Of a stretch of 64,000 nt of DNA, positions 1 through 64,000 are shown one piece after another (the first letter of the stretch is position 1; each line of letters begins with the position of its first letter). A program made the translations under genes and the position numbers. The notes beneath the pieces were generated by a model, which ran no database searches, was not told the DNA's origin, and saw only the letters and a list, made by a program, of their open reading frames with translations. This stretch comes from a virus. Location: IMG/VR virus record IMGVR_UViG_3300025289_000001. One strand, written 5' to 3'.

Positions 1-284
1 CACAGCAAGCAGGTAATAAAAATGTGGAATTAATTTCTAAGTATAATATTTCTGAATATAAACTTAGATATATTGCATATCCATCACCTATAATACTAAC
101 TAATTTGTCAACAAGTTTTGTTGGAGAAGGTTTAAGTATAGATGGAATAACATCTGCTCAAACATGTAAACTTAGTGAAAGTATACATAGAGAAATATTA
201 GATAGAGCTGTTGAACTTGCTCTTGCAGATTATCGTCAAGGTAATTTACAATTAAAAGCTCAAATGAATCAAAGAAATGAATAA
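1..284 (+). CDS. 3' end of a virion-module gene whose start lies upstream of the window (function unknown)
   Basis: The frame is open from base 3, and the listed ORF start at 24 is an internal GTG. Stop TAA at 282-284, 22 nt before the putative capsid gene. Confidence 0.5.
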   Translation, partial: QQAGNKNVELISKYNISEYKLRYIAYPSPIILTNLSTSFVGEGLSIDGITSAQTCKLSESIHREILDRAVELALADYRQGNLQLKAQMNQRNE

Positions 285-306
285 TAATAATTAAAATTAA
301 CAAAAA

Positions 307-1320
307 ATGAGTGTATTTGGACCGAACCAAGTAGAGGAACTAATCATTGGTAATGCAGTAGCAGCAGAAGTAACTGTAGCTACGTTTATTAGTGCAGCCT
401 CTGACAAGGAAATTAAAGTATTGTCCGCTACTGGTGGAGCACCAGCAGCTGGCAAAGATTTCAAAGTTTTACAAAAAACAGCAGGAAATGCTGCTAAAGG
501 TTTAAACTATGAATTTTCAGATGTTATTAAAGCATCTAAAGTTGACAAAGTAATTCTTAAAACATATGCACCTGAAGTACAAAAGGTGGTAACAGTAGCA
601 GGATTTACTGGAAATGTTGTAGCTAATACTACTTATGCAGTAGAAGTACGATTATTTAATGATGGTGGAACTCTTTCACCTGAGAATTTTGCAACTGTAA
701 CTGGTTATTATGTAACTGGAGCAAGTGTTGCAGGTATTACTGATCAAATAATTCAAAATGGAGTAATTGCTTCATTAAATGCTAATCTTTTAAAAAGAGG
801 TGGTTTTGAACTAACAGTAGCTACTGTAAATGCGAATAGCTTTACTATTACTGGACAAGCACAAACTGTTGTACCTGGTAAAATTACTGGTCGTCAAATT
901 GAATTTGAAGTAACTGCCAAACAATTTTTAAATACTTCCATAACCCATGAAAATTTAGGTTTATTAACTGCAACAGTTAATACTAAAAACTATCCTGGAG
1001 CTGGTACTGGTAAGTATGCTGTAAATCTTGAGTGGTTTACTAAAGGATATAAATATGAAGTATATCGTCAAACAGGATTCCCTGCAGACTTTGCAACACC
1101 TTATTATGCAAGTATTAATGGTGTTTATAATGTAATTCATATTAAATATTTTGATGACAGACAATCACCTACAGTAGAAAAACAAAATAAAGTTTTAACT
1201 ATTTTAGTTGATAAAGTTGTAGATAATTTAGCTAATAACGCTGCTACTAATGCAGTATTAGCTGATCTAACTACTATCTTAGGAGCAGGAGTTGTTCCAG
1301 CTGCATTACCTGTAGTATAA
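307..1320 (+). CDS. putative major capsid protein
   Basis: 337-aa A/V/T/G-rich protein with no Cys. It is the first complete gene of the virion block and is followed directly by a strong intrinsic terminator, as expected for a very highly expressed late gene. The assignment is positional and compositional; the fold cannot be verified by eye. Confidence 0.5.
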   Translation: MSVFGPNQVEELIIGNAVAAEVTVATFISAASDKEIKVLSATGGAPAAGKDFKVLQKTAGNAAKGLNYEFSDVIKASKVDKVILKTYAPEVQKVVTVAGFTGNVVANTTYAVEVRLFNDGGTLSPENFATVTGYYVTGASVAGITDQIIQNGVIASLNANLLKRGGFELTVATVNANSFTITGQAQTVVPGKITGRQIEFEVTAKQFLNTSITHENLGLLTATVNTKNYPGAGTGKYAVNLEWFTKGYKYEVYRQTGFPADFATPYYASINGVYNVIHIKYFDDRQSPTVEKQNKVLTILVDKVVDNLANNAATNAVLADLTTILGAGVVPAALPVV

Positions 1321-1346
1321 TAGATAGATAAGTAACTTTTTAATAT

Positions 1347-1390
1347 AAAAGGAGAGCAGGGTAACTTAACTCTTCTCTCCTTTTTTAATT
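1347..1390 (+). terminator. rho-independent terminator after the capsid gene
   Basis: AAAAGGAGAG (1347-1356) pairs with CTCTCCTTTT (1375-1384). The T-run continues to 1386. Confidence 0.65.
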
Positions 1391-1400
1391 TAATCAAAAT

Positions 1401-1919
1401 ATGAAAATAACATTATTTGAAATATCACAAGATAAAACTCAACTAAATCTTACAATTATAGATGCAGCTACTGTTACAACATTAAACTTATGGACAGATA
1501 TTACTTATAAAGATCCAACGTTATCTATAGATTTAAGTGGTAAATTAACAGCATCTGCTACAGAAAATATTGTGATTAGTTTAACAGATTTAGGATTAAA
1601 TTATTTTGATGGTGTTTATTTTATACAAGCAGAAACTACTACAGAGGTATCAACTAGTGCAGTTGGTGAACTAACCAGATATAAAGAATGTATTTTAAAT
1701 AAAATAGTTCAAATAGTTAATTCTTCAACTTGTTTAGTGACATCAGATAATTCAATATTAAATGCTCAAACATTATTATATGCATTAGAAACAGCAATAG
1801 ATAATTCTTTTATAGATGAGATATCTTCTATTTTAACAACATTGAAAAAATATTGCTCTAATGATTGTAAATCTTGTGGTGATTATAAAAATATAGTAGA
1901 TTTAACTTATTATCCATAA
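1401..1919 (+). CDS. hypothetical virion protein
   Basis: 172-aa ORF with an ATG start, 1 nt from the next gene, in the capsid/fibre block. No recognisable motif. Confidence 0.6.
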   Translation: MKITLFEISQDKTQLNLTIIDAATVTTLNLWTDITYKDPTLSIDLSGKLTASATENIVISLTDLGLNYFDGVYFIQAETTTEVSTSAVGELTRYKECILNKIVQIVNSSTCLVTSDNSILNAQTLLYALETAIDNSFIDEISSILTTLKKYCSNDCKSCGDYKNIVDLTYYP

Positions 1920-1920
1920 T

Positions 1921-2892
1921 ATGAATTATAGAAATAGTCAAGTATTAATAGCTAGTAGTTTAAAACTTATTAATAAAGCTAGAGTAACTGGTAAACTGGA
2001 TACTCAGATTTTACATATATTTAAGATTTTTGACTATTATATAAATTATACACAGGAAGCCATTACTAATGGAGATTTATCATATCAGGATACTAATTCT
2101 CTTCTAAAGAAAAATATACAGATGTTATGGTATGATTATCCTAATATTATATGTAATTATAAAATTACAAGTTCATTAGATAACCCAACTAATACCACAA
2201 ACACATCTATACTAAATACTCCACCTACAATAAGTGGAAATACAATTAGTATTACTACTAATACACAATATATATTTACTCTTAATGATTTAGTAGTAAA
2301 TTATTATGATGCTAATAATAATGGTTATAAAGATATTAAAATATTTCCTGCTACTTTAACAGGCACTTTATATTATAATAATACTTTAATAAGTTCACCA
2401 TTAATTATTTCAGTAAATGATATTAGTAAATTAAAATATATACGACCTAATAATAATATTTTGACTGATTCCTTTAATATAGCAGTAGGTGATAATAATC
2501 CTAATCAATTATTTTCTACCCAAGTAACTATTACAATGACTGGAACTGCTATTATAACTAATCAACCTGCTACTATTGGAGATAATACAATTTATGCTGA
2601 AAATAGAGAAACAACAGTTTTAACTTTAGCTATGTTTACATCACAATTAGCACCTCCATATAATGATCCTGAAGGTGATTTATTAGATGCTATTAGAATC
2701 GATACAATTGGTACTGCAAATAATGGTAAATATTATTTGAATGGAATTGAAATAGTAGTAGGACAAATCATTACAAGAGAAGATTTAAGTGCCAATTTAT
2801 TTACTCATGTTGGAGCTAATACAAATGATATATCATCTGATACATTTACATTCTCAGTAAGAGATGAAGGATCACAAATTTGGATAAATTAA
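1921..2892 (+). CDS. fibre/decoration protein with repeated Ig- or cadherin-like modules
   Basis: 323 aa, N/T/I-rich. The C-terminal module (PATIGDNTIY...LAPPYNDPEGDLLDAIRIDT...) is paralogous to the next gene. The DPEGD acidic loop is typical of bacterial cadherin-like/Ig-like adhesin domains. Confidence 0.6.
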   Translation: MNYRNSQVLIASSLKLINKARVTGKLDTQILHIFKIFDYYINYTQEAITNGDLSYQDTNSLLKKNIQMLWYDYPNIICNYKITSSLDNPTNTTNTSILNTPPTISGNTISITTNTQYIFTLNDLVVNYYDANNNGYKDIKIFPATLTGTLYYNNTLISSPLIISVNDISKLKYIRPNNNILTDSFNIAVGDNNPNQLFSTQVTITMTGTAIITNQPATIGDNTIYAENRETTVLTLAMFTSQLAPPYNDPEGDLLDAIRIDTIGTANNGKYYLNGIEIVVGQIITREDLSANLFTHVGANTNDISSDTFTFSVRDEGSQIWIN

Positions 2893-2902
2893 TATACAAA
2901 AT

Positions 2903-2938
2903 ATGGCAACATTTACAGTAACAAATAAAAAAGCATAA
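2903..2938 (+). other. 11-codon vestigial duplicate of the downstream gene start (MATFTVTNKKA*)
   Basis: ATGGCAACATTTACAGTAACA matches the start of the 2940 gene (ATGGCAAATTTTACAATAACA) at 18/21 nt. It terminates after 11 codons, 1 nt before the real ATG. Confidence 0.4.
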
Positions 2939-2939
2939 A

Positions 2940-3305
2940 ATGGCAAATTTTACAATAACAGTGGATTCATATGCTAATCAACCAGCAACAGTTGGTAATG
3001 GTGCAGATACTACAACATATGGAACATCTTTAGTATATACTAGAGCTATGTTTACAACTAATACAGTCCCACCATATAGTGATCCAGAGGGTGATGCAGC
3101 ATTGAACTTAAAAGTATTAACATTACCAACTATTGGTACATTACGATATAATTCAATTAATGTAACAATAAATCAAATTATTCCATTTAGTGGGATTGAT
3201 TCAGGTCTATTAATTTATGTACCAGATAATACTAATTTAAATGCATATAATGCATCATTTCAATTCCAAATAGCTGATGCTGGATCTGGAATATTTGTTG
3301 GATAA
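2940..3305 (+). CDS. small fibre-module protein, single cadherin/Ig-like domain (paralogue of the C-terminus of the 1921-2892 product)
   Basis: 121 aa. PATVGNGADTTTYG...VPPYSDPEGDAALNLKVLTLPTIGTLRYN aligns with the PPYNDPEGD module of the preceding gene. Confidence 0.65.
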   Translation: MANFTITVDSYANQPATVGNGADTTTYGTSLVYTRAMFTTNTVPPYSDPEGDAALNLKVLTLPTIGTLRYNSINVTINQIIPFSGIDSGLLIYVPDNTNLNAYNASFQFQIADAGSGIFVG

Positions 3306-3326
3306 GAATTAAATAAAAAAATATAA

Positions 3327-6300
3327 ATGGGAGTATTTACAATTACTATAAATTCACCTAGTGGAGTTATACCAGCACAAACTGAACAAGGTTATGCTGG
3401 TGAACTTCTTTTAAAAGGTGAATTATGTTATTTAGGAACAGATCAGAAGTGGTATAAAACATCATCTACAACTATAAGTAAGTGTAGTACAGAGATTAGA
3501 ATAGCTTTAGAAAATATTGCTATGGATAATTTAGGTACACTTTTACATTATGGTGATTTATTATTAGAGGGTGCACCATTGATTTCAGGAGATAAATATT
3601 ATGTAGGAGATACATTAGGTACTATTACTAATACTCCACCATTAGCTACATCTTATCAACGTTATATTGGTACAGCTAAAAATACAGGATTATTATTATT
3701 TAATCCTGATTCTACATATATTAAGGGTAATGGATTAGAAATTGATGGTATAACTATTCCAGCACCTTCTACTACATCACAATTAATAAATGATGGTGAT
3801 GATGGTATTAACCCTTTTGTTAATACTGAAGATTTAAAATTAAAACAACCTTTAAATACAGGATTTGTATTAGGATTACAGTTATCTATAAATATAGATA
3901 ATACTAAATTTGATATAGCGTCAGGATACTATATTATAACTGATTATACTGATAAGTTAAATCCTATTACTACTGTTAAATACTTTGCAGGTCAAACTGC
4001 TATAACACCACAATTCTTAGCTACTTCAAATGTAAGTTATATTGCGTTAGATACAAATGGTACTGTTATACAAAGTGCTTCTACATTCACAAACTCTCAA
4101 AGAAGAAGTTTAGCTACATTAGGTGCTATAGTACATTCTAATAGAATTAATATTAATACAACTAATGAAATAAAAGCTCCTGTTATAGCGGAAACTAATC
4201 AATTACATGATGTTATTAAAGCTATTGGAGCATTAAATTTAAGTGGTAATATATTTTCTCAGAATGGAGCAAATATGAGGATTAATAAATCAGCAGGTAC
4301 TATCTTTGGTTTAGGTATTAATGCAAATGATGTTACTAATCCACATGTTCTAACTTTACCAGAAGCATTAGCTTTAACATTTAGGTATAGACTTAGAGAT
4401 GGTACTGAATACGCTGACACACAAAATATAAATCCAACACAATATGACTTTAATGGGGTGTTAACTACTGTTGGAAATAACAACTTTACTATACAGAGAA
4501 TTAATGTGTTTCAATCAGGTATTGTTAGAATACAATATGGACAAAAAGAGTATAATACATTAAGTGATGCAAGAGCAGGAGTACAAGTAGATTCTTTTGT
4601 AACTGAAACAAATATATTAGAAAATGCTATTTTTAGATGTTACTTAATTATAAAGAAAGAAGTAACTAATTTAACTACAGGAATTGCAGCAAATCAAGTT
4701 AACTTCATACCTGTTGATAAATTTGGTCATGTTGTAGGGGGTGCAGGAGTAGCATTAACTTATGATAGTATTGTAGCTGCTTTAGGTTATATACCTGAGA
4801 ATATAGCAAACAAACAAAATAGCTTAGCAGTAGATGGTACAGGAATTAAATACCCAACAGTAGATGCAATTAAAGCAAGTAATATACCATCACAAAGATT
4901 AGGAAGTTCTACTTATTCAACTGTACAACATATACAAGATTTATTTCACAGTTCAGGTTGGACTAGTGGGGGTGTAATTACAAACGCAGGCGGCGGCTTG
5001 ATTACTGTATCAGCAGGTACAGGTTTAATACGAGCTATTAATAGTGATGTTGCAACAATATATTTTACAGATTTTCCTGCATCTACACCTGCTAATGTAG
5101 TATTAGTAGATGGTTCTCAAAACTATATCTATGTAGAATATAATAGTGGGACTCCAAGAGTTATAGCCACAACTATACAAAGAGCCGACTATAATACAAG
5201 TTTCTTGATAGGAGCGGTATATAGAATAGGAACTACTCTACATATTAATAGTACAGTTAAAACAGCTATCTCAGACCACGCTGGTAAGATGATTGCTTTT
5301 AACAAAGAAGTGATGCCTTATGCAAGAGCCAATGGTTCTATGATTAGTGAGGTGGCAACAAGAGGATTTGCAATTACAGCAGGTACATTTTGGAATGGAT
5401 TGGTAAGATTTACTACTAATGCTTTTTCAACAGCCACAGGCTCATTCTTTTACTTTTACAGAAATGGCGTTGGAGGTTGGACGAAAGTACCAACACAAAC
5501 ACAAATAAATAATACACAATATGATAATGGTACAGGAACTCTTGCAACATTGTCAAATAATAAATATGGAATACATTGGGTTTTTATAGATACTGATGGG
5601 GACACCTATGTAGTGTATGGACAAGGAGATTATACTCTTATAGAAGCACAAAATGAAATGATACCAGCATCTTTGCCAGTAGAAATTACTTCACATGGTT
5701 TTGTAGTTGGTAAAATTATCATACAAAAATCAGCAACAACTTTTGCACAAATAGAATCTGCTTTTGCAATGGGATTCAGTTCTGCTATGGCTAGTGAGCA
5801 TAATTCTTTAGCAGGGTTAGATACTGGTAATTATTTACATTTAACGGAGGCTCAAAAAACAATAGCTACACAAGAAGCTACTAACGCATTATCAGGATAT
5901 GTTAGCGCAGGTACTCAAACATTTGGTGGAGTAAAAACATTTACTTTATCTCCAATAGTACCTACACCTACAACAGATACACAAGTAGCTAATAAAAGTT
6001 ATGTAGATGCAAAAGTAGCAGATACTATTACAGATGGAGTTACTACAATAGCCCCAAGTCAAAATGCTGTATTTGATGCTTTGGTTTTAAAAGAACCTGC
6101 AAATGCTAATATTCAAACACATATTTCATCGACATTAAACCCACATGGAGTAACAAAAGCCCAAGTGGGGTTATCAAATGTTGATAATGTACAGCAAATA
6201 CCATTAACTCAAAAAGGAGCAATTAATGGTGTAGCTGAATTAGATGCGCAAGGATTTGTTAAAAACGCCCAATTACCAAGTTATGTTGATGATGTTATTG

Positions 6301-8366
6301 AAGGTATATTAGCAACTTTTCCAGCAACAGGAGAAACAGGTAAAATATATGTTGATACCGTTACAAATAAAACATACCGTTGGAGTGGGACTGTTTATAC
6401 AGTAATATCTGAAACAATAGCTTTAGGAGAAACGGATTCAACGGCTTATAGAGGCGATAGAGGTAAAATAGCTTATGACCATTCACAATTGACACATGAT
6501 AAAACTTTTGTAGGTTTAAGTAATGTTGATAATACAAGTGATGCTAATAAGCCTGTAAGTACTGCACAACAAACAGCGTTAAATCTAAAAGTAGATAAAG
6601 TAACTGGTAGTAGTTTAATTGCCGATACTGAAATTACGAGATTACTTGGACTTTCTAATTACACTCACCCAGCAAATCATCCACCATCAATTATTACTCA
6701 AGATGCATCAAATCGTTTTGTGACAGATGCTGAGAAAACTATATGGAATGCTAAACAACCACAACTAAACGGCACAGGATTTGTAAAAGCTAATGGAACT
6801 ACAATTAGTTATGATAATAGCAGTTATTTACCATTAGGAGGTAAAGCAGCAGATTCAGAGTTGTTGGATGGTTTAGATAGTTTAGGATTTATTAGAATGT
6901 ATCCAAATTTAATAGGGTATGATGTTAATTCATGGAGTACTGCAAAAAGAGGATGGAGTAATGCTTCTTCAACAGGATGGACTAATGTACCATTAGCAAG
7001 TAACAACGCTACAGCTTTATATGAACATTCATTTTCAGATGAAAATTATGGCTTTCAAAAATATGTAAGAAGTGACGGTGGAGCAAGTTTAGAAACTTAT
7101 TTAAGAAATAGGAATCCTGGAGGTACATTTAGTTCTTGGTATAAACTATTACACACAGGTAACTTCGTAGCAGGAACTAATTACCAAACACCTATAACCA
7201 ACCCTATAACAGGCACAGGAACATTAAACTACATACCAAAGTTTACAGGTACAGGTACTTTGGGGGATAGTGCTATATCTGATAATGGTGGCACGGTTGA
7301 AATTATTTCTCGTAATATTGATTTATCAGGCTCATCTAATAAAAGAATACAGTTTAATTCATTTACAAATTGGCAGTATAATTTTAGTAATTTTAATGAT
7401 GATTTTAATATTTATGATTCAGATAATACTAATTTCATAAGCCTTTTTTATAATGGAGGCACTACAAACAAATATGCGTCTATTTTAGGTGCTTTAACCG
7501 TTAAAAACAACGGCAATGTAGGAATAGGAACTGTTAGTCCAGAAGCAAAATTACATATATCAGGAACATTAGGATTACCAGCTACAAGTGGAACTAGTAA
7601 TTCGGTCTCATTTTCTAGATTTAAAAATGCTACATCAGGGTGGGCTTTAGATATGGGATTAAATACTATTGGCACTCCTGCTGGATGGATACAAGCACGA
7701 GATTCAGGTAATTTAGCAACTAATACCCATTTAATGTTACAACCAAACGGCGGCAACGTACTAATAGGCACAACCACAGATAACGGTGCTAAGTTACAGG
7801 TTAATGGTGCAGCAACCTTTGCAAGTAGTGTTACTGCTAAGAATAATAGAATAATAGGAGTGTCTGGTGGGTATACTACTGGAGATAATCCAATGTTAAG
7901 TTTTGGAGATGTTCCTATTACAAATACATTTGGTGTGGTAGAAGTCCCTTTTGGTAATAAAATGATATTCAATATGTATCATGGATATATTTTTAAGGTG
8001 TCTAATAATGGAGCTTCGCCTGTTGAAGCTTTTAGAATTAATATTGATAGAACAGCAACCTTCTCAGATACAGTTACTGCTACAGACTTTATAGGTACAT
8101 CTGATATAACCTTAAAAGAAAACATACAAGTTCTACACCCTAAGAGAATTAACTCTAATTATAAGACTTTTAACTTTATAGGTAGTGAGCAACAACGTGT
8201 GGGGTTAGTGGCGCAAGAGCTTGAAATAGAGCATCCTGAGTTTGTTAGAACAGATTATAATGGTATTAAATCTGTATCATATACAGACCTTCATAATGCT
8301 GAGATAGCTTATTTAAAAGATAAGATTGAGAAATTAGAGGAATTGGTTAATAAATTAATTAAGTAA
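3327..8366 (+). CDS. long tail fibre / tail spike protein with C-terminal intramolecular chaperone (peptidase S74-like) domain
   Basis: 1,679 aa. Phage tail-fibre repeat motifs are present (GLSNVDNVQQIPL; GLSNVDNTSDANKPVSTAQQTALNLK). The C-terminus, GTSDITLKENI...VGLVAQELEIEHPEFV...coiled-coil, matches the auto-cleaving chaperone domain of endosialidase and tail-fibre proteins. Confidence 0.85.
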   Translation: MGVFTITINSPSGVIPAQTEQGYAGELLLKGELCYLGTDQKWYKTSSTTISKCSTEIRIALENIAMDNLGTLLHYGDLLLEGAPLISGDKYYVGDTLGTITNTPPLATSYQRYIGTAKNTGLLLFNPDSTYIKGNGLEIDGITIPAPSTTSQLINDGDDGINPFVNTEDLKLKQPLNTGFVLGLQLSINIDNTKFDIASGYYIITDYTDKLNPITTVKYFAGQTAITPQFLATSNVSYIALDTNGTVIQSASTFTNSQRRSLATLGAIVHSNRININTTNEIKAPVIAETNQLHDVIKAIGALNLSGNIFSQNGANMRINKSAGTIFGLGINANDVTNPHVLTLPEALALTFRYRLRDGTEYADTQNINPTQYDFNGVLTTVGNNNFTIQRINVFQSGIVRIQYGQKEYNTLSDARAGVQVDSFVTETNILENAIFRCYLIIKKEVTNLTTGIAANQVNFIPVDKFGHVVGGAGVALTYDSIVAALGYIPENIANKQNSLAVDGTGIKYPTVDAIKASNIPSQRLGSSTYSTVQHIQDLFHSSGWTSGGVITNAGGGLITVSAGTGLIRAINSDVATIYFTDFPASTPANVVLVDGSQNYIYVEYNSGTPRVIATTIQRADYNTSFLIGAVYRIGTTLHINSTVKTAISDHAGKMIAFNKEVMPYARANGSMISEVATRGFAITAGTFWNGLVRFTTNAFSTATGSFFYFYRNGVGGWTKVPTQTQINNTQYDNGTGTLATLSNNKYGIHWVFIDTDGDTYVVYGQGDYTLIEAQNEMIPASLPVEITSHGFVVGKIIIQKSATTFAQIESAFAMGFSSAMASEHNSLAGLDTGNYLHLTEAQKTIATQEATNALSGYVSAGTQTFGGVKTFTLSPIVPTPTTDTQVANKSYVDAKVADTITDGVTTIAPSQNAVFDALVLKEPANANIQTHISSTLNPHGVTKAQVGLSNVDNVQQIPLTQKGAINGVAELDAQGFVKNAQLPSYVDDVIEGILATFPATGETGKIYVDTVTNKTYRWSGTVYTVISETIALGETDSTAYRGDRGKIAYDHSQLTHDKTFVGLSNVDNTSDANKPVSTAQQTALNLKVDKVTGSSLIADTEITRLLGLSNYTHPANHPPSIITQDASNRFVTDAEKTIWNAKQPQLNGTGFVKANGTTISYDNSSYLPLGGKAADSELLDGLDSLGFIRMYPNLIGYDVNSWSTAKRGWSNASSTGWTNVPLASNNATALYEHSFSDENYGFQKYVRSDGGASLETYLRNRNPGGTFSSWYKLLHTGNFVAGTNYQTPITNPITGTGTLNYIPKFTGTGTLGDSAISDNGGTVEIISRNIDLSGSSNKRIQFNSFTNWQYNFSNFNDDFNIYDSDNTNFISLFYNGGTTNKYASILGALTVKNNGNVGIGTVSPEAKLHISGTLGLPATSGTSNSVSFSRFKNATSGWALDMGLNTIGTPAGWIQARDSGNLATNTHLMLQPNGGNVLIGTTTDNGAKLQVNGAATFASSVTAKNNRIIGVSGGYTTGDNPMLSFGDVPITNTFGVVEVPFGNKMIFNMYHGYIFKVSNNGASPVEAFRINIDRTATFSDTVTATDFIGTSDITLKENIQVLHPKRINSNYKTFNFIGSEQQRVGLVAQELEIEHPEFVRTDYNGIKSVSYTDLHNAEIAYLKDKIEKLEELVNKLIK
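8100..8363 (+). other. S74-type intramolecular chaperone domain of the tail fibre (predicted self-cleavage at Ser1592)
   Basis: The S-D-x-x-L-K-E-N motif begins at codon 1592 (nt 8100), followed by QELExxxPE and a terminal heptad-like helix. Confidence 0.65.
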
Positions 8367-9463
8367 TGGGAACTATTAAAACCACTACCCCTTTTGAATT
8401 TTCAGCAGTGTGTCAGGAACTTTATGGAAGTTCAAACACTGTAAATAAAACTTTAATTGGCGCACATGCTGCTGCTAGTGGGACTTTTAACTCTACTTAT
8501 AATACTTTTGGGACTTCAAAAACATTATTAGATTTTAGAGGTTATATGAGTCCTGCTTCAGCTCCAATTACATTAGTTCAATACGCTAATGCTATTGATT
8601 GGAAAATATTAAATATTATAAATTTCCCTTCTCCAACACAAACTATAACTGTAGAATATAAATTAATAAGTACATCTTTTCAAACATCAGGGAATACTCG
8701 TGTTGCGTTTGGTTCAGGGAGCCCACAATTATTTTATCCTAATGATACTACTACAGATACTAAAGTTATACAAGATATATACGCAAATAGTTTATATCTC
8801 TTGTATTATAATGTAGGAGACACGTGTGTTGTAAGATGTAAAATTACATATTTAAGTGTAGATACAATACCTGTGGTGGATTATATAAATATAACACTTG
8901 GAGTTATGGAATCTCCTCCAGCCGCTCCTACATTAACATTAGGAACAGTAACATCTACATCATTAGCTTTTACTTGGAATGCACCTGCTACAGCTGATTC
9001 ATATGTATTATGGTGGAGAGTTAGTGGAGGTTCTTGGAGTCCTGTTGGATTATCTGGAACATCATATACGTTAAGTGGATTATCAGCGAGTACAACTTAT
9101 GAGGTATATGTGATAGCTAGTAATGCTATAGGAGATTCCCCTGTAAGTAATACTATAACACAAGAAACATTAGCTTCTCAAACAGACACAACACCACCAA
9201 GTACTCCAATTGGTTTGGCTGGTATAGGTTTTGGGTCATATGTTTCTCTATACTGGGAGGCTTCTACTGATAATGTAGGAGTTACAGGTTATAATATTTA
9301 TAGAGATGGTGGGTTACTTGATACAAGTGCAACTAACACTTATGATGATGTTTATGTTACCACAAATACAACCTATATATATAAAGTACAAGCTTTTGAT
9401 GCAGCCAATAATTTATCAGGATTTAGTGCGGAACAAACAATTAATTCAGGAAATATAGCATAA
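8366..9463 (+). CDS. fibre-associated protein with two fibronectin type III domains
   Basis: 365 aa; the start overlaps the fibre stop (TAATG). Two FN3-like units are visible: PAAPTLTLGTVTSTSLAFTWNAP...YEVYVIASNAIGDSPVS and PPSTPIGLAG...LYWEASTDNVGVTGYNIYRDG...YKVQAFDAANNLS. Confidence 0.75.
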   Translation: MGTIKTTTPFEFSAVCQELYGSSNTVNKTLIGAHAAASGTFNSTYNTFGTSKTLLDFRGYMSPASAPITLVQYANAIDWKILNIINFPSPTQTITVEYKLISTSFQTSGNTRVAFGSGSPQLFYPNDTTTDTKVIQDIYANSLYLLYYNVGDTCVVRCKITYLSVDTIPVVDYINITLGVMESPPAAPTLTLGTVTSTSLAFTWNAPATADSYVLWWRVSGGSWSPVGLSGTSYTLSGLSASTTYEVYVIASNAIGDSPVSNTITQETLASQTDTTPPSTPIGLAGIGFGSYVSLYWEASTDNVGVTGYNIYRDGGLLDTSATNTYDDVYVTTNTTYIYKVQAFDAANNLSGFSAEQTINSGNIA

Positions 9464-9484
9464 TTTAAACTAAAATAAATAAAA

Positions 9485-9664
9485 ATGAAAACAATCGTAA
9501 TTTTTTTATTCCTAGCAGTAGCAGGATTTATTGGGTATAAAGGATACCAATTAGTAAACAAGAAATATCCTAAGAGTACAGGTGGTGGTAGTGGTTCAGG
9601 AGGAAGTGTTCCTAGTGAGGGATTTCCTAAGAATGATGTGCCTGAAGAGATAAAAGCTAAGTAA
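9485..9664 (+). CDS. small membrane protein (59 aa), possible lysis-cassette component
   Basis: Not in the ORF track, which appears to list only ORFs of 60 aa or more. Sequence: MKTIVIFLFLAVAGFIGYKGY then a G/S linker then an acidic tail. One N-terminal TM helix; sits directly upstream of the holin. Confidence 0.45.
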   Translation: MKTIVIFLFLAVAGFIGYKGYQLVNKKYPKSTGGGSGSGGSVPSEGFPKNDVPEEIKAK

Positions 9665-9673
9665 AGAACTATC

Positions 9674-9707
9674 AGATTCTTGAGTTAGGGAACTTTCTCA
9701 AGAATCT
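9674..9707 (+). other. perfect 11-bp inverted repeat (hairpin) between the small membrane ORF and the holin
   Basis: AGATTCTTGAG (9674-9684), a 12-nt loop, then CTCAAGAATCT (9697-9707). No U-tract follows, so it is not a canonical terminator. Confidence 0.5.
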
Positions 9708-9727
9708 TGAATTAAAAATAATAAAAA

Positions 9728-10294
9728 ATGTTTAAAGCGATGGGTATATATTTTTCACCAATGTTGCAATTAGCAGCTAAAACAGTCACGTATAAAAATG
9801 GATTACAATTATCTTTATTAATCAGTATTATGATAGAAGCTATAGCATCGTTTTTAAATACTAGTTTCTTAGGCGTATCAACAAGTTTTTTAGTATTAAT
9901 ATCATGTATGTTTATTATTGATTTTATTACTGGAACATTAGCATCTAATTATGAATATAAAAAAGCTTTAAAAGATAATAATATAGATTTAGCTAAAGAT
10001 AAAAAAATAACTAGTGCTAAAATAACATTTACTTTTTTTAAATTTCTTATGTTATTTCTCTGGATTTGGTTAGCTTCTAATATACAAGACAAAATAAAAG
10101 ATATAAACTATTTAAGTGGATTCTATGAAGTGATTGTAATTGTACCGTTAGTATTAGTTACACTAAGAGAGTATATAAGTGTTGGTGAAAATTTTGAAAG
10201 AAGATTTGGAACTAAACCATATATTTTTATATTAGTAGAAAAAATATTTGAAGCACTACAATTTAAGTTTATAAATAAGATAGAAAATGAATAA
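9728..10294 (+). CDS. holin (Phage_holin_4_1-like multi-TM protein)
   Basis: 188 aa with several hydrophobic helices. It has the IIDFITGTLAS motif typical of holin family 4_1 and overlaps the endolysin start by 8 nt. Confidence 0.6.
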   Translation: MFKAMGIYFSPMLQLAAKTVTYKNGLQLSLLISIMIEAIASFLNTSFLGVSTSFLVLISCMFIIDFITGTLASNYEYKKALKDNNIDLAKDKKITSAKITFTFFKFLMLFLWIWLASNIQDKIKDINYLSGFYEVIVIVPLVLVTLREYISVGENFERRFGTKPYIFILVEKIFEALQFKFINKIENE

Positions 10295-10748
10295 TATAAG
10301 CAAACATATTACTTATAATGAAGCTACTCATTCTGATACTGCAATTAGAAAAGGGATTAAGAATATTCCTTCTAATGAAGAATTGGAGAATATGAAATTA
10401 TTAGCTGAAAAGATATTTGAACCTGTACGCAGTATTATTAATAAATTTATAATTGTAAATTCTTTTTATCGTTCTGTAGCTTTAAATAAGGCAGTAGGTG
10501 GAAGTGCTACATCAGAACATTGTAAAGGTATGGCAATAGATATGTCTTGCAATGGGTTAAATAAAAAAATATTTGATATTATTAGAGGTAAATTAAAATT
10601 TACTCAACTTATAGCAGAATATGAAGAAAATGGTGAACCTAAATGGGTACATGTAAGTTATGATCCTGATAATTTAAAATGTCAAGTATTACGAACAAAG
10701 GTTATTAAAGGTAAAACTTTTTATGAACCTTATATACAAACTTTATAA
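10287..10748 (+). CDS. endolysin, peptidase M15 (zinc D-Ala-D-Ala carboxypeptidase / L-Ala-D-Glu peptidase type)
   Basis: 153 aa. SFYRSVALNKAVGGSATSEHCKGMAIDM ... WVHVS matches the Peptidase_M15_3 H/D/H zinc-site pattern. Confidence 0.8.
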   Translation: MNNISKHITYNEATHSDTAIRKGIKNIPSNEELENMKLLAEKIFEPVRSIINKFIIVNSFYRSVALNKAVGGSATSEHCKGMAIDMSCNGLNKKIFDIIRGKLKFTQLIAEYEENGEPKWVHVSYDPDNLKCQVLRTKVIKGKTFYEPYIQTL

Positions 10749-10749
10749 T

Positions 10750-11370
10750 ATGAATTTTATCCTAAGTTTATTACAAAATATTAAATGGACACCACTAAAG
10801 ATATCAATAGTACTTAATATAGTACTATTGATATTTGTAATATTTCTATTTAAATCACCAAAACCTATTAAACCAGAAGTAATTATTGAAACACATACCA
10901 TTACTATTCCTGGTAAAGATGGTAGGATTGATACTATATATCAACCTAAACCTTATAAAGTAGTTAACCCAATTAATTCAGAATTACTTAAACAATATAC
11001 TGCATTAAAAGATTCAGTTAAAAAATTAGAAATGTATTCTGATGCTATTGCTGAAAGAGAATATAATGAGTTCTATGAGGACTCTAATGTAAAGATAGAT
11101 ATATATACTAAAATACAAGGAAAGTTGCTTAAACAAGCTCCTAAGTACTTTATTAAGCCTATTACAGTTTCTTTTACAGATACAACTACAATAAATTATA
11201 ATAAACCTCCTACAAATAAATTATTAGGGGGTATAGAATTAGGTTTACCTCAATTTGGTAATCCAAGTATAAAAGGTTCTATATATTTACAGAATAAAAA
11301 AGATAATATTATATCATTGGGATATGATACTAATAAAACTATTTGGATAGGATATATAATAAAATTATAA
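10750..11370 (+). CDS. membrane-anchored coiled-coil protein, spanin-like (tentative)
   Basis: I prefer the ATG at 10750, 1 nt after the endolysin stop, over the listed 10723 start. The protein has an N-terminal TM helix (ISIVLNIVLLIFVIFLF) followed by a helical region, and it is the last gene of the lysis cassette. Confidence 0.45.
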   Translation: MNFILSLLQNIKWTPLKISIVLNIVLLIFVIFLFKSPKPIKPEVIIETHTITIPGKDGRIDTIYQPKPYKVVNPINSELLKQYTALKDSVKKLEMYSDAIAEREYNEFYEDSNVKIDIYTKIQGKLLKQAPKYFIKPITVSFTDTTTINYNKPPTNKLLGGIELGLPQFGNPSIKGSIYLQNKKDNIISLGYDTNKTIWIGYIIKL

Positions 11371-11410
11371 AATAAATACAAGAACATTAGGAAATGTCAA
11401 TTTTATTTCG

Positions 11411-11418
11411 TAACTTTG
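11411..11418 (+). promoter_or_regulatory. Bacteroidota-type -7 promoter element TAACTTTG
   Basis: Matches TAnnTTTG and lies 22 nt upstream of the ATG at 11441, inside a 70-nt intergenic gap. No clear -33 TTTG. Confidence 0.4.
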
Positions 11419-11440
11419 TATTATATATAAAATATAACAT

Positions 11441-12373
11441 ATGGAATTAGAAGAAATTAAAGATTTTTTAAGAAAGAAGCAGGGCTACAGAAAGGAAGGT
11501 GGTAAACGTCTCAGAAATATTTTAAGTAAGAAAGGATTTCAAACTACAATAGCATTATGTAAACAAGCTATTAGAGAAGTTAATATTGAATTAAAAGATA
11601 ATACACCTGAAGCAATTAGAGAACAAAGAATCTTAATATATGATATTGAAACAAGTTTTAATATTGGTTGGTTTTGGAGAACAGGATTTAAAGTAAATAT
11701 ATCACCAGAACAAATTATAGAAGAAAGAGCAATCATTTGTGTTAGTTATAAATGGTTAGGTGAAGATCAAGTATACAATCTCACATGGGATAAAAATCAT
11801 AATGATAAATTCTTATTAGAACAATTTATTGAAGTAATGAATGAAGCTGATATGATTGTTGCCCACAATGGTCAAGAATTTGATCTTAAATGGATTAAAA
11901 CAAGAGCATTTATACATGGATTAAAAATGCTAATTGATTATCCACAGTTTGATACTTTAAAAGTAGCAAGAAAGAAATTTAATTTCCAATCAAATAAATT
12001 AGATTATATATCTAAATTATTAGGTGAAGATGGAAAAATTCCAACTAATATAGATTTATGGAAAAGAATTATCTTACATAATGATGAAGAAGCATTAAAA
12101 GAGATGATTACTTATTGTGATGAAGATGTAAGACAGTTAGAACATGTATTTAAAGTAATACAAGGTTGGGAACATCCTAAATTCCATTTAGGAGTATTAC
12201 AAGGTAAAACAAAACAAACTTCTCCTATTTCAGGTGGTGTTAATTTAGCTTTAGTTAAAACAGTTACTACTAACAGAGGAACAAGTAAAATGATAATGAA
12301 AGATTTAGACACAGACAGATTATTTGAAATGTCTTTAACAAATTATAATAAATGGTTGCTAACAAATAAATAA
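11441..12373 (+). CDS. DnaQ-like 3'-5' exonuclease (PolB-exonuclease-related, DNA_pol_B_exo2-like)
   Basis: 310 aa. ExoI is ILIYDIETS, ExoII is IVAHNGQEFDLKW, ExoIII is YCDEDVRQLEHVF. About 65 aa of N-terminal and about 75 aa of C-terminal extension are unassigned. Confidence 0.7.
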   Translation: MELEEIKDFLRKKQGYRKEGGKRLRNILSKKGFQTTIALCKQAIREVNIELKDNTPEAIREQRILIYDIETSFNIGWFWRTGFKVNISPEQIIEERAIICVSYKWLGEDQVYNLTWDKNHNDKFLLEQFIEVMNEADMIVAHNGQEFDLKWIKTRAFIHGLKMLIDYPQFDTLKVARKKFNFQSNKLDYISKLLGEDGKIPTNIDLWKRIILHNDEEALKEMITYCDEDVRQLEHVFKVIQGWEHPKFHLGVLQGKTKQTSPISGGVNLALVKTVTTNRGTSKMIMKDLDTDRLFEMSLTNYNKWLLTNK

Positions 12374-12378
12374 TACAC

Positions 12379-12426
12379 AAAACCCTTTCTACATCTTAAA
12401 AAGTTGTGGGGAGGGTTTTAATTTTT
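12379..12426 (+). terminator. rho-independent terminator after the exonuclease gene
   Basis: AAAACCCTTTCTACA (12379-12393) pairs with TGTGGGGAGGGTTTT (12405-12419), counting G-U pairs. It is followed by TTTTAATTTTT. Confidence 0.7.
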
Positions 12427-12432
12427 ATAATT

Positions 12433-13122
12433 ATGGCGAAAATAAATGAAATTACTAATGATATTAGAGAGGCTATTAAAGCTTATTCTGATGATAATGA
12501 ATTAGATGATAGATATATCATCTATTTATATAATATAAAACGTGCTAAATATCTTAGACAAGATTTAAATAACTATCAAAAAACAGTAGATAATTCTATT
12601 ACACAAACTTTATGTTTAAGTATGGAAGAAGTATCTATTAATGAATGTAGTGTAGATTATTCTTGTGGTAGTTTATTACGTAGTACTCAACCTATCCCTA
12701 TACCAATAGAATTACATAGTAAAGTAGCTATAACTAAAGTAAAACCTATTACTAAGTTGGCTATACCATTTAATTTTATTACTAAGGATAAAGCTGCTTA
12801 TATAGAAAATGCTCCATTCAATAAAGCTATATATGCTTTTTTAGATGTAGATAATTATATATATGCATATAGTAAAGCTGATGATTATAAACTATTAGAA
12901 TGTATTACTATTACTGGAATATTTGAAGATCCATTAAGTTTACAGAATTATAATAATTGCTGTGATTGTGGTGATACACCAGTTGCATGTTTTGATGTAG
13001 ATGAATCTGCATATCCATTACAACCTCATTATATTGATTTAATAAGAGAGGAAATTATACGTGATATTTTAAGAACTAAACAAATACCTGAAGATAAGAT
13101 TAATGATGCAGAGAGTTCATAA
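12433..13122 (+). CDS. hypothetical virion-module protein
   Basis: The listed start at 12406 is a GTG inside the terminator hairpin. The ATG at 12433 (MAKINEITN...) is the likely start. 229 aa, no recognisable motif. Confidence 0.6.
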   Translation: MAKINEITNDIREAIKAYSDDNELDDRYIIYLYNIKRAKYLRQDLNNYQKTVDNSITQTLCLSMEEVSINECSVDYSCGSLLRSTQPIPIPIELHSKVAITKVKPITKLAIPFNFITKDKAAYIENAPFNKAIYAFLDVDNYIYAYSKADDYKLLECITITGIFEDPLSLQNYNNCCDCGDTPVACFDVDESAYPLQPHYIDLIREEIIRDILRTKQIPEDKINDAESS

Positions 13123-13609
13123 AGCCAAAAGAGACTACGGGATTGCTGACTATTATAAATTCTATACAAAAAATAATAAAATATCTAAAGATATATATAG
13201 TAAGATTATTACAGAATACAATAATGAAATAATTAATCTTATTATTGAAGATAATATGATATATCAAATACCTTATCTTGGATTTGAGATTGTCATTAAA
13301 AAAGATAAAAGAAAACCCAAAATTGTTAATGGTAAATTAATTAGTAATATACCAATAGATTTTAAAGCTACAAAAGATTTATGGGCTTCTAATCCTGAAT
13401 GTAAAGAAAAAAAATTATTAGTAAGGCATAGTAATTCACATAGTTCTGGATATGTATTCAGAATTTATTGTAAAAAGTTTAAGTCACAACTTAAAAATAG
13501 AAGTTTACTTAAATTCAAACCAAATAGAAAATTTCAACGACAACTAAGTGCAAGAATAAAAGATGAGAATAAAGACAACTTTGATGCTTTCTTGCTATAT
13601 CAAAAATAA
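13103..13609 (+). CDS. basic HU/IHF-like DNA-binding protein (tentative)
   Basis: 168 aa, Lys/Arg-rich. IITEYNNEIINLIIEDNMIYQIPYLGFEIVIKKDKRKPK follows the helix - L..G..V.lpglG.F.v - basic-arm pattern of HU/IHF. An IHF-like gene in the structural block is a crAss-like hallmark. Confidence 0.45.
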   Translation: MMQRVHKAKRDYGIADYYKFYTKNNKISKDIYSKIITEYNNEIINLIIEDNMIYQIPYLGFEIVIKKDKRKPKIVNGKLISNIPIDFKATKDLWASNPECKEKKLLVRHSNSHSSGYVFRIYCKKFKSQLKNRSLLKFKPNRKFQRQLSARIKDENKDNFDAFLLYQK

Positions 13610-13614
13610 TAACT

Positions 13615-14346
13615 ATGTATAACGGTACCACAATTTCTCTTAAAACAATACTTTGGAAAGTATTAAGACATCCTTTAGCAACTGATTTAACTTATGAAGA
13701 AGCTGCAGAACATGTAATTGAAGCTATTAGATTAATAGGTGCACCATTATCTTTTGAGGATAAAGTGTCATTACCTATTAAAGTAGAAAATTATAAATCT
13801 GCTATTCCATTAAATTCTATTAAAATTAGAGGGATTAGAATTATTAATAATTTAGAAAATTATGATGATGGTGCTATTGCATTAAGATATGCAACAGATA
13901 TATATCATAATGGAGCTAACTGTGAACCTAATAGTGATAATACAGTACCTTATGAATATACATATACTATTCAGAATGGTGTCATATTTACATCAATTCC
14001 TAATGGTTATATTCAAGTAAGTTATCAAGCTCTACCAGTAGATGAAGAAGGTTATCCTTTAATACCTAATGAACAAAAAACTTTATTAGCTATTGAATAT
14101 TATGTATTACATAGATTTATGGAACCTCTTTGGTTAATAGGTAAAATTACAGATAAAGCTTTTCAATATGTAGAACAGAAAAGACATTTCTATATGGGTG
14201 GTGCTGATACTTCTTTAAAATTACAAGGTACAGATCATTTACAAAGTATAATGAATACTATTAATAGACTCATTATTAATGACCAAGCACATAATAGTTT
14301 CTATAAAGGTACTGGTGGTCAAGAAAGAATTAAAAGATATAACTAA
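13615..14346 (+). CDS. hypothetical virion protein
   Basis: 243-aa ORF, tightly packed; its TAA stop at 14344-14346 overlaps the next gene's ATG at 14346-14348 by 1 nt. No motif recognised. Confidence 0.6.
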   Translation: MYNGTTISLKTILWKVLRHPLATDLTYEEAAEHVIEAIRLIGAPLSFEDKVSLPIKVENYKSAIPLNSIKIRGIRIINNLENYDDGAIALRYATDIYHNGANCEPNSDNTVPYEYTYTIQNGVIFTSIPNGYIQVSYQALPVDEEGYPLIPNEQKTLLAIEYYVLHRFMEPLWLIGKITDKAFQYVEQKRHFYMGGADTSLKLQGTDHLQSIMNTINRLIINDQAHNSFYKGTGGQERIKRYN

Positions 14347-15128
14347 TGGGAAATAAGTTAAGTAAATATACATTTGGTGGTATTAATCAAGATATTTCTA
14401 AAAGTAAACATCAACCTCAATTTTATTTTGAAGGACAACATATACGTATAGTTTCTACTGATTCACAATCAACAGGTAGTGTTACTAATGAAAAAGGTAA
14501 TGATTTAGTTATAGTATTACCACGAATAGAAATAGTAAGTAAAATTAATCCACCAATTCAAGCGATTGCAAATTCATATACTTTAGTAGTGAATTCAACT
14601 TTAATAATGCCAATTTTAAATAATGATGTATTTGTATATCCTGTTACTATTACAATATTACAACAACCTACAAAAGGGAGTTTAACTATTAATATTGATA
14701 AAACAGTTACTTATATTAATACAGATGGAATTGTTGGAACAGACACTTTTATATATCAAATAGATGATGGATATACTACATCAAGTGCTACAGTTACATT
14801 ATCAGTGCAAGCTACAGTAGTTCAACCTGAATTACCACCTGATGAAGTTCCAGTTGTAGATTCTAATTTTGATGGTACTTATTATTATTATATGTTTGCT
14901 CCATGTAATATTAATTTAGCATTTAGAAGAGTAAAAAGTAATGTTAAAATTACAGATAATAGAGTATATAGTTTATTAGGTTCAGGTAATATTGGTGCAG
15001 AAGGAAAGGTTGCATATCCTACAACAGATATGAGTGCAACTTCTTCAACAATTGGTGCAGTATATGGGACTACTTGTCCTCCTATAGATGATAATCCATA
15101 TGTTCCAGGAAGTGGACACCCTCAATAA
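14346..15128 (+). CDS. virion protein with bacterial cadherin/Ig-like domain
   Basis: 260 aa. NNDV...QQPTKGSLTINIDKTVTYINTDGIVGTDTFIYQIDDGYTTSSATVTLSV fits the N-D...P-x-G-(S/T)...Y-x-P/N...G-x-D-x-F-x-Y pattern of Ig-like adhesin domains. Confidence 0.6.
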   Translation: MGNKLSKYTFGGINQDISKSKHQPQFYFEGQHIRIVSTDSQSTGSVTNEKGNDLVIVLPRIEIVSKINPPIQAIANSYTLVVNSTLIMPILNNDVFVYPVTITILQQPTKGSLTINIDKTVTYINTDGIVGTDTFIYQIDDGYTTSSATVTLSVQATVVQPELPPDEVPVVDSNFDGTYYYYMFAPCNINLAFRRVKSNVKITDNRVYSLLGSGNIGAEGKVAYPTTDMSATSSTIGAVYGTTCPPIDDNPYVPGSGHPQ

Positions 15129-15141
15129 AATTATTTAAAGT

Positions 15142-18100
15142 ATGAGTACTACAGCATTAGCAGGTAAAATAACATATGGTAATCAAGAATTATCATTCAT
15201 AACAGATCAAGAAATAGACCAACAAATAAATGATGGTCTATTACCTAATATATCTAATTCACAACAGATTATAGGTCATACTACTACTAGAGATAGTATT
15301 ATATTATTCTCTACAGATAATTTAGGGATGGACTGTATTTGGAAATTAGATAATGTTTTATTATCAGAGTATCAACTAAAATTACTTTATGTCAGAAATT
15401 TAGGTTTTTCTACAAGTAATCCTATTCAAGCTATATTCAATTATGAAAATGAAAATATTCAAAAAGTATATTGGGTAGATGGTAAACATCAAATTAGATC
15501 TATTAATATTAATCATGGACAAATTGAAGGTAATGAAGCATTAATTGATTTACCTTCTAATAGTATAAATTTAGTTGGTAATATTGATTTTTCACAACCT
15601 ACTATTACCAGTATCTTATCTGGAGGAACACATACTGCAGGTATGATCCAATATGGATATAATTTATATAGATTAAATGCTTCACAAACAAAATTAAGTC
15701 CATTATCTGAATTAATACCATTAGGTAAAGGTTTAAATTTAGGTGGTGGTGAACTTAATGAAGAAGTAGGAGCAACTCCAGTAGTAGAAATTAATAATTT
15801 AGATAAAGCATATACTCATATTAAAGTATATGCTATTAAATATACATCTTATAATGAGATACCTAGTATTCATCTAATAGATGAAAGAGAATTAGGTGGA
15901 CAATCTAGTGTAACTATATATGATGATGGCTCTACAATAGCTTCTTTATCATTAGAAGAATTGTTATTTTTAGGATCTGATCCAATTGTACCTAAACATA
16001 TTGAAACTAAAGATAGTAGATTATTTCCAAGTAATATAGAATCAAGAGAATTTATTTTACCAGAAGAATTAGATTGTAGAACATATAGTTTTCCTATTTC
16101 TTCTACTACTACACAAGTATTTGATAGTATAACAAATGCTACAGTTATTAATCCAGTTGGTGGAACTATTATTAATAATAACTATGTGCTACCTCTTCAA
16201 CATGATGCAATTAATTTAAAATATGATATTAATAAATATCAATATAATTCAACAGTATTAGGAGCTGAAGGAAAATTTATTAAATTTAAAATTAATCAAA
16301 AAAGTTTAAATAAACCAGAAGATTATAGAGTTCTTAAAGATAGAGAAATTTATAGATTTGGTGTAGAATTTTATAATAATTTAGGTCAAACTTCTATTCC
16401 ACAATGGATGTTAGATTATAAGATGCCAACAGGTAATTTACAAAATAATTTTAATACAATTGAAGTTACATTAAAACCTGAATTTTATACTTGGTTAAAT
16501 AATTATAATTTTGAGAAAGAAAGTGATAGACCTGTAGGTTATAGAATATTACGAACAGAAAGAACTGTTGCTGATAAAACTATTACTTGTCAAGGTATAT
16601 TAAGTGGTATGATGGTTAATACTATTAGAGATAGTAGAAATGCAAGTTTATTAACTGTAACAGAAAAAAGAATAGATTCTAAAAATCAACCTAAGTTACC
16701 TAATTTCTTAATTAGAACATTTCAAAAAATTAATCCATTACAAGCAAATTCGAATTTATTGAATATGCAATTTAAAAATGGAGATGCTACACAAATTGGT
16801 GATACAGCTAATCTAAATCCACTTACAGAAATACAATATGATAGTAATGCAGGATGTAATACTCGTAGAAAAGCAGATACATATCAATATACTACAATGT
16901 ATCAAATGTATTCTCCAGAGATTATGTTTAATTCTATTAATGTAAATACAGCTACTCAATTTAATGTAATTGGTGGAGCTGTTAATACTTTTAATTCATG
17001 GTGGGGTCAAGAACGTAGTGTAGTTAATAAAGTACCATTACTAGAAGGACAAGTAACTGGTAAATTAACACCTCATACTTCTGGAGGAACTGATATACCT
17101 ATTAATGATAATATCAAAAGTTTAATACTACGAGGTTTAATATCTGATGCTAATGGTAGTGATGCAGATAAAACAGTATCTTTTAATCAATTTAATAGAG
17201 AATTTACTCAATTTATACCTGCACCAACACCAAAAGTATATTCTATTTATGGTGCTCCTGAATTAACAGAACGTGGACAAGGTAATACTACATATAATAA
17301 TAATGCTCAATATATTTATAAAAATACTTTAGAGGGACTTCTTTCAGATGGTGTACAAGAACGATGTAATGGTGATGGATATGTTGATACTGGAACTAAT
17401 GATAGAGCTATTATTAGTGTAAATTCATATGGTGCTAAATGTGTTACCTTTGTTCCAGATAATGGAAGTAATTCTGATACTATAGAACCTCATAATAGAT
17501 TAACATTAGAACAATTATATAGTGCAAGTGGATTAACTAATCCTAATACTGTATTAGTAGCTGAATTTGTACGTCCTAATACAGATGTTTATTTATCAGG
17601 TATTTATGGTGGTAATAGTTATGAAGATAAAAAGAGAAGTTCTTATTTACAAATAGGAAGTTTTAAAAATATAGACAATAATATTGTTCAAATAGACTCA
17701 GCTGGTGATACTTATGTTCAAGTATTTAAATTTATGCGTATAGGTAAAACTGACGTAGAAACTTATAGTAAAGGTGTTAATCAACATACTGAATTAGTTT
17801 CTGTTTTATTAGAAACTTCTATAGATTTAAAAAATAGAAATGATATTTCATTATCTACATGGAATTCAAGATTCCAACCTAATAATGAAGAATATCATAA
17901 ATATAATAAAGTATATAGTCAACAACCTAGTTTAGTTAAAGCAATTGGTGTAGATTTTAATTTTAAAAGAATTAAAAATTTTGATAGTAGAATTACTGCT
18001 AGTAAATTAAAAATCCCAAATGAATCAGTAGATAGTTGGACAGATATTCTTCCTAATGAAGTAATGGATTTAAATGGTAAATATGGTCCAATTAATAGTA

Positions 18101-19029
18101 TTGTTTCATTTAATGATACTATATATGCGTTTCAAGATGAAGCTATAGCATCTATATCAATTAATCCTAGAGTACAAGTACAAGGAAGTGATGGTATAGG
18201 TTTAGAATTAGGTACAGGTGGTATATTATATGATTATAATTATATTACTACTAAATCTGGTTCTATTAATAAATGGGGAGTTATTCCAACTAAACGAGGA
18301 TTATATTATTATGATGCTTTAAATAAAAATATTAGTAGAATCCCTGATAATGTTGCAGTATCATTAACTGATACAAAAGGTTTACATACATATTTTAATA
18401 ATAATTATAAATATGATTTATTAAAAATAGATAATCCTATATTAAGAACAGGTGTTATATGTGGTTATGATAATCTTAATAGTGATGTATATTTCACATT
18501 ACTTCAAGGGGATAAATCATTCACTAGATGTTTTAATGAAAATATAGATCAATTTGTTGATTTAAAAACATATAAACCATCTATGTATCTTAACAAAGGT
18601 GATAAGTTTTTATCATTAGCTTATACTAATAACTCTCTTTATGAGCATGGTAAAGGTCTATATAATAGATTCTATGGAAGTTATCAACCTAGTTATATAA
18701 CATTATTAGTAAATCCAGAAAGTGATTCTTCAGTAGTTTATGATTCTATATTCTATAACTCAGAATTATATTTAAATGATATAGATCAACCTGATAAAAC
18801 ACTTACACATATTCAAGCTTATAATGAATATCAGAATTCTGGTAGAATTCCATTAATAGTAGGTAGAGATAAAAATCTTAGACGTAAACTTAGAGAATGG
18901 AAAGCTGAAATACCACGAGATAAAAGAAGTAGAATTAGAAATCCTTGGATATATCTAAAATTAGAATTAGATAATACATCAAATTATAAATTAATACTTC
19001 ATGATATTATTATAGCATATAGTGATTAA
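15142..19029 (+). CDS. large virion (tail/hub-type) structural protein
   Basis: 1,295-aa ORF between the adaptor-region genes and the internal-protein genes. No enzymatic motif seen; the specific role is not determinable by eye. Confidence 0.55.
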   Translation: MSTTALAGKITYGNQELSFITDQEIDQQINDGLLPNISNSQQIIGHTTTRDSIILFSTDNLGMDCIWKLDNVLLSEYQLKLLYVRNLGFSTSNPIQAIFNYENENIQKVYWVDGKHQIRSININHGQIEGNEALIDLPSNSINLVGNIDFSQPTITSILSGGTHTAGMIQYGYNLYRLNASQTKLSPLSELIPLGKGLNLGGGELNEEVGATPVVEINNLDKAYTHIKVYAIKYTSYNEIPSIHLIDERELGGQSSVTIYDDGSTIASLSLEELLFLGSDPIVPKHIETKDSRLFPSNIESREFILPEELDCRTYSFPISSTTTQVFDSITNATVINPVGGTIINNNYVLPLQHDAINLKYDINKYQYNSTVLGAEGKFIKFKINQKSLNKPEDYRVLKDREIYRFGVEFYNNLGQTSIPQWMLDYKMPTGNLQNNFNTIEVTLKPEFYTWLNNYNFEKESDRPVGYRILRTERTVADKTITCQGILSGMMVNTIRDSRNASLLTVTEKRIDSKNQPKLPNFLIRTFQKINPLQANSNLLNMQFKNGDATQIGDTANLNPLTEIQYDSNAGCNTRRKADTYQYTTMYQMYSPEIMFNSINVNTATQFNVIGGAVNTFNSWWGQERSVVNKVPLLEGQVTGKLTPHTSGGTDIPINDNIKSLILRGLISDANGSDADKTVSFNQFNREFTQFIPAPTPKVYSIYGAPELTERGQGNTTYNNNAQYIYKNTLEGLLSDGVQERCNGDGYVDTGTNDRAIISVNSYGAKCVTFVPDNGSNSDTIEPHNRLTLEQLYSASGLTNPNTVLVAEFVRPNTDVYLSGIYGGNSYEDKKRSSYLQIGSFKNIDNNIVQIDSAGDTYVQVFKFMRIGKTDVETYSKGVNQHTELVSVLLETSIDLKNRNDISLSTWNSRFQPNNEEYHKYNKVYSQQPSLVKAIGVDFNFKRIKNFDSRITASKLKIPNESVDSWTDILPNEVMDLNGKYGPINSIVSFNDTIYAFQDEAIASISINPRVQVQGSDGIGLELGTGGILYDYNYITTKSGSINKWGVIPTKRGLYYYDALNKNISRIPDNVAVSLTDTKGLHTYFNNNYKYDLLKIDNPILRTGVICGYDNLNSDVYFTLLQGDKSFTRCFNENIDQFVDLKTYKPSMYLNKGDKFLSLAYTNNSLYEHGKGLYNRFYGSYQPSYITLLVNPESDSSVVYDSIFYNSELYLNDIDQPDKTLTHIQAYNEYQNSGRIPLIVGRDKNLRRKLREWKAEIPRDKRSRIRNPWIYLKLELDNTSNYKLILHDIIIAYSD

Positions 19030-19073
19030 TTACGTATAATAATTATTATTGTTATAAATAATATGAAAAAACA

Positions 19074-19105
19074 TTTGGAAATAATACAATTATTTTATAT
19101 ATTTG
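19074..19105 (+). promoter_or_regulatory. Bacteroidota sigma-A type promoter (TTTG - 20 nt - TATATTTG)
   Basis: -33-like TTTG at 19074-19077 and the -7 element TATATTTG at 19098-19105, in the 83-nt gap upstream of the ATG at 19113. The predicted start site lies within a few nt of the ATG. Confidence 0.5.
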
Positions 19106-19112
19106 CAAGAAT

Positions 19113-19982
19113 ATGGACGAATTAAATAGACTCATTAATCAATTAATTAAGGAAAAAGGGGGTACTAAACAACAGTACCTCCATTTACTTGATGTTATAT
19201 CAAACCATGAAACTAAACGTACTTTTGATACTAAAAGTATTCAGGATGAAGGTGATCCAACTAATTATGGTTCAGGACTTTATCATTTTGAAACAGGTAA
19301 AAATAAAGGTGGTATAACTGCAGCAAGACGTGCTGTTAATGTATATAATAAAAAGGGATATCCAATACCTTCTTGGTTAAAAGATGCTACTGCTGGTTCA
19401 GAATTAGATGCTGGACAATTAACACCTCAACAACAATCTGTATTATTTTTAGCAAATCATATAGAACATCCTAAATCTGACTTTAGTAAGATTTGGAAAG
19501 GAGAACAATCTATACCAGAATTTTGGTCAGAGAATCATCAAGCTGATCCTGATAAAAAACAAAGGAAGTTAAAAGAGAAAAGATTTAAAGAAGATTATGA
19601 AAGATATCAAGAGCAAGGTCATACTTATCCTGAAATAGATAAATCTGCTCCTGAAACAGATAGATGGAATGCTTATACAGATGAATTAAGTAAAAATGAT
19701 TTATATACAGCAGCTAAACAATCTGTTAAGAAAAATCAGATACAGTTTGCACTAGGTGGTAATATCCAAGACTTATCACATTTAAAACAATCTAATAATA
19801 ATTCTTTATATAGAAGGAATTTTAATACTTATAATACAGGAGGGCTACACTCGCAAAATCCATTAGGAGGTGTACCAATAGGTAGAGGTGCTAATGGGAA
19901 AATAAACACAATAGAACAAGGGGAGTCAGCTTATAACTTTAAAACTGGTAAATTCATATTTTCAAATAGAATAAAAATATAA
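19113..19982 (+). CDS. hypothetical virion/internal protein (weak resemblance to lytic transglycosylase motifs)
   Basis: 289 aa. SNHETKR...GSGLYHFETG loosely recalls the E-S/T...GLMQ pattern of SLT domains, which is not enough for a call. Confidence 0.5.
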   Translation: MDELNRLINQLIKEKGGTKQQYLHLLDVISNHETKRTFDTKSIQDEGDPTNYGSGLYHFETGKNKGGITAARRAVNVYNKKGYPIPSWLKDATAGSELDAGQLTPQQQSVLFLANHIEHPKSDFSKIWKGEQSIPEFWSENHQADPDKKQRKLKEKRFKEDYERYQEQGHTYPEIDKSAPETDRWNAYTDELSKNDLYTAAKQSVKKNQIQFALGGNIQDLSHLKQSNNNSLYRRNFNTYNTGGLHSQNPLGGVPIGRGANGKINTIEQGESAYNFKTGKFIFSNRIKI

Positions 19983-19985
19983 AAC

Positions 19986-22133
19986 ATGAAAGCAAATTTA
20001 ATTAAAATGTTTAACCTTCCTCCATATATAAAAGGGAAAAGTTTTGCACAAGCTTCTATAGCAATAGAAAACAAATTTAAAGACAGAAAGGATAAGTATT
20101 CTAATGATACTAAAGAAGAGTTAATGCAACGCTTAGCTGATGCTCAAGAGTATATTAAGATGCAACAATCCTTACAAAATGAATCACAACAAATACCTGA
20201 TCAAATGGGTGGTGAAGTACCACAAGGTATGGAACAATTTATACAACAAGGTCAAGGTCAAGAAATGATGCAACCACAAGATATGGAAGGTATGGAACAA
20301 ATACCACCAGAAATGATGGAAGGACAACAACAAATGGCTTATGGTGGGTCTATAGGTGGTGAAGATCCTATATTAAAACCAGGCATGAATATATCTGGAC
20401 CAGAAGGACAATTCCAAAGTAATATTAAATTTGTAGATGAAGCAAAAGATAGATCAATTGTAGTAGATGGTCAAGGAAATTATTCAATAGTACCTAATAG
20501 AGTTTTAAAATTAAATTTACAAGGAAGTACTAGTGGTGGTGCTAAACCAATGTCACCTGCAGAAGCAGCATATTTTATGAAAAATACACCTGGACCAGTA
20601 AATACTAAACAAAATAATGCTTTGAGTGCACAAGGAACAGAAGAAATGATTGCTAATCAAAATGCTATTAAAGCTAATAAAGAATGGGGAGTTCCTTTAC
20701 GTAAAGGGGCTAATTGGAATGCATTAGGTGGAGAATTAATGAGACAACCACAAACAGCATTAGTAGGTAATACTTCAGGTATAACTTCAATGCAAGGTAG
20801 TACAGTAAATCCTACATTAGCAACTGTTAAACCTAATGTTCAACCATCTTCACCAGCTACTTCAAAATCTCCAATGGGTGATTTAGGTGATGTAGCAGGA
20901 GCAGCTCAAGGATTATTAGCTGCTGGTCAAGATATATTTGGACCTTCAACAGTAGATAGTTCTGGAGCTACAAGATATGATATTAATGCTACTAAACAAG
21001 CTGGATTAATGAAAGGTGTAGGAGGTGCAGCTGATTTAGGAAAAGGTATTCTTACAGGTAATCCAATGGATATGATAAAAGGTGGCACAGCATTAGTTAG
21101 TTCTATTTTTGGTAAGGGTAGTAAAGGAATGGCAGATGCAAATCATCAATATGTATTAGGTCAAAATGCAGGTTTAAGACAATCTGATTTTGCTTATGGT
21201 GGTAAAGTATTACCTGATTATACTACAAATCAACCAGTAACTTCAACGCAATCATTTAGTGAAGCATATAATCCATTTAGTATTCAAAATAGAAATAGAC
21301 CTACATTAGATAGTGCAATTTTACCTACTGCAAGTGGACTACAACAGCAACAACAATTAGCTGCATCTAATTTAAAAAAACCAACTGTAAGTACAGTACC
21401 CTCAACTTTTGATACTACAATGTTAGAGAATATAAAAAGAAAAACTTTAGCAGGGCGTGGATTAGATTTCCTTGGTAATAATGCTAGTAGAGCTGCTGAA
21501 TTTGCACCTGTTGCTAGTAATATTATGGATTTAAAGAATTTGAAAAGAGGTGTAACTGCAAGAGGTGCTAGAATGGAAGGTAGATATAGTCCTGCACAAT
21601 TTGATGAAGCTAGAATGTTAAATCAACTTAATCAACAAAATACAGAAAGAGCTTTAACAGAAGCATCTGGTGGTAATACTGGTGGTTTACGTGCTAGTTT
21701 GTTAGGTGCTGATATTAATAAGAAGAAAGCTTTATCTAATATAATGGGCGATAAAGCGCAACGAGATATTGCAGAAAATCAATTTAAATATCAAGCAGAT
21801 ACAGCTAAAGATCAAATTAATGTTGGATTAGAACAAGACTTTATAAATAGACAAGCAGCTGATGAAGGTGCATATCAAACTACTAAAGGTAAACTACGTA
21901 GACAAATAGCTGAGGATATAGCTGGTATAGGTAGAGAAGCTGGTAATAAAGATTTAGTTAGAGAGATGTTTGGTTACAAGTGGGATGGGCAGTATTATGT
22001 TGATAAAGAAGGTATTAAACATTCTGTAGAAGAAGTAAATAAGAAAGTTGCTGAAAAGAAAGCACAGGATAATAAAACAACTACAACTACTAATGCAAAT
22101 ATGTTTGGTGGTTATACTTTAAAAAGAAAATAA
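19986..22133 (+). CDS. internal virion protein with Q/M/E-rich low-complexity region
   Basis: 715 aa. Contains QQIPDQMGGEVPQGMEQFIQQGQGQEMMQPQDMEGMEQIPPEMMEGQQQMAYGG. G/S/A-rich, with no enzymatic motif. Confidence 0.6.
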   Translation: MKANLIKMFNLPPYIKGKSFAQASIAIENKFKDRKDKYSNDTKEELMQRLADAQEYIKMQQSLQNESQQIPDQMGGEVPQGMEQFIQQGQGQEMMQPQDMEGMEQIPPEMMEGQQQMAYGGSIGGEDPILKPGMNISGPEGQFQSNIKFVDEAKDRSIVVDGQGNYSIVPNRVLKLNLQGSTSGGAKPMSPAEAAYFMKNTPGPVNTKQNNALSAQGTEEMIANQNAIKANKEWGVPLRKGANWNALGGELMRQPQTALVGNTSGITSMQGSTVNPTLATVKPNVQPSSPATSKSPMGDLGDVAGAAQGLLAAGQDIFGPSTVDSSGATRYDINATKQAGLMKGVGGAADLGKGILTGNPMDMIKGGTALVSSIFGKGSKGMADANHQYVLGQNAGLRQSDFAYGGKVLPDYTTNQPVTSTQSFSEAYNPFSIQNRNRPTLDSAILPTASGLQQQQQLAASNLKKPTVSTVPSTFDTTMLENIKRKTLAGRGLDFLGNNASRAAEFAPVASNIMDLKNLKRGVTARGARMEGRYSPAQFDEARMLNQLNQQNTERALTEASGGNTGGLRASLLGADINKKKALSNIMGDKAQRDIAENQFKYQADTAKDQINVGLEQDFINRQAADEGAYQTTKGKLRRQIAEDIAGIGREAGNKDLVREMFGYKWDGQYYVDKEGIKHSVEEVNKKVAEKKAQDNKTTTTTNANMFGGYTLKRK

Positions 22134-22134
22134 G

Positions 22135-23997
22135 ATGGCATCAGTAAATCGATATACAAATTTAGAACCTGCTAAATATACTCCTCGTACATTACAAGAA
22201 CTTATGATGGTTCCAATGTATAAACGTGGACAACATGATGCATTGACAGAAAAAATAGCTGCTACAGAAGCTGCATTAGGGCAAGTTGACCCATTAGATA
22301 TACATTCTGAACGAGCTAGATTTGAACAACAAAAATTATATGATCAATTAACTCAACAAGCAGAACAGTTACAACAAAAAGGATTTGGTAGAACCTCTAC
22401 TAGTGATTTTCAAAGATTAAATAAACAATATCAACAAGCTATATCACCAACAGGTGATCTAGGTAGAATACAATTAGCTAAACCAGCTTTAGATAAAGCT
22501 AGGTCTCTTTATATAGAAAATGCAACAAAAGGTGGACTTTCATCAGATGTTGCTGCTGCTAATTGGGAAGATCATAAAGCAGAATATATAAAGAAATTTA
22601 ATGAGACTGGTAAAATAGAAAATATTAGTGATAGATTTGGTGCTAAATATATAGATGTTCCTGCTGAATTAATTAAACTATTTACTGCTGCTGGTGTAGA
22701 AGGTGGAGATTTATCCACACTTACTTCTAGTATTATTAAACAAGATGATGGTGGTTCGTATGTTTTAACTAAAGGGGCAGCTAATAAATATTCATCTAAT
22801 AAAGAAAGACTTCAAGCCGCAGTAAATTATATTAATAATCAAATTAAAAATCCTGAATCTGAAATAGGACGTTCTCTAAAAGAACAACGTAAATCACCAG
22901 AACAAGCTTTACAAGAGGTAGAAGGATTAAACAAAATATTTGAGAAAAATATTACAGATACCTCAACTTCTAGTCAGATATCTGGATATTCACCTGCTAC
23001 TACTTTAGGTATACCATCTGATGAAAATTTAGAGCATGAATCTACGGAAGCTGAGTCTGTAAATACAAATTTTAAGAGTATTGTAGATAAATTATCACGT
23101 ATAAAGAATAAAGTACCTATAAATCCAAAAACAGATCCTACTTATATAGCAGGATTAGCACCAAGTGGTTTTATACCAAATAAGAAGGTAGGTGAAGTAT
23201 CTGATTTCAATAATCAGTTTTCTAAAAAAGAAATGGAAGAATATACAAATATGGCTAATAGGATAATTGCAAGTAATCCTGCATTAAAAGGTAAATTAGT
23301 TACAAGTCCAGAAGTATTAGATGCAGTATCACAATACTCAGCTCAGAATTCTAATATATTAAGACAAAATGCATTAATAACTTCTGATTTTATGACTACT
23401 TATGGTGATAATAGTATTGGAGTAAATAAGACTGATCCTGAAAAAATTGTAAAAGGTATAGTTGCTAATAAAGATTTACGTAAATATTTTATTAATGGGG
23501 AAGTAGTATCATATGATAAATTACCATCAGATATTAAAAAAGATTTTGATAAATTAACTTTTAGTGGATATTATAGCCCAAAGAACTTTTTAACAGATAG
23601 TTATGGTGGAGATGCTAATAAAAATTTATTTGTTACACCAATATCTTTAAAGCATACTAATAAAGATGGTCAAGTAACTGAAGTATTAGTTAGTAGAAGT
23701 AGTGGAGAAATGAATAGAGCATCATTTAAAGCTGATTCTGCATTTAATGATGTATTTGTTAATACAAATAAATATGCAGGACTTGCATATGATATACCTA
23801 ATGCAAATGCTGAGGTTACATATTATCCAGATGGAATACCTTATCCAGGTGCACCAGCTGGTACCAAATATATGATGAGTAAGAAAGTGAATGGTAATTA
23901 TGAGGGGAACCCTATATTTTTAACAGAAAGTAATTTACAAAATATGTTTTATAATTGGTATGGAGTATCAACTTCAGCTAAAACAAAGAATAAATAA
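22135..23997 (+). CDS. hypothetical internal virion protein
   Basis: 620-aa ORF, 1 nt after the preceding stop. The N-terminal part is helical and Q/E/K-rich. Confidence 0.6.
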   Translation: MASVNRYTNLEPAKYTPRTLQELMMVPMYKRGQHDALTEKIAATEAALGQVDPLDIHSERARFEQQKLYDQLTQQAEQLQQKGFGRTSTSDFQRLNKQYQQAISPTGDLGRIQLAKPALDKARSLYIENATKGGLSSDVAAANWEDHKAEYIKKFNETGKIENISDRFGAKYIDVPAELIKLFTAAGVEGGDLSTLTSSIIKQDDGGSYVLTKGAANKYSSNKERLQAAVNYINNQIKNPESEIGRSLKEQRKSPEQALQEVEGLNKIFEKNITDTSTSSQISGYSPATTLGIPSDENLEHESTEAESVNTNFKSIVDKLSRIKNKVPINPKTDPTYIAGLAPSGFIPNKKVGEVSDFNNQFSKKEMEEYTNMANRIIASNPALKGKLVTSPEVLDAVSQYSAQNSNILRQNALITSDFMTTYGDNSIGVNKTDPEKIVKGIVANKDLRKYFINGEVVSYDKLPSDIKKDFDKLTFSGYYSPKNFLTDSYGGDANKNLFVTPISLKHTNKDGQVTEVLVSRSSGEMNRASFKADSAFNDVFVNTNKYAGLAYDIPNANAEVTYYPDGIPYPGAPAGTKYMMSKKVNGNYEGNPIFLTESNLQNMFYNWYGVSTSAKTKNK

Positions 23998-23998
23998 T

Positions 23999-26900
23999 AT
24001 GGGTAATGGGATAGGAACATATGATGCTAATTTTAGTTTATATGATTTAGCTAAGAGTTCACAAATAAAAACACATAAACGTGCTTCACATTTAGATACT
24101 GAAGTTGCAAGAAATACATCTTTTGGTGAAAGTATTTATGATAAATCTTTTTTTCCAAATGTTACATTAAATGTAGATGGTAAAGGAGATAATCTTGAAC
24201 AATTAATAACTGAAAATAGAGCACAATATCAACCTTGGGTTACTAAGGCGGGAGCAGGTGTAGCTAGAATTGGTGCAAAAGCATTAACAGAGATAGCTAA
24301 AATGCCTGGTGTATTAGGGGGTATTGCAGTTGGGGCTGCAGGACAAGCTTGGGATGTTGCTACAGACCAAGATAATACTGACTTTATGCAAACTGCATTT
24401 AATAATCCATGGATTAATAGTTTAAATGATATAAATGAAAGTATAAATCAAGAATTATTACCTGTATATGTAAAAAAAGCTGTACAAGAAGGTAATTTAT
24501 GGGCTAATATTTCATCTATAGATTTTTGGGCAACAGAAGGAGCTGATGGTTTAGGATATATATTATCAATGTTAGCACCTGGAGCTTTAATTAATAAAGC
24601 TAATTTAGGTGCAAAAATGTTTGGTATTGGACAATTTGCTAAGATGACTGATAAAATGGATGATGCAGTTAAGATTATGGGGGGTATATCATTAACTCCT
24701 AGGAATGCAAATTTAATTACATCTACTATTGCAAATACATTATTTGAAGCTGGTGCAGAAGCACAAGGTGGTATGGAAAGGTTCAAACAAGAACTAGATA
24801 TGCAGTTAGAGAGTGGTGAAATAACACAAACTGAATATGAATCACAATTATTAAGACAAAGTGAAGTAGGTAGGAATATATTTATAGCTAATGCTGCTAT
24901 ACTTATAGGTCCAAATGCTATGATGGCTAAAATGTTATGGGGAAAACCTCGTAATAGAGGTATGAAATTAAGTAAAACTGATGGTGGAATTGGATTTAAC
25001 GAAGTTGCAGAATATACTTTAAAAGATAAAGCTAAAATTGGAGCAAAAGCATTAGGTATTGGTACATTGCAAGAAGGTTTTTGGGAAGAAGGTATGCAAT
25101 CTACAGCAGAACAATATTTTGTAGAACAAGGTCATAAAAAGTCAAAAGGTTTTATATCAGAGTTTGGTGATTATTTAGGAGATTTACCTAAATCTTATGC
25201 TGAAATGATTTCAGAAACAGAAGGACAAAAAGCTATCTTTTTAGGTGCAGTTTTTGGTGGAGGTATGACAGCTTATCATGATAGAAAATCTAGTATAAGT
25301 GAAAGACTTACAACCAATGATATAGTTAAACAAGCCAATGAAAGTCTTAATGGGTTTTATGATACATTTAGAGGGGATACTTTTAAAGAAAATCCAGATA
25401 CTGATGATTTAGCAAGTTTTATTGCTAAAATGAGAGGGTTTCAAGGTATAGAAACCTTAAATGATTTATATAATATTGCTTTAAAAGAAGGTGATACTAA
25501 TACATTAGAAACAATTAGAGACATCGCCAGTACACAATTAGTAAAACCCTTTATAATTAATGACCAATTAGGTTTAGATGCATTAAAACAACATTTAGAT
25601 GCGTCTAAAGAACTTATAACTATAAGTGAGCAAGAAAAAGATGTTACTGTTGATAAAATTATTGATGGTATCATGGAGAAGGCTACTAAACTTAAAGATG
25701 TCTATAATAATTATAATGATTTTGCTCCTACTTTATTAGATTTAAAACATAAAAATGCAACAGAAAGAGATAAATCATCTTTTTATAATAAGTTAGCAGA
25801 TTCTTATGTTAATGCAAAAGCTACTCAATTTCAATTACAAAATGAATTAAAAGAGCAAAATAACGGATTAGATAAATTATTAAAGGAAAAAGGTAAAACT
25901 CGTGCAGAATTAGAAAGTAATCCATTATTAGCTAATGAACTGAATTCAGATACTCGAATAGTAAAAGTTAAAGAAAGTATAAAAGAAACTTCTGATTTAG
26001 TAGAAGAAGCTAATAAAGAGGTAGATAAATTTTGGGAAAAAAATAATATACAGAAAGAATTTAATAAAGCTGTTGAAGGGCGTGAATTACTAGAAAAAGA
26101 AATGGCTAAAACTAAAGAAGTTGATGAAGTCATTGATAAAATAAAAGTAGCTAAAACTTCTAAAGAAGTTGATGATATATCTGTACCAGAAGGTTTATCA
26201 AAAGAATATATTACAAATTTAAAACTTAAAAGAAAAGCAGAACTACAAATAGAAAAAGATTTACAAGATAATGCTACTAAAAATAGTAATGATGAATTTG
26301 ATCAACAATCTCAACTAAAAGAAGAAGATACGCTGAATGAATTAGAATATATTAAAGAGAATTATAATGTAGGAGAAGCTATTACAATTGATCCTAATTT
26401 TAAGTTAGGTAAACAATTTAATGGAAAAACTGGTATAATTAAATCTATATCTAAAAATGGTGTTACAGTTACAATTGAAGGAGAAAATAAAAGTGTAACT
26501 ATATCTTTATCTAGTTTAACTAAAGTTCATCATGATAATAATATTAACTATGAATCTGAAGGTGGTAATCCTAAAATAATTCAGTTACCTACAGAAGATT
26601 TAACTTCTGGTGAAACTTTTGAAAAAACAGGAGGTAGTAGAATAATGTCATCTGATAATAAAGGTGGTGTTTTATTTGGTAATCAAGCTGCATTAGATTT
26701 TGAACAATCTCCAGTAGATAAAGTAGGACAAGAAAAGAAGATAGTAGTTAATCAAGGTAATGTTGTTGGAGAAACTACTGATACATCTATATTTACAGAG
26801 AATCAGAAACAAGCATTAGAAATGTTTAATGCTGGTGATTTAAGCCAAATGAGTTTTCTTATTGATCATTTACCTTTAAGCGTAGAACTTAGTGAAGGTG

Positions 26901-29554
26901 TAATTGCGCCTTTAGAAACTAAATCTGATAAATCAGAAGGTGTAAATACTGTATTTAATAAGTCTACTAGACTAATGCGTACTACTATTATTAAAGAAAT
27001 GGTTAATAATGGTACTAAACTGTCTCAAATTACAATTCCTATTGAAGGACAATGGAATGGAACATTACAAATATCACCATTAGTAAATGGTCAAGTAGTT
27101 GAAAATTCCTTATTAGGTTTATATCAATATGGTCAAGATATAAAAAATATAAAGTCTAGTGATTTTTATATGGTTAGTGACTTTGGTATATTAACTAATA
27201 ATGAAGGTAAAACTTTTCCTACTACTAAAAGTAAATCTAATGCTAAAGGGGAAATATATCTTCTAATTAATATGGCTAATGGAAAACCATTCCCTTTAAA
27301 ATTAAATGTTAAAAAGATATCAGAGGAAAAGTCTGATGTATTATATGATTTATATAATTATTTATTTGATGCTCCTATAAAAAATAAGAGTACTCGTTTA
27401 TCTGATTTAGAAGATAAAACTATAATTTCAAGATTTGAAGAAAATTTTAAAGAAGAAATACAATTATTTAAAGCTAATAATAAATCTTTAAATAGACTAA
27501 CAGTAGGGGATATTATTGATTTAATGGTATGGTCATCAACTAAAAATGTTAAATCTCAAATTAGATTTGATGAGAAAAATAATATATTATTATTAACTGA
27601 TGAAACCTTTACAAAAGAAGAGTTTAATACACCTGAAGGTAAAGAAAGATTTATAGATAATCTTTCTAATAATAAAAGACATCAAATTAGATTTAAGAAG
27701 CGACCTGGTGATACAGCTAAGTCTATGAATTTCTTAAATAGAAGTTATGTTGAATATTTAATAAATAATGGTATTTTAAATACCAATGCTGTAATTAATC
27801 AACCTACTTTTCAAGGTAGAACAAGTGTATATTTAGCAACTAGAAAAGTTAAAGTAGATGGTAAAGATTCAATTTATAATCAACCTGCACCTTTAATTTT
27901 ATCAGATAAATTAATAGGAAATAATAAACAATTAACTAATCAATTACCTGGTTTATTTGAAAATCCTATTGTATATGATAAAAAAACTGAAGAGTACATT
28001 GACCCAAAAGATAAAAAGAAAAAATTTGTAAGGGTATCTAATTTGAAAGATGCTAAAAAAGTTGATTCAACACAGTTAAATATTTATAATGCTGCAAAAA
28101 GAGGTGATGTAACGGATGAATTAACAAGACAGTTTTTTAGTAATAAATTTATGACTAAAAATGATTTTGTTAAGCATGGTGAAAAAGAGGTAGATAATGT
28201 TAATAAAAATAAGCCAAATAGTGTAATAATTATACACCCACAATTTTTTGAGCAATTATATGATATACTAGAATCTTATAAAGTTGAATTTAATAAAAGA
28301 AATTATACAGTATATGCTAATACCCCACCATTAAGTGGTACATTAGGTGGAACTTTATATGCAGGAACAGCTGATTTATTAGCATATGATAACACTAAAA
28401 AAGAATGGATATATATTGATATAAAAACTAGTTCTACTCATAGAGGAGCAGCTTATAAAGGTAAAGATGTTTGGGATTATAAAGCTAAAGATGCTATTCA
28501 ACAAAATGCATATAGAGAACTATTTGCTCAAAAGAATAGTAAAACTGGAACAACTATTAAAACTTTATTAATATTACCATTAACTGCTGTATCATTAGAT
28601 AAAGGTTTAAATTCTGAGTATGATAGTATAAGTATAGATAGTACTACTAAAGATAATAAATTCTTAACAGTATCTACTGAAAAAGATATTTATCAACTTA
28701 AAAATATTAAAAAAGGTACAGTTAGTAAACCTAAGGTAGAAAAGGGTACACCTGAAGTATTCCCATCTCCAAAACCGAGTAAAAAAATAAATATTACAGA
28801 TCCAAATTTTGATCCATTTGAAGATATAGATTTTAATGAAGAGACTGAAGATTTTGATGAGAATGATTTTGGTGTAGCACCAAGTGATATGTTAAATCAA
28901 GCTAATGATTTAATGGAAGCATTCGGTATAGAAATACCAGAAGCTAAACCTAAACCTTCTATAACAAAGAAAGTTTCATCTACTACTACATCTCAAGCAT
29001 TAACAAGTGATCAACAATTAGAACTACAAAAAGAATTAAGTAAACCTGCTAATGTATTTGAAGTTAAATATAAAGGTTCAGTATATATGATTACTAAAAA
29101 TTCATTTTATGTACTAGATTTAAAAAAGAAAGTTCCAGTAACAGATATTGGAATGATTTTAAATATTATTACTGAATATAATACAAAAGTATTCAAAGAT
29201 GCTAAAATTGATAAAGAAAAAGTAAGAAATATTTGGAATTCTCGAAAAAATGTTGTATCTTTACCAATTACTACTAAAAAGACAACTGTTACTACTAAAA
29301 AAACTACAGTTAAACCTAAAGTAGAAGTTAAACCTATTAAAAAAGTAGATACAATGAATTTTAACAAGTTGACAGATGGTCAGGCTACATCTATAATTAT
29401 GACATTAATGGAAAAAGTTCCTGGTAGAATTGGAGATATTACTAAAATATTAGATGATAATACAAAAACGGTGCAAGAGCAATTAAAATCCTTATATTCA
29501 TTATTAGAGAATAATGATATAGCAAGAAACATTATAGAAACAAAATGTAAATAA
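23999..29554 (+). CDS. giant virion (cargo/ejection-type) protein with C-terminal PD-(D/E)XK nuclease motifs
   Basis: 1,851 aa from the ATG at 23999, 1 nt after the upstream stop (the alternative ATG at 23960 overlaps by 38 nt). Gly/Ala-rich hydrophobic helices occupy the first 450 aa, followed by long coiled-coil segments. The nuclease motifs are GTAD(1459)LL...YID(1474)IK(1476)T...Q(1501)QNAY(1505). Confidence 0.7.
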   Translation: MGNGIGTYDANFSLYDLAKSSQIKTHKRASHLDTEVARNTSFGESIYDKSFFPNVTLNVDGKGDNLEQLITENRAQYQPWVTKAGAGVARIGAKALTEIAKMPGVLGGIAVGAAGQAWDVATDQDNTDFMQTAFNNPWINSLNDINESINQELLPVYVKKAVQEGNLWANISSIDFWATEGADGLGYILSMLAPGALINKANLGAKMFGIGQFAKMTDKMDDAVKIMGGISLTPRNANLITSTIANTLFEAGAEAQGGMERFKQELDMQLESGEITQTEYESQLLRQSEVGRNIFIANAAILIGPNAMMAKMLWGKPRNRGMKLSKTDGGIGFNEVAEYTLKDKAKIGAKALGIGTLQEGFWEEGMQSTAEQYFVEQGHKKSKGFISEFGDYLGDLPKSYAEMISETEGQKAIFLGAVFGGGMTAYHDRKSSISERLTTNDIVKQANESLNGFYDTFRGDTFKENPDTDDLASFIAKMRGFQGIETLNDLYNIALKEGDTNTLETIRDIASTQLVKPFIINDQLGLDALKQHLDASKELITISEQEKDVTVDKIIDGIMEKATKLKDVYNNYNDFAPTLLDLKHKNATERDKSSFYNKLADSYVNAKATQFQLQNELKEQNNGLDKLLKEKGKTRAELESNPLLANELNSDTRIVKVKESIKETSDLVEEANKEVDKFWEKNNIQKEFNKAVEGRELLEKEMAKTKEVDEVIDKIKVAKTSKEVDDISVPEGLSKEYITNLKLKRKAELQIEKDLQDNATKNSNDEFDQQSQLKEEDTLNELEYIKENYNVGEAITIDPNFKLGKQFNGKTGIIKSISKNGVTVTIEGENKSVTISLSSLTKVHHDNNINYESEGGNPKIIQLPTEDLTSGETFEKTGGSRIMSSDNKGGVLFGNQAALDFEQSPVDKVGQEKKIVVNQGNVVGETTDTSIFTENQKQALEMFNAGDLSQMSFLIDHLPLSVELSEGVIAPLETKSDKSEGVNTVFNKSTRLMRTTIIKEMVNNGTKLSQITIPIEGQWNGTLQISPLVNGQVVENSLLGLYQYGQDIKNIKSSDFYMVSDFGILTNNEGKTFPTTKSKSNAKGEIYLLINMANGKPFPLKLNVKKISEEKSDVLYDLYNYLFDAPIKNKSTRLSDLEDKTIISRFEENFKEEIQLFKANNKSLNRLTVGDIIDLMVWSSTKNVKSQIRFDEKNNILLLTDETFTKEEFNTPEGKERFIDNLSNNKRHQIRFKKRPGDTAKSMNFLNRSYVEYLINNGILNTNAVINQPTFQGRTSVYLATRKVKVDGKDSIYNQPAPLILSDKLIGNNKQLTNQLPGLFENPIVYDKKTEEYIDPKDKKKKFVRVSNLKDAKKVDSTQLNIYNAAKRGDVTDELTRQFFSNKFMTKNDFVKHGEKEVDNVNKNKPNSVIIIHPQFFEQLYDILESYKVEFNKRNYTVYANTPPLSGTLGGTLYAGTADLLAYDNTKKEWIYIDIKTSSTHRGAAYKGKDVWDYKAKDAIQQNAYRELFAQKNSKTGTTIKTLLILPLTAVSLDKGLNSEYDSISIDSTTKDNKFLTVSTEKDIYQLKNIKKGTVSKPKVEKGTPEVFPSPKPSKKINITDPNFDPFEDIDFNEETEDFDENDFGVAPSDMLNQANDLMEAFGIEIPEAKPKPSITKKVSSTTTSQALTSDQQLELQKELSKPANVFEVKYKGSVYMITKNSFYVLDLKKKVPVTDIGMILNIITEYNTKVFKDAKIDKEKVRNIWNSRKNVVSLPITTKKTTVTTKKTTVKPKVEVKPIKKVDTMNFNKLTDGQATSIIMTLMEKVPGRIGDITKILDDNTKTVQEQLKSLYSLLENNDIARNIIETKCK
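29270..29311 (+). repeat. 21-nt tandem duplication (TTKKTTV x2) within the Lys/Thr-rich tail of the giant protein
   Basis: ACTACTAAAAAGACAACTGTT / ACTACTAAAAAAACTACAGTT. Confidence 0.6.
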
Positions 29555-29556
29555 AT

Positions 29557-32500
29557 ATGAGTTGTCTTAGAATTACAAAAACCAATGATACAAGTTCATT
29601 ATTATTTGAACAATTGTTAGATATAGTTAAAGATGAGCAATTAGCTCATGATTTATATGCATATTTTGATGTAGCTGAAACTAATCCTGAGTTTAAAGAA
29701 GTATTTGGAGATTATTTAGCGGAATATAAAGCAGGAATATTATCTAATAGAGTAGATGAAAATGGTGAGCCTAAATTATTTTTTAATGATACTATAAATA
29801 AGTATTATTTTTTAGATAAAGAAAATGAACCTGTATATTATCCATATACAAGACAAGGATTAGGTAAATCCTTATCAACTGTAGATATAAAATTGATGGC
29901 TAAAATAATGGCTTTAAAATTTTATGAAACTAATGTTAATTTTGATTTTTCTAGTTTAGAATTTACTTCTTCATCTAATATTACACTAGAGCAGTTTATT
30001 AAAGACTTCTTATCAGCTAAAATTGAGGAGTTGAGTAATAACCCTGACTTTAGAAAGAAAGCTCGTGGAATAGCCTTAAATCAAACTACAGGGAGTATTA
30101 AAGAGTGGATCAATGAAGTAAAAGACTTTTATCAAACTTTAAAATTAGAATATATAGATGAGTCTGAATCTGAATTAAGAGAAGATGAAGAAAATGAAAT
30201 TAGAGGTGAAGTATATCGTACAGAATCTTTTTTAAAAAATAGTAAAAATAATGTTAATAATAATATTAAATTATTTTTAGCATTGATGAAAACTTCAGAA
30301 TTAAATAATTTTAATGAATATAATTTTGTAAGTTTTGATGATATATATAGTACGTTAAATAAAACATTATCAAATATTGTACCTACAATTAATGAGTATG
30401 GGGAACTAGAAGACCCTTTTATTATTTATTTAGAAGAAATAGAAAAATTAGTTAGAGTTAAACCTAATTTAAGATTATTATATGATGAATTATTAAAAAA
30501 ATCAGAAGATGAAATTTTTAAGAATCAATTTGTAGTAGCATTTAATCTTCATAAAAATAACTTTTTAGGTAGTGAAATATATAGAGATAATAAAGGTAAT
30601 ATAGAATATACAGTTCGTAATTTATCTGAAGTAGGTGTACGTAAAGGTAGTATACTCACTCAATGGTATCATAATTTTCAACAACAAAAATTAGATAAAA
30701 AATCTTTAAAGGAAATTCAAAGTAATTTAGAAGGCTTATTTACACAATTAAATCATAATAATGCTCAAATAACATCTGAAAAAATGTTTGAAGAGTATCA
30801 AGCTATTGCTGAAAGAATATTAGTAGATTTAGGTGTTAATTTTACTAAACGTGGATTTGAATTTTTCTTAGGTAATTTATCATTAGATACTATTACCTTA
30901 GATACTAAAAAAACTAAATTAGAAAGTTTATTAAAGAATGCATCATATGCTATTGATGCAGCTATTAAAAGTAAAGATGATATTAATCCATTTTTGCAAC
31001 AGAATGTATTTAGACAATTAGCTGAAGCAGAAGGGTTCTTTATGGAAGAAGGTACCGATGCTTCTATATTTACATTAGGTAAAACTAAATGGAATTACTC
31101 AATGCCATCCCACATTGATTTATTAGTTGGAAGATGGAAAAGAAATCCCGAATTATTACAGAGATTATATGAGTCATCACCTTATTCAAAAGGTTCACAT
31201 TATATGAGATATCTATTAGCATTAGATGTTAATGGTATAGATGAAAATAGAAGAAAATCTCTATCTCAAGAAAGAATTAATAATATTGAGATTGGTATAT
31301 TTAATTCAGTACAACAGCGTAATGATGCAGCTAATGCTGCAGATAATAAATCATTAACCCTTACAGATTCATTAGTAGATTATATTAATAAAATATTAGG
31401 AAATAAAAAACCTAATGGTAAAGTATATCATAAAACTGCAATTGCGGCAGATAAAAGTACAGAATATCAAATTAATTATGGTGTAGATAATTTAAATAGT
31501 GAAGCTACCTATATTGGAGGTAATGAAATTGAAGTAAGTGAAGAAGTTTTAGAGGTATTCTATGACTATTTTAAGTCAGAATATGAAAGAATGGCATATG
31601 AACATTCTGTAGTTGAAACATCTGAAGAAGCGGACTTATTACCTAATTATCATTTAGGAGGTAAAAATGCTTTTAAATCACAATTATTTCCATCAATGTC
31701 AATTTCATATGATACTAATGGGGCAGTTATATTACCAAATTTAGGAAACAACCTTGAATTATATGATAGTAAAGGTGCTCCTTTATATGCAAATTTAGAT
31801 GAGGTAAAAGATTTAGTTATACGTCAAATTGAAAATGCTATTTCTAAAGGTATTAAAACTACTTTAAAGGAGCTTATTAATAATAAAATTTTATTATTTA
31901 ATGAGTCAGGTAATTTGTATAATAATGCATTAGATTCTGGCATTTATAATAGTTATAAAGAGCAAGGCTTAACTACAGATGAAATAAGTTTACAATTAGC
32001 TGGTGATATATTTATTAATAGTGTAATGTCACAAGTTGAATTTTCTAAAATGTTTACTGGTGATGTAGCTTATTATTCTGATATAATGGATTATAAGAAA
32101 CGAGTACCTGCTACATACACAGATGGTTTATATATGAGATTACTTGCGGGAGAAGAAAAATTTAATGCTAGTATTATTAAATCTGTTAGTGTCGAAGCGC
32201 CTTCATTAGCTAATTTAAAAACTTTTTTAACAGAGAAAGCATATAAGCACTATGAAAGAGTAAATTCTACAGATGCTCAAGCTTGGATTACTCCTGCACG
32301 ATGGGAATTTATAATACGTAGAATTGGTAAATTTACTACTCAACATGAGGAAATATACCGAAAAATGCTACAAGATAATCCAGAGTTTACTAAGGAGGAA
32401 TTAAAATTACTTGCTCAACCTTTAAAAGGTGTATATTTTGATATGCAAGAAAATGGAAGACCTGTATATTTAAAATATTCTCAAGCTGTATTATTACCAG

Positions 32501-35500
32501 GATTAATTAAAGGTACAGGACTAGAAACATTATATAATAAAATGGTTAAAGATATTAATGGTAAAAAATTAGACTATCAAGACCAAATACATGAATTAAT
32601 AGTAGAAGATGGTATTAAAGTTGGTAAACCTCAACCTGTTACTACTCATGATATAAATGGAGATGTTGAAACTGATTTTATACTTAACAAATTATCTTTA
32701 AATAATTCAGGTTGGAAACTACAACAAGATTTACCAGTAAAAGGAATTAAAGCTACAGATATTGGTAGTCAGATTCAAGTTAATATATTTCAAGGATTAG
32801 CTTATAATAATAATACTATATTTGATATTGATAATAAAGAAATGTCAAATGTTGAAGTAATTAAACATTTAAATAATATTACTGGTATATTATCTTCTAA
32901 AGGATTAAATAGAGTTTTAAATAAATTAGGTGTTAACCCTGAAACAAATAAAATTACAAATGAACACGCTTTATATGAATCAATTATAACGCAATTAAAA
33001 AAACGTAATGATGTTCCAATTAATTTTATAAAAGCTTTAGAAGCAGGAATATCACCATATGGTATACCAGGAAGTTTTCAAATGTTTCAAAATGTATTTA
33101 GTTCGTTAGTTAATAGTGAAGTAATAAAAATTAAAACAAATGGTGGAGGATTTATACAAATGTCTGACTATGGAGTATCTTATGATGAAGCAAAGTCACA
33201 AAATATAAAATTTACTCCATGGTTTACTAAAGATAAAACGAATGCAAAATTACATTCTCCTGAAATGAGAACAGATCCTATTACAGGTAAAGAAGTATTA
33301 GTGCCAGGTGCTATATTTATTTCAGGTTCTTTCATAGCTAAATATATTCCTAATTATAAAGAATTATCACAAGAAGAATTATTTGGAACATACAATGAAG
33401 CTACTGGAAAGTATGAGAATGGTAAAATAGATGAAAAGATATTAACAAATATAATTGGATATAGAATTCCAAATCAAGCACTACCTTCTAATGATGCCCT
33501 AATGATTGCTGGTATATTACCTGAAACAACAGGTGATACAGTAATAGCTTATACAGGTATGACATCAAAAACAGGTTCTGACTTTGATATTGATAAAATG
33601 TATTTGATGATACCATCTTTTATCCCAAGATATAGTAAAGCAACTGTAACTAAAGGGTATGAGTTCATGCGAAATAATCAATTAACTGTTAAAGAGGTAA
33701 GAGATGAATTAAAAGCAGTTGGACATACTGATTTAGATAATAAAGATGCTAAATATATACGTGAATTATTTATTGCAGATATTTTATTATCTGGAGATAT
33801 AGAACAAAGTGGATATGCTAAACAATTTCAAGAAGATATAAATTTAGGTGAACTTGAAAGATTAATATATGCTGAACCAATGGTTGACCCATATGGGGTA
33901 GAATATCCTTTACATGAACAATCATTAGCTGTTGTACAAAATAAATTAATTGAAACATATAAAAGTATATTACTAAATAAGGATGTAATTAATGATGTAA
34001 TGAATTCCATTGATTTAAAAGATATTCAAAATGATATTTTAAATCTTTTACCTGAAGAATCAGCTGATGATTTAATGGATTTCAATGCTATTAGTGATTT
34101 AGAGTTAAAACAACAATTTGCATCTGGTAAAGCTGGTCTTGGACAGAATGTTAATGCTGCTCAAGATGCAGTAAGAGGTGCAATGGCTGAACAATCTATA
34201 AATGAATTTTATATAGGTTGGGGTAATTCTAATGCTGAAGGGAATACTGTTTTAGATAAGCAGTTTTCTGTAACCTTATCAGACAAAGATATTAAAGGAT
34301 ATGTTAAATCATTTAATAAAAATCTACCTAAATCTAAGCATATTACATATGAGGATATTAAAAAATTAGCTACTATACCATTAACTGATACTATGATGCA
34401 ATCTATAAATGGATTTGTAGATATTGCTAAAAATCCATTTATTGTTAGAGGAAATTGGGTAACTCAAACTAATAACACTATATTTATGTTATTAAGAGCA
34501 GGCGTACACCCATTTTATGTTAATGCTTTTATAGCTCAACCTATTTTAAGAGAGTATGTAAAGTTTATTAATAATATGGAATCCAATACTATTCAGGATA
34601 CTGGTAAATTATTAAATAAATTTAAATTACAAAAAGCTATAGATTCAATACCAGATACAGCAGATTATACTTTTAATGATAAAACACTTAATTTACAAAC
34701 AGTATTTAGAGCAACGGTTACACCTGATAATATAAAGTGGATTGGTAAAAAAGGTAATGAGAATTATGAAGCTAATATAGGTAGATTTAGAAATAGTATT
34801 CAAAAAGGAATTATTAAAATATATGGAATTGATTATAAAGAATTAAAAACTAATACTGAGTTAGAAGAAAATATAGAATTAATTATAGATAGATTTGTAG
34901 ATACATATCATGAATTTTTTGAAGCTAAACCTATTGATTTTGATAAATTAAATCTTGAAACTTTAAGAAACCAAATAAAAGAAGAATCAGATATCCAAGT
35001 ACAATTAACAGTTTTAGAATTATATAACAAACTTAAAGTACCTTCTAAGAATGTAAATAGAGGTGTAAAAGCTACTAGAATTACTGTAGATGGTAAAGGT
35101 AAAAATATTAACTCTTTAATTATTGCTAATAATAGAGTTAATAATATGATATTAAACAGTAATCAACCTGAATCTTTAAATGGTTTTGAAGGAAAGTTAA
35201 TATATAATGGAGAAAATACTGCATTTGGACATCTAAAAGAGAATAGTATAGATGCTATTTATAAAATAATGAGAGAAAACTCTAAATATTTTTTAAGTGC
35301 ATCAAATTCCGTAGTAACAACATTTAATGAAATATCATCTTCTATATATGGTAATACTTTAGAAAATGAAAAATTAGGTGATAAATTAGAACAAGCATAT
35401 CATTCTTATGTTATGTCGGGATTTCCAGCATTAAAATTATCTAAAGAAGAAAGGATTAAATTATTAGAAGAATTTCCAACTACATTTATGAAATTTCAAA

Positions 35501-37761
35501 AAAATTCTAATAATCCGTTAGTTAAAGAATTAATTATTAAAGAGGGAACTGGTACAACAAAATTCTTTATATCAATGCCTAATCTTAGAAAAACAGTATC
35601 ATTAAAAAATACTCTAACAGAAGGTTGGAAAGAATTATTAGAAACTAATCCTGAAATAGGAGAGCAGTTAATAAAATATGCATATTTAATTACTGGATTT
35701 AATAATAGTATTAATCAATTTCATGAATTTATACCATATGAATGGTTTAATAAAAATAGATTTAATAGTTATTTAAAACGTTTAGAATTAAATGGTGAAT
35801 TTGTTGATACTAACTTTATTAATCAATTTTTAAGAAATAATTATGGAGATAGAAGTTTAGTTAAAGGTATATTTCCTAATCAAGTTGATTTAAAAAGTAG
35901 TGATGGAATGAAAACTACTTTTACAATGAAAGAACCTGGCAGATCACCCCATATGGTATTATATAAGGTATCGTCAGATTATGGAGATGTGGTAGATAAT
36001 AGATATTTTAGATTATTAGGTTATGATAATGGTAAAGCTGTATATGTACGTACTAGTGTACTAGGTATTAAAGATAATAATACGAATACAGTTGTAGAAT
36101 ATGATATTACTACAGCTATGGTAGGTTCAGGATTATCAAGCTCTGTCAAATCAAATATTCTTACTAGTAATAAACTAGATGGTAAACTATTATCAAAAAC
36201 AATAGCTAGAACAGATTTAACTAAAGAATTTGACCCTGAAGCAATTGTAACAGAAGAAATAATACAAAAGGCTGAAGCTAAGACTAAAGTTAAACCTTCT
36301 AAAAGAAGTAAGAAAGTAGTTGAAAAAGATGATACCCAATTAGATTTATTTAACGATTCTATTAAATCTACAGAATCACAAAGAGGTAAACAGGATTTAC
36401 AAATACGTGAAAAGTATTTTCCAACACCTACACAATCTTCTACAGATATTCTTACTAAGATTGCAAATAGTAAACACCCATTAAATAAATTAGCTAAAAA
36501 ATTATTAGAATATAATGTTCCAGTTAACTTAACTTTACTTAATAGTAAAGAATATGCTGAAACGTTAGAATATGATGATCCATTTGCTGGAAGATATCAT
36601 CCTGGTAAGCATTTTATTGAAATGAATGAAAATGCTAAATTTAGAGGATTAGGTAGTGAAAATACATTGTTACATGAAATTTTACATGCATATACTACAA
36701 ATTATATGAAAGATCATCCTAGTGTTAAATTAGAGATGCAAAGATTTTTAGATGTAGCAAGAGCATATAGAGAGAAAGCAATTATAAAAAGTGAAAAAGA
36801 TGCATATGGATTTAATAATGTAGATGAATTTTTAGTAGCATTATTTACAGATGCTAATTTAATTAATGCATTAAAAGAGGTTCCACCAATTGAAGCTAAA
36901 AAATATGATAATTTATTTGAAGAAGTATTCAGCTATATATTAAGTCTATTTAATATTACTAAAAAAGAAGAAACTTTATATAGTCAAGCATTTGCATTAG
37001 CTACTAACATAATTGTTCAAAATAAAGATAAAACTGATTCCTTCAATTCATTTGTAGAGGAGAGTAAAGTTAAAGAAGGAGTATCAGATGTATTTGAATC
37101 TAATCCTGAATTGGCTAATATAGGAACACAACAACAATATTCTGAATATCTGAATACTATATTTCCTGATAGTAAAGTAAAAGATATTGTTTATAGAGGA
37201 GATAAGTCTAAAACTATTAATGGTGTAGAACAATTTCTTAAAGAGAAACGAATAGACTTATTATTTCTATCAAATAGTAAAAAAGTTGCTCAAAATTCTC
37301 TATATTGGTCTGATTTTTCTAAATTTATTTATGAAAAAGATTCTGCTGGTAATATGACAATGACTACTGAAAAAAATGAAAATGAGAAATTAGGATTAGT
37401 TAGAGGTCCTAAAAATTTTATAGCTGGTATACTAAATATTAAAAATCCATCTATAATAGATGTTGAAGGACAAAGATATGATTCTTATGAAATTGAGGGT
37501 AAAAAAGAAAATGCAATAATAAAAGATGTTAGAAATAATGAAGCTTATGATAGTATAATTATAGATAATGTTATAGAAATTGGGAATAATAAAAGTACCA
37601 CTATAGGAATTAAAAATAAAACTCAACTTCACATATTAGGTTCTAAACAAGATATAGAAGGATTTAAATCTTTTGTAAGTCAATCTGCAAAATCTGATTA
37701 TGAATTAGATGAACAATGGAGTTTAGATGAATTCGATGTTGAAGAACCTTTTAAATGTTAA
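29557..37761 (+). CDS. virion-packaged RNA polymerase polyprotein (crAss-like, two-barrel type) with C-terminal zincin-like domain
   Basis: 2,734 aa. TGSDFDIDKMYLMIP (aa 1339-1353) matches the universal beta-prime NADFDGDQMAVHVP motif at D-F-D-x-D-x-M-x-x-x-x-P. It is a giant ORF in the virion block flanked by other giant ORFs, as for phi14:2 gp66. HEILH lies at aa 2373-2377. Confidence 0.8.
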   Translation: MSCLRITKTNDTSSLLFEQLLDIVKDEQLAHDLYAYFDVAETNPEFKEVFGDYLAEYKAGILSNRVDENGEPKLFFNDTINKYYFLDKENEPVYYPYTRQGLGKSLSTVDIKLMAKIMALKFYETNVNFDFSSLEFTSSSNITLEQFIKDFLSAKIEELSNNPDFRKKARGIALNQTTGSIKEWINEVKDFYQTLKLEYIDESESELREDEENEIRGEVYRTESFLKNSKNNVNNNIKLFLALMKTSELNNFNEYNFVSFDDIYSTLNKTLSNIVPTINEYGELEDPFIIYLEEIEKLVRVKPNLRLLYDELLKKSEDEIFKNQFVVAFNLHKNNFLGSEIYRDNKGNIEYTVRNLSEVGVRKGSILTQWYHNFQQQKLDKKSLKEIQSNLEGLFTQLNHNNAQITSEKMFEEYQAIAERILVDLGVNFTKRGFEFFLGNLSLDTITLDTKKTKLESLLKNASYAIDAAIKSKDDINPFLQQNVFRQLAEAEGFFMEEGTDASIFTLGKTKWNYSMPSHIDLLVGRWKRNPELLQRLYESSPYSKGSHYMRYLLALDVNGIDENRRKSLSQERINNIEIGIFNSVQQRNDAANAADNKSLTLTDSLVDYINKILGNKKPNGKVYHKTAIAADKSTEYQINYGVDNLNSEATYIGGNEIEVSEEVLEVFYDYFKSEYERMAYEHSVVETSEEADLLPNYHLGGKNAFKSQLFPSMSISYDTNGAVILPNLGNNLELYDSKGAPLYANLDEVKDLVIRQIENAISKGIKTTLKELINNKILLFNESGNLYNNALDSGIYNSYKEQGLTTDEISLQLAGDIFINSVMSQVEFSKMFTGDVAYYSDIMDYKKRVPATYTDGLYMRLLAGEEKFNASIIKSVSVEAPSLANLKTFLTEKAYKHYERVNSTDAQAWITPARWEFIIRRIGKFTTQHEEIYRKMLQDNPEFTKEELKLLAQPLKGVYFDMQENGRPVYLKYSQAVLLPGLIKGTGLETLYNKMVKDINGKKLDYQDQIHELIVEDGIKVGKPQPVTTHDINGDVETDFILNKLSLNNSGWKLQQDLPVKGIKATDIGSQIQVNIFQGLAYNNNTIFDIDNKEMSNVEVIKHLNNITGILSSKGLNRVLNKLGVNPETNKITNEHALYESIITQLKKRNDVPINFIKALEAGISPYGIPGSFQMFQNVFSSLVNSEVIKIKTNGGGFIQMSDYGVSYDEAKSQNIKFTPWFTKDKTNAKLHSPEMRTDPITGKEVLVPGAIFISGSFIAKYIPNYKELSQEELFGTYNEATGKYENGKIDEKILTNIIGYRIPNQALPSNDALMIAGILPETTGDTVIAYTGMTSKTGSDFDIDKMYLMIPSFIPRYSKATVTKGYEFMRNNQLTVKEVRDELKAVGHTDLDNKDAKYIRELFIADILLSGDIEQSGYAKQFQEDINLGELERLIYAEPMVDPYGVEYPLHEQSLAVVQNKLIETYKSILLNKDVINDVMNSIDLKDIQNDILNLLPEESADDLMDFNAISDLELKQQFASGKAGLGQNVNAAQDAVRGAMAEQSINEFYIGWGNSNAEGNTVLDKQFSVTLSDKDIKGYVKSFNKNLPKSKHITYEDIKKLATIPLTDTMMQSINGFVDIAKNPFIVRGNWVTQTNNTIFMLLRAGVHPFYVNAFIAQPILREYVKFINNMESNTIQDTGKLLNKFKLQKAIDSIPDTADYTFNDKTLNLQTVFRATVTPDNIKWIGKKGNENYEANIGRFRNSIQKGIIKIYGIDYKELKTNTELEENIELIIDRFVDTYHEFFEAKPIDFDKLNLETLRNQIKEESDIQVQLTVLELYNKLKVPSKNVNRGVKATRITVDGKGKNINSLIIANNRVNNMILNSNQPESLNGFEGKLIYNGENTAFGHLKENSIDAIYKIMRENSKYFLSASNSVVTTFNEISSSIYGNTLENEKLGDKLEQAYHSYVMSGFPALKLSKEERIKLLEEFPTTFMKFQKNSNNPLVKELIIKEGTGTTKFFISMPNLRKTVSLKNTLTEGWKELLETNPEIGEQLIKYAYLITGFNNSINQFHEFIPYEWFNKNRFNSYLKRLELNGEFVDTNFINQFLRNNYGDRSLVKGIFPNQVDLKSSDGMKTTFTMKEPGRSPHMVLYKVSSDYGDVVDNRYFRLLGYDNGKAVYVRTSVLGIKDNNTNTVVEYDITTAMVGSGLSSSVKSNILTSNKLDGKLLSKTIARTDLTKEFDPEAIVTEEIIQKAEAKTKVKPSKRSKKVVEKDDTQLDLFNDSIKSTESQRGKQDLQIREKYFPTPTQSSTDILTKIANSKHPLNKLAKKLLEYNVPVNLTLLNSKEYAETLEYDDPFAGRYHPGKHFIEMNENAKFRGLGSENTLLHEILHAYTTNYMKDHPSVKLEMQRFLDVARAYREKAIIKSEKDAYGFNNVDEFLVALFTDANLINALKEVPPIEAKKYDNLFEEVFSYILSLFNITKKEETLYSQAFALATNIIVQNKDKTDSFNSFVEESKVKEGVSDVFESNPELANIGTQQQYSEYLNTIFPDSKVKDIVYRGDKSKTINGVEQFLKEKRIDLLFLSNSKKVAQNSLYWSDFSKFIYEKDSAGNMTMTTEKNENEKLGLVRGPKNFIAGILNIKNPSIIDVEGQRYDSYEIEGKKENAIIKDVRNNEAYDSIIIDNVIEIGNNKSTTIGIKNKTQLHILGSKQDIEGFKSFVSQSAKSDYELDEQWSLDEFDVEEPFKC
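33580..33594 (+). other. DFDID catalytic metal-binding motif of the virion RNAP
   Basis: GAC TTT GAT ATT GAT, codons 1342-1346 of the 29557 ORF. Confidence 0.8.
36673..36687 (+). other. HEILH zincin motif in the RNAP polyprotein
   Basis: Codons 2373-2377. A candidate third ligand Glu2424 lies in YGFNNVDEF, 47 aa downstream. Confidence 0.6.
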
Positions 37762-37780
37762 TAAAAATAAAATATAAAAT

Positions 37781-40700
37781 ATGAGCTGTCCAATTAGACA
37801 AACATCAATGGAGTATCTTAATAAAAATGGTGCTTTAGGAGAGAATAGAACTGTTAAAGATATATTCAAATTTAAACAAGCAAATGAAGAAATGACCGCT
37901 CACGCCTATATTAAATATGGTGTGGGTGATGGTAAAATGATGCTATTTAATACAGTGCAAAATAGAGTTGATTACCCCCAAGGAGGATATAGAAATATTA
38001 TTAGAATAATGCCTAATGATAAATTATTAGATATGTTAGATGAAGCTGTAATATCATCTAATAAACCTTTAAAATATAAATCATTTGATTCTAATAAATT
38101 AGATGAAATAATAGATAATAATCAACCTGAAAAATTATTAGTTACAGATAAAGAGACTCAAAGTGAGGGTTTTAATAAAGATAAAATATTTAGTAATATA
38201 AAACATGTATTATTTAATGGTATTGATAAATCTAATTATACAGCTATTGAAATATTAGATAATATTATTAAAAACTTCGATGGGTTTAATGCTAAAAGTT
38301 TAGAATTTTTTAAATTAGCTCAATTATTAGTTACTGCAACAAAAGCAAGTGTAAAAATAGTTGATAAAGACGAATTAAAAGATCCTACTAACTTTATGGA
38401 ATTTTCTGCAGAGAATAATCAAATAAGAATATCTTTAGAAAATTTACAAGAATCAAATGAGCAAGAGGCTATTCGTAAATTTATGCATGAGGTTGTTCAT
38501 AGTGTAACTATTGGAGCATATCAAAATCCTATTACATTTGAACAACAAATGTTTAAGAAGTTTATTGATGAATCTTTTAAAATGTATTCATATTTAGGAG
38601 GTAAAGAAGGATATGGTTTCACTAATGAAGTTGAATTTATTGCTGAAATAATGACTAATCCTGATTTTCAAGATAAAATAAAATCGTTAGATAGAATTGC
38701 TCAAAAAAGTAAATGGTGGAATAAATTTGTAGATTATATACGTGGTTTATTTGGACCTAAACAAGTTGAATATCAACAAATAGTAGATGAAATTTTAAAT
38801 ATTATACCTACTGAACAAGTATTAGGTAAAGGTATATTTGCAACAAAAGTTGAACAAAAAGATAAATTAGATATTTACACTAGTCTTCGTACAACTGAAG
38901 ATAAAGTTAAATATACTATGGAAAGATTGCGTCAAAGTATAGATTTAAATTTAAGAAACTATAGAAATCTTCAAAAATGGATTACTGACCCTAAAAAGAA
39001 AGAGGGTATTGATAAATATATTCAAGTACTAGTTGATTTGCAACAAGATATGGATAGATATAAAGATAACTTCCAAATGGAAGCAGTTTTAATATTTATG
39101 AAAAATATGATGACTAATTTAAATTATATTCATACTAAAATAAATCAAATAGATATTAAAGATGAAGATGCTATTACAAATGGAATTAAAATTTATAAAA
39201 ACTATTTAACTACATATTCGGTTGTACATGATATAGCCAATTTAGTTGATGCAATTAAACGAGATGAAGCTCAAACAATTATTCCAAAAGGTGATATTCT
39301 TAAAATAGAACAAGATATCATTAAAGCAACTGGTACATATTCTTTTTTAAATAAAGAAATGTTTAGTATAATGAAAAAGGGAATGAAATTTAAATTAAAT
39401 GATATTAAATACTTCCCACAAGTTGAAAAGAAACATAGAGATAGATTAAATAAAGAACATAAAGATAGTCATATACCTGAGAATAAACAAACTTGGGTAA
39501 TGGATAAAATGTTAAATAGAGATAAAGATTTAATTCAACAAGATTTAGATACTTATATAGAAGAATTATTAGAAAATCCAATGATGGATATAGCTAATTT
39601 CAATGTTAATTGGCAATCATCAGTAAATATTAGTTCTACATTTGTTCAAATTATGAATCAAATGTTAGTTCAACTAGATAATGAAAGAATTAAAATAGAA
39701 AAGGAAAAAGATGCTGAATTTCAGAAAGCTTTTAATGAGTTAGTTAAAGAAAAAGGCACTAATGATATTACAAAACTTTATGAAAATATTCTTAGATTTG
39801 ATAAAAATGGTAAACCTTATTTAAAAAGTGATTATAAAGTAGAATTTTATACTGAAGTTCATCTTAAAATCAGAGAAATGAGAGCAGAATATGATAAAAA
39901 AATTGCTCAAAAAAGATTAGATATCAAAGAAATTCCTAAAATACATGGTTATCAAAGTGCAGAATATATAGCTGCACAAAAAGAATTAAGTTCTTTAATT
40001 AAAGAGAAATTAAAAGTAGTTAAAACTTTTGAAAACCAACATATGGATTTTAATTCAGAAGGTGAACTAATTGGTATTAAAGACAAGTGGAAGGAAAATT
40101 TAAGTGGTCTATCTAAAGCTGAAAAAAATGTATTAGATTTATTTACAGATATTATAACATTGAGTCATAAGCAAACTTATGGTCAACAGTCTTTAATTAC
40201 ATTTAGTTATGGCACTAGATTTTTTGAACTACCAAAAGTAACTAAGTCAGATTTAGAAAGATTATGGACAGGTAAAGTAGGGGGTATAATTAAAGATAAA
40301 GTAGATAATTTTACTAAAACTCGACCTGATGATGTAGGTTATACTGTAAGAAAAACAGGTTTAGATAACCAACAAATCTATCAATTAAAGGTACATTATA
40401 GAGACGTTACTGGTGAATTTGATAACAAGCAACAGTCTTTAGACTTAATGAGTATTATGCGTTTGGAATTTAAAAACGGTAATATGTATAATATTAGAAA
40501 GAAAGCTGAAATGGATTTAACATTTCTTCTAGATATTGCAAAAGATAAGGATTATTATGAGAAAACTGGTACTACTAAGATAGTAAATTGGAGAGACCAT
40601 AAATTAAATATAGTATCTGGTAGAGAGACTAATACTGTTAAAGTAATGACTAATATGTTAGAGTCTCGCTTTTATGATATTATGAATCATACTGATACTA

Positions 40701-42058
40701 AAGTTAATACTGTTGATATGAATAAAGTTGTAGGTGCTATTAATAGATTTAGTGCACTTTTTACTTTAACATTTAACGTAGCATCAGGAACTGCTAACGT
40801 TGTAAATGCTAATGCCCAATTATTTTTAGAATCATTTTTAAAAGGTCAACATATTAAAGCTTCAAGTATAGCAAAAGCTAATGCTATTTATGGTAAAAAT
40901 TTAATACATTCTATATCTGATATTTCTAATCCAATAAATATATCATATGTAAACCAGTTAAATGAGTTATTTAATATTAGAGGTATTTTTAATTTATCAA
41001 ATGCTAGTTTTTTACAAAGTGATATGTTTAAAGCTGGATTAGATTCTAAAACATTACAAGTATTTCAAGAAACGGGTGAACATTGGATGCAATCAGTTAT
41101 TACTATGTCAATATTAGATGGTGTAAAAGTGATGAATGAAAATGGTAAATTTATTAATAAAGATGGTAAAGTAGTTCAAGAAAATGATGCAGCTTCTTTA
41201 TTAGATATGATTACTATTGACCCTGTTACAGGTTTAATTACTACTAGTGATAAAGTTGTATATACTACACATTCAAGGTTAACAAAATATACTGAAGGAG
41301 GTAAAGAAAAAGTAGATTTATTAATCATTAAAAAACTTTATGATTCAATAGGTAATTATAGAGAAACTGACCAACCTGAAATAATGAGACATTGGTGGGG
41401 TAAATTAATGATGCTTTATAGAAAGTATTTAGTGCCAATGGGTGTAGCTAGAGGTAAAGGTATAATGTATTCATTAAAAAGACAAGAAGATTTAGATGAG
41501 GATGAAAGGTCATTTAGTTATGCCCTTCAAGAAAATGAAGAGGGTACATATGTTACATTAATTAGATTTGTAATGAATAGTATAAGAAATAAACAAGCTG
41601 CATTATCAAGTATTGAATGGAATAAATTAAGTGATTATGAAAAACATAATATTAAACGTTCTGTTACTGAAATAGTATTAACCTCTGCTATATTACCATT
41701 AATGTCAATGTTCTTTTCAGGATTAGCAAGTGGTGAGGATGATGATTGGTTGTATTTTATAGCATATCAAATTAGAAGATTAGAAACTGAATTATCACAA
41801 TATAGAAATCCTTCTGAAGCTTATAAGATATTACGTTCACCTATACCATCAGCTAGAATTTTAGAAACTGCAGGTTCAATTGTAGGAGGAATATTTAATC
41901 CTGAAAGTTATACAGAAGTATATGAGAGAGGTAAATGGAAAGGTGAGAATAAATATAAAATTAAAATTCAAAAACAAATACCTATTGTAAAAGAGATAAT
42001 GAGAGATTACGAAGCATTATATAACTATCAAGATAATTTATTTGGTGCAGGATTGTAA
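37781..42058 (+). CDS. giant virion protein with N-terminal zincin-like (HExxH) domain
   Basis: 1,425 aa. HEVVH at aa 236-240 and Glu285 in YGFTNEVEF form a module paralogous to the one in the RNAP ORF. The central region is a long coiled coil, and the C-terminal third has hydrophobic segments. Confidence 0.7.
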   Translation: MSCPIRQTSMEYLNKNGALGENRTVKDIFKFKQANEEMTAHAYIKYGVGDGKMMLFNTVQNRVDYPQGGYRNIIRIMPNDKLLDMLDEAVISSNKPLKYKSFDSNKLDEIIDNNQPEKLLVTDKETQSEGFNKDKIFSNIKHVLFNGIDKSNYTAIEILDNIIKNFDGFNAKSLEFFKLAQLLVTATKASVKIVDKDELKDPTNFMEFSAENNQIRISLENLQESNEQEAIRKFMHEVVHSVTIGAYQNPITFEQQMFKKFIDESFKMYSYLGGKEGYGFTNEVEFIAEIMTNPDFQDKIKSLDRIAQKSKWWNKFVDYIRGLFGPKQVEYQQIVDEILNIIPTEQVLGKGIFATKVEQKDKLDIYTSLRTTEDKVKYTMERLRQSIDLNLRNYRNLQKWITDPKKKEGIDKYIQVLVDLQQDMDRYKDNFQMEAVLIFMKNMMTNLNYIHTKINQIDIKDEDAITNGIKIYKNYLTTYSVVHDIANLVDAIKRDEAQTIIPKGDILKIEQDIIKATGTYSFLNKEMFSIMKKGMKFKLNDIKYFPQVEKKHRDRLNKEHKDSHIPENKQTWVMDKMLNRDKDLIQQDLDTYIEELLENPMMDIANFNVNWQSSVNISSTFVQIMNQMLVQLDNERIKIEKEKDAEFQKAFNELVKEKGTNDITKLYENILRFDKNGKPYLKSDYKVEFYTEVHLKIREMRAEYDKKIAQKRLDIKEIPKIHGYQSAEYIAAQKELSSLIKEKLKVVKTFENQHMDFNSEGELIGIKDKWKENLSGLSKAEKNVLDLFTDIITLSHKQTYGQQSLITFSYGTRFFELPKVTKSDLERLWTGKVGGIIKDKVDNFTKTRPDDVGYTVRKTGLDNQQIYQLKVHYRDVTGEFDNKQQSLDLMSIMRLEFKNGNMYNIRKKAEMDLTFLLDIAKDKDYYEKTGTTKIVNWRDHKLNIVSGRETNTVKVMTNMLESRFYDIMNHTDTKVNTVDMNKVVGAINRFSALFTLTFNVASGTANVVNANAQLFLESFLKGQHIKASSIAKANAIYGKNLIHSISDISNPINISYVNQLNELFNIRGIFNLSNASFLQSDMFKAGLDSKTLQVFQETGEHWMQSVITMSILDGVKVMNENGKFINKDGKVVQENDAASLLDMITIDPVTGLITTSDKVVYTTHSRLTKYTEGGKEKVDLLIIKKLYDSIGNYRETDQPEIMRHWWGKLMMLYRKYLVPMGVARGKGIMYSLKRQEDLDEDERSFSYALQENEEGTYVTLIRFVMNSIRNKQAALSSIEWNKLSDYEKHNIKRSVTEIVLTSAILPLMSMFFSGLASGEDDDWLYFIAYQIRRLETELSQYRNPSEAYKILRSPIPSARILETAGSIVGGIFNPESYTEVYERGKWKGENKYKIKIQKQIPIVKEIMRDYEALYNYQDNLFGAGL
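38486..38500 (+). other. HEVVH zincin motif
   Basis: Codons 236-240 of the 37781 ORF. Confidence 0.6.
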
Positions 42059-42086
42059 AAGGTCTAAAAAAAAGTCTAAAAAAAAT

Positions 42087-42120
42087 AAAGGGATACTAAA
42101 TTAATAGTATCCCTTTTTTT
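42087..42120. terminator. bidirectional rho-independent terminator at the convergence of the two gene blocks
   Basis: AAAGGGATACTA (42087-42098), a 6-nt loop, then TAGTATCCCTTT (42105-42116). An A-run lies upstream and a T-run downstream, so the hairpin works on both strands. Confidence 0.75.
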
Positions 42121-42682
42121 ATATATTTATTTTATTTTTTACTTCTTCATATGATATAGGATAAAAATTATGACAATCTACACCAACATCAAGTTGAGCT
42201 TTAGCATGATTTTTACCTAAATTACCATGAGAATGACCAAATAAATTCCAACTACCTCTATGAGAACCATTCCATGCTAACATTGGATAATGACATAATA
42301 CAATTTTTTGTTGTTTATGCTTTATAGTATCATCATCTACATTAATTTCTAATATATCTGATATAGTTTCCCAATGTGATTTTAAATAATCAGTATGTAA
42401 TGCACTTTTTTCATGATTTCCTACAATTAGATATTTAGTTCCATTTAATTGATGTAGTATATCATTTAAACCTTTTTGAGGGGCTTTTAACGCTACATCT
42501 CCTAAATGGAATACTATACCATCATCTGGAACTATTTCATTCCAATTTTGTATTATTTTATCATTCATTTCATAAACATCTTTAAAAGGTCTATTACAAA
42601 AATGAATAATATTTTTATGATAAAAATGAGTATCAGCAGTAAAAAATATTTTGTCTTTATCTAAAAGTTGTTCTAATTTCAT
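42119..42682 (-). CDS. metallophosphoesterase (calcineurin-like)
   Basis: 187 aa with the motifs ADTHFYH, HLGDV, VGNHE, LCHYP and GHSHG. Confidence 0.8.
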   Translation of the reverse strand: MKLEQLLDKDKIFFTADTHFYHKNIIHFCNRPFKDVYEMNDKIIQNWNEIVPDDGIVFHLGDVALKAPQKGLNDILHQLNGTKYLIVGNHEKSALHTDYLKSHWETISDILEINVDDDTIKHKQQKIVLCHYPMLAWNGSHRGSWNLFGHSHGNLGKNHAKAQLDVGVDCHNFYPISYEEVKNKINI

Positions 42683-42888
42683 TTTAATTCAGTTTTAACA
42701 AGGTAAGTTCTTTTTTTCTTATCATAAATAACATTTTCATTATCTATAATTTTAACTTCACTGATTAAAATTTTACAAGGTTCATCTAAATACCAAATGT
42801 AATCAGAATCTGTTTCTGAAATCATACCAGCTTCACAATATTGAGGTCTAATTCCTGGTGGTTGAAAATAAATAGTTTTATTGTTCAT
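42679..42888 (-). CDS. hypothetical small protein
   Basis: 69 aa. ATGA overlap with the downstream gene and an 11-nt overlap with the upstream gene. Confidence 0.55.
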   Translation of the reverse strand: MNNKTIYFQPPGIRPQYCEAGMISETDSDYIWYLDEPCKILISEVKIIDNENVIYDKKKRTYLVKTELK

Positions 42889-43948
42889 ATTTTAATAAAA
42901 ATTTATTGTTGATTACTTTAAAACTAGTATTATTATCAACACATCGCCATACTAAACCTTCAGCATCAACATTAGGATTTATTAAATCTTTAATTTCACT
43001 TAATTTTAATACTTCATCTAATGTATGATTTAATATAATTTCTTTATACATTGGACAGTGTGGTATATTATTTTTATAACATACTTCAATAAATTTTTTC
43101 TGATTTATTCTTTTACCATTGACATAAATATTAAATAATCTAATTTGTTCAGAAGGTAAATTATGATGATTACCATTAAATTTTCCAATAGCTTCACCTT
43201 GTACAATAATATCATTAGTTTTAAAATATTTAACTAATTTTAAAATTTCAGATTTAAAATCTGTATTATTAAATACTTTATACCAATCATTTTTTTTATC
43301 ATGTAATTCAAATCTTCTACTACATATTCTAAATTTACTTTTACCAAATACTTTTGAATGTATAATTGTAATACTACTACCATCTAATTTATAACTTACA
43401 ATAAATTCTTTACCTGCATGAGATTCTAATACTTGAGGTATATTTTGTATACGTTCTTCATCAGTAATTGATACTAAATGTTTTGGAAAAGGACTTCTAA
43501 CCTTTTTGCGTAAAAATGGAAATGTTTTATATAATATATTATATTTGAATAAATATATCCACTTTTTATACCATATTTTAGGCATTCTTGGTTTTTCATA
43601 TCTTTCAGGATTATTATCAGGTTTCTCATATTTCTTTATTCTTAAAATATCTGTAATATCATCTCCTTCTTCCCATATACCATTAGGTAATGGAACTATA
43701 AGTCCTTGTGAAATTTGTTTACGTAATTTTATTGTTTTTACTCTAAATTTTCTTTCTCTTAAAAACTCATATTCTGGTAATTCAGGAACTATTGTATCAA
43801 TTTGAATATAACTACATAAGTTACCAATTTTATATTCACCTTTTTTTACTACAACTTCCCAACCTAATACAGTTGCTGTTTCAATTAAATCTGCCCCCTC
43901 AATAGGGGACAGTTTAATTATTTTTTGTATACTTGCTAATTTTGACAT
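42878..43948 (-). CDS. ATP-dependent RNA ligase (Rnl5/DRB0094-like: N-terminal OB-like domain plus nucleotidyltransferase)
   Basis: 356 aa. The N-terminus is SPIEGADLIETATVLGWEVVVKKGEYKIGNLCSYIQIDT. Motif I is SYKLDGSS, motif IV is VQGEAIG, and motif V is AEGLVWR...FKVINNKFL. Confidence 0.75.
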   Translation of the reverse strand: MSKLASIQKIIKLSPIEGADLIETATVLGWEVVVKKGEYKIGNLCSYIQIDTIVPELPEYEFLRERKFRVKTIKLRKQISQGLIVPLPNGIWEEGDDITDILRIKKYEKPDNNPERYEKPRMPKIWYKKWIYLFKYNILYKTFPFLRKKVRSPFPKHLVSITDEERIQNIPQVLESHAGKEFIVSYKLDGSSITIIHSKVFGKSKFRICSRRFELHDKKNDWYKVFNNTDFKSEILKLVKYFKTNDIIVQGEAIGKFNGNHHNLPSEQIRLFNIYVNGKRINQKKFIEVCYKNNIPHCPMYKEIILNHTLDEVLKLSEIKDLINPNVDAEGLVWRCVDNNTSFKVINNKFLLKYEQ

Positions 43949-43949
43949 T

Positions 43950-44627
43950 TTATATTTCTATTATATTACCATTACTACTAAGTTTACCAAATCTACCATC
44001 TGTTACTACAGAACCATTACTAAATATAATATCTCTATCAGACCATTTCATTGTACCAGCATTAATAATTTCTCTAGTATTATGTATGTGTCCAAAACAA
44101 TGTAATTTTAGATTAGGTAATTTTCTTACTTTTTTTTGTAGAGCAGAACAACCACACATTTCTAATATTCCCTCTCTGTTTTCAGATAAATCCAATACAC
44201 CTTTTGGTGGAGTATGTGTTATTAAAATATCAGTATCTTCTGGTATTTGTTCCCAAAGTTTATGAAGTTTACTTCTATCTTTCATAAAATACCAATTACC
44301 AAAACTAGGTGAATATGGACTGCCCCATATATTTATACCTTCTATATAAATACCATCATTTTCTAAATAAATAATATTTCTATCAGTAAAATCTTGTCTA
44401 ATAATTAATTTTTCTGCAATAGAGGAATCATGATTACCTGCTACATATATTTTATATTTAATAGGTAATCCTCTCAACCAATTTATAAAATCTCTTATTT
44501 CTGGTTCATTTAGATAAGGGCTTCTTGGGTTACTACAATCCCCTGATACTATAATCATATCAATTCCTTCTGGTATTTCCAGTAAGTCATGATATGTATG
44601 AGTATCGGATATATGATATATTTTCAT
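43950..44627 (-). CDS. metallophosphoesterase (calcineurin-like)
   Basis: 225 aa with the motifs HISDTH, VSGDCS, AGNHD, ITHTPP and GHIH. Confidence 0.8.
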   Translation of the reverse strand: MKIYHISDTHTYHDLLEIPEGIDMIIVSGDCSNPRSPYLNEPEIRDFINWLRGLPIKYKIYVAGNHDSSIAEKLIIRQDFTDRNIIYLENDGIYIEGINIWGSPYSPSFGNWYFMKDRSKLHKLWEQIPEDTDILITHTPPKGVLDLSENREGILEMCGCSALQKKVRKLPNLKLHCFGHIHNTREIINAGTMKWSDRDIIFSNGSVVTDGRFGKLSSNGNIIEI

Positions 44628-44629
44628 AA

Positions 44630-45412
44630 TTATCTTCCTTTTTCATCTGGATATAGAGTATTAACAAAATCACTTTGAAAATATTCTTTTGTATCTATAT
44701 CCATTATTGTTAATTTTCCATTATACCCACAAGCAGTATCTAAATTCCAAATATTAGATCTATTCATTGGAATAGTAATTCTACCATTTTTAGCTTGGTT
44801 TATATCATTGTATTCAGGATAAGTTGGTTTTACATCCCACATTATTGTAGGAGTATGTCCTAAATAAATTTCTTTATGTTCATCAAATCTTCTACTTTGA
44901 CGATTACCTCCCTCATATATTCTCTTATGTGATAAAACAGCTAATGTCCATAAGTCTCTATCCCAAAAATAATTAGATTCATATGGTTCATGACCTAATC
45001 CTTTAAAAGAAGTAAATCCACCATGTACAAATCCTCTATTATCATCATCTATATAATAAGATAATTGTTTATCAAAAAATTCTTTTTTATGTTTAGTCAT
45101 TAAATCTGGATGATGTATAGTATATGCATCAAATGTTGCCTTTCCACCTTGATTTAACCATGTTTTAGAAGCTTCACCAGATTTTAACCAGTGATGTGCC
45201 CAATCATCGTGATTACCTTTAATAGCTATCAGATTTTTTATAGTTAATAATTCTTCTATACATTTTGGAACTTCCGACCAACCATCTGCTATATCTCCTA
45301 ATGATATTAATAAATCATTTTCTTTATCAAATTCAGAGCGTTCAAGGCACTGTAATAGTGCCTTATAACCCCCATGAATATCACCTACGACCAGTGTTCT
45401 ATTATATTTCAT
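44630..45412 (-). CDS. PPP-family (lambda phosphatase / ApaH-like) metallophosphatase
   Basis: 260 aa with the motifs VVGDIHGGYKAL, SLGDIADGWSE and KGNHDDW. Confidence 0.8.
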   Translation of the reverse strand: MKYNRTLVVGDIHGGYKALLQCLERSEFDKENDLLISLGDIADGWSEVPKCIEELLTIKNLIAIKGNHDDWAHHWLKSGEASKTWLNQGGKATFDAYTIHHPDLMTKHKKEFFDKQLSYYIDDDNRGFVHGGFTSFKGLGHEPYESNYFWDRDLWTLAVLSHKRIYEGGNRQSRRFDEHKEIYLGHTPTIMWDVKPTYPEYNDINQAKNGRITIPMNRSNIWNLDTACGYNGKLTIMDIDTKEYFQSDFVNTLYPDEKGR

Positions 45413-46607
45413 TTTTCTTTTTCAATTTTATTAAGCAATCTTCCATATCTGTACAATATATAAGATTTAGATTATTTATATTTTCTATCATTCTTTCAAA
45501 CCATATTTCTTCTTGGGTTTCTTTAGTTCGTATAATAAATATATTTCCTATTTCACCATTATCACGAAGTCTTCCAATTCGTTGAATTAAGTCTTTATCT
45601 GTACTATAATATGACATTATAATACAATTATCTAAATCTTTTAAATTAGCACCTTGTTTTAATTTCTTAAAACTAGCGATTACTCTGATTTTATTATCAT
45701 CAAAAGCATGTCTTATTTGTAAATTTTTAGCTTCAGAATTTAAAGAACTAACTACATTAGGTGTTATTTGTAATAATATATCTAAACTATTACCAAATAT
45801 AATAGTTTTAGTTTGTAATTGACCTAATAATTTCTTAACTATAGTAATTTTAGATACTAAATTATACAAAATATTAGTTCGCTTACTAGCAGTAATTCTA
45901 ATCTTTAAATCTTTTAATACCTTATCTATAATAAACCACGACTTTTTGTGTTCTTTATCCCAATAACTATAAGCAGCTTTCTCTGTTTGAAAGAATCTCT
46001 TCTTATTATTTCCAGCATTTATAGTAGGATTTATATCATCTAATGAATGATCTATTACATATACATCTAGTTTTCTTGATGTTCCTTCAGTTTGACCTCT
46101 ATTCATTGAATATTTATAACATATAGGAGCAACTTGGTTCAATAAATCACCCTTAGTTATAATTTTCCCATCTACTATATATTCAGTTTTCTTAATAATA
46201 GTAGCTGATAGTCCTATAATAGCATCATAAGTATTATTAAAGTAAAATTTAGAATAAGCCAAACTTAAACTATCATGAATTTCATCCGCTATCACCAAAC
46301 CAAAATGTCTATTTTTCCATTTATATACAGTCTGATAACAATAAAACTGTAGATTATAATCATTTAAAACATCTCGATTAAAAATTTTATTATATTTTTT
46401 AATATCTTCTATTAAATCTACCTTTCTACTTATAGTTTCAGCTAAAAATAGATGAATATCATCATTTCTAGGCATTGTATATAATGCATGCAAACTAATA
46501 AAGGTCTTGCCTAGCCCAGTAATTATTTCACAGGTTCCAGTTTTACCTCTTTCTAACCACTTATTTAATGCTTCTTGTTGTATTTTATCTTTTAAAAGAT
46601 TATTCAT
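45402..46607 (-). CDS. superfamily-2 DEAD/DEAH-type (ResIII-like) helicase
   Basis: 401 aa. Walker A is TGLGKTF, motif II is IADEIHD, motif III is LSAT, and motif VI is QRIGRLRD. Confidence 0.75.
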   Translation of the reverse strand: MNNLLKDKIQQEALNKWLERGKTGTCEIITGLGKTFISLHALYTMPRNDDIHLFLAETISRKVDLIEDIKKYNKIFNRDVLNDYNLQFYCYQTVYKWKNRHFGLVIADEIHDSLSLAYSKFYFNNTYDAIIGLSATIIKKTEYIVDGKIITKGDLLNQVAPICYKYSMNRGQTEGTSRKLDVYVIDHSLDDINPTINAGNNKKRFFQTEKAAYSYWDKEHKKSWFIIDKVLKDLKIRITASKRTNILYNLVSKITIVKKLLGQLQTKTIIFGNSLDILLQITPNVVSSLNSEAKNLQIRHAFDDNKIRVIASFKKLKQGANLKDLDNCIIMSYYSTDKDLIQRIGRLRDNGEIGNIFIIRTKETQEEIWFERMIENINNLNLIYCTDMEDCLIKLKKKNEI

Positions 46608-46957
46608 TATTTAGTTACTTCTCTAGTATCACCACTACCATGTAAAGTATTTGTAGTTCGACGTTGAATTAATTTATTATAATTGACTGTCATAATATCT
46701 TCAAGTGAAATACCTATTTCATTACTAATAGCTGTAATATACCATAATACATCGCCTAATTCTTTATTTAATAAAAGTTTTATATCTTCTGATATGATTT
46801 TTTTATTTAAAAAATCATTATCTCTATATAATTTTTTTACTTTTTCAGCAACTTCTCCTGCTTCTCCTGTTAAACCTAATGCACAATATGCTAATCCAAC
46901 TTCTTTTGGATATATAGCTGTTAATTCAATTATTTTTTGGTATTCTTTTATATCCAT
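46607..46957 (-). CDS. MazG-like nucleoside triphosphate pyrophosphohydrolase
   Basis: 116 aa. GLTGEAGEVAEKVKK ... ELGDVLWY is the canonical all-alpha NTP-PPase pattern (E-x-x-E ... E-x-x-D). Confidence 0.8.
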   Translation of the reverse strand: MDIKEYQKIIELTAIYPKEVGLAYCALGLTGEAGEVAEKVKKLYRDNDFLNKKIISEDIKLLLNKELGDVLWYITAISNEIGISLEDIMTVNYNKLIQRRTTNTLHGSGDTREVTK

Positions 46958-46958
46958 A

Positions 46959-47078
46959 TTAAATATTATTTTCAGATTCTAATAAATTAATAATTTCTTT
47001 AATTTCATATATTTCATCACTACCTATTCTGTCACTCCATTGTAGTAATTGTTTTAATCTTTTTATAGCTTCTTCCAT
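46959..47078 (-). CDS. possible 39-aa acidic micro-protein
   Basis: Not in the ORF track. Sequence MEEAIKRLKQLLQWSDRIGSDEIYEIKEIINLLESENNI. It exactly fills the gap between two genes, with 1-nt spacers on both sides. Confidence 0.35.
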   Translation of the reverse strand: MEEAIKRLKQLLQWSDRIGSDEIYEIKEIINLLESENNI

Positions 47079-47079
47079 A

Positions 47080-47268
47080 TTAATTTTCTTCAATATTTAT
47101 AATTTCTAGAGCTTCACCATTTTTAGTATCAACCCATCCATCATTAGAATCAGCTTCTCCACTTAATACAAGTGCTTTAGCTATCTCTTCTGTTTCAGCT
47201 TTTACTATAAATGTTTCATGTTCATAACCTTCTATCCATCTAATAGTTTCTATTTTATAACTTTTCAT
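47080..47268 (-). CDS. small acidic hypothetical protein (62 aa)
   Basis: I prefer the ATG at 47268, 1 nt after the RNR stop, over the listed 47349 start, which lies inside the RNR gene. Confidence 0.5.
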   Translation of the reverse strand: MKSYKIETIRWIEGYEHETFIVKAETEEIAKALVLSGEADSNDGWVDTKNGEALEIINIEEN

Positions 47269-47269
47269 A

Positions 47270-49930
47270 TTACCCGCATTTAGAATTTCCACATGAACGG
47301 CATCTTGAACACCCTTCTTCAAATATAACATTATTACTACCACATTCATTACAAGTTATTGTAGATTTAGCTCCTTCAGGTATATATTTCTTTAATACTC
47401 TAGTAATTACTTTAGCAAAAGAAAACATATCTCCGTGAGTTTTACCTAATTGCTCTACAATAAACTTAATATCTGTACGATGACGAAGAGATGTAGAAAT
47501 TAATCTAGTGATTATTTCTTGTTCTGCATTCATCTCTGAAGTAATATCTTCAGAATATGTTTCTCCATATTTAATTAAATTATACTTTCCTTTCCCTTTT
47601 TTACAAAGTTCCATGGAAGTTTCATTAGTGAAATATGGTACTGCAAATACTTCATAAGGTTTATTATCTTGTAAACCTATAATTACATTCCATTTAACTC
47701 CTTGACTTGTTATTGTATGTATATCTACTGGAAGACAACTTGGTCTTTTAGTAGCATCTTTATATTCAAAAGATGTTATAGTAGGTTTATTAGAAACTAA
47801 TACACCACTTCTACTACCATCTCTATATACTGTAATACCTTTTAAACCTTTTTCCCAAGATTTCATATAGATATTAGAAACTTCTTCTTCAGATACATCA
47901 TTAGGTAAATTTATAGTAGAAGATATACTATGACTAATATATTTTTGAATAATAGATTGTATTTCAATTCTCTTATCCCAATCTATATCATTAGCTGTAC
48001 AATTATACCAAGGTGATAATTTAAAATATGTATCTAATTGTACTGTTTCAAAATATTCAATATCATCTACATCTTCTATTAAATATCCTTGTGGGGCATT
48101 TCCAATATAATAATATAACCAATCTTTAAATTTAGGATGAATTACAGGAAATTCTTGCCAAGAATCACCATTACCATCTACAAAATCAACTCTAATATCT
48201 TCATTAGGATTAACTTTCTTTCTTCTTGTATAGAAGGGTTGAAATAATGGTTCTACTCCTGAAGTAGTTTGTGTTAATAAAGATACAGTACCTGTTGGGG
48301 CAACTGTACTCCAACTAATATTTCTACGTCCATATTCATACATTCTTAAATATTGACTTGGAAATTCTATTTGTAAAAATTTATAAAAAGTATTAGAACC
48401 CACCGTTATATCATCTTTATCATCAGGATATTCTAATTGATTATTCCATCCTTCAAATGTACCTCTTAATATTGCTAAGTCAGTTGTACAATCTAATTCA
48501 GAACGCATTTTAACTTGCATTATTTGCTTTATAATTTCTAAAGCTTCCTCTGAATCATAATCTATATTTAAAGCTGCTAGAGTGTCTCCTAATGCTGTAA
48601 AACCTAATCCTGTTCTTCTACTTTGTATAGCTGTTTGTCTAATCTTTAACCAAAGAACTAATTCTCTTGCTTTAATTTCATTAGATTCAGGATCTTCTCG
48701 TAATTTATTAATAATTCTATCAATATGTTCTATTTCTAAATCAATTAAATCGTCACTAAGACGCATTGCTTTATAATTAATTTTATAGAATTTATCCATA
48801 TTAAATTTTGCATTTACTGTAAAAGGATTATCAACAAAACTGAATAAATTAACTGCAATTAATCTACAAGCATCATATTCTTGCATAGCAATTTCTGAAC
48901 ATGGATTAGTTGTAACTTGTTTAAATTGAGGATATACACTATCTGGACTATAGTCTAACATTATATCCCAATTCATAATACCAGGTTCTGCTACACTATG
49001 TGCAGATTTTATAATTTCATCCCAATATTCTTTAGCTTTAATTTTTTTAATATATTTCTCTTTCTCAGGGTCATCAGAAATAACCTTTAAAAGACTATTA
49101 TATTCTAATTGTTTAGGGTCTGGGTAATCTATATTAGAAGAACTTGTACAAGGAAACCTAAGAATATAATCTTCATTATTTTCTACAGCTTTCATAAATT
49201 CATTATTAAGCTTAATTGAAATATTAGCACCTGTTACTTGTGTTAAATCTCTTTTAATCTTAATAAATTCTAATATATCTGGATGATTAATATCCATACT
49301 TATCATTAATGCACCTCTTCTACCACCTTGAGCAACTTCTCTTGTAGTATTAGAAAATCTATGCATGAATGATACAGCACCTGTTGATGTTTTAGCTACA
49401 TTACTTACTTTAGTTCCGTCAGGTCTTAATGTTGAAATGTCAATTCCTACTCCACCTCTTCGTTTCATCAATTGAGCTAATTCTTCATCTTTTTGGAAGA
49501 TTCCACCATAAGAATCATCAGGTTGTCCTATAACAAAACAATTAGATAAACTACCAATAGTATTAGATCCTAATTGAGACATTATAGAACCTTGTGGTAT
49601 TATATATTTAAAATCTTTAAATAAATTATATATATTTTCTTCTAAATAATCTAATAATTTTTCTTTTGGTAATTCTTCATCATTTAATAATAATAAATCT
49701 TCTCCATAGTCTGATAATTTATTAACTTCTAATTGAAATTCTTTATTATCAAGATTATTAAATTTTTCTCTTTCTTCAAGTATATAATCATATTCTATTC
49801 TAGCAAATTCTTTTGCCATTCGATGATGCATATCATCAGGTGTTTCTTCACCTTCTTTTTGGTATTTACCTTGCCACACATTTGCAGCAAGGTCATCACC
49901 ATTAAAATATTTTAGTAATTTTTTATTCAT
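47270..49930 (-). CDS. nrdJ: ribonucleotide reductase, probably class II (adenosylcobalamin-dependent)
   Basis: 886 aa. Active-site motifs are TNPCSEI and GGRRGALM. The C-terminal CNECGS...EGCSRCRSCGNSKCG is the Cys-rich zinc finger described for most class II RNRs. No beta-subunit gene is present in the window. Confidence 0.75.
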   Translation of the reverse strand: MNKKLLKYFNGDDLAANVWQGKYQKEGEETPDDMHHRMAKEFARIEYDYILEEREKFNNLDNKEFQLEVNKLSDYGEDLLLLNDEELPKEKLLDYLEENIYNLFKDFKYIIPQGSIMSQLGSNTIGSLSNCFVIGQPDDSYGGIFQKDEELAQLMKRRGGVGIDISTLRPDGTKVSNVAKTSTGAVSFMHRFSNTTREVAQGGRRGALMISMDINHPDILEFIKIKRDLTQVTGANISIKLNNEFMKAVENNEDYILRFPCTSSSNIDYPDPKQLEYNSLLKVISDDPEKEKYIKKIKAKEYWDEIIKSAHSVAEPGIMNWDIMLDYSPDSVYPQFKQVTTNPCSEIAMQEYDACRLIAVNLFSFVDNPFTVNAKFNMDKFYKINYKAMRLSDDLIDLEIEHIDRIINKLREDPESNEIKARELVLWLKIRQTAIQSRRTGLGFTALGDTLAALNIDYDSEEALEIIKQIMQVKMRSELDCTTDLAILRGTFEGWNNQLEYPDDKDDITVGSNTFYKFLQIEFPSQYLRMYEYGRRNISWSTVAPTGTVSLLTQTTSGVEPLFQPFYTRRKKVNPNEDIRVDFVDGNGDSWQEFPVIHPKFKDWLYYYIGNAPQGYLIEDVDDIEYFETVQLDTYFKLSPWYNCTANDIDWDKRIEIQSIIQKYISHSISSTINLPNDVSEEEVSNIYMKSWEKGLKGITVYRDGSRSGVLVSNKPTITSFEYKDATKRPSCLPVDIHTITSQGVKWNVIIGLQDNKPYEVFAVPYFTNETSMELCKKGKGKYNLIKYGETYSEDITSEMNAEQEIITRLISTSLRHRTDIKFIVEQLGKTHGDMFSFAKVITRVLKKYIPEGAKSTITCNECGSNNVIFEEGCSRCRSCGNSKCG

Positions 49931-49990
49931 TCGTCATTTTTGTTTATAAAAACAATTCCTCACTCACTTTATTCTAAATAAATATTATAT

Positions 49991-50545
49991 TTATTTTTGT
50001 TTTATATTTGTTAAATTAAAAGTTTCATCTTCTAATGATATCATATCTGTCAATTCAGCATCATCAGATAATTTAACTCCTAATTCTTTTTCTATTTTCT
50101 CTTTTAATGTTTTATCTTTAAATAATATTTGTTTTAACTTTAATAAAAATGGAATAGCATTAAGATTATTTTGATATACTTTTGTAAAGTATGATAATAT
50201 TAAATTTTTTGCATCTTGTCCAAATTGAGAATATTCTCCTAATATAAAATGATTATATTCATTCATATACTCTTCTGGAAATTTAAAAATATATAATACT
50301 TGATTATCTATATCAATTAATTCTACAAAATATTGATTTTTAATTATTTTATTTTCATATGCTGTAAACTCTGGGTTTCTAAAAGAAAAATCATGTAATA
50401 TATATAAACAATTTTTATATTTACCCTGATCATCTGCAACATATGTATTAATCAAATGACTAAAAAATCTTGCTTCCATATCTATTAAGTTTGCCAATAA
50501 AGGTAATAAGTATGTTTTAGATTTATTATATCTAATACTACTCAT
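49991..50545 (-). CDS. hypothetical protein
   Basis: 184-aa ORF with an ATG start, tightly packed. No motif recognised. Confidence 0.6.
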   Translation of the reverse strand: MSSIRYNKSKTYLLPLLANLIDMEARFFSHLINTYVADDQGKYKNCLYILHDFSFRNPEFTAYENKIIKNQYFVELIDIDNQVLYIFKFPEEYMNEYNHFILGEYSQFGQDAKNLILSYFTKVYQNNLNAIPFLLKLKQILFKDKTLKEKIEKELGVKLSDDAELTDMISLEDETFNLTNIKQK

Positions 50546-50548
50546 ATC

Positions 50549-51553
50549 TTATTTTATATTAATAAATTGGTCATCCAATTTTACATTACCTTGTCCTTCA
50601 AATATATCTTTGGATACATCAAATACTCTATTTGATAAATGCCAAATAATTTCATCAATTACATCATTAAGACCTTTATATTCATATCCACTTGCAGTAG
50701 TGAAACCAAATTCACCTGCATGATGCCAAATATTAGATATGGTATAAATTAATGGTAATTTTTGTTTTCTTCCTATATATAAGAATTGGAAAGGTAAAAG
50801 TGTATAACCTTCTAATTCTAAATCTTTACAAATTGTATCAAAACTCTTCATATAAAGAGATTCTTGAAAATAATAACGATATTTAATAAAACTATTCATA
50901 AAATTTTCAGCATTATCTTGTCCTGTTTTAAGATCTATAAGCTGTACTGTTTTATTTTCATGGTCTATTAATACCATATCTATTATTCCTCTAAATTTTA
51001 TTTTTTTATAAATAAATTCAAATTTATATTGATTTAATCTAGTTAAATTATTATTAAAAATATGTTTTGAAAATTCATGTGTTTGTAATATAGATGCTAA
51101 TTCTTTACCTAATTCTAATTCACTACCTGTTATTAAGGTTTTTGTTTTAGATAAATATTGAGCATTTAAATACTCCCAAAATTCTGGAATATCAAAATAA
51201 GATAGAATAGTTTCTTCTTTACTTCTTTTCCAAAATTCATTAATTTCAATAATTCTTAATATTGTTTCTTTTGAAGGTAATTCGTTATAATTTAATAAAA
51301 TTATATCTACTAATTTACCCAATGTGGCTGTTGGTTTTTCACCATCATAAATAAAGTATTTATCTTCAAAGTGTTCTTGGTCAAATAACCAATCATCAGT
51401 GACTGAACCTATTTTAACACCTTCGCCACTTACTTCTGTTCGCGTATTTAGAGCTCTAGGACCATTTCTATCAAAGTCTGATATCCTACTATAGCTTAAA
51501 GACATTTCCATCGTTTCATTTGAGCTATATAGCTCGTTCAATTCATCATTCAT
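50549..51553 (-). CDS. PD-(D/E)XK (RecB/Cas4-like) exonuclease
   Basis: 334 aa. FRGIIDMVLID...VQLIDLKTG...YYFQESLY gives the D...D-x-K...Q-x-x-x-Y motif set. Confidence 0.6.
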   Translation of the reverse strand: MNDELNELYSSNETMEMSLSYSRISDFDRNGPRALNTRTEVSGEGVKIGSVTDDWLFDQEHFEDKYFIYDGEKPTATLGKLVDIILLNYNELPSKETILRIIEINEFWKRSKEETILSYFDIPEFWEYLNAQYLSKTKTLITGSELELGKELASILQTHEFSKHIFNNNLTRLNQYKFEFIYKKIKFRGIIDMVLIDHENKTVQLIDLKTGQDNAENFMNSFIKYRYYFQESLYMKSFDTICKDLELEGYTLLPFQFLYIGRKQKLPLIYTISNIWHHAGEFGFTTASGYEYKGLNDVIDEIIWHLSNRVFDVSKDIFEGQGNVKLDDQFINIK

Positions 51554-51558
51554 AAAAT

Positions 51559-51819
51559 TTATTCTATATTTATGCTCTCTAAATAAGCATCAAGTACTAA
51601 ATCTTCTAATTGATTAGATAATTTTAATTGAGTCATAAGTACTTGATTTGTTGGATCCATCTCCGCAATAATACTTAATAATTCTGTTTGTTCATCTAAT
51701 AATAATCTTAAATCTGTTAATTTATTATTATCTAAATAATATACTACTTTATTAAATTGTACATCATCTAATACGGCTTGAGCTAAATTTAATACTTGAT
51801 TTCTTATTTGTTTTTGCAT
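51559..51819 (-). CDS. hypothetical small acidic helical protein
   Basis: 86-aa ORF, 1 nt from the upstream gene. Confidence 0.55.
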   Translation of the reverse strand: MQKQIRNQVLNLAQAVLDDVQFNKVVYYLDNNKLTDLRLLLDEQTELLSIIAEMDPTNQVLMTQLKLSNQLEDLVLDAYLESINIE

Positions 51820-51820
51820 A

Positions 51821-52321
51821 TTAAAAAATTTTAATATATACTCCTGGATTATTTGAATCCACAGAATACCATTTGGTTATTCTTATATTTTGTAAAGTGG
51901 GTAGTTCTCCATCTATAGACATAGGTATTGGAAATACATATTTGATATTATCATCTTCTATAAAATCATGAGCTGTAAATAAATCTTGTAATATTTCTAC
52001 ACTATTACTAAAATCAAATAAAGCTTTACTTTTTCTTACTTGATGATATCCTATAAATAAAGGATTATCTTTACCAACTTTCATTGCTTCAAATTGAGCC
52101 CTTATTGCTTCAATTTGATTTGGACGTGTTTTATCAACATATCCTTTTACTAGTTTATGTTTAGAACTAAAAGATTGTATACCCAAACTCCTAAGATATT
52201 TATTTACCGTAGGAGAACTGAATATACCTCTTTGTGTTTTAACTTTACTATTTTTTAAACTGGGTACTGACCCTGGTATCCATATCATTTGATTACCATG
52301 GGATACAACAGTCTGGTCCAT
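51821..52321 (-). CDS. RusA-like Holliday-junction resolvase (tentative)
   Basis: IPGSVPSLKNSK and DFSNSVEILQDLFTAHDFIEDDNIKYV resemble RusA PPSNN and DLDN...D...DD motifs. An alternative start at 52288 (MIWIPG) would remove the 29-nt overlap with the UDG gene. Confidence 0.4.
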   Translation of the reverse strand: MDQTVVSHGNQMIWIPGSVPSLKNSKVKTQRGIFSSPTVNKYLRSLGIQSFSSKHKLVKGYVDKTRPNQIEAIRAQFEAMKVGKDNPLFIGYHQVRKSKALFDFSNSVEILQDLFTAHDFIEDDNIKYVFPIPMSIDGELPTLQNIRITKWYSVDSNNPGVYIKIF

Positions 52322-53000
52322 TTATTTTTGCTATTAATTTGTTAATTTCTACAAAATGATTACAATTCCATTTTCTGTCTTCTTCAACAGCTTTTGTAGG
52401 ACTTTCACATTCAAAAATAAAATGCTTGTCTTCATTAATGTATTGTTTAAAATACTGAGCTTCTTCACCCCAAAGACAAAAAATAATATTAGTTTTATTT
52501 TTACTAATAGTTTTAATTACTTCACGAGTAAAATTTCTCCAATATTCTAAGTGACTTCCTGGTTTACCATCTTGAACAGTTAATGCAGAATTTAATAATA
52601 AAACACCTGCATATTCCCAAAATTCTAAAGTAGGTTCCATATTTATTCTAAGACCATTATTTATTTGTTCCTCTATTGTTTCAAGTATTTTAACTAATTC
52701 AGGTGAAAAGTTTTGTCCAACTTTATCATCATTTCCAAAAGCTAAACCTGTGGCATGTGATGTAAAATATGGCTCTTTACCTAATATTACTACTTGTAAA
52801 TCAGTAATAGGACAATAAAAAAATGAATCAAAGACTCTTATCTTATTAGGTGATATTCTTTGTACTTTATAACTTTCATTAATAAAATACATTAGATTAG
52901 TCATATATTCAGAAATGAGTAAGGGGTTTAACGCCCTTACCCATGCTTTTCCTAATAATGCTTCATAATCAATATCTAATTTATATTTTGGTGATATCAT
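52293..53000 (-). CDS. family-1 uracil-DNA glycosylase homologue with a non-canonical active site
   Basis: 235 aa. VVILGKEPYF aligns with E. coli VVILGQDPYH, GVLLLNSALTV with GVLLLNTVLTV, CESPT with HPSPL, and NCNHFV with GCNHFV. Confidence 0.7.
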   Translation of the reverse strand: MISPKYKLDIDYEALLGKAWVRALNPLLISEYMTNLMYFINESYKVQRISPNKIRVFDSFFYCPITDLQVVILGKEPYFTSHATGLAFGNDDKVGQNFSPELVKILETIEEQINNGLRINMEPTLEFWEYAGVLLLNSALTVQDGKPGSHLEYWRNFTREVIKTISKNKTNIIFCLWGEEAQYFKQYINEDKHFIFECESPTKAVEEDRKWNCNHFVEINKLIAKINGPDCCIPW

Positions 53001-53011
53001 TAGTTATATAA

Positions 53012-54787
53012 TTAAATTTGTAAATTCTCATCATCTTCATCATATGGATCATTATCAAAATTCATATCTAGAGGAGCTTCTACTTGATTATTTTCAATAT
53101 TTATATTTATATTACGATCTCCTCTATTTATATCCCATTCATGCATTCTAGCAACAGCATTTATTTCTTCTTGTCGTAGTAAACCATCTTCAAGAGCTTC
53201 AAATACTCCTCCTCTTCTTCCTCTTGCTCTAAATGGTTCATCTAGTACATTTATATAAGTTAATGGTGATTTAGACTCCTTAGGTGTGTTTTTTAACCAG
53301 AAAGTATCTCTTATATTAAAATCATCTTCATTAGCTTTAATATTACCTTTTTGAGCTTGATGGTACATAAAATTACGTCTAGTACTGATATAATACATTA
53401 AATTATCTAATAATCTATTAGAATTTTTAATATCTTTATTATTCATAATTGTACTATATAAAATATCAGAAAGAGATAAATTTGATACAGAACTAAAATC
53501 ATTTAAGATTTTAGCAGTATTATCTTTAACAAAATTAACAATTGAACCACATATAACTAAATAGTTTAATACTTTATCAATATCATAAGTAGGTGTATGT
53601 AGTCTAAACTCAATTGTTTGTTTGTTACCAAATAATAATGGAATTAAATTCACCCAATGATAACGAGTTCTAATATTCCACTTAGCTTCCCCTCTAGGAT
53701 CAGAAGGATGATATTTAACATTAGATAATTTACCACTAACATCACTATAATCTTGTCCCATTGAAAGATATTTATATAAAACATTAAAGTTTTCTTTAAT
53801 ATTACTATCATTTATCTTTCTATCTAATAAATACATACTTTCATTCAATGTGAATGGTTTAGTATAGTGTTTTTTCTTCACACCATAATTGTATTTTTTA
53901 TAGACTGGAAATAATTCAAATAATGAATTTTCTAATAAACATAACATTTTAAATAATGCTAACATAAACTCTTCAGTTCTTGGAACATTACCAATATGTA
54001 AATGTAATGAACAATCATTATCATAAATTGTTCGTTTAGATAATTGTTTAACTGAATCAATAATAGTTTGCATTCCTTTACTATTTTGTAGAGGAATAGT
54101 TACATATTCTAAACCTTGAATGCTACCATCTCTTAATGGTATTAATCCTAATTTATTACATAATCTTTCAGGAACATAACCATTAATTGTTTCAAATTCT
54201 AAACCAAAAGTTAACCCTTTTAATACCTCTCCATATTGTTTTATAGAGTCAATATATTTAGGTTCATATAATTCATTATATATACTTGATTTATTTGAGA
54301 TTAAATTATTTGAATCATATAATAAATTATTCTTAAATCCAGGTGGAATATTCCCAATTTTAGAAAATTTAGAACTTCTTATAGATTGTCTATGATAATA
54401 AATATTATCAGATAGATTTTCTTTAAAATTTGTATTTTCTAATATAGATTCATCCATACAAGGATATCTTTCATTTTTATAGCTAATTATAATAGAATCA
54501 TTATATTCAGATATAGAAAAATAACCTAAAGTAGGTGTATCTTTATCAGAAAAACCTATTATACCATATAATAAAGAAGTGTTATTTTTCACTACATATG
54601 TTTTTAAACTGTGATTATATACTATATATCCTGTATCTTGTTTATAATATTTTTCATTAATAAAATAACAATGACCAGAGTTTTCTATTGTAGGATCACC
54701 AATAATATAGAATTCACCTCTAATGTTTCTACATTTACTTTTTTCTACTACTGTACCATCAATGGTAAGTACTGTATCTTTATTCAT
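53012..54787 (-). CDS. Amidoligase_2-like (glutamine-synthetase-fold) amide ligase with extra N- and C-terminal regions
   Basis: 591 aa. LTFGLEFETINGY...PLRDGSIQGLEYVTIPL...CSLHLHIG follows the GxExE...D-x-S...E-x-v-S/T-P...H-x-H pattern of the putative amidoligase family. Confidence 0.6.
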   Translation of the reverse strand: MNKDTVLTIDGTVVEKSKCRNIRGEFYIIGDPTIENSGHCYFINEKYYKQDTGYIVYNHSLKTYVVKNNTSLLYGIIGFSDKDTPTLGYFSISEYNDSIIISYKNERYPCMDESILENTNFKENLSDNIYYHRQSIRSSKFSKIGNIPPGFKNNLLYDSNNLISNKSSIYNELYEPKYIDSIKQYGEVLKGLTFGLEFETINGYVPERLCNKLGLIPLRDGSIQGLEYVTIPLQNSKGMQTIIDSVKQLSKRTIYDNDCSLHLHIGNVPRTEEFMLALFKMLCLLENSLFELFPVYKKYNYGVKKKHYTKPFTLNESMYLLDRKINDSNIKENFNVLYKYLSMGQDYSDVSGKLSNVKYHPSDPRGEAKWNIRTRYHWVNLIPLLFGNKQTIEFRLHTPTYDIDKVLNYLVICGSIVNFVKDNTAKILNDFSSVSNLSLSDILYSTIMNNKDIKNSNRLLDNLMYYISTRRNFMYHQAQKGNIKANEDDFNIRDTFWLKNTPKESKSPLTYINVLDEPFRARGRRGGVFEALEDGLLRQEEINAVARMHEWDINRGDRNININIENNQVEAPLDMNFDNDPYDEDDENLQI

Positions 54788-54799
54788 TTTTATTATATA

Positions 54800-56695
54800 T
54801 TATTCATTTGTGTCAAATACTACTAATCTGGTTGTATCTACTAAAAAAGTATTTAATATATCAACTGCTTGGTCAGCTTTTTTATTATTTTTATACATTT
54901 CTAATCGTTTAATGTATAAAGGAAATTTAGCTAAACCTTCTTTAAATATATCATCTAAATCTTTTTCTAATAAATCATTATTATTCTCATCAGTTAATAA
55001 CATAATTGATCTATTATTATTCTTCTCTGCATCTACTACATTTTTTTCATTCTGAATAATAAGTTGACCTATATGTTTTAGACTATCTGATACTTTTACT
55101 TTTTTATCAATTCTTACACATTCACCATTTTTAAATGTATAAGTGAATTCTGAACCTAATGGACATACTACATCTGTAACTAATTTACCATTTACATATG
55201 ATTTTGGTGCTACAAATTTACTAGTTACATTTATATTAAATACAGGATGAGCAGAACATATTGACATTGATAAATAATCAAATTTAGCATCATAACTTGC
55301 CATATCTAAACAAGCTAAATAATCTATTCTTGTTTTAATCCTAATTCCATCATAAAAATAGTATATACGAGGTACTGAAATTTCATTACCTTTAGTACTA
55401 ATAAATGGTGTAATAACACGATTCATTTCTTCATTACTTAGTCCTTTTAAATCACGAAGAAATGATTTATCTAAAAATGGTTTATTAACTAAATTAAAAA
55501 ATGATTGTTCAGATTCTTTAATATTATCTCCTAAGAAATAGAATCCAAAATCAGTAATCCAAGTATAACATCCAGTAATTAAATGTCCATTTCTCCAATA
55601 TCTCATTTTATTAAAATAAATAGGACTATTATATTGACGATTTTTAGGTATATATATTTCATTTCCTAAATTAATACCATTTGGGTTTAATCTTAATATG
55701 GTCTGACGAGGATTATCTTCTTCTGTTTCTATGTTTTCTTTTTTTCTTTTTTCCTCTGCCAAAGCCTTTTTTTCATCTTCAACAATTTGTAAAGCAGTTT
55801 TCTTTTTATCTATAGAATGACCAAAAGCATTATCATAATAATCTTCATCATCCCATGCATCTCTATCATTTTTTAAATAAGGATGTCTACCAGTATATGC
55901 AGGAGCTATATAAGATTGATAATTATTACTTCTATCTATTATAGTTTTTTCTGCTTTTTCTACTTCACCATCAGTTATTTTATAAACTGTATTATGGTCA
56001 AAAGAATGAATGGTATCCACTGTTCCACCAATAGCATATAAACTACTTTCCATTGATGAAATATATACACTATTTTTACTTTCTTGATAATAAAATAAAG
56101 GACGTTCTTCTACTGCTAAATGACTGTTATTAGCTTTATTAGATTCACCATGATAACAATATATCACATTAGGCTCATTTAAATTTGAAAATACTAATGC
56201 TGCAGCACCATTATATTGAGATAGAACATCATAATTTTTCTTTGTAAAAACAATTTCTAATAATATTTCACTATCTATTTTAGTTCTAGTAATAGTAGAA
56301 TTATGTTTATGAGTAATATGTGTTAATGATATATCATTTAATTTTGCAATTTCATGATGATTTATAAGGGTACCATTATGTACCCCTACAAATTCATAAT
56401 GATCATTTACTTCACCAAATCCAAATGGATGAGCATTTTCTACTGTATGTGCACCATATGTACTTGCCCGTGTATGTCCAATTACTGTTGGAAATAATTT
56501 AGGTGCATCATAGTTTACATTACTAAGAAAATCTTTATATACTTTATTTTTATCAATACCAATACTAATCTCTCCATCTTTAGTTATCCCACAAGAATGT
56601 GTTCCCCTTGCTTCATTAAAAATTCCAAGGATATCAAGTTTAGTTTTATTAAATTTTTTAGGGTCTTTTCCTGACCACGCAAAGATTCCACACAT
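54800..56695 (-). CDS. class II (Ntn) glutamine amidotransferase fused to an unknown ~380-aa C-terminal domain
   Basis: 631 aa. The motifs are MCGIFAW (Cys2 nucleophile), HTRASTYG, NAHPF, VHNGTLINHHEI and DSEILLE. No PP-loop (SGGxDS) or sugar-isomerase motif lies downstream. Confidence 0.75.
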   Translation of the reverse strand: MCGIFAWSGKDPKKFNKTKLDILGIFNEARGTHSCGITKDGEISIGIDKNKVYKDFLSNVNYDAPKLFPTVIGHTRASTYGAHTVENAHPFGFGEVNDHYEFVGVHNGTLINHHEIAKLNDISLTHITHKHNSTITRTKIDSEILLEIVFTKKNYDVLSQYNGAAALVFSNLNEPNVIYCYHGESNKANNSHLAVEERPLFYYQESKNSVYISSMESSLYAIGGTVDTIHSFDHNTVYKITDGEVEKAEKTIIDRSNNYQSYIAPAYTGRHPYLKNDRDAWDDEDYYDNAFGHSIDKKKTALQIVEDEKKALAEEKRKKENIETEEDNPRQTILRLNPNGINLGNEIYIPKNRQYNSPIYFNKMRYWRNGHLITGCYTWITDFGFYFLGDNIKESEQSFFNLVNKPFLDKSFLRDLKGLSNEEMNRVITPFISTKGNEISVPRIYYFYDGIRIKTRIDYLACLDMASYDAKFDYLSMSICSAHPVFNINVTSKFVAPKSYVNGKLVTDVVCPLGSEFTYTFKNGECVRIDKKVKVSDSLKHIGQLIIQNEKNVVDAEKNNNRSIMLLTDENNNDLLEKDLDDIFKEGLAKFPLYIKRLEMYKNNKKADQAVDILNTFLVDTTRLVVFDTNE

Positions 56696-56703
56696 CTATT
56701 TTT

Positions 56704-57507
56704 TTATTTTGTAATTAGTTTTAATTCTTTTAATTTTTCTATTTCATTTAATAATAAACGTGCATTTGGTTTATCATTTTGATTAATTGTTCTTTGAATT
56801 TCTGAATCATATTTTTCAATAATTTCATCAATAATTCCATTATTAATTAATGCAATAGCTTCTAATGATTTATTATAAGCCCATGTAATTGATTCATCTG
56901 TTTTAATCCAAAAATTAGATAAAGTTCTATATTCTACACCAAAGTTTTTAAATCTAAAACAACCAGCTTTACCATACATTTCTTTTCTTCTATCATCTGG
57001 ATCTAATAAAATAGATTCTAAACCTAAAACAGCATCCATTGCATATATAATTTTTTCACTAAGTTCTTGTGTTGGGTTATCATAACCTATATGAATATGT
57101 CCACCACAAGTTCTTAATTTACCACCACCTTTTGGAGGTGTATTCATTGCTTTCAAATAAACATTATAATCAGGTTCACAACCAAATAATTTAGCTTGAG
57201 GTGTATTTAAATATTTTGGATCAATTTCTGCAGATGCAGAATAGTTTAATTTACATCCACGTAAATCAGCTAATATATTTAAATAATCTTTTACGAAATT
57301 AATATTATTAACAAATTCCTCTGCTGAGTCAGATGCAGGGATATTGAATTCAACCATAATATTATCTTCTTGTATAGCGTGACCTTTATCACTAATAGGT
57401 GTTGGTGCATATTTAGTACCTCCTATTAATCCTTCAGCTGAAACAATTTCTCCATTTCTTTCTAAAAATAATTCAGGGTCTGTTCCAATAAGAATATTCT
57501 TTATCAT
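56704..57507 (-). CDS. phiEco32-type COOH-NH2 ligase (GS-like amidoligase, type 2)
   Basis: 267 aa with the motifs IGTDPELFL, QEDNIMVEFNIPA, GGHIHIGY and GVEYRTLSN. Confidence 0.6.
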   Translation of the reverse strand: MIKNILIGTDPELFLERNGEIVSAEGLIGGTKYAPTPISDKGHAIQEDNIMVEFNIPASDSAEEFVNNINFVKDYLNILADLRGCKLNYSASAEIDPKYLNTPQAKLFGCEPDYNVYLKAMNTPPKGGGKLRTCGGHIHIGYDNPTQELSEKIIYAMDAVLGLESILLDPDDRRKEMYGKAGCFRFKNFGVEYRTLSNFWIKTDESITWAYNKSLEAIALINNGIIDEIIEKYDSEIQRTINQNDKPNARLLLNEIEKLKELKLITK

Positions 57508-57508
57508 T

Positions 57509-58177
57509 TTATTGTGTAATTAAATATTTATTAATTAATTGTAAAATATAGTTTTTAGTTTTTTCTGGACATGTACTAAATTCAGGATGACCTTGTATAC
57601 ATAATGATTTAGTTTTATTATAATACACAATCTCTGGTTCTAAAAATGCATCAGGTAAAGTAATTTCAGTATTTTCACCATTTAAATATGTATTACTTTT
57701 AAAAAATTCAGACCAAGCAATGAATTCAAATTCTTGTTCTTTCATATTATAAGGATACATCATTTGATGATGAGTTGAAGTAATTTCATAAATTGAACCT
57801 GGTTGTGTTTCAATTGTATGATTTCCACTATGACCTGTAACATGTTGAACTAATTTACCTCCACTCATTACAGTAAGAAATTGTGCACCTCTACATATTC
57901 CTAATTTAGGAACACGATAGTAATTATTCCACATATTTGATTCTTCTTCATCCCTTTTAGTATCAATACCTGTATATTGTCCTATTTTTTCATTATAATA
58001 TGCAGGATTTACATCTGCACCTCCTGTAAAAAGTAAAAAATCAATTTGATGTGCACTATAATCTTTTAATTTATTAAATGGTACAAATGTAGCATTAAAT
58101 TTTGACATTAAAAAGTTAGCATAATCATTATTAAAATGGTTATCAACTCCAATAATTAATTCTTTTTTATTCTGCAT
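57509..58177 (-). CDS. class I glutamine amidotransferase-like / peptidase C26 gamma-glutamyl hydrolase
   Basis: 222 aa. The nucleophile elbow is LGICRGAQFL, and His/Glu are in CIQGHPEF. Confidence 0.7.
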   Translation of the reverse strand: MQNKKELIIGVDNHFNNDYANFLMSKFNATFVPFNKLKDYSAHQIDFLLFTGGADVNPAYYNEKIGQYTGIDTKRDEEESNMWNNYYRVPKLGICRGAQFLTVMSGGKLVQHVTGHSGNHTIETQPGSIYEITSTHHQMMYPYNMKEQEFEFIAWSEFFKSNTYLNGENTEITLPDAFLEPEIVYYNKTKSLCIQGHPEFSTCPEKTKNYILQLINKYLITQ

Positions 58178-59042
58178 TATATTTTTGTTTTAATAATTTT
58201 GTTAGTTCTTCTTTATATTTAATAAGAGTAATATCCCCAAAAGATGGAGCTGAATTAATTTCTACAATAATAAAATCAGGTTCTTCTCTTTCTCTACCTC
58301 TACTATCTTTAGCACCTTGAATTCTTAAATCTATTGCACCTATATCTAATCCTACAGCATTTAAAGCTTTAACTGATTCAGCTACAATATTATCCCAATT
58401 CTTAGGTCTATCAAATAAATCATTTTCTTCTAAGATCCACACACAATGTGCATCATTACGATACCATTTATCTTCATCTGCAGTATCTTCTTTTAACATT
58501 TTTCTACAAGAATAGAAACAACCATTTTGAGATATATGTAATCTATATTCTCTAGTATAGTTATAATATTTTTCAAATATATAATGGGTTAAGTCTTTAC
58601 CTCTCATCCATTCTTGTAATTCTTCAATAGAATCATGTTTTTTATTACCTTGATTTCTACTCCCAAAATGAGATTTAGAGATAATAGGATAAGGTAAATC
58701 TTCTAATGAATATACTGGAAAATGATCTTCATCATTAATTCTTTGAATAAATTGAACAAATTCACCATTTCTAGCTATTTGAGCAACAAACCAATCTGCT
58801 GTTTTTACATTATTTTCAGTAAAACAATTTTTCATCTTATATTTACTAGATGAATTTTGAACACCTTCTATCGTATTAATTTCTATTCTATTACCACCAT
58901 TTGTTACTGTATCACGTAAATCTGTAGTAGAACCAAATCTAATTACAGATCTAAAAGGTAATAATTCAAATGTACCTCGTTGTCTTAAAGGTGAATGAGA
59001 TGGATGTCTACTTCTAATTTTTGGTCTAAAATTGTTTCTCAT
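58167..59042 (-). CDS. ATP-grasp ligase (RimK-related type)
   Basis: 291 aa. IISKSHFGSRNQG...REYRLHIS...GLDIGAIDLRI...FIIVEINSAPSFG follows the ATP-grasp pattern. Confidence 0.6.
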   Translation of the reverse strand: MRNNFRPKIRSRHPSHSPLRQRGTFELLPFRSVIRFGSTTDLRDTVTNGGNRIEINTIEGVQNSSSKYKMKNCFTENNVKTADWFVAQIARNGEFVQFIQRINDEDHFPVYSLEDLPYPIISKSHFGSRNQGNKKHDSIEELQEWMRGKDLTHYIFEKYYNYTREYRLHISQNGCFYSCRKMLKEDTADEDKWYRNDAHCVWILEENDLFDRPKNWDNIVAESVKALNAVGLDIGAIDLRIQGAKDSRGREREEPDFIIVEINSAPSFGDITLIKYKEELTKLLKQKYNAE

Positions 59043-59422
59043 TTATTGTAACTTTTTTCTTTTAAATAATCTTCCCAATCACCATCTATTACTTGATTAT
59101 ATCCACCTACTTTATGAGGAAATATATAAATATAAGCTTCTCCATAAGGTGTATCAATAGTATCTCGTAAATAATGACTTCTTCCTGTATTTGATGGATT
59201 ATATCCTTCTAATCTATCAACATCTACAAGCATTTTTTGATTTATTCTATATACTTCTAAAACAATAGAAGTATTTCCATTTTTTATAAGTCCAGGATAT
59301 GAACCTAAGTCATACATACTATATTCAGGTAAACTATCAAATTTTCCTAAATATGTAGCATTTTCAATTATTAAATGATTATGTAATCCTTTTCTTAGAC
59401 TACCATATACTGCTATTAACAT
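59039..59422 (-). CDS. gamma-glutamyl cyclotransferase (AIG2/GGACT-like)
   Basis: The listed start at 59449 is a TTG. The ATG at 59422 gives MLIAVYGSLRKGLHNH..., the canonical family N-terminus. YPGL and DRLEGY are also present. Confidence 0.7.
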   Translation of the reverse strand: MLIAVYGSLRKGLHNHLIIENATYLGKFDSLPEYSMYDLGSYPGLIKNGNTSIVLEVYRINQKMLVDVDRLEGYNPSNTGRSHYLRDTIDTPYGEAYIYIFPHKVGGYNQVIDGDWEDYLKEKSYNK

Positions 59423-59432
59423 ATTTTTATTT

Positions 59433-60461
59433 TTAAAATGGTACTGCAATCATATTTTTTAATATATTTACAGCTTTGTTTTTTCCTAAATTTTTAATTA
59501 AATCACTGAAATCTTTAGATTGATATTTTTCATCTATTTCAACTTGTAATAAATCAAATGTTTCTGATAAAGATTTACCAAATTGTCGTCCCCAATTAGT
59601 TTCTTTATCAAAATCATTATCATATAGAAGGAATATATTTTCAAATCTATCTTTTAATTCTTGGATAATATATTCTTTAGGATGTACTGATTCTGATTGT
59701 AATGCTACTGCAGAAATATTAGTAGTGTTATTTACAATAGCCATTACATCTTTTAAAGATTTAGTAATTATTAATGTTTTTCCTTTTTCTGGTAATTGTT
59801 CCCACCCTTGCCATACAGAATCATTATGGTTATTTAACCATTTAAAATCTGTATTATAAGGTTGATATATTTTATATGTTTCTTTTCCATCTTTATGTTC
59901 AATAAATGCATAAGCATATTTATGTACATAAATAGGATTACCATTAATAAAAATATATTCAATTGGTTCAACTTTATATTTTAATAATGTAGCTTCATCT
60001 ATACCATATTGTAACCAAAAAGCATAATCTTGAGCTACCCAATTTCTTCGTTTTTTTCCTAATTCTAAAGGTTTATTATTATTTAAAACATCTTCCTTAT
60101 TTCTAAATAAATTAGGATTATAAACACCTTCACTTTTTTCTATAGATCTCACTATAAAATGTTCATCAATATTAAAATCTATTGCGATTTTACTTAATGC
60201 TTCAAAATAATTTAGTTTAAATTTTAACTGTACAAATTTAACAAAATCTCCAGCTCCAATCAACCAATCTTTAAAACAAATTTCACCACTTTCACCAATA
60301 AAATATCCAAATGAAGGATTGTTATCTTCACGTAATGGAGAATTTGTAATTACTTTTAATTCTACATCTTGTCCTGTATAAAATCTATATACTGATATAT
60401 CATCAATATAATTTAGTAATCCAGCTTTTGTTACTAATTTTTTATTTAAATCTATTGTCAT
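59433..60461 (-). CDS. DnaG/TOPRIM-type primase with a degenerate (Cys-poor) zinc-binding region
   Basis: 342 aa. SPLREDNNPSFGYF...GEICFKDW aligns with CPFHxExTPSF...CFGC, but only one Cys is retained. The TOPRIM-like part is LIITKSLKDVMA ... LLYDNDFD. Confidence 0.55.
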   Translation of the reverse strand: MTIDLNKKLVTKAGLLNYIDDISVYRFYTGQDVELKVITNSPLREDNNPSFGYFIGESGEICFKDWLIGAGDFVKFVQLKFKLNYFEALSKIAIDFNIDEHFIVRSIEKSEGVYNPNLFRNKEDVLNNNKPLELGKKRRNWVAQDYAFWLQYGIDEATLLKYKVEPIEYIFINGNPIYVHKYAYAFIEHKDGKETYKIYQPYNTDFKWLNNHNDSVWQGWEQLPEKGKTLIITKSLKDVMAIVNNTTNISAVALQSESVHPKEYIIQELKDRFENIFLLYDNDFDKETNWGRQFGKSLSETFDLLQVEIDEKYQSKDFSDLIKNLGKNKAVNILKNMIAVPF

Positions 60462-60471
60462 AATTTAATGT

Positions 60472-60498
60472 AAAAAAAGGGGATATTTCTATCCCCTT
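60472..60498 (-). terminator. rho-independent terminator (minus strand) after the SSB-like gene
   Basis: The minus strand reads AAGGGGATAGAAATATCCCCTT followed by TTTTTTT. Confidence 0.7.
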
Positions 60499-60505
60499 AT
60501 TAATA

Positions 60506-61075
60506 TTATACCCAAGATTCAGACTTGGTACCACCATCTAATCCATCAGAAGGAACATCTTGTTCTACTCTCTCTAATAAATCACCTGGTTTTACACGAA
60601 GTCTTGTTACTGGTGTTGCAGCATCTTCAATGAAATCAAAATATCTTAATCCCATAAATTTACTTGCATAACCTGCTGTACCATATGTTACAAATACATT
60701 GTATTTTTTAGCTCCAGCATTATCGCGTACTAATTTAAATAACGTATCAAATGCTTCTGTTGCACTTTCTACTTTTGGAAATTCATAATTTGCACCCATT
60801 ACTGCTTTAGCAAGATGTACAATTCTACTCACTTCCCTTACTGCTTTTTTATCATTTTCTTCAGCTGATTTTTGAGGATCATTTTTAGGATAATAAAATC
60901 CTTGATTGATTTTACCACCTGTATTATCTTCTATAACCAACTTATAATTTGGATATGTATCTGGTTCACCTGCTCCTCTTTTTTCAACAGAAATTGTTAC
61001 ATCCTTCACTAATCCTCCTTGACCATTATTAAATATAACAGTACCACCAAATTTCTTTTCGTTTAAATCAAACAT
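60506..61075 (-). CDS. possible single-stranded DNA-binding protein (low confidence)
   Basis: 189 aa. It sits next to the Sak4/AAA_24-like ATPase, is followed by its own terminator (suggesting high expression), and has an acidic C-terminal tail. No diagnostic motif. Confidence 0.3.
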   Translation of the reverse strand: MFDLNEKKFGGTVIFNNGQGGLVKDVTISVEKRGAGEPDTYPNYKLVIEDNTGGKINQGFYYPKNDPQKSAEENDKKAVREVSRIVHLAKAVMGANYEFPKVESATEAFDTLFKLVRDNAGAKKYNVFVTYGTAGYASKFMGLRYFDFIEDAATPVTRLRVKPGDLLERVEQDVPSDGLDGGTKSESWV

Positions 61076-61093
61076 ATCTTATTTTTATTTTAA

Positions 61094-61861
61094 TTATTTA
61101 TTAATAAATATTTTAGACCAATCTATTTTAATGTCTCCTGATCCATCAGAGACTGCTACTACTATTTCTGCACCTTTAAGATGTTCACTACGTGCTCCAC
61201 ATAATAAACTCTCAGAAGCTTGGAAATTAATAATTGTTTCTTTTTCATCTCTATAAAGATAACCTATAGCATCTACTTGAGAACAAACGATTGAAGCCAT
61301 TTTACCAGTAAGGTCTAATCCTCTTTCATTCATCTCTTTACCTTCTTTTTCAATCATTTTATCTTTTGTATGACCTAATATAATTAAGGTATCACAAATA
61401 TCTTCTAATTCTGTTAGAACTGTTGAAAGAGCATTTCTTGTAAATCTATATCCTGCACCATTAGGTAGAGTGGTAACATCATCTCCTACCCAATTACGTC
61501 CCATTGGAGTATCTCTATACATCTTATTTGCTAAAGGTAAGACAATATCTTCAAGAGCAGTTACAGTATCTATTGCTATAAAATTATAAACATACTGACC
61601 TCTTTTTTTATTCTCTTCCTTTATTTTTTCTATCAATTGTTTTAATATAACAATTGGTAGTTTTTCTTCTTTTTCTGCGTGTCTAATTACATCAAAACGT
61701 AATGTATCCACAAAATCACCACCTTTTTCTAAGTCAATTATTAAACAGTTATCTAATCCAGCTACTACTGTGGTTTTTCCCATCTTAGGCTGACTAAATA
61801 TAACCATTGTTTTTGGATTAACTCTGGAAGCTTTTTCTTTATTAATTGGTAATTCTATCAT
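61094..61861 (-). CDS. AAA_24 / Sak4-like RecA-fold ATPase
   Basis: 255 aa. Walker A is SQPKMGKTT, followed by LIIDLEKGG. Walker B is FIAIDTVT. Confidence 0.65.
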   Translation of the reverse strand: MIELPINKEKASRVNPKTMVIFSQPKMGKTTVVAGLDNCLIIDLEKGGDFVDTLRFDVIRHAEKEEKLPIVILKQLIEKIKEENKKRGQYVYNFIAIDTVTALEDIVLPLANKMYRDTPMGRNWVGDDVTTLPNGAGYRFTRNALSTVLTELEDICDTLIILGHTKDKMIEKEGKEMNERGLDLTGKMASIVCSQVDAIGYLYRDEKETIINFQASESLLCGARSEHLKGAEIVVAVSDGSGDIKIDWSKIFINK

Positions 61862-61893
61862 TTCATCATCATCCGCCCTCTACCATCCTCTTA

Positions 61894-62352
61894 TTAATTA
61901 TTTATAATTTCATCAAATGTTACATCTAAATTATGAAAGTTTTGAGTATCCATTGTTAAATATTTACATTCTGCTTTAAATGTTTGCCAATATGCACTAC
62001 CTCTAAAATTATATTTACGAATATCAGGACAATAATTGTACATAAATCCAGCACCATTTGTTCGCCCTGCTTCATATTTTATAATTTCAAATAATATATC
62101 TTTAATTCTAGATTTAGGAAAATAAAATTTAGATAATTTAATAATATCATCTAATGAACGATATCTATCATAATCACATTGTAATCCACCTCTAACAAAA
62201 TATGTTTCTATTGGATCTTGTTTTAAATCTATTGTATAATATAATATATCTTCAATAGATTTTATTATAACATCATCTTTAAATCTAATTTTTCTTATTT
62301 TATTATAATAGATTTCTAAATCTTTTATTGTTGTCACATCTTTTTTAGTCAT
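61894..62352 (-). CDS. hypothetical protein
   Basis: The listed first codon at 62355 is GTG, and the next codon (62352) is ATG. 152 aa, no motif. Confidence 0.55.
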   Translation of the reverse strand: MTKKDVTTIKDLEIYYNKIRKIRFKDDVIIKSIEDILYYTIDLKQDPIETYFVRGGLQCDYDRYRSLDDIIKLSKFYFPKSRIKDILFEIIKYEAGRTNGAGFMYNYCPDIRKYNFRGSAYWQTFKAECKYLTMDTQNFHNLDVTFDEIINN

Positions 62353-62758
62353 CACTTTTATTTATTATATCTAAGCATTTTACTTTTCCATTAAAATAAA
62401 TTGTATCAGCTATAATTTGGATAAATTTAATATGTTTATTATGTTTTAAACCATATTTAATTTCAGCTTTTACACCTGTAGAGTTTTTTAAATACTCTAT
62501 ACCTTCTTTAGGTATTAATACCCAAATTTCATCACACCAATCAACAAATTGATAATCAATATGTTGCCAATAATCCCATGTATGAGGTACTGTATAACCT
62601 TCTAATAATGTTAATGGGTGTGAATGAGTAATAGGACTAAATACATTTAATCCTTTATTTAGAATTAATACAGATGCTTTATTAGCTTGTTCAAAACTAC
62701 TTTCAACCATACCTGTATATGGAATTGCTAAATATATTTTCTTTAATTGCTTATTCAT
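62345..62758 (-). CDS. DUF1937-like protein (nucleoside 2-deoxyribosyltransferase-like fold)
   Basis: 137 aa. IYLAIPYTG...NVFSPITHSHPL...WDYW...CDEIWVL...STGVKAEI matches my recollection of the DUF1937 consensus. Confidence 0.6.
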   Translation of the reverse strand: MNKQLKKIYLAIPYTGMVESSFEQANKASVLILNKGLNVFSPITHSHPLTLLEGYTVPHTWDYWQHIDYQFVDWCDEIWVLIPKEGIEYLKNSTGVKAEIKYGLKHNKHIKFIQIIADTIYFNGKVKCLDIINKSDD

Positions 62759-63381
62759 ATATTTGGTTGTTCTAAAAATTTTTGCATACTAATTTCATTA
62801 TATTTAAATAGTTTATCCACATTTTTTGGTATAATAGTTGGTGTAACTAATGAATGATTTAAATAACTTGGATATCTATTATTATGTTGTGAAATAACAT
62901 TATTTTTTACACATTCCATTAAAAAATATAAAGGGTCTGATATAATAACATTTTTTTTTCTAATATCTTTAAAAAATTGTTTATATTCAAAACTATCGGG
63001 TTTATACCAACTCATTCTTATAAAATTTAATAATACTAAATTACTATAATAATGACCCTCATTTATTAATTTATATTTTATATATGATTTTTTATTTTTA
63101 GTAACCAATTTACAAGGTGTAATTTGATTAATAATATTAACTAATGCTTTTGTATTAGCTAATGAATTAAACCTAGTTCTAAAATTATCAATATAAATAT
63201 AATCAACTGATTTATTATATAATTCTCTTTTAAGATTATTATACTTATCTAATTTACCTGAATGATAGTAATATGATTTTGGATACATTAACCCTGCCCA
63301 ACAAGCTATATTAGCTATTTGTTGTAAATTATTATTAATTTTTATATAATAATAACATTGGTAACTACTATAATCTCTCAT
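62755..63381 (-). CDS. hypothetical protein
   Basis: 208 aa, Y/N/K-rich. ATGA overlap with the downstream gene. Confidence 0.55.
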   Translation of the reverse strand: MRDYSSYQCYYYIKINNNLQQIANIACWAGLMYPKSYYYHSGKLDKYNNLKRELYNKSVDYIYIDNFRTRFNSLANTKALVNIINQITPCKLVTKNKKSYIKYKLINEGHYYSNLVLLNFIRMSWYKPDSFEYKQFFKDIRKKNVIISDPLYFLMECVKNNVISQHNNRYPSYLNHSLVTPTIIPKNVDKLFKYNEISMQKFLEQPNI

Positions 63382-63387
63382 TTATTT

Positions 63388-63717
63388 TTACAAATCTTTT
63401 AAATTTTTATCTATAAATCTATCATCTAAATCTTTTCTAAACATAGTCATATAAGATAAAAACATAGCGTTACACAATATATGTCCTACATGTGATAATT
63501 TACTTTCTTTATCATTATCTTCTCCTTCTAAAAAAGAATTCATATGACGTTGTAGACTTTCACAAGTTTCTGTATATTTTAATCCTTTTTTCCAATTATG
63601 ATCATCATATTTTTCAGCACCAAACATTAGAACCTGTACTAAAGGTTCTAATGCTCTCCAACTGACTAATGACCATTTCAATTTATTATTATTAAATCGA
63701 CTACCTAATCCTTCCAT
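63388..63717 (-). CDS. dATP/dGTP diphosphohydrolase-like (DUF5664, MazG-related) protein
   Basis: 109 aa. KLKWSLVSWRALEPLVQVLMFGAEKYDDHNWKKGL...SHVGHILCNAMFL matches the family pattern (K-x-R/K-W-x-L...FGAxKY...NW.KG...H...CN). Confidence 0.6.
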   Translation of the reverse strand: MEGLGSRFNNNKLKWSLVSWRALEPLVQVLMFGAEKYDDHNWKKGLKYTETCESLQRHMNSFLEGEDNDKESKLSHVGHILCNAMFLSYMTMFRKDLDDRFIDKNLKDL

Positions 63718-63722
63718 TTTTT

Positions 63723-64000
63723 TTATTTTCTCACAATATTATTAATAAAGTTTACAAATTTATTTAAATTAAGTGTATCTGTAGGTTTTGGTAATTCTGT
63801 AAAATAATTTACTGCACCATCAAAATATAATGGACATGTTGTACCACCACCACCTTCTCTACCACCTAGAATTTCTAAGAATCTGATATTATCTTTAAAA
63901 AAGGTAACATCATATCCATAATATTCTTTAATTTCATGTCTAAAAGGACTAAACAATCCTAATATTACATTTGCATCTCTTTGTGTAAGTTTACAATCTC
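63723..64000 (-). CDS. 3' part of a gene that continues beyond the window end (function unknown)
   Basis: The listed start at 63956 is a TTG, and the frame stays open to base 64000 (...DCKLTQRDANVILGLFSPF...). Confidence 0.5.
   Translation of the reverse strand, partial: DCKLTQRDANVILGLFSPFRHEIKEYYGYDVTFFKDNIRFLEILGGREGGGGTTCPLYFDGAVNYFTELPKPTDTLNLNKFVNFINNIVRK

Follow-up and report, generated by a model that had tools for sequence, protein, structure and literature searches.

P0001, a protein of a marine crAss-like phage, is a family-1 uracil-DNA glycosylase (UDG, UNG) homologue in which both catalytic residues are replaced and the uracil pocket is kept. From its sequence, its structure model and the analogy with other viral proteins, we give about even weight to the reading that P0001 is a uracil- or DNA-recognising UNG whose chemistry is strongly weakened and which is kept for a binding or replisome role. 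The gene is located at 52293..53000 on the minus strand of the window, which is the whole stretch of viral DNA that was analysed (64,000 nucleotides, IMG/VR record IMGVR_UViG_3300025289_000001). Since the two defining catalytic motifs of the family fail, the appropriate name for P0001 is Glu-type family-1 UDG homologue, not uracil-DNA glycosylase. The Glu-type group is wide and undescribed, and its members are probably concerned with binding rather than with efficient cutting of uracil in DNA.

The gene and its altered active site

The assignment of this 235-residue protein draws on the open reading frame, Pfam, the UNG structures of the PDB and an AF2 model. P0001 matches the Pfam UDG model PF03167 with 46.1 bits (cut-off 24.3, E 6.8e-12). 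Solved family-1 UNGs of B. subtilis, E. coli, human, herpesviruses and others align over nearly the full length with E values from 1e-25 to 1e-18, the best matches (1e-25) being the B. subtilis, E. coli and human chains. The original prediction had described the family-1 alignment as unambiguous, and these scores bear it out. The AF2 model was built on 104 relatives and reaches a mean pLDDT of 95.8; it provides the structural view of the pocket that had been proposed at the outset and shows the fold intact over its full length. Compared with human UNG–DNA complexes, it gives a Z score of 30.3 and an rmsd of 2.0 Å over 218 of 223 residues. Family-1 membership is thereby found in sequence as well as in fold homology over the full domain.

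The same protein, identical residue for residue, occurs on 15 metagenome contigs, one of which measures 98.5 kb. Among 12 relatives at 40-60% identity, 33 alignment columns are invariant, and P0001 is, on this sequence pattern, under purifying selection. The reading frame, the homology, the fold model and the identical copies on 15 contigs together mean that the gene is real, intact and circulating.

P0001 resembles the family-1 enzymes E. coli Ung, human UNG2 and B. subtilis Ung in its whole fold, with 30-32% identity, and shares with them the Tyr/Phe/Asn pocket and the motifs GSH and, at the C terminus, CNHF...W. In contrast, it carries Glu for Asp64, Lys for Gln63, Ser for His187, Ala for Leu191, Lys for the second Pro of HPSPL and a Gly-Glu in place of the Gly-Ser loop. 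These pairings come from HMMER alignments to the E. coli Ung H187Q/H187D chains and to B. subtilis Ung.

Motif 1 (canonical GQDPYH) is read from the sequence and the alignments as G74-K-E76-P-Y78-F79 (52764..52781, minus strand). Gln63-Asp64 of E. coli correspond to Lys75-Glu76, and the site of the water-activating Asp holds Glu76 (codon GAG, 52773-52775, minus strand), so that where family 1 has a GQDPY motif with its Asp, P0001 has GKEPYF. This exchange of Asp for Glu is as the original prediction had described it. Motif 2 with the Leu-loop (canonical xxHPSPL) is C198-E-S200-P-T-K-A204 (52389..52409, minus strand), placed by the HMMER alignment and by ECEHPS in relatives. Here the catalytic His187 is lost and Ser200 stands in its place (codon AGT, 52401-52403, minus strand); Ser189 corresponds to Thr202, Pro190 to Lys203, and the intercalating Leu191, also lost, to Ala204. 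Instead of HPSPLS with its His and Leu, the protein thus reads SPTKAV.

The profile alignment places neither a canonical Asp nor a canonical His at the catalytic positions of P0001. The earlier claim that both catalytic residues are substituted therefore stands, as Asp to Glu76 and His to Ser200, and two of its details have to be corrected. The catalytic His had been paired with Cys in CESPT, and Cys198 lies two residues off the aligned position. Six close relatives read ECEHPS and so carry Cys and His together, for which reason Cys198 cannot be the equivalent of the catalytic His. The intercalating Leu had likewise been matched with Thr; Thr202 is the counterpart of Ser189, and the Leu aligns with Ala204. 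Two substitutions separate the Ser200 codon AGT from the His codons CAT/CAC, with Asn (AAT) as a one-step intermediate, and Asn is found at the catalytic His site of the relatives P0008, P0009 and L003.

The uracil-specific pocket is preserved in all three of its residues. Tyr78 corresponds to Tyr66 of E. coli, the residue which excludes 5-substituted bases. Phe88, equivalent to Phe77 and stacking on uracil, is recognised from GLAFGN against the UNG motif GLAFS (codon 52737..52739, minus strand). Asn137, equivalent to Asn123 and responsible for recognition of uracil N3/O4, lies in GVLLLNSALT, which matches the LLLN motif of UNGs (codon 52590..52592, minus strand). Retention of the recognition Asn (LLLNSALTV) and of the pocket Tyr had been noted from the start and is confirmed. 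The DNA-contact Gly-Ser loop is Gly-Glu (WGEEAQ). Many phage relatives with the canonical Asp are also devoid of the Ser of this loop and of the intercalating Leu; these two losses are therefore not special to the Glu type.

In family 1, the role of Asp64 is to position and activate the attacking water molecule, and that of His187 to stabilise the uracilate leaving group via O2 (PMC5387724). The counterpart of the P0001 exchange at the His site has been made in the family-4 enzyme Tth UDGa: H155S lowers k2 from 0.23 to 7.2e-5 per s and leaves Km unchanged at 0.97 vs 0.76 µM (PMC5387724 Table 1). As k2 falls and Km does not change, this mutant has lost chemistry and kept binding. For the Asp site, our search for literature on family-1 UNG D145E / D64E mutants yielded nothing usable.

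The picture that we propose is as follows. P0001 is a complete and well-folded family-1 UNG, with the uracil pocket of Tyr78, Phe88 and Asn137 intact, and its chemistry would be strongly weakened by the exchanges at Glu76 (water activation), at Ser200 (leaving group) and at Ala204 (DNA intercalation). It would flip and recognise a uracil in DNA, or the abasic site that excision leaves, and its excision would be very slow at best, in the manner of MUG/TDG. The role under selection in the replication module would be recognition or binding, as a sensor, a shield or a replisome accessory, and not high-turnover repair.

Active-site decay among the relatives

An exhaustive profile search retrieved 13,773 family-1 relatives. 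We compared 181 distinct sequences, comprising the best 150 representatives of these 13,773 together with the first-search proteins and sequences from 31 viral loci. Asp occupies the water-activating position in 101 of the 181, and this Asp-type group is nearly uniform in the rest of the active site (His kept in 97, Tyr in 97, Phe in 99 and Asn in 100). The Glu-type group accounts for 54 of these nearest cluster representatives and keeps His in 26, Tyr in 39, Phe in 36 and Asn in 38; its members come mostly from phage contigs and also occur as a second domain behind a canonical bacterial UNG. Another residue stands at the Asp site in the remaining 26, 12 of which keep His. Glu-type sequences without His carry Ser (10), Asp (4), Tyr (4), Asn (4), Ala (2), Glu (2), Leu (1) or Gly (1) at that site, and those without Asn carry Asp (8), Tyr (3), His (3), Ser (1) or Pro (1). 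Over the 181 sequences, the raw association of Glu with His loss has a Fisher p of 5e-12, a value which ignores shared ancestry.

Parsimony mapping on a FastTree topology, midpoint rooted and inferred with the trait columns left out, gives a comparison of rates. His was lost twice on the Asp background (74.9 branch units), eight times on the non-Asp background (19.3 branch units) and nine times on the branches where Asp itself changes. The corresponding losses are 0, 5 and 1 for Asn and 1, 9 and 3 for Tyr. By parsimony on this tree, the rate of loss of His, Tyr and Asn is more than 10 times higher where the Asp has disappeared. A conservative independent-pairs sign test on supported branches comprises 10 pairs only; it shows no significance (median p 0.6) and is underpowered. 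These sequence comparisons make a good, though not airtight, case for relaxed selection on the remaining active-site residues after loss of the Asp.

Gly74, Glu76, Pro77 and Tyr78 of motif 1 are highly conserved within the clade of P0001; in the nearest clade Glu reaches at least 90% conservation, with no variation at Pro77 and Tyr78. The nearest lineage, which bears the gene cassette described below, has Glu fixed and H, S, N or D at the His site; the closest relatives of all (P0002-P0007 and L002) keep His alongside Glu. Conservation of the three substitutions within a clade had been the check proposed initially, and it holds for the Glu and fails for the residue at the His site. In non-catalytic UDG-fold replisome components (poxvirus D4-like, N4-like PolA UDG domain) the catalytic residues are either dispensable or unconserved, and the lack of conservation is found here too, both Asp and His being replaced and the His site variable. 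Because the pocket and motif 1 are conserved and the His site wanders, selection would appear to favour acceptance of a flipped uracil or holding of an abasic site over fast cleavage.

Gene neighbourhood and replication module

The UDG gene lies within a long minus-strand block of replication and nucleotide-metabolism genes. The order is AAA_24 ATPase, a 189-aa reading frame without a family match (60506-61075), DNA primase (59433..60461; phrog_12622, E 1e-66), a six-gene gamma-glutamyl/amidoligase cassette (53012..59449), UDG and a RusA-like resolvase (51821-52321; phrog_1682), all on the minus strand. The resolvase overlaps the 3' end of the UDG gene by 29 nt and is followed downstream by orf86, a PD-(D/E)XK nuclease, orf184 and a class-II RNR. 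The stretch from UDG to RNR is common to Bacteroides phage crAss001 (gp74-gp69) and Cellulophaga phage phi14:2. The cassette, upstream of UDG and identified by Pfam and PHROG matches, encodes GGACT, an ATP-grasp-like protein, a C26 GATase, a COOH-NH2 ligase, a class-II GATase and Amidoligase_2. Around the UDG gene, promoter-like sites are no more frequent than in shuffled sequences, and a scan of the coding strand found no terminator-like site. Three further minus-strand genes of the same block encode a MazG pyrophosphohydrolase (46607-46957), a DUF1937/DUF4406 protein resembling nucleoside deoxyribosyltransferases (62345-62758) and a protein with a dATP/dGTP diphosphohydrolase N-terminal domain (dGTP_diPhyd_N, PF18909, E 4e-31; 63388-63717); together they hint at editing of the dNTP pool.

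The amidoligase gene ends at 53012, in agreement with the 11-nt gap reported earlier. The cassette stands beside UDG in the window, in phi14:2 and at loci L001, L002, L003 and L008/L009, and it is missing within 10 kb of UDG in 26-27 of the 31 related viral loci. At loci without it, the gene close upstream of UDG is usually the primase, which ends 0.6-0.7 kb upstream of UDG at L007, L011-L021, L024, L026 and L030; in Flavobacterium phage FpV4 a toprim primase gene overlaps the UDG start. All cassette-linked UDGs are of the Glu type, and Glu-type UDGs also occur free of it (L004, L022/23, L025/27 and L031). From this gene order, the cassette is best read as a lineage-specific insertion between primase and UDG in the Akihdevirus-like lineage, which makes its adjacency to UDG weak evidence of a shared function. 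The link to an amidoligase operon, implied in the original prediction, is weakened accordingly, as UDG follows the primase without any cassette in most related phages.

A partnership of UDG with this cassette, for instance in a DNA-base or protein modification pathway, is thus very improbable. It would accord with the close spacing of UDG and the amidoligase gene, which lie on one strand and are not separated by a terminator-like site on that strand, with the recurrence of the cassette-UDG order in phi14:2, L002, L003 and L008/9, and with the Glu type of every cassette-linked UDG; it is opposed by the many loci, Glu-type ones included, at which the cassette is absent and the primase is the neighbour, as expected of an insertion into a primase-UDG pair.

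A single UDG match was found in phi14:2 and in each of four related IMG/VR genomes estimated to be 92-100% complete. With one match per genome searched, the Glu-type UDG is not a spare beside a canonical copy. A prediction of a primase-UDG complex scored 0.00 (mark 0.32), which counts neither for nor against an interaction. We also considered whether UDG type is tied to the polymerase family and dropped this for lack of a correlation; PolA is found beside an Asp-type UDG (G003) and beside Glu-type UDGs (G005, G006 and G008). The Pfam PolA and PolB models detected no DNA polymerase in the Akihdevirus-like genomes (phi14:2, G001 and G002). The phi14:2 record KC821624.1 (L039:9636-12081) contains two short reading frames annotated 'putative DNA polymerase', gp029 and gp031, with a small gene between them. 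The polymerase of this lineage seems to be very divergent or split.

Known systems and competing explanations

The closest cultured relative of P0001 is gp053 of phi14:2 (AGO48931.1; 40.6% identity), from a phage classified in Crassvirales, Steigviridae, Asinivirinae, Akihdevirus, with crAss001 in the same subfamily. The two proteins share the order cassette-UDG-resolvase and the Glu-type motif GKEPY, and differ at the His site, which is Asp in gp053 (EDPIQ) and Ser in P0001. The annotation of gp053 is 'uracil-DNA glycosylase', and the substitutions are not mentioned. crAss001 gp74 and the FpV4 UDG occupy the same slot of the replication module as P0001: crAss001 has UDG, resolvase, PD-(D/E)XK nuclease and RNR in order, and FpV4 has a toprim primase directly upstream. 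Unlike in P0001, the catalytic Asp and His are canonical in these two proteins (GQDPYP ... HPAYY / HPAAE). The literature that we searched mentions crAss-like UDGs in general terms only, as a gene of the replication module, and we found in it no paper on family-1 UDGs of crAss-like or other phages with altered catalytic residues.

Family 4 already offers a known case of a catalytically degraded UDG fold in phage replication. In N4-like phages, PolA has an N-terminal UDG domain whose catalytic residues are not conserved and which is proposed to act in processivity or as a structural element (PMC10201439). P0001 is similar in that the UDG fold is kept in a phage replication setting and the catalytic residues are not; it differs in being of family 1, stand-alone and structurally complete, whereas the N4-like domain is of family 4, fused to the polymerase and devoid of some structural elements. 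The mpox protein E4 is a subunit within the DNA polymerase holoenzyme (PMC13697223). Poxvirus D4/E4 is thus a family-1-like viral UDG serving as a structural part of the replisome, yet it keeps the catalytic Asp and His, is enzymatically active and has A20/A22 as its partner, whereas P0001 is placed in the module by gene position only. Catalysis by poxvirus D4 is reportedly dispensable for replication, a finding attributed to De Silva and Moss in 2003. Family-2 MUG/TDG enzymes of the UDG superfamily work without the Asp/His pair; they are very slow and bind their product tightly. They serve as a model for the possible residual capacity of a weakened family-1 enzyme, although they belong to another family with the motifs GINPG and NPSGLS, and P0001 is clearly family 1 by sequence.

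We infer a loss of catalytic rate, retained binding and a binding or replisome role for P0001 from sequence and from these analogies; what the data show directly are the homology, the fold, the residues with their conservation, the single UDG per related complete genome, the fixed position of the gene downstream of the primase and the accelerated decay of the active site in relatives devoid of the Asp. Both catalytic residues changed around a preserved pocket, and the higher rate at which relatives without the Asp lose His, Asn and Tyr, fit such a role, and the N4-like PolA domain and mpox E4 offer precedents in viral replication. Against it, Glu is chemically able to activate water, the conserved Glu, Pro77 and Tyr78 argue that the active site is still used, and the UDG-superfamily families 2 and 5 function without an Asp/His pair. 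Furthermore, P0002-P0007 and L002 combine Glu with His, so that Glu-type proteins may be working enzymes and some activity may be kept in P0001. These points lead to the main competitor, a slow but working uracil-DNA glycosylase performing ordinary repair of an AT-rich phage genome, in which Glu76 activates the water and the leaving group is assisted by Ser200 or by backbone amides. We regard it as possible though doubtful. Motif 1 with its Glu, Pro and Tyr is conserved and the pocket is intact; nearly half of the Glu-type relatives (26 of 54), the nearest ones included, keep His; the protein is the only UDG in related genomes; and its genomic slot is that of the canonical UDGs of crAss001 and FpV4. 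On the other hand, replacement of His in P0001 and in many Glu-type relatives (S, N, D, Y, A or E), and the decay of Asn and Tyr in the same class, are unexpected under selection for uracil excision, the base-flipping Leu is Ala, and in a related family the His-to-Ser exchange costs about 3,000-fold in k2 (PMC5387724).

A change of target is less easily reconciled with P0001 itself. A glycosylase or reader directed at another base, such as a modified pyrimidine, on host DNA or modified phage DNA would account for Asn to Asp in 8 of the 54 Glu-type proteins (e.g. LIDAA in L008/L009) and for Tyr to Ala, Ser or Gly in others, and the phage carries the nucleotide-pool genes MazG, dGTP_diPhyd_N and DUF1937. 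However, canonical Tyr78, Phe88 and Asn137 imply a uracil-shaped pocket, no base-modification enzyme or pathway was identified within the window, and the varied pocket states across the class look more like relaxation than like one new specificity; we consider this explanation improbable. Least probable of all is that the gene is in decay and has lost all function. Loss of the catalytic residues is what decay would produce, but the reading frame is intact, the identical protein recurs on its 15 contigs, 33 columns stay invariant across relatives at 40-60% identity and the fold is predicted with very high confidence. Among the options originally listed, a binding-only protein and altered chemistry have gained from the intact pocket, the changed catalytic pair and the decay of His and pocket residues in the Glu type; a decoy function, aimed at UDG inhibitors or host factors, has nothing in its support.

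A broader reading, which we advance tentatively and hold to be rather unlikely, is that Glu-type family-1 UDGs form a distinct, widespread and undescribed class of uracil or AP-site readers or of glycosylases with retuned specificity. If true, the Glu type would act alongside ordinary uracil repair in phage replication, or replace it, and the natural Asn to Asp and Tyr to small-residue variants would mirror engineered cytosine- and thymine-DNA glycosylases. Changes of the same kinds at Asn and Tyr reportedly give human UNG cytosine- or thymine-DNA glycosylase activity, a result attributed to Kavli and colleagues in 1996.

In crAss-like phages as in others, UDG genes are routinely annotated as encoding enzymes of uracil repair, and a sizeable fraction of the UDGs so annotated, the phi14:2 protein included, is without the catalytic pair. 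The drift of the active site after replacement of the Asp points to a second function of the UNG fold in phage replication, other than repair; it would be a counterpart, in a stand-alone family-1 protein, to the poxvirus and N4-like cases. This is directly testable, since phi14:2 and its host can be grown.

Several individual relatives deserve mention. In the Glu type, Asn is replaced by Asp in L008/L009:9983-10726 (GVFLIDAA), P0023, P0039, P0045, P0066, P0085, P0091 and P0101, and the pocket Tyr by Ala, Ser or Gly in L025, L027, P0077 and P0140. P0095 (L040:23-1339) is a tandem fusion of a canonical UNG (GQDPYHG...HPSPLSA) and a Glu-type domain (GQEPPCQ...HPAVAP), and it is followed at L040 by a further stand-alone UDG gene. 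P0076 (L041:6001-8139) joins EndoIII (HhH-GPD), a canonical UNG and a Glu-type UNG (GAEPVSA), in that order; its context is a bacterial chromosome with MlaD/MlaE neighbours (assembly GCA_964630925.1). The domain order of these fusions suggests that the Glu-type domain adds something which the canonical UNG domain lacks. Lastly, P0168 (803 aa) consists of three degenerate tandem UDG-like domains with Ser at the Asp position in each (GESP, GTSP and GESP), and only the last of the three has a recognisable HP motif.

Follow-up and report, generated by a model that had tools for sequence, protein, structure and literature searches.

A marine crAss-like phage carries a copy of the conserved, phage-restricted gamma-glutamyl amide/amidoligase cassette

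The cassette found in phages of the phiEco32, LUZ24-PaP3, RIO-1 and PSA-HP1 types is called the 'gamma-glutamyl amide operon' or the 'putative peptidoglycan modification cassette' (Iyer et al. 2009; Hardies et al. 2013). Three later papers (PMC10580990, PMC11318856, PMC5498523) cite Iyer et al. (2009) for this very cassette, which bears out the comparative-genomic amidoligase prediction mentioned in the preliminary description of our locus. In Pseudoalteromonas phage HP1 the cassette is transcribed immediately on infection (PMC7082346). A literature search found no substrate, product or phenotype for any cassette copy, in agreement with the earlier remark that no product had been determined experimentally. 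The closest cultured copy is g037-g041 of Cellulophaga phage phi14:2 (Crassvirales, Akihdevirus). The cassette is widespread and already known: it was named in print in 2009 and 2013 and is annotated in this nearest cultured relative.

The window analysed here is the whole stretch of 64,000 nt, which matches an uncultured 98.5-kb metagenome contig. The carrier is a marine crAss-like phage related to the cultured phage phi14:2. In the ORF list, six consecutive genes lie back-to-back on the minus strand at positions 53012-59422. The preliminary description gave junctions of -4, -11, +1, +8 and +12 nt, an exact match to the ORF coordinates, and all the motifs quoted there are present in the translations (VYGSLRKG and DRLEGY; GICRGAQF and QGHPE; GTDPELF, EDNIMVEFNIPA and GGHIHIGY; MCGIF; GLEFE and CSLHLHIG). 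Profile searches upheld all six family calls, and the catalytic motifs are intact. A primase gene is located 10 nt upstream of the run and a uracil-DNA glycosylase (UDG) gene 11 nt downstream. The same slot and order are found in phi14:2 (primase, GGCT, ATP-grasp, COOH-NH2 ligase, GAT-II fusion, amidoligase, UDG, RusA-like, exonuclease). Its GAT-II and amidoligase are the same long forms (32-35% identity), and the atypical GKEPY motif of our UDG recurs in that of phi14:2; however, phi14:2 has no C26 gene and its proteins are only about 32-38% identical to ours.

Five core families (COOH-NH2_lig type 2, Amidoligase_2, GAT-II, ATP-grasp and GGCT) are shared with the phiEco32/LUZ24-PaP3/RIO-1/PSA-HP1 cassettes, which sit together beside a primase in the early or replication arm and whose COOH-NH2 ligases are 32-45% identical to ours. 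The gene order differs (Y-G-C-L-N-A in the crAss-like locus, L-x-A-N-G-Y in the podophage type), as does the carrier genome (crAss-like, ~98 kb, versus podophage, 45-77 kb). Unlike the phiEco32-type cassettes, the crAss-like locus includes a C26 hydrolase, and its amidoligase and GAT-II bear clade-specific extra domains; it does not contain the podophage-specific ~200-aa protein (phrog_4877) or the two upstream proteins of ~320-400 aa. The 'operon' of the preliminary description is putative; the six genes are not delimited from the primase or the UDG as an operon of their own. The sole terminator-like hairpin on the minus strand of the 42-64 kb block is at 60477-60498, upstream of the primase. 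The entire minus-strand block is packed as tightly as the six genes, so tight spacing alone means no more than chance.

Co-occurrence was counted in 47 IMG/VR viral loci in which the COOH-NH2 ligase is flanked by at least 7 kb on either side. All 47 contained GAT-II and Amidoligase_2, 45 contained ATP-grasp, 32 GGACT and 33 C26. 'Trimming' is not obligatory, since roughly one complete locus in three lacks GGACT and a similar share lacks C26. Three distinct gene orders were seen, in unrelated phage lineages, and the same gene set is found in a gut crAss-like phage, PaP3, phi14:2, a Leptolyngbya cyanophage and Kuravirus SU10. Conservation of the neighbourhood, a check proposed in the preliminary description, was thus found across related phages and in unrelated lineages too. 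Co-occurrence of these families in unrelated phages is far beyond chance, and by this measure the six genes are a genuine unit. Other lineages have extra conserved proteins of unknown fold within the cassette. PaP3 orf44, with its C-terminal Glu, was considered as a tag candidate and rejected (only 3 loci, terminal Glu not conserved). A search of 185,579 species, one genome each, gave only 32 matches, nearly all on MAG contigs that are probably mis-binned phage DNA. The cassette is almost exclusively phage-restricted.

The GGACT/AIG2-like gamma-glutamyl(amine) cyclotransferase gene (59039-59422, minus strand as for all six) encodes 127 aa from the ATG at 59422. The ORF is open to a TTG at 59449; the 127-aa form was also chosen by gene callers on identical metagenome contigs. 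Profile searches matched PF06094 (5.1e-18) and phrog_2520 (1.4e-24), and alignment to E. coli YtfP (1xhs; 5e-18) places the YGSL motif and the EVYRI Glu in register. The enzyme is of the GGACT (amine) type and not the ChaC or GGCT type. The 222-aa product of 57509-58177 is, by its profile matches, a Peptidase_C26/class-I GATase-fold gamma-glutamyl hydrolase (PF07722 at 4.9e-18, PF00117 at 8.9e-8) which keeps the GICRG nucleophile elbow and the HPE motif. Its best solved relative is P. aeruginosa 7d4r (2e-4), deposited as 'probable glutamine amidotransferase', which we take to be SpuA, a gamma-glutamyl hydrolase of the polyamine pathway. The best NCBIfam match, the gamma-glutamyl-CDP-amidate hydrolase Cj1417 (8e-10), is sub-threshold with 39 bits against a cut-off of 250.

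The gene at 58167-59042 encodes a 291-aa protein, an ATP-grasp carboxylate-amine ligase of the amino-acid/peptide-ligase type. A Pfam search gave no match; phrog_2599 was matched at 2.5e-30, and sub-threshold NCBIfam matches were rimK_fam (2.9e-5), MptN, CofF and LysX. Among solved structures, the family profile matched a PurD-like enzyme (the top match), cyanophycin synthetase, RimK and Ddl, with E-values from 1e-10 to 1e-8. K67, E165, R167, K181, D238, E261 and N263 are invariant, E261 and N263 being the E-x-N Mg site. The phiEco32-type COOH-NH2 ligase (type 2; 56704-57507, 267 aa) matched PF14395 at 1.1e-9 and, across its full length, phrog_3815 at 9.3e-78. It is 41-45% identical to the gut crAss-like cr108_1 and Pseudomonas podophage copies and 36-38% identical to that of phi14:2, with D10, E12, D48, N49, E53, R132, H137, H139, E192 and R194 invariant; no solved relative was found by sequence search. 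Amidoligase_2 (53012-54787, 591 aa; PF12224 at 1.4e-6, phrog_2443 at 5.3e-44) is a GS/GCL-fold carboxylate-amine ligase. Its catalytic core (aa ~190-500) lies between an all-beta domain at the N-terminus (aa 1-135, nt 54383-54787) and a disordered tail (aa 501-591, nt 53015-53287) whose acidity is family-wide. With its AF2 model (pLDDT 85, pTM 0.81), Foldseek weakly matched GshF (top), glutamine synthetase, GCL and YbdK, at 3e-4 to 1e-2, and PafA/Dop more weakly still (about 0.08 to 0.2). E197, E199, H262, H264, R395 and H397 are invariant. Neither GS-fold ligase had an NCBIfam match up to E 0.1. GS-fold ligases such as PuuA, GCL, YbdK and PafA activate the gamma-carboxylate of glutamate.

The 631-aa GAT-II fusion protein (54800-56695) consists of an Ntn class-II glutamine amidotransferase domain (55910-56695, aa 1-262; PF13522, GATase_6, at 1.1e-8) and an orphan C-terminal domain. 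The AF2 model of the amidotransferase domain (pLDDT above 90) matched GlmS, GFAT, PurF, AsnB and EgtC in Foldseek at 1e-11 to 5e-8. R76, N107-G108 and D141 are invariant in the family and Cys2 is retained in at least 90% of sequences; by comparison with GlmS, these are presumably the gamma-glutamyl-binding residues. A disordered, charged linker (aa 266-355) precedes the orphan domain (54803-55627), which is confidently folded in the AF2 model as an alpha/beta module (aa ~357-535) and a helical bundle (539-626). No Pfam match or PDB sequence match was found for this domain, and 1.84 billion representatives yielded 143 matches, all at the corresponding position of the same ~600-680 aa architecture. 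Among cassette loci it is confined to the phi14:2-like crAss clade; other lineages have unrelated extensions in its place. No signal peptides or transmembrane segments were found in the six products, and all are most likely soluble cytoplasmic enzymes, as predicted from their sequences.

Precedents for such chemistry are known. In the PuuA/PuuD and Pseudomonas PauA/SpuA pathways, a GS-fold ligase gamma-glutamylates an amine and a Peptidase_C26 hydrolase takes the glutamyl off. The phage cassette shares this ligase and C26 pairing, with 7d4r as the nearest solved C26 relative, but it has no oxidase or dehydrogenase steps, its ligases are not PuuA orthologues (no NCBIfam match), and three ligases plus GAT-II are more than this catabolism requires. 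In the butirosin (BtrJ/BtrG) and ergothioneine (EgtA/EgtC) systems, an ATP-grasp or GCL-type ligase adds a gamma-glutamyl protecting group, which is removed by BtrG (AIG2/GGACT-type) or EgtC (a stand-alone Ntn GAT-II). EgtC is one of the GAT-II fold matches, but the cassette lacks a carrier protein, decarboxylase, sulfoxide synthase or other tailoring enzyme, and the likeness is of logic, not orthology. The 'build-and-trim' idea of the preliminary description agrees with the activities of the families involved. GGACT, C26 and GAT-II point to terminal gamma-glutamyl-amine intermediates, because the cyclotransferase is GGACT-type and not ChaC-type, because the C26 protein is nearest to 7d4r and gamma-glutamyl-CDP-amidate hydrolase, and because GAT-II retains the alpha-carboxylate and alpha-amino anchors. 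Against a low-molecular-weight substrate it may be said that family membership is a poor predictor of specificity; protein-acting enzymes (PafA, RimK, LysX) also occur among the GS-fold and ATP-grasp ligases.

The targets proposed earlier were a metabolite, a protein and a nucleotide or DNA base, a list that left out the cell wall favoured in the literature. Peptidoglycan modification is the working hypothesis in PMC5498523, PMC11945000, PMC10580990 and PMC11318856, all of which cite Iyer 2009 or Hardies 2013. The ligases and amidotransferase might alter stem-peptide precursors by extra or unusual amide linkages or by amidation of D-Glu/mDAP carboxylates, yielding a wall that shuts out superinfecting phages or is prepared for lysis; we consider this unlikely. 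The gamma-glutamyl linkage does occur in stem peptides, Ddl is among the ATP-grasp matches, all named hosts among the matches listed are Gram-negative with an mDAP-type wall, superinfection exclusion is consistent with early expression, and UDP-MurNAc-peptide or lipid II could be accessible to cytoplasmic enzymes. GAT-II-type AsnB1/LtsA amidate mDAP. The proposal is purely inferential, however. GGACT, C26 and GAT-II require a gamma-glutamyl group whose alpha-amino group is free, whereas the stem-peptide D-iGlu is N-acylated by L-Ala and of D configuration; no cassette ligase belongs to the Mur or Fem families; membrane and periplasmic components are absent from the cassette; and we reason that the laying of new wall per cycle in a lytically arrested cell is questionable. 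It is distinctly improbable that the ligases instead tag proteins of the host or phage with glutamate or a short peptide, as RimK, LysX or PafA do, and that the hydrolases remove or recycle the tag as Dop does. Pupylation (PafA/Dop) and RimK/LysX resemble the cassette in pairing GS-fold or ATP-grasp ligases with a bond-undoing hydrolase, the best ATP-grasp matches include RimK and LysX/ArgX, PafA and Dop are among the amidoligase fold matches, the all-beta domain and acidic tail of the amidoligase could mediate protein contacts, and Iyer et al. (2009), by its title, discusses peptide tagging. The 'RimK-like' wording of the preliminary description is weak, the RimK score of 23.6 bits being far below the family cut-off of 143; the fold matches to PafA/Dop, with E about 0.08 to 0.2, are weak too, and no conserved small carrier or tag protein was found in cassette loci. 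The trimming enzymes come from small-molecule families, and GGACT and C26 are, to our knowledge, small-molecule enzymes in every characterised case.

It is very unlikely that the cassette serves a glutathione-like cycle, in which the phage would produce and recycle a gamma-glutamyl thiol or tripeptide, perhaps to supply its ribonucleotide reductase (RNR) redox chain, or a general reprogramming of nitrogen and amino acids by shuttling glutamine/glutamate nitrogen. The fold repertoire parallels glutathione synthesis and the gamma-glutamyl cycle (GshA, GshB/GshF, GGT, GGCT) with a GCL-like ligase, an ATP-grasp synthetase, an Ntn hydrolase and a GGCT; the bifunctional glutathione synthetase GshF is the best amidoligase fold match; and a class-II-like RNR lies 3 kb downstream of the cassette. 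In phage ZRK32 the ATP-grasp enzyme is annotated as glutathione synthase and a role in nitrogen metabolism was proposed (PMC10945688), but its growth-promotion claim is no test of the enzymes. There is no sequence-level membership: neither GS-fold ligase matches GshA, both being matchless in NCBIfam, and the ATP-grasp protein does not match GshB there. Two GS-fold ligases are superfluous for a glutathione route, the Ntn enzyme is GAT-II and not GGT, the cyclotransferase is again of the wrong type, and proteobacterial and cyanobacterial hosts already produce glutathione. Most Bacteroidota are not known to use glutathione. An amide-linked glutamyl or peptidyl adduct on a nucleotide or on phage DNA, read or spared by the adjoining UDG, is highly improbable. 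The crAss-like cassette does lie between a primase and an atypical UDG, in which the catalytic Asp is replaced by Glu and the His187 equivalent is lost; Cj1417, the best NCBIfam match of the C26 protein, has a nucleotide-linked gamma-glutamyl amide as its substrate; the three folds also serve purine synthesis (PurF GAT-II, PurD/PurK ATP-grasp, PurQ GATase-I), and a PurD-like structure tops the ATP-grasp matches; PRPP synthetase adjoins the cassette in cyanophage Lbo-JY46, and MazZ-like, MazG and DUF4406 genes are nearby. The UDG position noted in the preliminary description is correct, but the tie to the UDG and the nucleotide block is one of position and is restricted to crAss-like phages, podophage and third-type loci having no UDG, so a DNA-base target is weakly supported. 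Gut crAss-like copies retain a canonical UDG, the Cj1417 match is far under its cut-off, and the 42-64 kb block yielded no gene for a hydroxymethylase, a base kinase, DpdA or an aGPT-Pplase-like protein. The DNA of LUZ24/PaP3 and phiEco32 has been handled with ordinary restriction enzymes and sequencing.

We give about an even chance to an early, cytoplasmic pathway that builds and trims low-molecular-weight gamma-glutamyl-amine or peptide-like intermediates, and we infer its substrates, step order, timing in the marine crAss-like phage and purpose as follows. The six products would be made alongside early or replication genes. COOH-NH2_lig, Amidoligase_2 and the ATP-grasp ligase would each use ATP to activate a carboxylate and couple it to an amine, the recurrent building block likely being glutamate as a gamma-glutamyl unit. 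The Ntn GAT-II would bind a free gamma-glutamyl group and either pass glutamine-derived ammonia to its clade-specific C-terminal domain or a partner ligase, or hydrolyse gamma-glutamyl amides in an EgtC-like way; the C-terminal domain, an orphan in the crAss-like locus, should set the acceptor. The terminal gamma-glutamyl would be removed by GGACT as 5-oxoproline, or by C26 as glutamate, leaving the free amine in both cases. The marine crAss-like phage locus is a copy of a conserved, horizontally mobile, phage-restricted gamma-glutamyl amide/amidoligase cassette, in which the gamma-glutamyl group may serve as both building block and removable handle. The substrate would be a short peptide or an amine of low molecular weight, with cell-wall precursor peptides, polyamine-like amines and a new metabolite as candidates.

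The six minus-strand genes at 53012-59422 are a further copy of a known, biochemically uncharacterised phage cassette, here with a Peptidase_C26 (C26) gene added and with clade-specific domain fusions. The preliminary description had read the cluster correctly and the finding is real, yet it is not new. All six family calls made there were upheld by Pfam, PHROG and profile searches. The signature gene, a phiEco32-type COOH-NH2 ligase, matches PF14395 (38.3 bits vs. a cut-off of 25) and phrog_3815 over its full length (9e-78), and its catalytic residues are invariant; sequence searches returned no solved relative for it. The GGACT protein matches PF06094 (66 bits vs. a cut-off of 22.8) and E. 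coli YtfP (5e-18). The C26 protein matches PF07722 (66 bits vs. a cut-off of 20.5), and its translation carries GICRG and GHPE at the G-x-C-x-G and H-P-E contexts of the triad. Its nearest solved relative is 7d4r, deposited as 'probable glutamine amidotransferase', which we take to be SpuA; the nearest NCBIfam model is the Cj1417-type gamma-glutamyl-CDP-amidate hydrolase, a sub-threshold match. GATase_6 on the class-II glutamine amidotransferase (GAT-II) fusion and Amidoligase_2 are above the Pfam thresholds, and the PHROG match of the amidoligase spans the catalytic core. The ATP-grasp protein has no Pfam match and hits phrog_2599 at 2.5e-30. A profile of 19 cassette ATP-grasp homologues matches a PurD-like enzyme, cyanophycin synthetase, RimK, Ddl and LysX at 1e-10 to 1e-6, and the protein is predicted to be an amino-acid or peptide ligase. 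Membership of the RimK family (TIGR00768) was rejected (23.6 bits vs. the curated cut-off of 143.4). GshA/GshB membership of the ligases was rejected as well: neither the COOH-NH2 ligase nor the amidoligase matched any NCBIfam model, and GshB is absent from the ATP-grasp matches. No signal peptide or membrane segment was predicted in any of the six proteins.

AlphaFold models of the GAT-II fusion and the amidoligase, built on deep metagenomic alignments, are confident (pLDDT about 85). The GAT-II protein begins with MCGIF, the Cys directly after the initiator Met, and its N-terminal part is modelled as a textbook Ntn domain with fold matches to GlmS, PurF, AsnB and EgtC (down to 1e-11). Across 55 sequences the glutamine-pocket residues R76, N107-G108 and D141 never vary, and at least 90% of them keep Cys2. 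Next come a disordered, charged linker and a C-terminal module that is confidently folded in the model and for which a profile search found no Pfam family and no PDB relative. An exhaustive HMMER search of 1.84 billion representative proteins found this module confined to the architecture of the fusion itself. Foldseek matches obtained with the whole fusion model were dominated by the Ntn domain. The amidoligase is modelled as an all-beta N-domain, a GS/GCL-like core and a disordered acidic tail. The core gave weak Foldseek matches to GshF (E 3e-4), GS, GCL and YbdK; PafA/Dop matched more weakly still. The last ~90 residues (window 53015-53287, minus strand) are predicted to be disordered and have a strongly acidic end (...DNDPYDEDDENLQI). 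Across the family the tail varies in sequence and keeps its acidity: the median net charge of the final 40 residues is -5.

The ORF listing reproduced six consecutive minus-strand genes within 6.4 kb, with junctions of -4, -11, +1, +8 and +12 nt, and all motifs quoted in the preliminary description were found in the translations. The order is GGACT (59039-59449, with the ATG at 59422 chosen by gene callers on identical public contigs), ATP-grasp (58167-59042), C26 (57509-58177), COOH-NH2 ligase (56704-57507), GAT-II fusion (54800-56695) and Amidoligase_2 (53012-54787). The cluster had been called an operon of six. The six adjacent genes and their tight junctions stand, but the boundaries were an assumption, because the whole 42-64 kb minus-strand block, primase and UDG included, is equally compact and tight packing is no peculiarity of the cassette. 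The cassette is separated by 10 nt from the primase upstream and by 11 nt from the UDG downstream. Upstream of the primase, between it and a 189-aa ORF, the minus strand has a perfect 9-bp GC-containing hairpin with a T-run after it (60477-60498). No other terminator-like site lies near the cassette on this coding strand. The transcription unit holding the cassette probably starts at the primase, with this hairpin marking the start, and continues through the UDG. A sigma-70 promoter scan gave no signal over shuffled background, with a model unsuited to this host and phage type. The co-directional block is the replication arm, with RNR, helicase, exonuclease and UDG in it and the primase adjoining the cassette. 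The same replication-arm, primase-adjacent position is found in the podophages PaP3 and SU10, in Cellulophaga phage phi14:2 and in the gut crAss-like phage cr108_1.

The window is from a crAss-like phage: its GC content is ~27%, the plus strand encodes giant virion proteins and the minus strand holds a replication block. Gene orientation flips at ~42060-42120, where the plus-strand virion genes (ORFs of 1295-2734 aa among them) meet the convergent replication block of the minus strand; GC skew and AT skew both reverse sign there. No near-identical DNA was found in cultured phages. The exact cassette proteins are also present on a 98.5-kb metagenome contig, and hundreds of full-length homologues are found on contigs of about 100 kb, Tara Oceans data among them. 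The closest cultured relative for the cassette is phi14:2, which carries GGCT, ATP-grasp, COOH-NH2 ligase, GAT-II and amidoligase in the same slot, from primase to UDG/RusA/exonuclease, but lacks the C26 gene of the window. At the same locus, cr108_1 carries the cassette plus two additional uncharacterised proteins. We interpret the crAss-type cassette as accessory genes inserted into a replication module that is conserved in crAss phages. With the added C26 and clade-specific domain fusions, it is fixed in a marine crAss-like clade at the same locus as in phi14:2, and phi14:2 is therefore a tractable model. An amidoligase search of 50,697 phage records returned five matching records from only three phages (phi14:2, cr108_1 and a cyanophage), so the long amidoligase form is rare in this collection; from this we infer that the crAss-type cassette is rare there too.

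INPHARED has 314 phage records with the signature COOH-NH2 ligase, their hosts including Pseudomonas, Escherichia, Vibrio, Aeromonas, Proteus and Salmonella, and virome sequences add many more. PaP3 and LUZ24-like phages, Kuravirus SU10 (a phiEco32 relative) and Leptolyngbya phage Lbo-JY46 carry the same families. Through this ligase 80 IMG/VR loci were fetched, and their ORFs were labelled by iterative HMM searches. Of these loci, 47 extend at least 7 kb to either side of the ligase; GAT-II and Amidoligase_2 are present in all 47, ATP-grasp in 45, C26 in 33 and GGACT in 32. Three gene orders recur among the IMG/VR loci. With Y for GGACT, G for ATP-grasp, C for C26, L for COOH-NH2 ligase, N for GAT-II, A for Amidoligase_2 and x for an unlabelled gene, these are primase-Y-G-C-L-N-A-UDG (crAss type), L-x-A-N-G-Y (podophage type) and C-L-x-G-Y-N-A-N (third type). 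Because of these counts and orders the cassette core is four genes (L, N, A and G), to which GGACT and C26 are often added as accessories.

Further conserved but uncharacterised proteins inside the cassette differ from lineage to lineage. Between the COOH-NH2 ligase and the amidoligase, phrog_4877 (~200 aa) was matched in PaP3 and SU10 (comparison loci L002 6800-7378 and L007 9808-10425), and we take it to be the same as a ~227-aa family at that position in 24 loci. By hhalign and BLASTP it shows no similarity to the amidoligase N-domain, the GAT-II C-domain or C26, and was rejected as a split-off part of any of them. Gut crAss-like cassettes have two paralogous ~320-aa proteins (locus L001 5457-7358), which, like phrog_4877, have no detectable similarity to any core family. 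The Lbo-JY46 cassette (PP438436, locus L004 648-10222) lies directly after a PRPP synthetase gene and contains three Peptidase_C26 paralogues, a 536-aa ATP-grasp protein and a 729-aa GAT-II fusion.

A scan of prokaryotes, with one genome for each of 185,579 species, gave 32 COOH-NH2 ligase copies, nearly all on MAG contigs, many of them phage-like in size; these copies are probably mis-binned phage DNA. The cassette is effectively phage-only and essentially absent from cellular genomes. Nine of the 32 matches (L089-L091, L097, L098, L099, L107, L108 and L111) are in MAG bins assigned to Saccharibacteria, Patescibacteria or other CPR lineages. Possibly low-GC phage contigs were binned wrongly here; the matches could also hint at CPR-bacteria phages with the cassette. 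PADLOC models of defence and anti-defence systems gave no match.

The UDG next to the cassette (52293-53000, minus strand) is family-1-like and matches TIGR00628 at 8e-45 (153 bits, below the 185.75 cut-off). GKEPY replaces the catalytic GQDPYH motif (Asp to Glu), and the catalytic His is lost since SPTKAV stands in place of HPSPLS. Both changes are common to the window and phi14:2; gut crAss-like copies keep GQDPYP/HPAYFC. Judged by these motifs, the UDG of the window may be inactive or altered in specificity. Elsewhere in the replication block (all minus strand) are a MazZ-like dATP/dGTP diphosphohydrolase N-domain protein (63388-63717, PF18909 at 3.6e-31), a DUF1937/DUF4406 protein (62345-62758) and a MazG pyrophosphohydrolase (46607-46957). 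DUF1937/DUF4406 proteins resemble nucleoside 2-deoxyribosyltransferases. These are nucleotide-pool editing genes, of a kind known from phages that have non-canonical bases. Together, an RNA ligase carrying a PHA02142 OB-fold domain (42878-43948) and the two calcineurin-like phosphoesterases after it (43950-44627 and 44630-45412, all minus strand) look like an RNA (tRNA) repair module.

The glutamate gamma-carboxylate is the near-universal activation target of GS-fold ligases (GS, GCL, PuuA, PafA). GGACT-type enzymes free amines from gamma-glutamyl-amines, and C26 enzymes (PuuD/SpuA, folyl-polyglutamate hydrolase, Cj1417) hydrolyse gamma-glutamyl amides. From their sequences, the three ATP-dependent carboxylate-amine ligases of the cassette have intact metal and ATP residues, and the GAT-II, C26 and GGACT pockets are predicted to recognise a terminal gamma-glutamyl whose alpha-amino and alpha-carboxylate groups are free. 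The simplest interpretation is a cytoplasmic pathway that would use gamma-glutamyl as both building block and removable handle on a small amine or peptide, as happens in the Puu/Spu polyamine route, in ergothioneine synthesis (EgtA/EgtC) and in butirosin synthesis (BtrJ/BtrG). A protein target is possible as well, and the cassette ligases would then attach a tag, but the cassette has no conserved carrier or tag. The small PaP3 orf44, which ends in Glu, was considered as a LysW- or Pup-like carrier and rejected, as it occurs at three loci alone and its terminal Glu is not conserved.

A DNA or nucleotide target is the least supported alternative and has a low probability. The Cj1417-like match of C26, the PRPP-synthetase neighbour in Lbo-JY46 and a PurF/PurD-like fold logic point towards it, but the UDG adjacency vanishes outside crAss-like phages and a canonical UDG is kept beside the gut crAss-like copies; the UDG neighbour is a trait of crAss-like lineages, outside the cassette system. 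Nor did the 42-64 kb block yield base-modification genes: Pfam found no base hydroxymethylase, base kinase, aGPT-Pplase or DpdA-type transglycosylase among its submitted ORFs (lists of at least 60-70 aa, without the short ORF 47080-47349), and the plus-strand half of the window was sampled against PHROGs. The target list of the preliminary description lacked the cell-wall hypothesis present in the literature. Peptidoglycan modification is possible at precursor level, but fits poorly with trimming enzymes that require a free L-gamma-glutamyl terminus. Extending the gamma-glutamyl pathway, we consider it unlikely, as a specific proposal, that the cassette is a phage-exclusive route, common to hundreds of cultured phages (therapeutic Pseudomonas podophages as well as gut and ocean crAss-like phages), to a gamma-glutamyl-linked small molecule, even a nucleotide- or polyamine-linked one, which the phage would make within the first minutes of infection for host takeover, counter-defence or exclusion.

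The comparative-genomic prediction mentioned in the preliminary description exists: the cassette is already in the literature (Iyer et al. 2009 and Hardies et al. 2013, as cited in later papers), and Iyer et al. (2009) is the origin of the Pfam family name. Later work named it a 'seven-gene peptidoglycan modification cassette', conserved in RIO-1, phiEco32, 7-11, PA11, tf, MR299-2, LUZ24, PaP3 and CW02 (PMC5498523), and in 2025 it was still termed 'putative' (PMC11945000). Other authors have speculated on a role in nitrogen metabolism (PMC10945688) or secondary metabolites (PMC11706807). HP1, in which the cassette is transcribed immediately after infection (PMC7082346), is the one phage with a literature report of early transcription. 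The product had been described as unknown, in agreement with the literature searched, where we found no experimental product or phenotype of the cassette.

To the knowledge of the cassette the window adds the C26 and fusion variant fixed at the phi14:2 locus, phi14:2 as a model and the UDG as a lineage trait, and little else. The cassette is among the most widely shared enzyme blocks without assigned function in virulent phages. The cultured carriers phi14:2, LUZ24 and phiEco32 are the best place to attack the question of its product. That product has been a guess for more than 15 years; once identified, it would explain an early infection step in therapy phages (LUZ24/PaP3 group, Kuravirus) and in abundant crAss-like phages.
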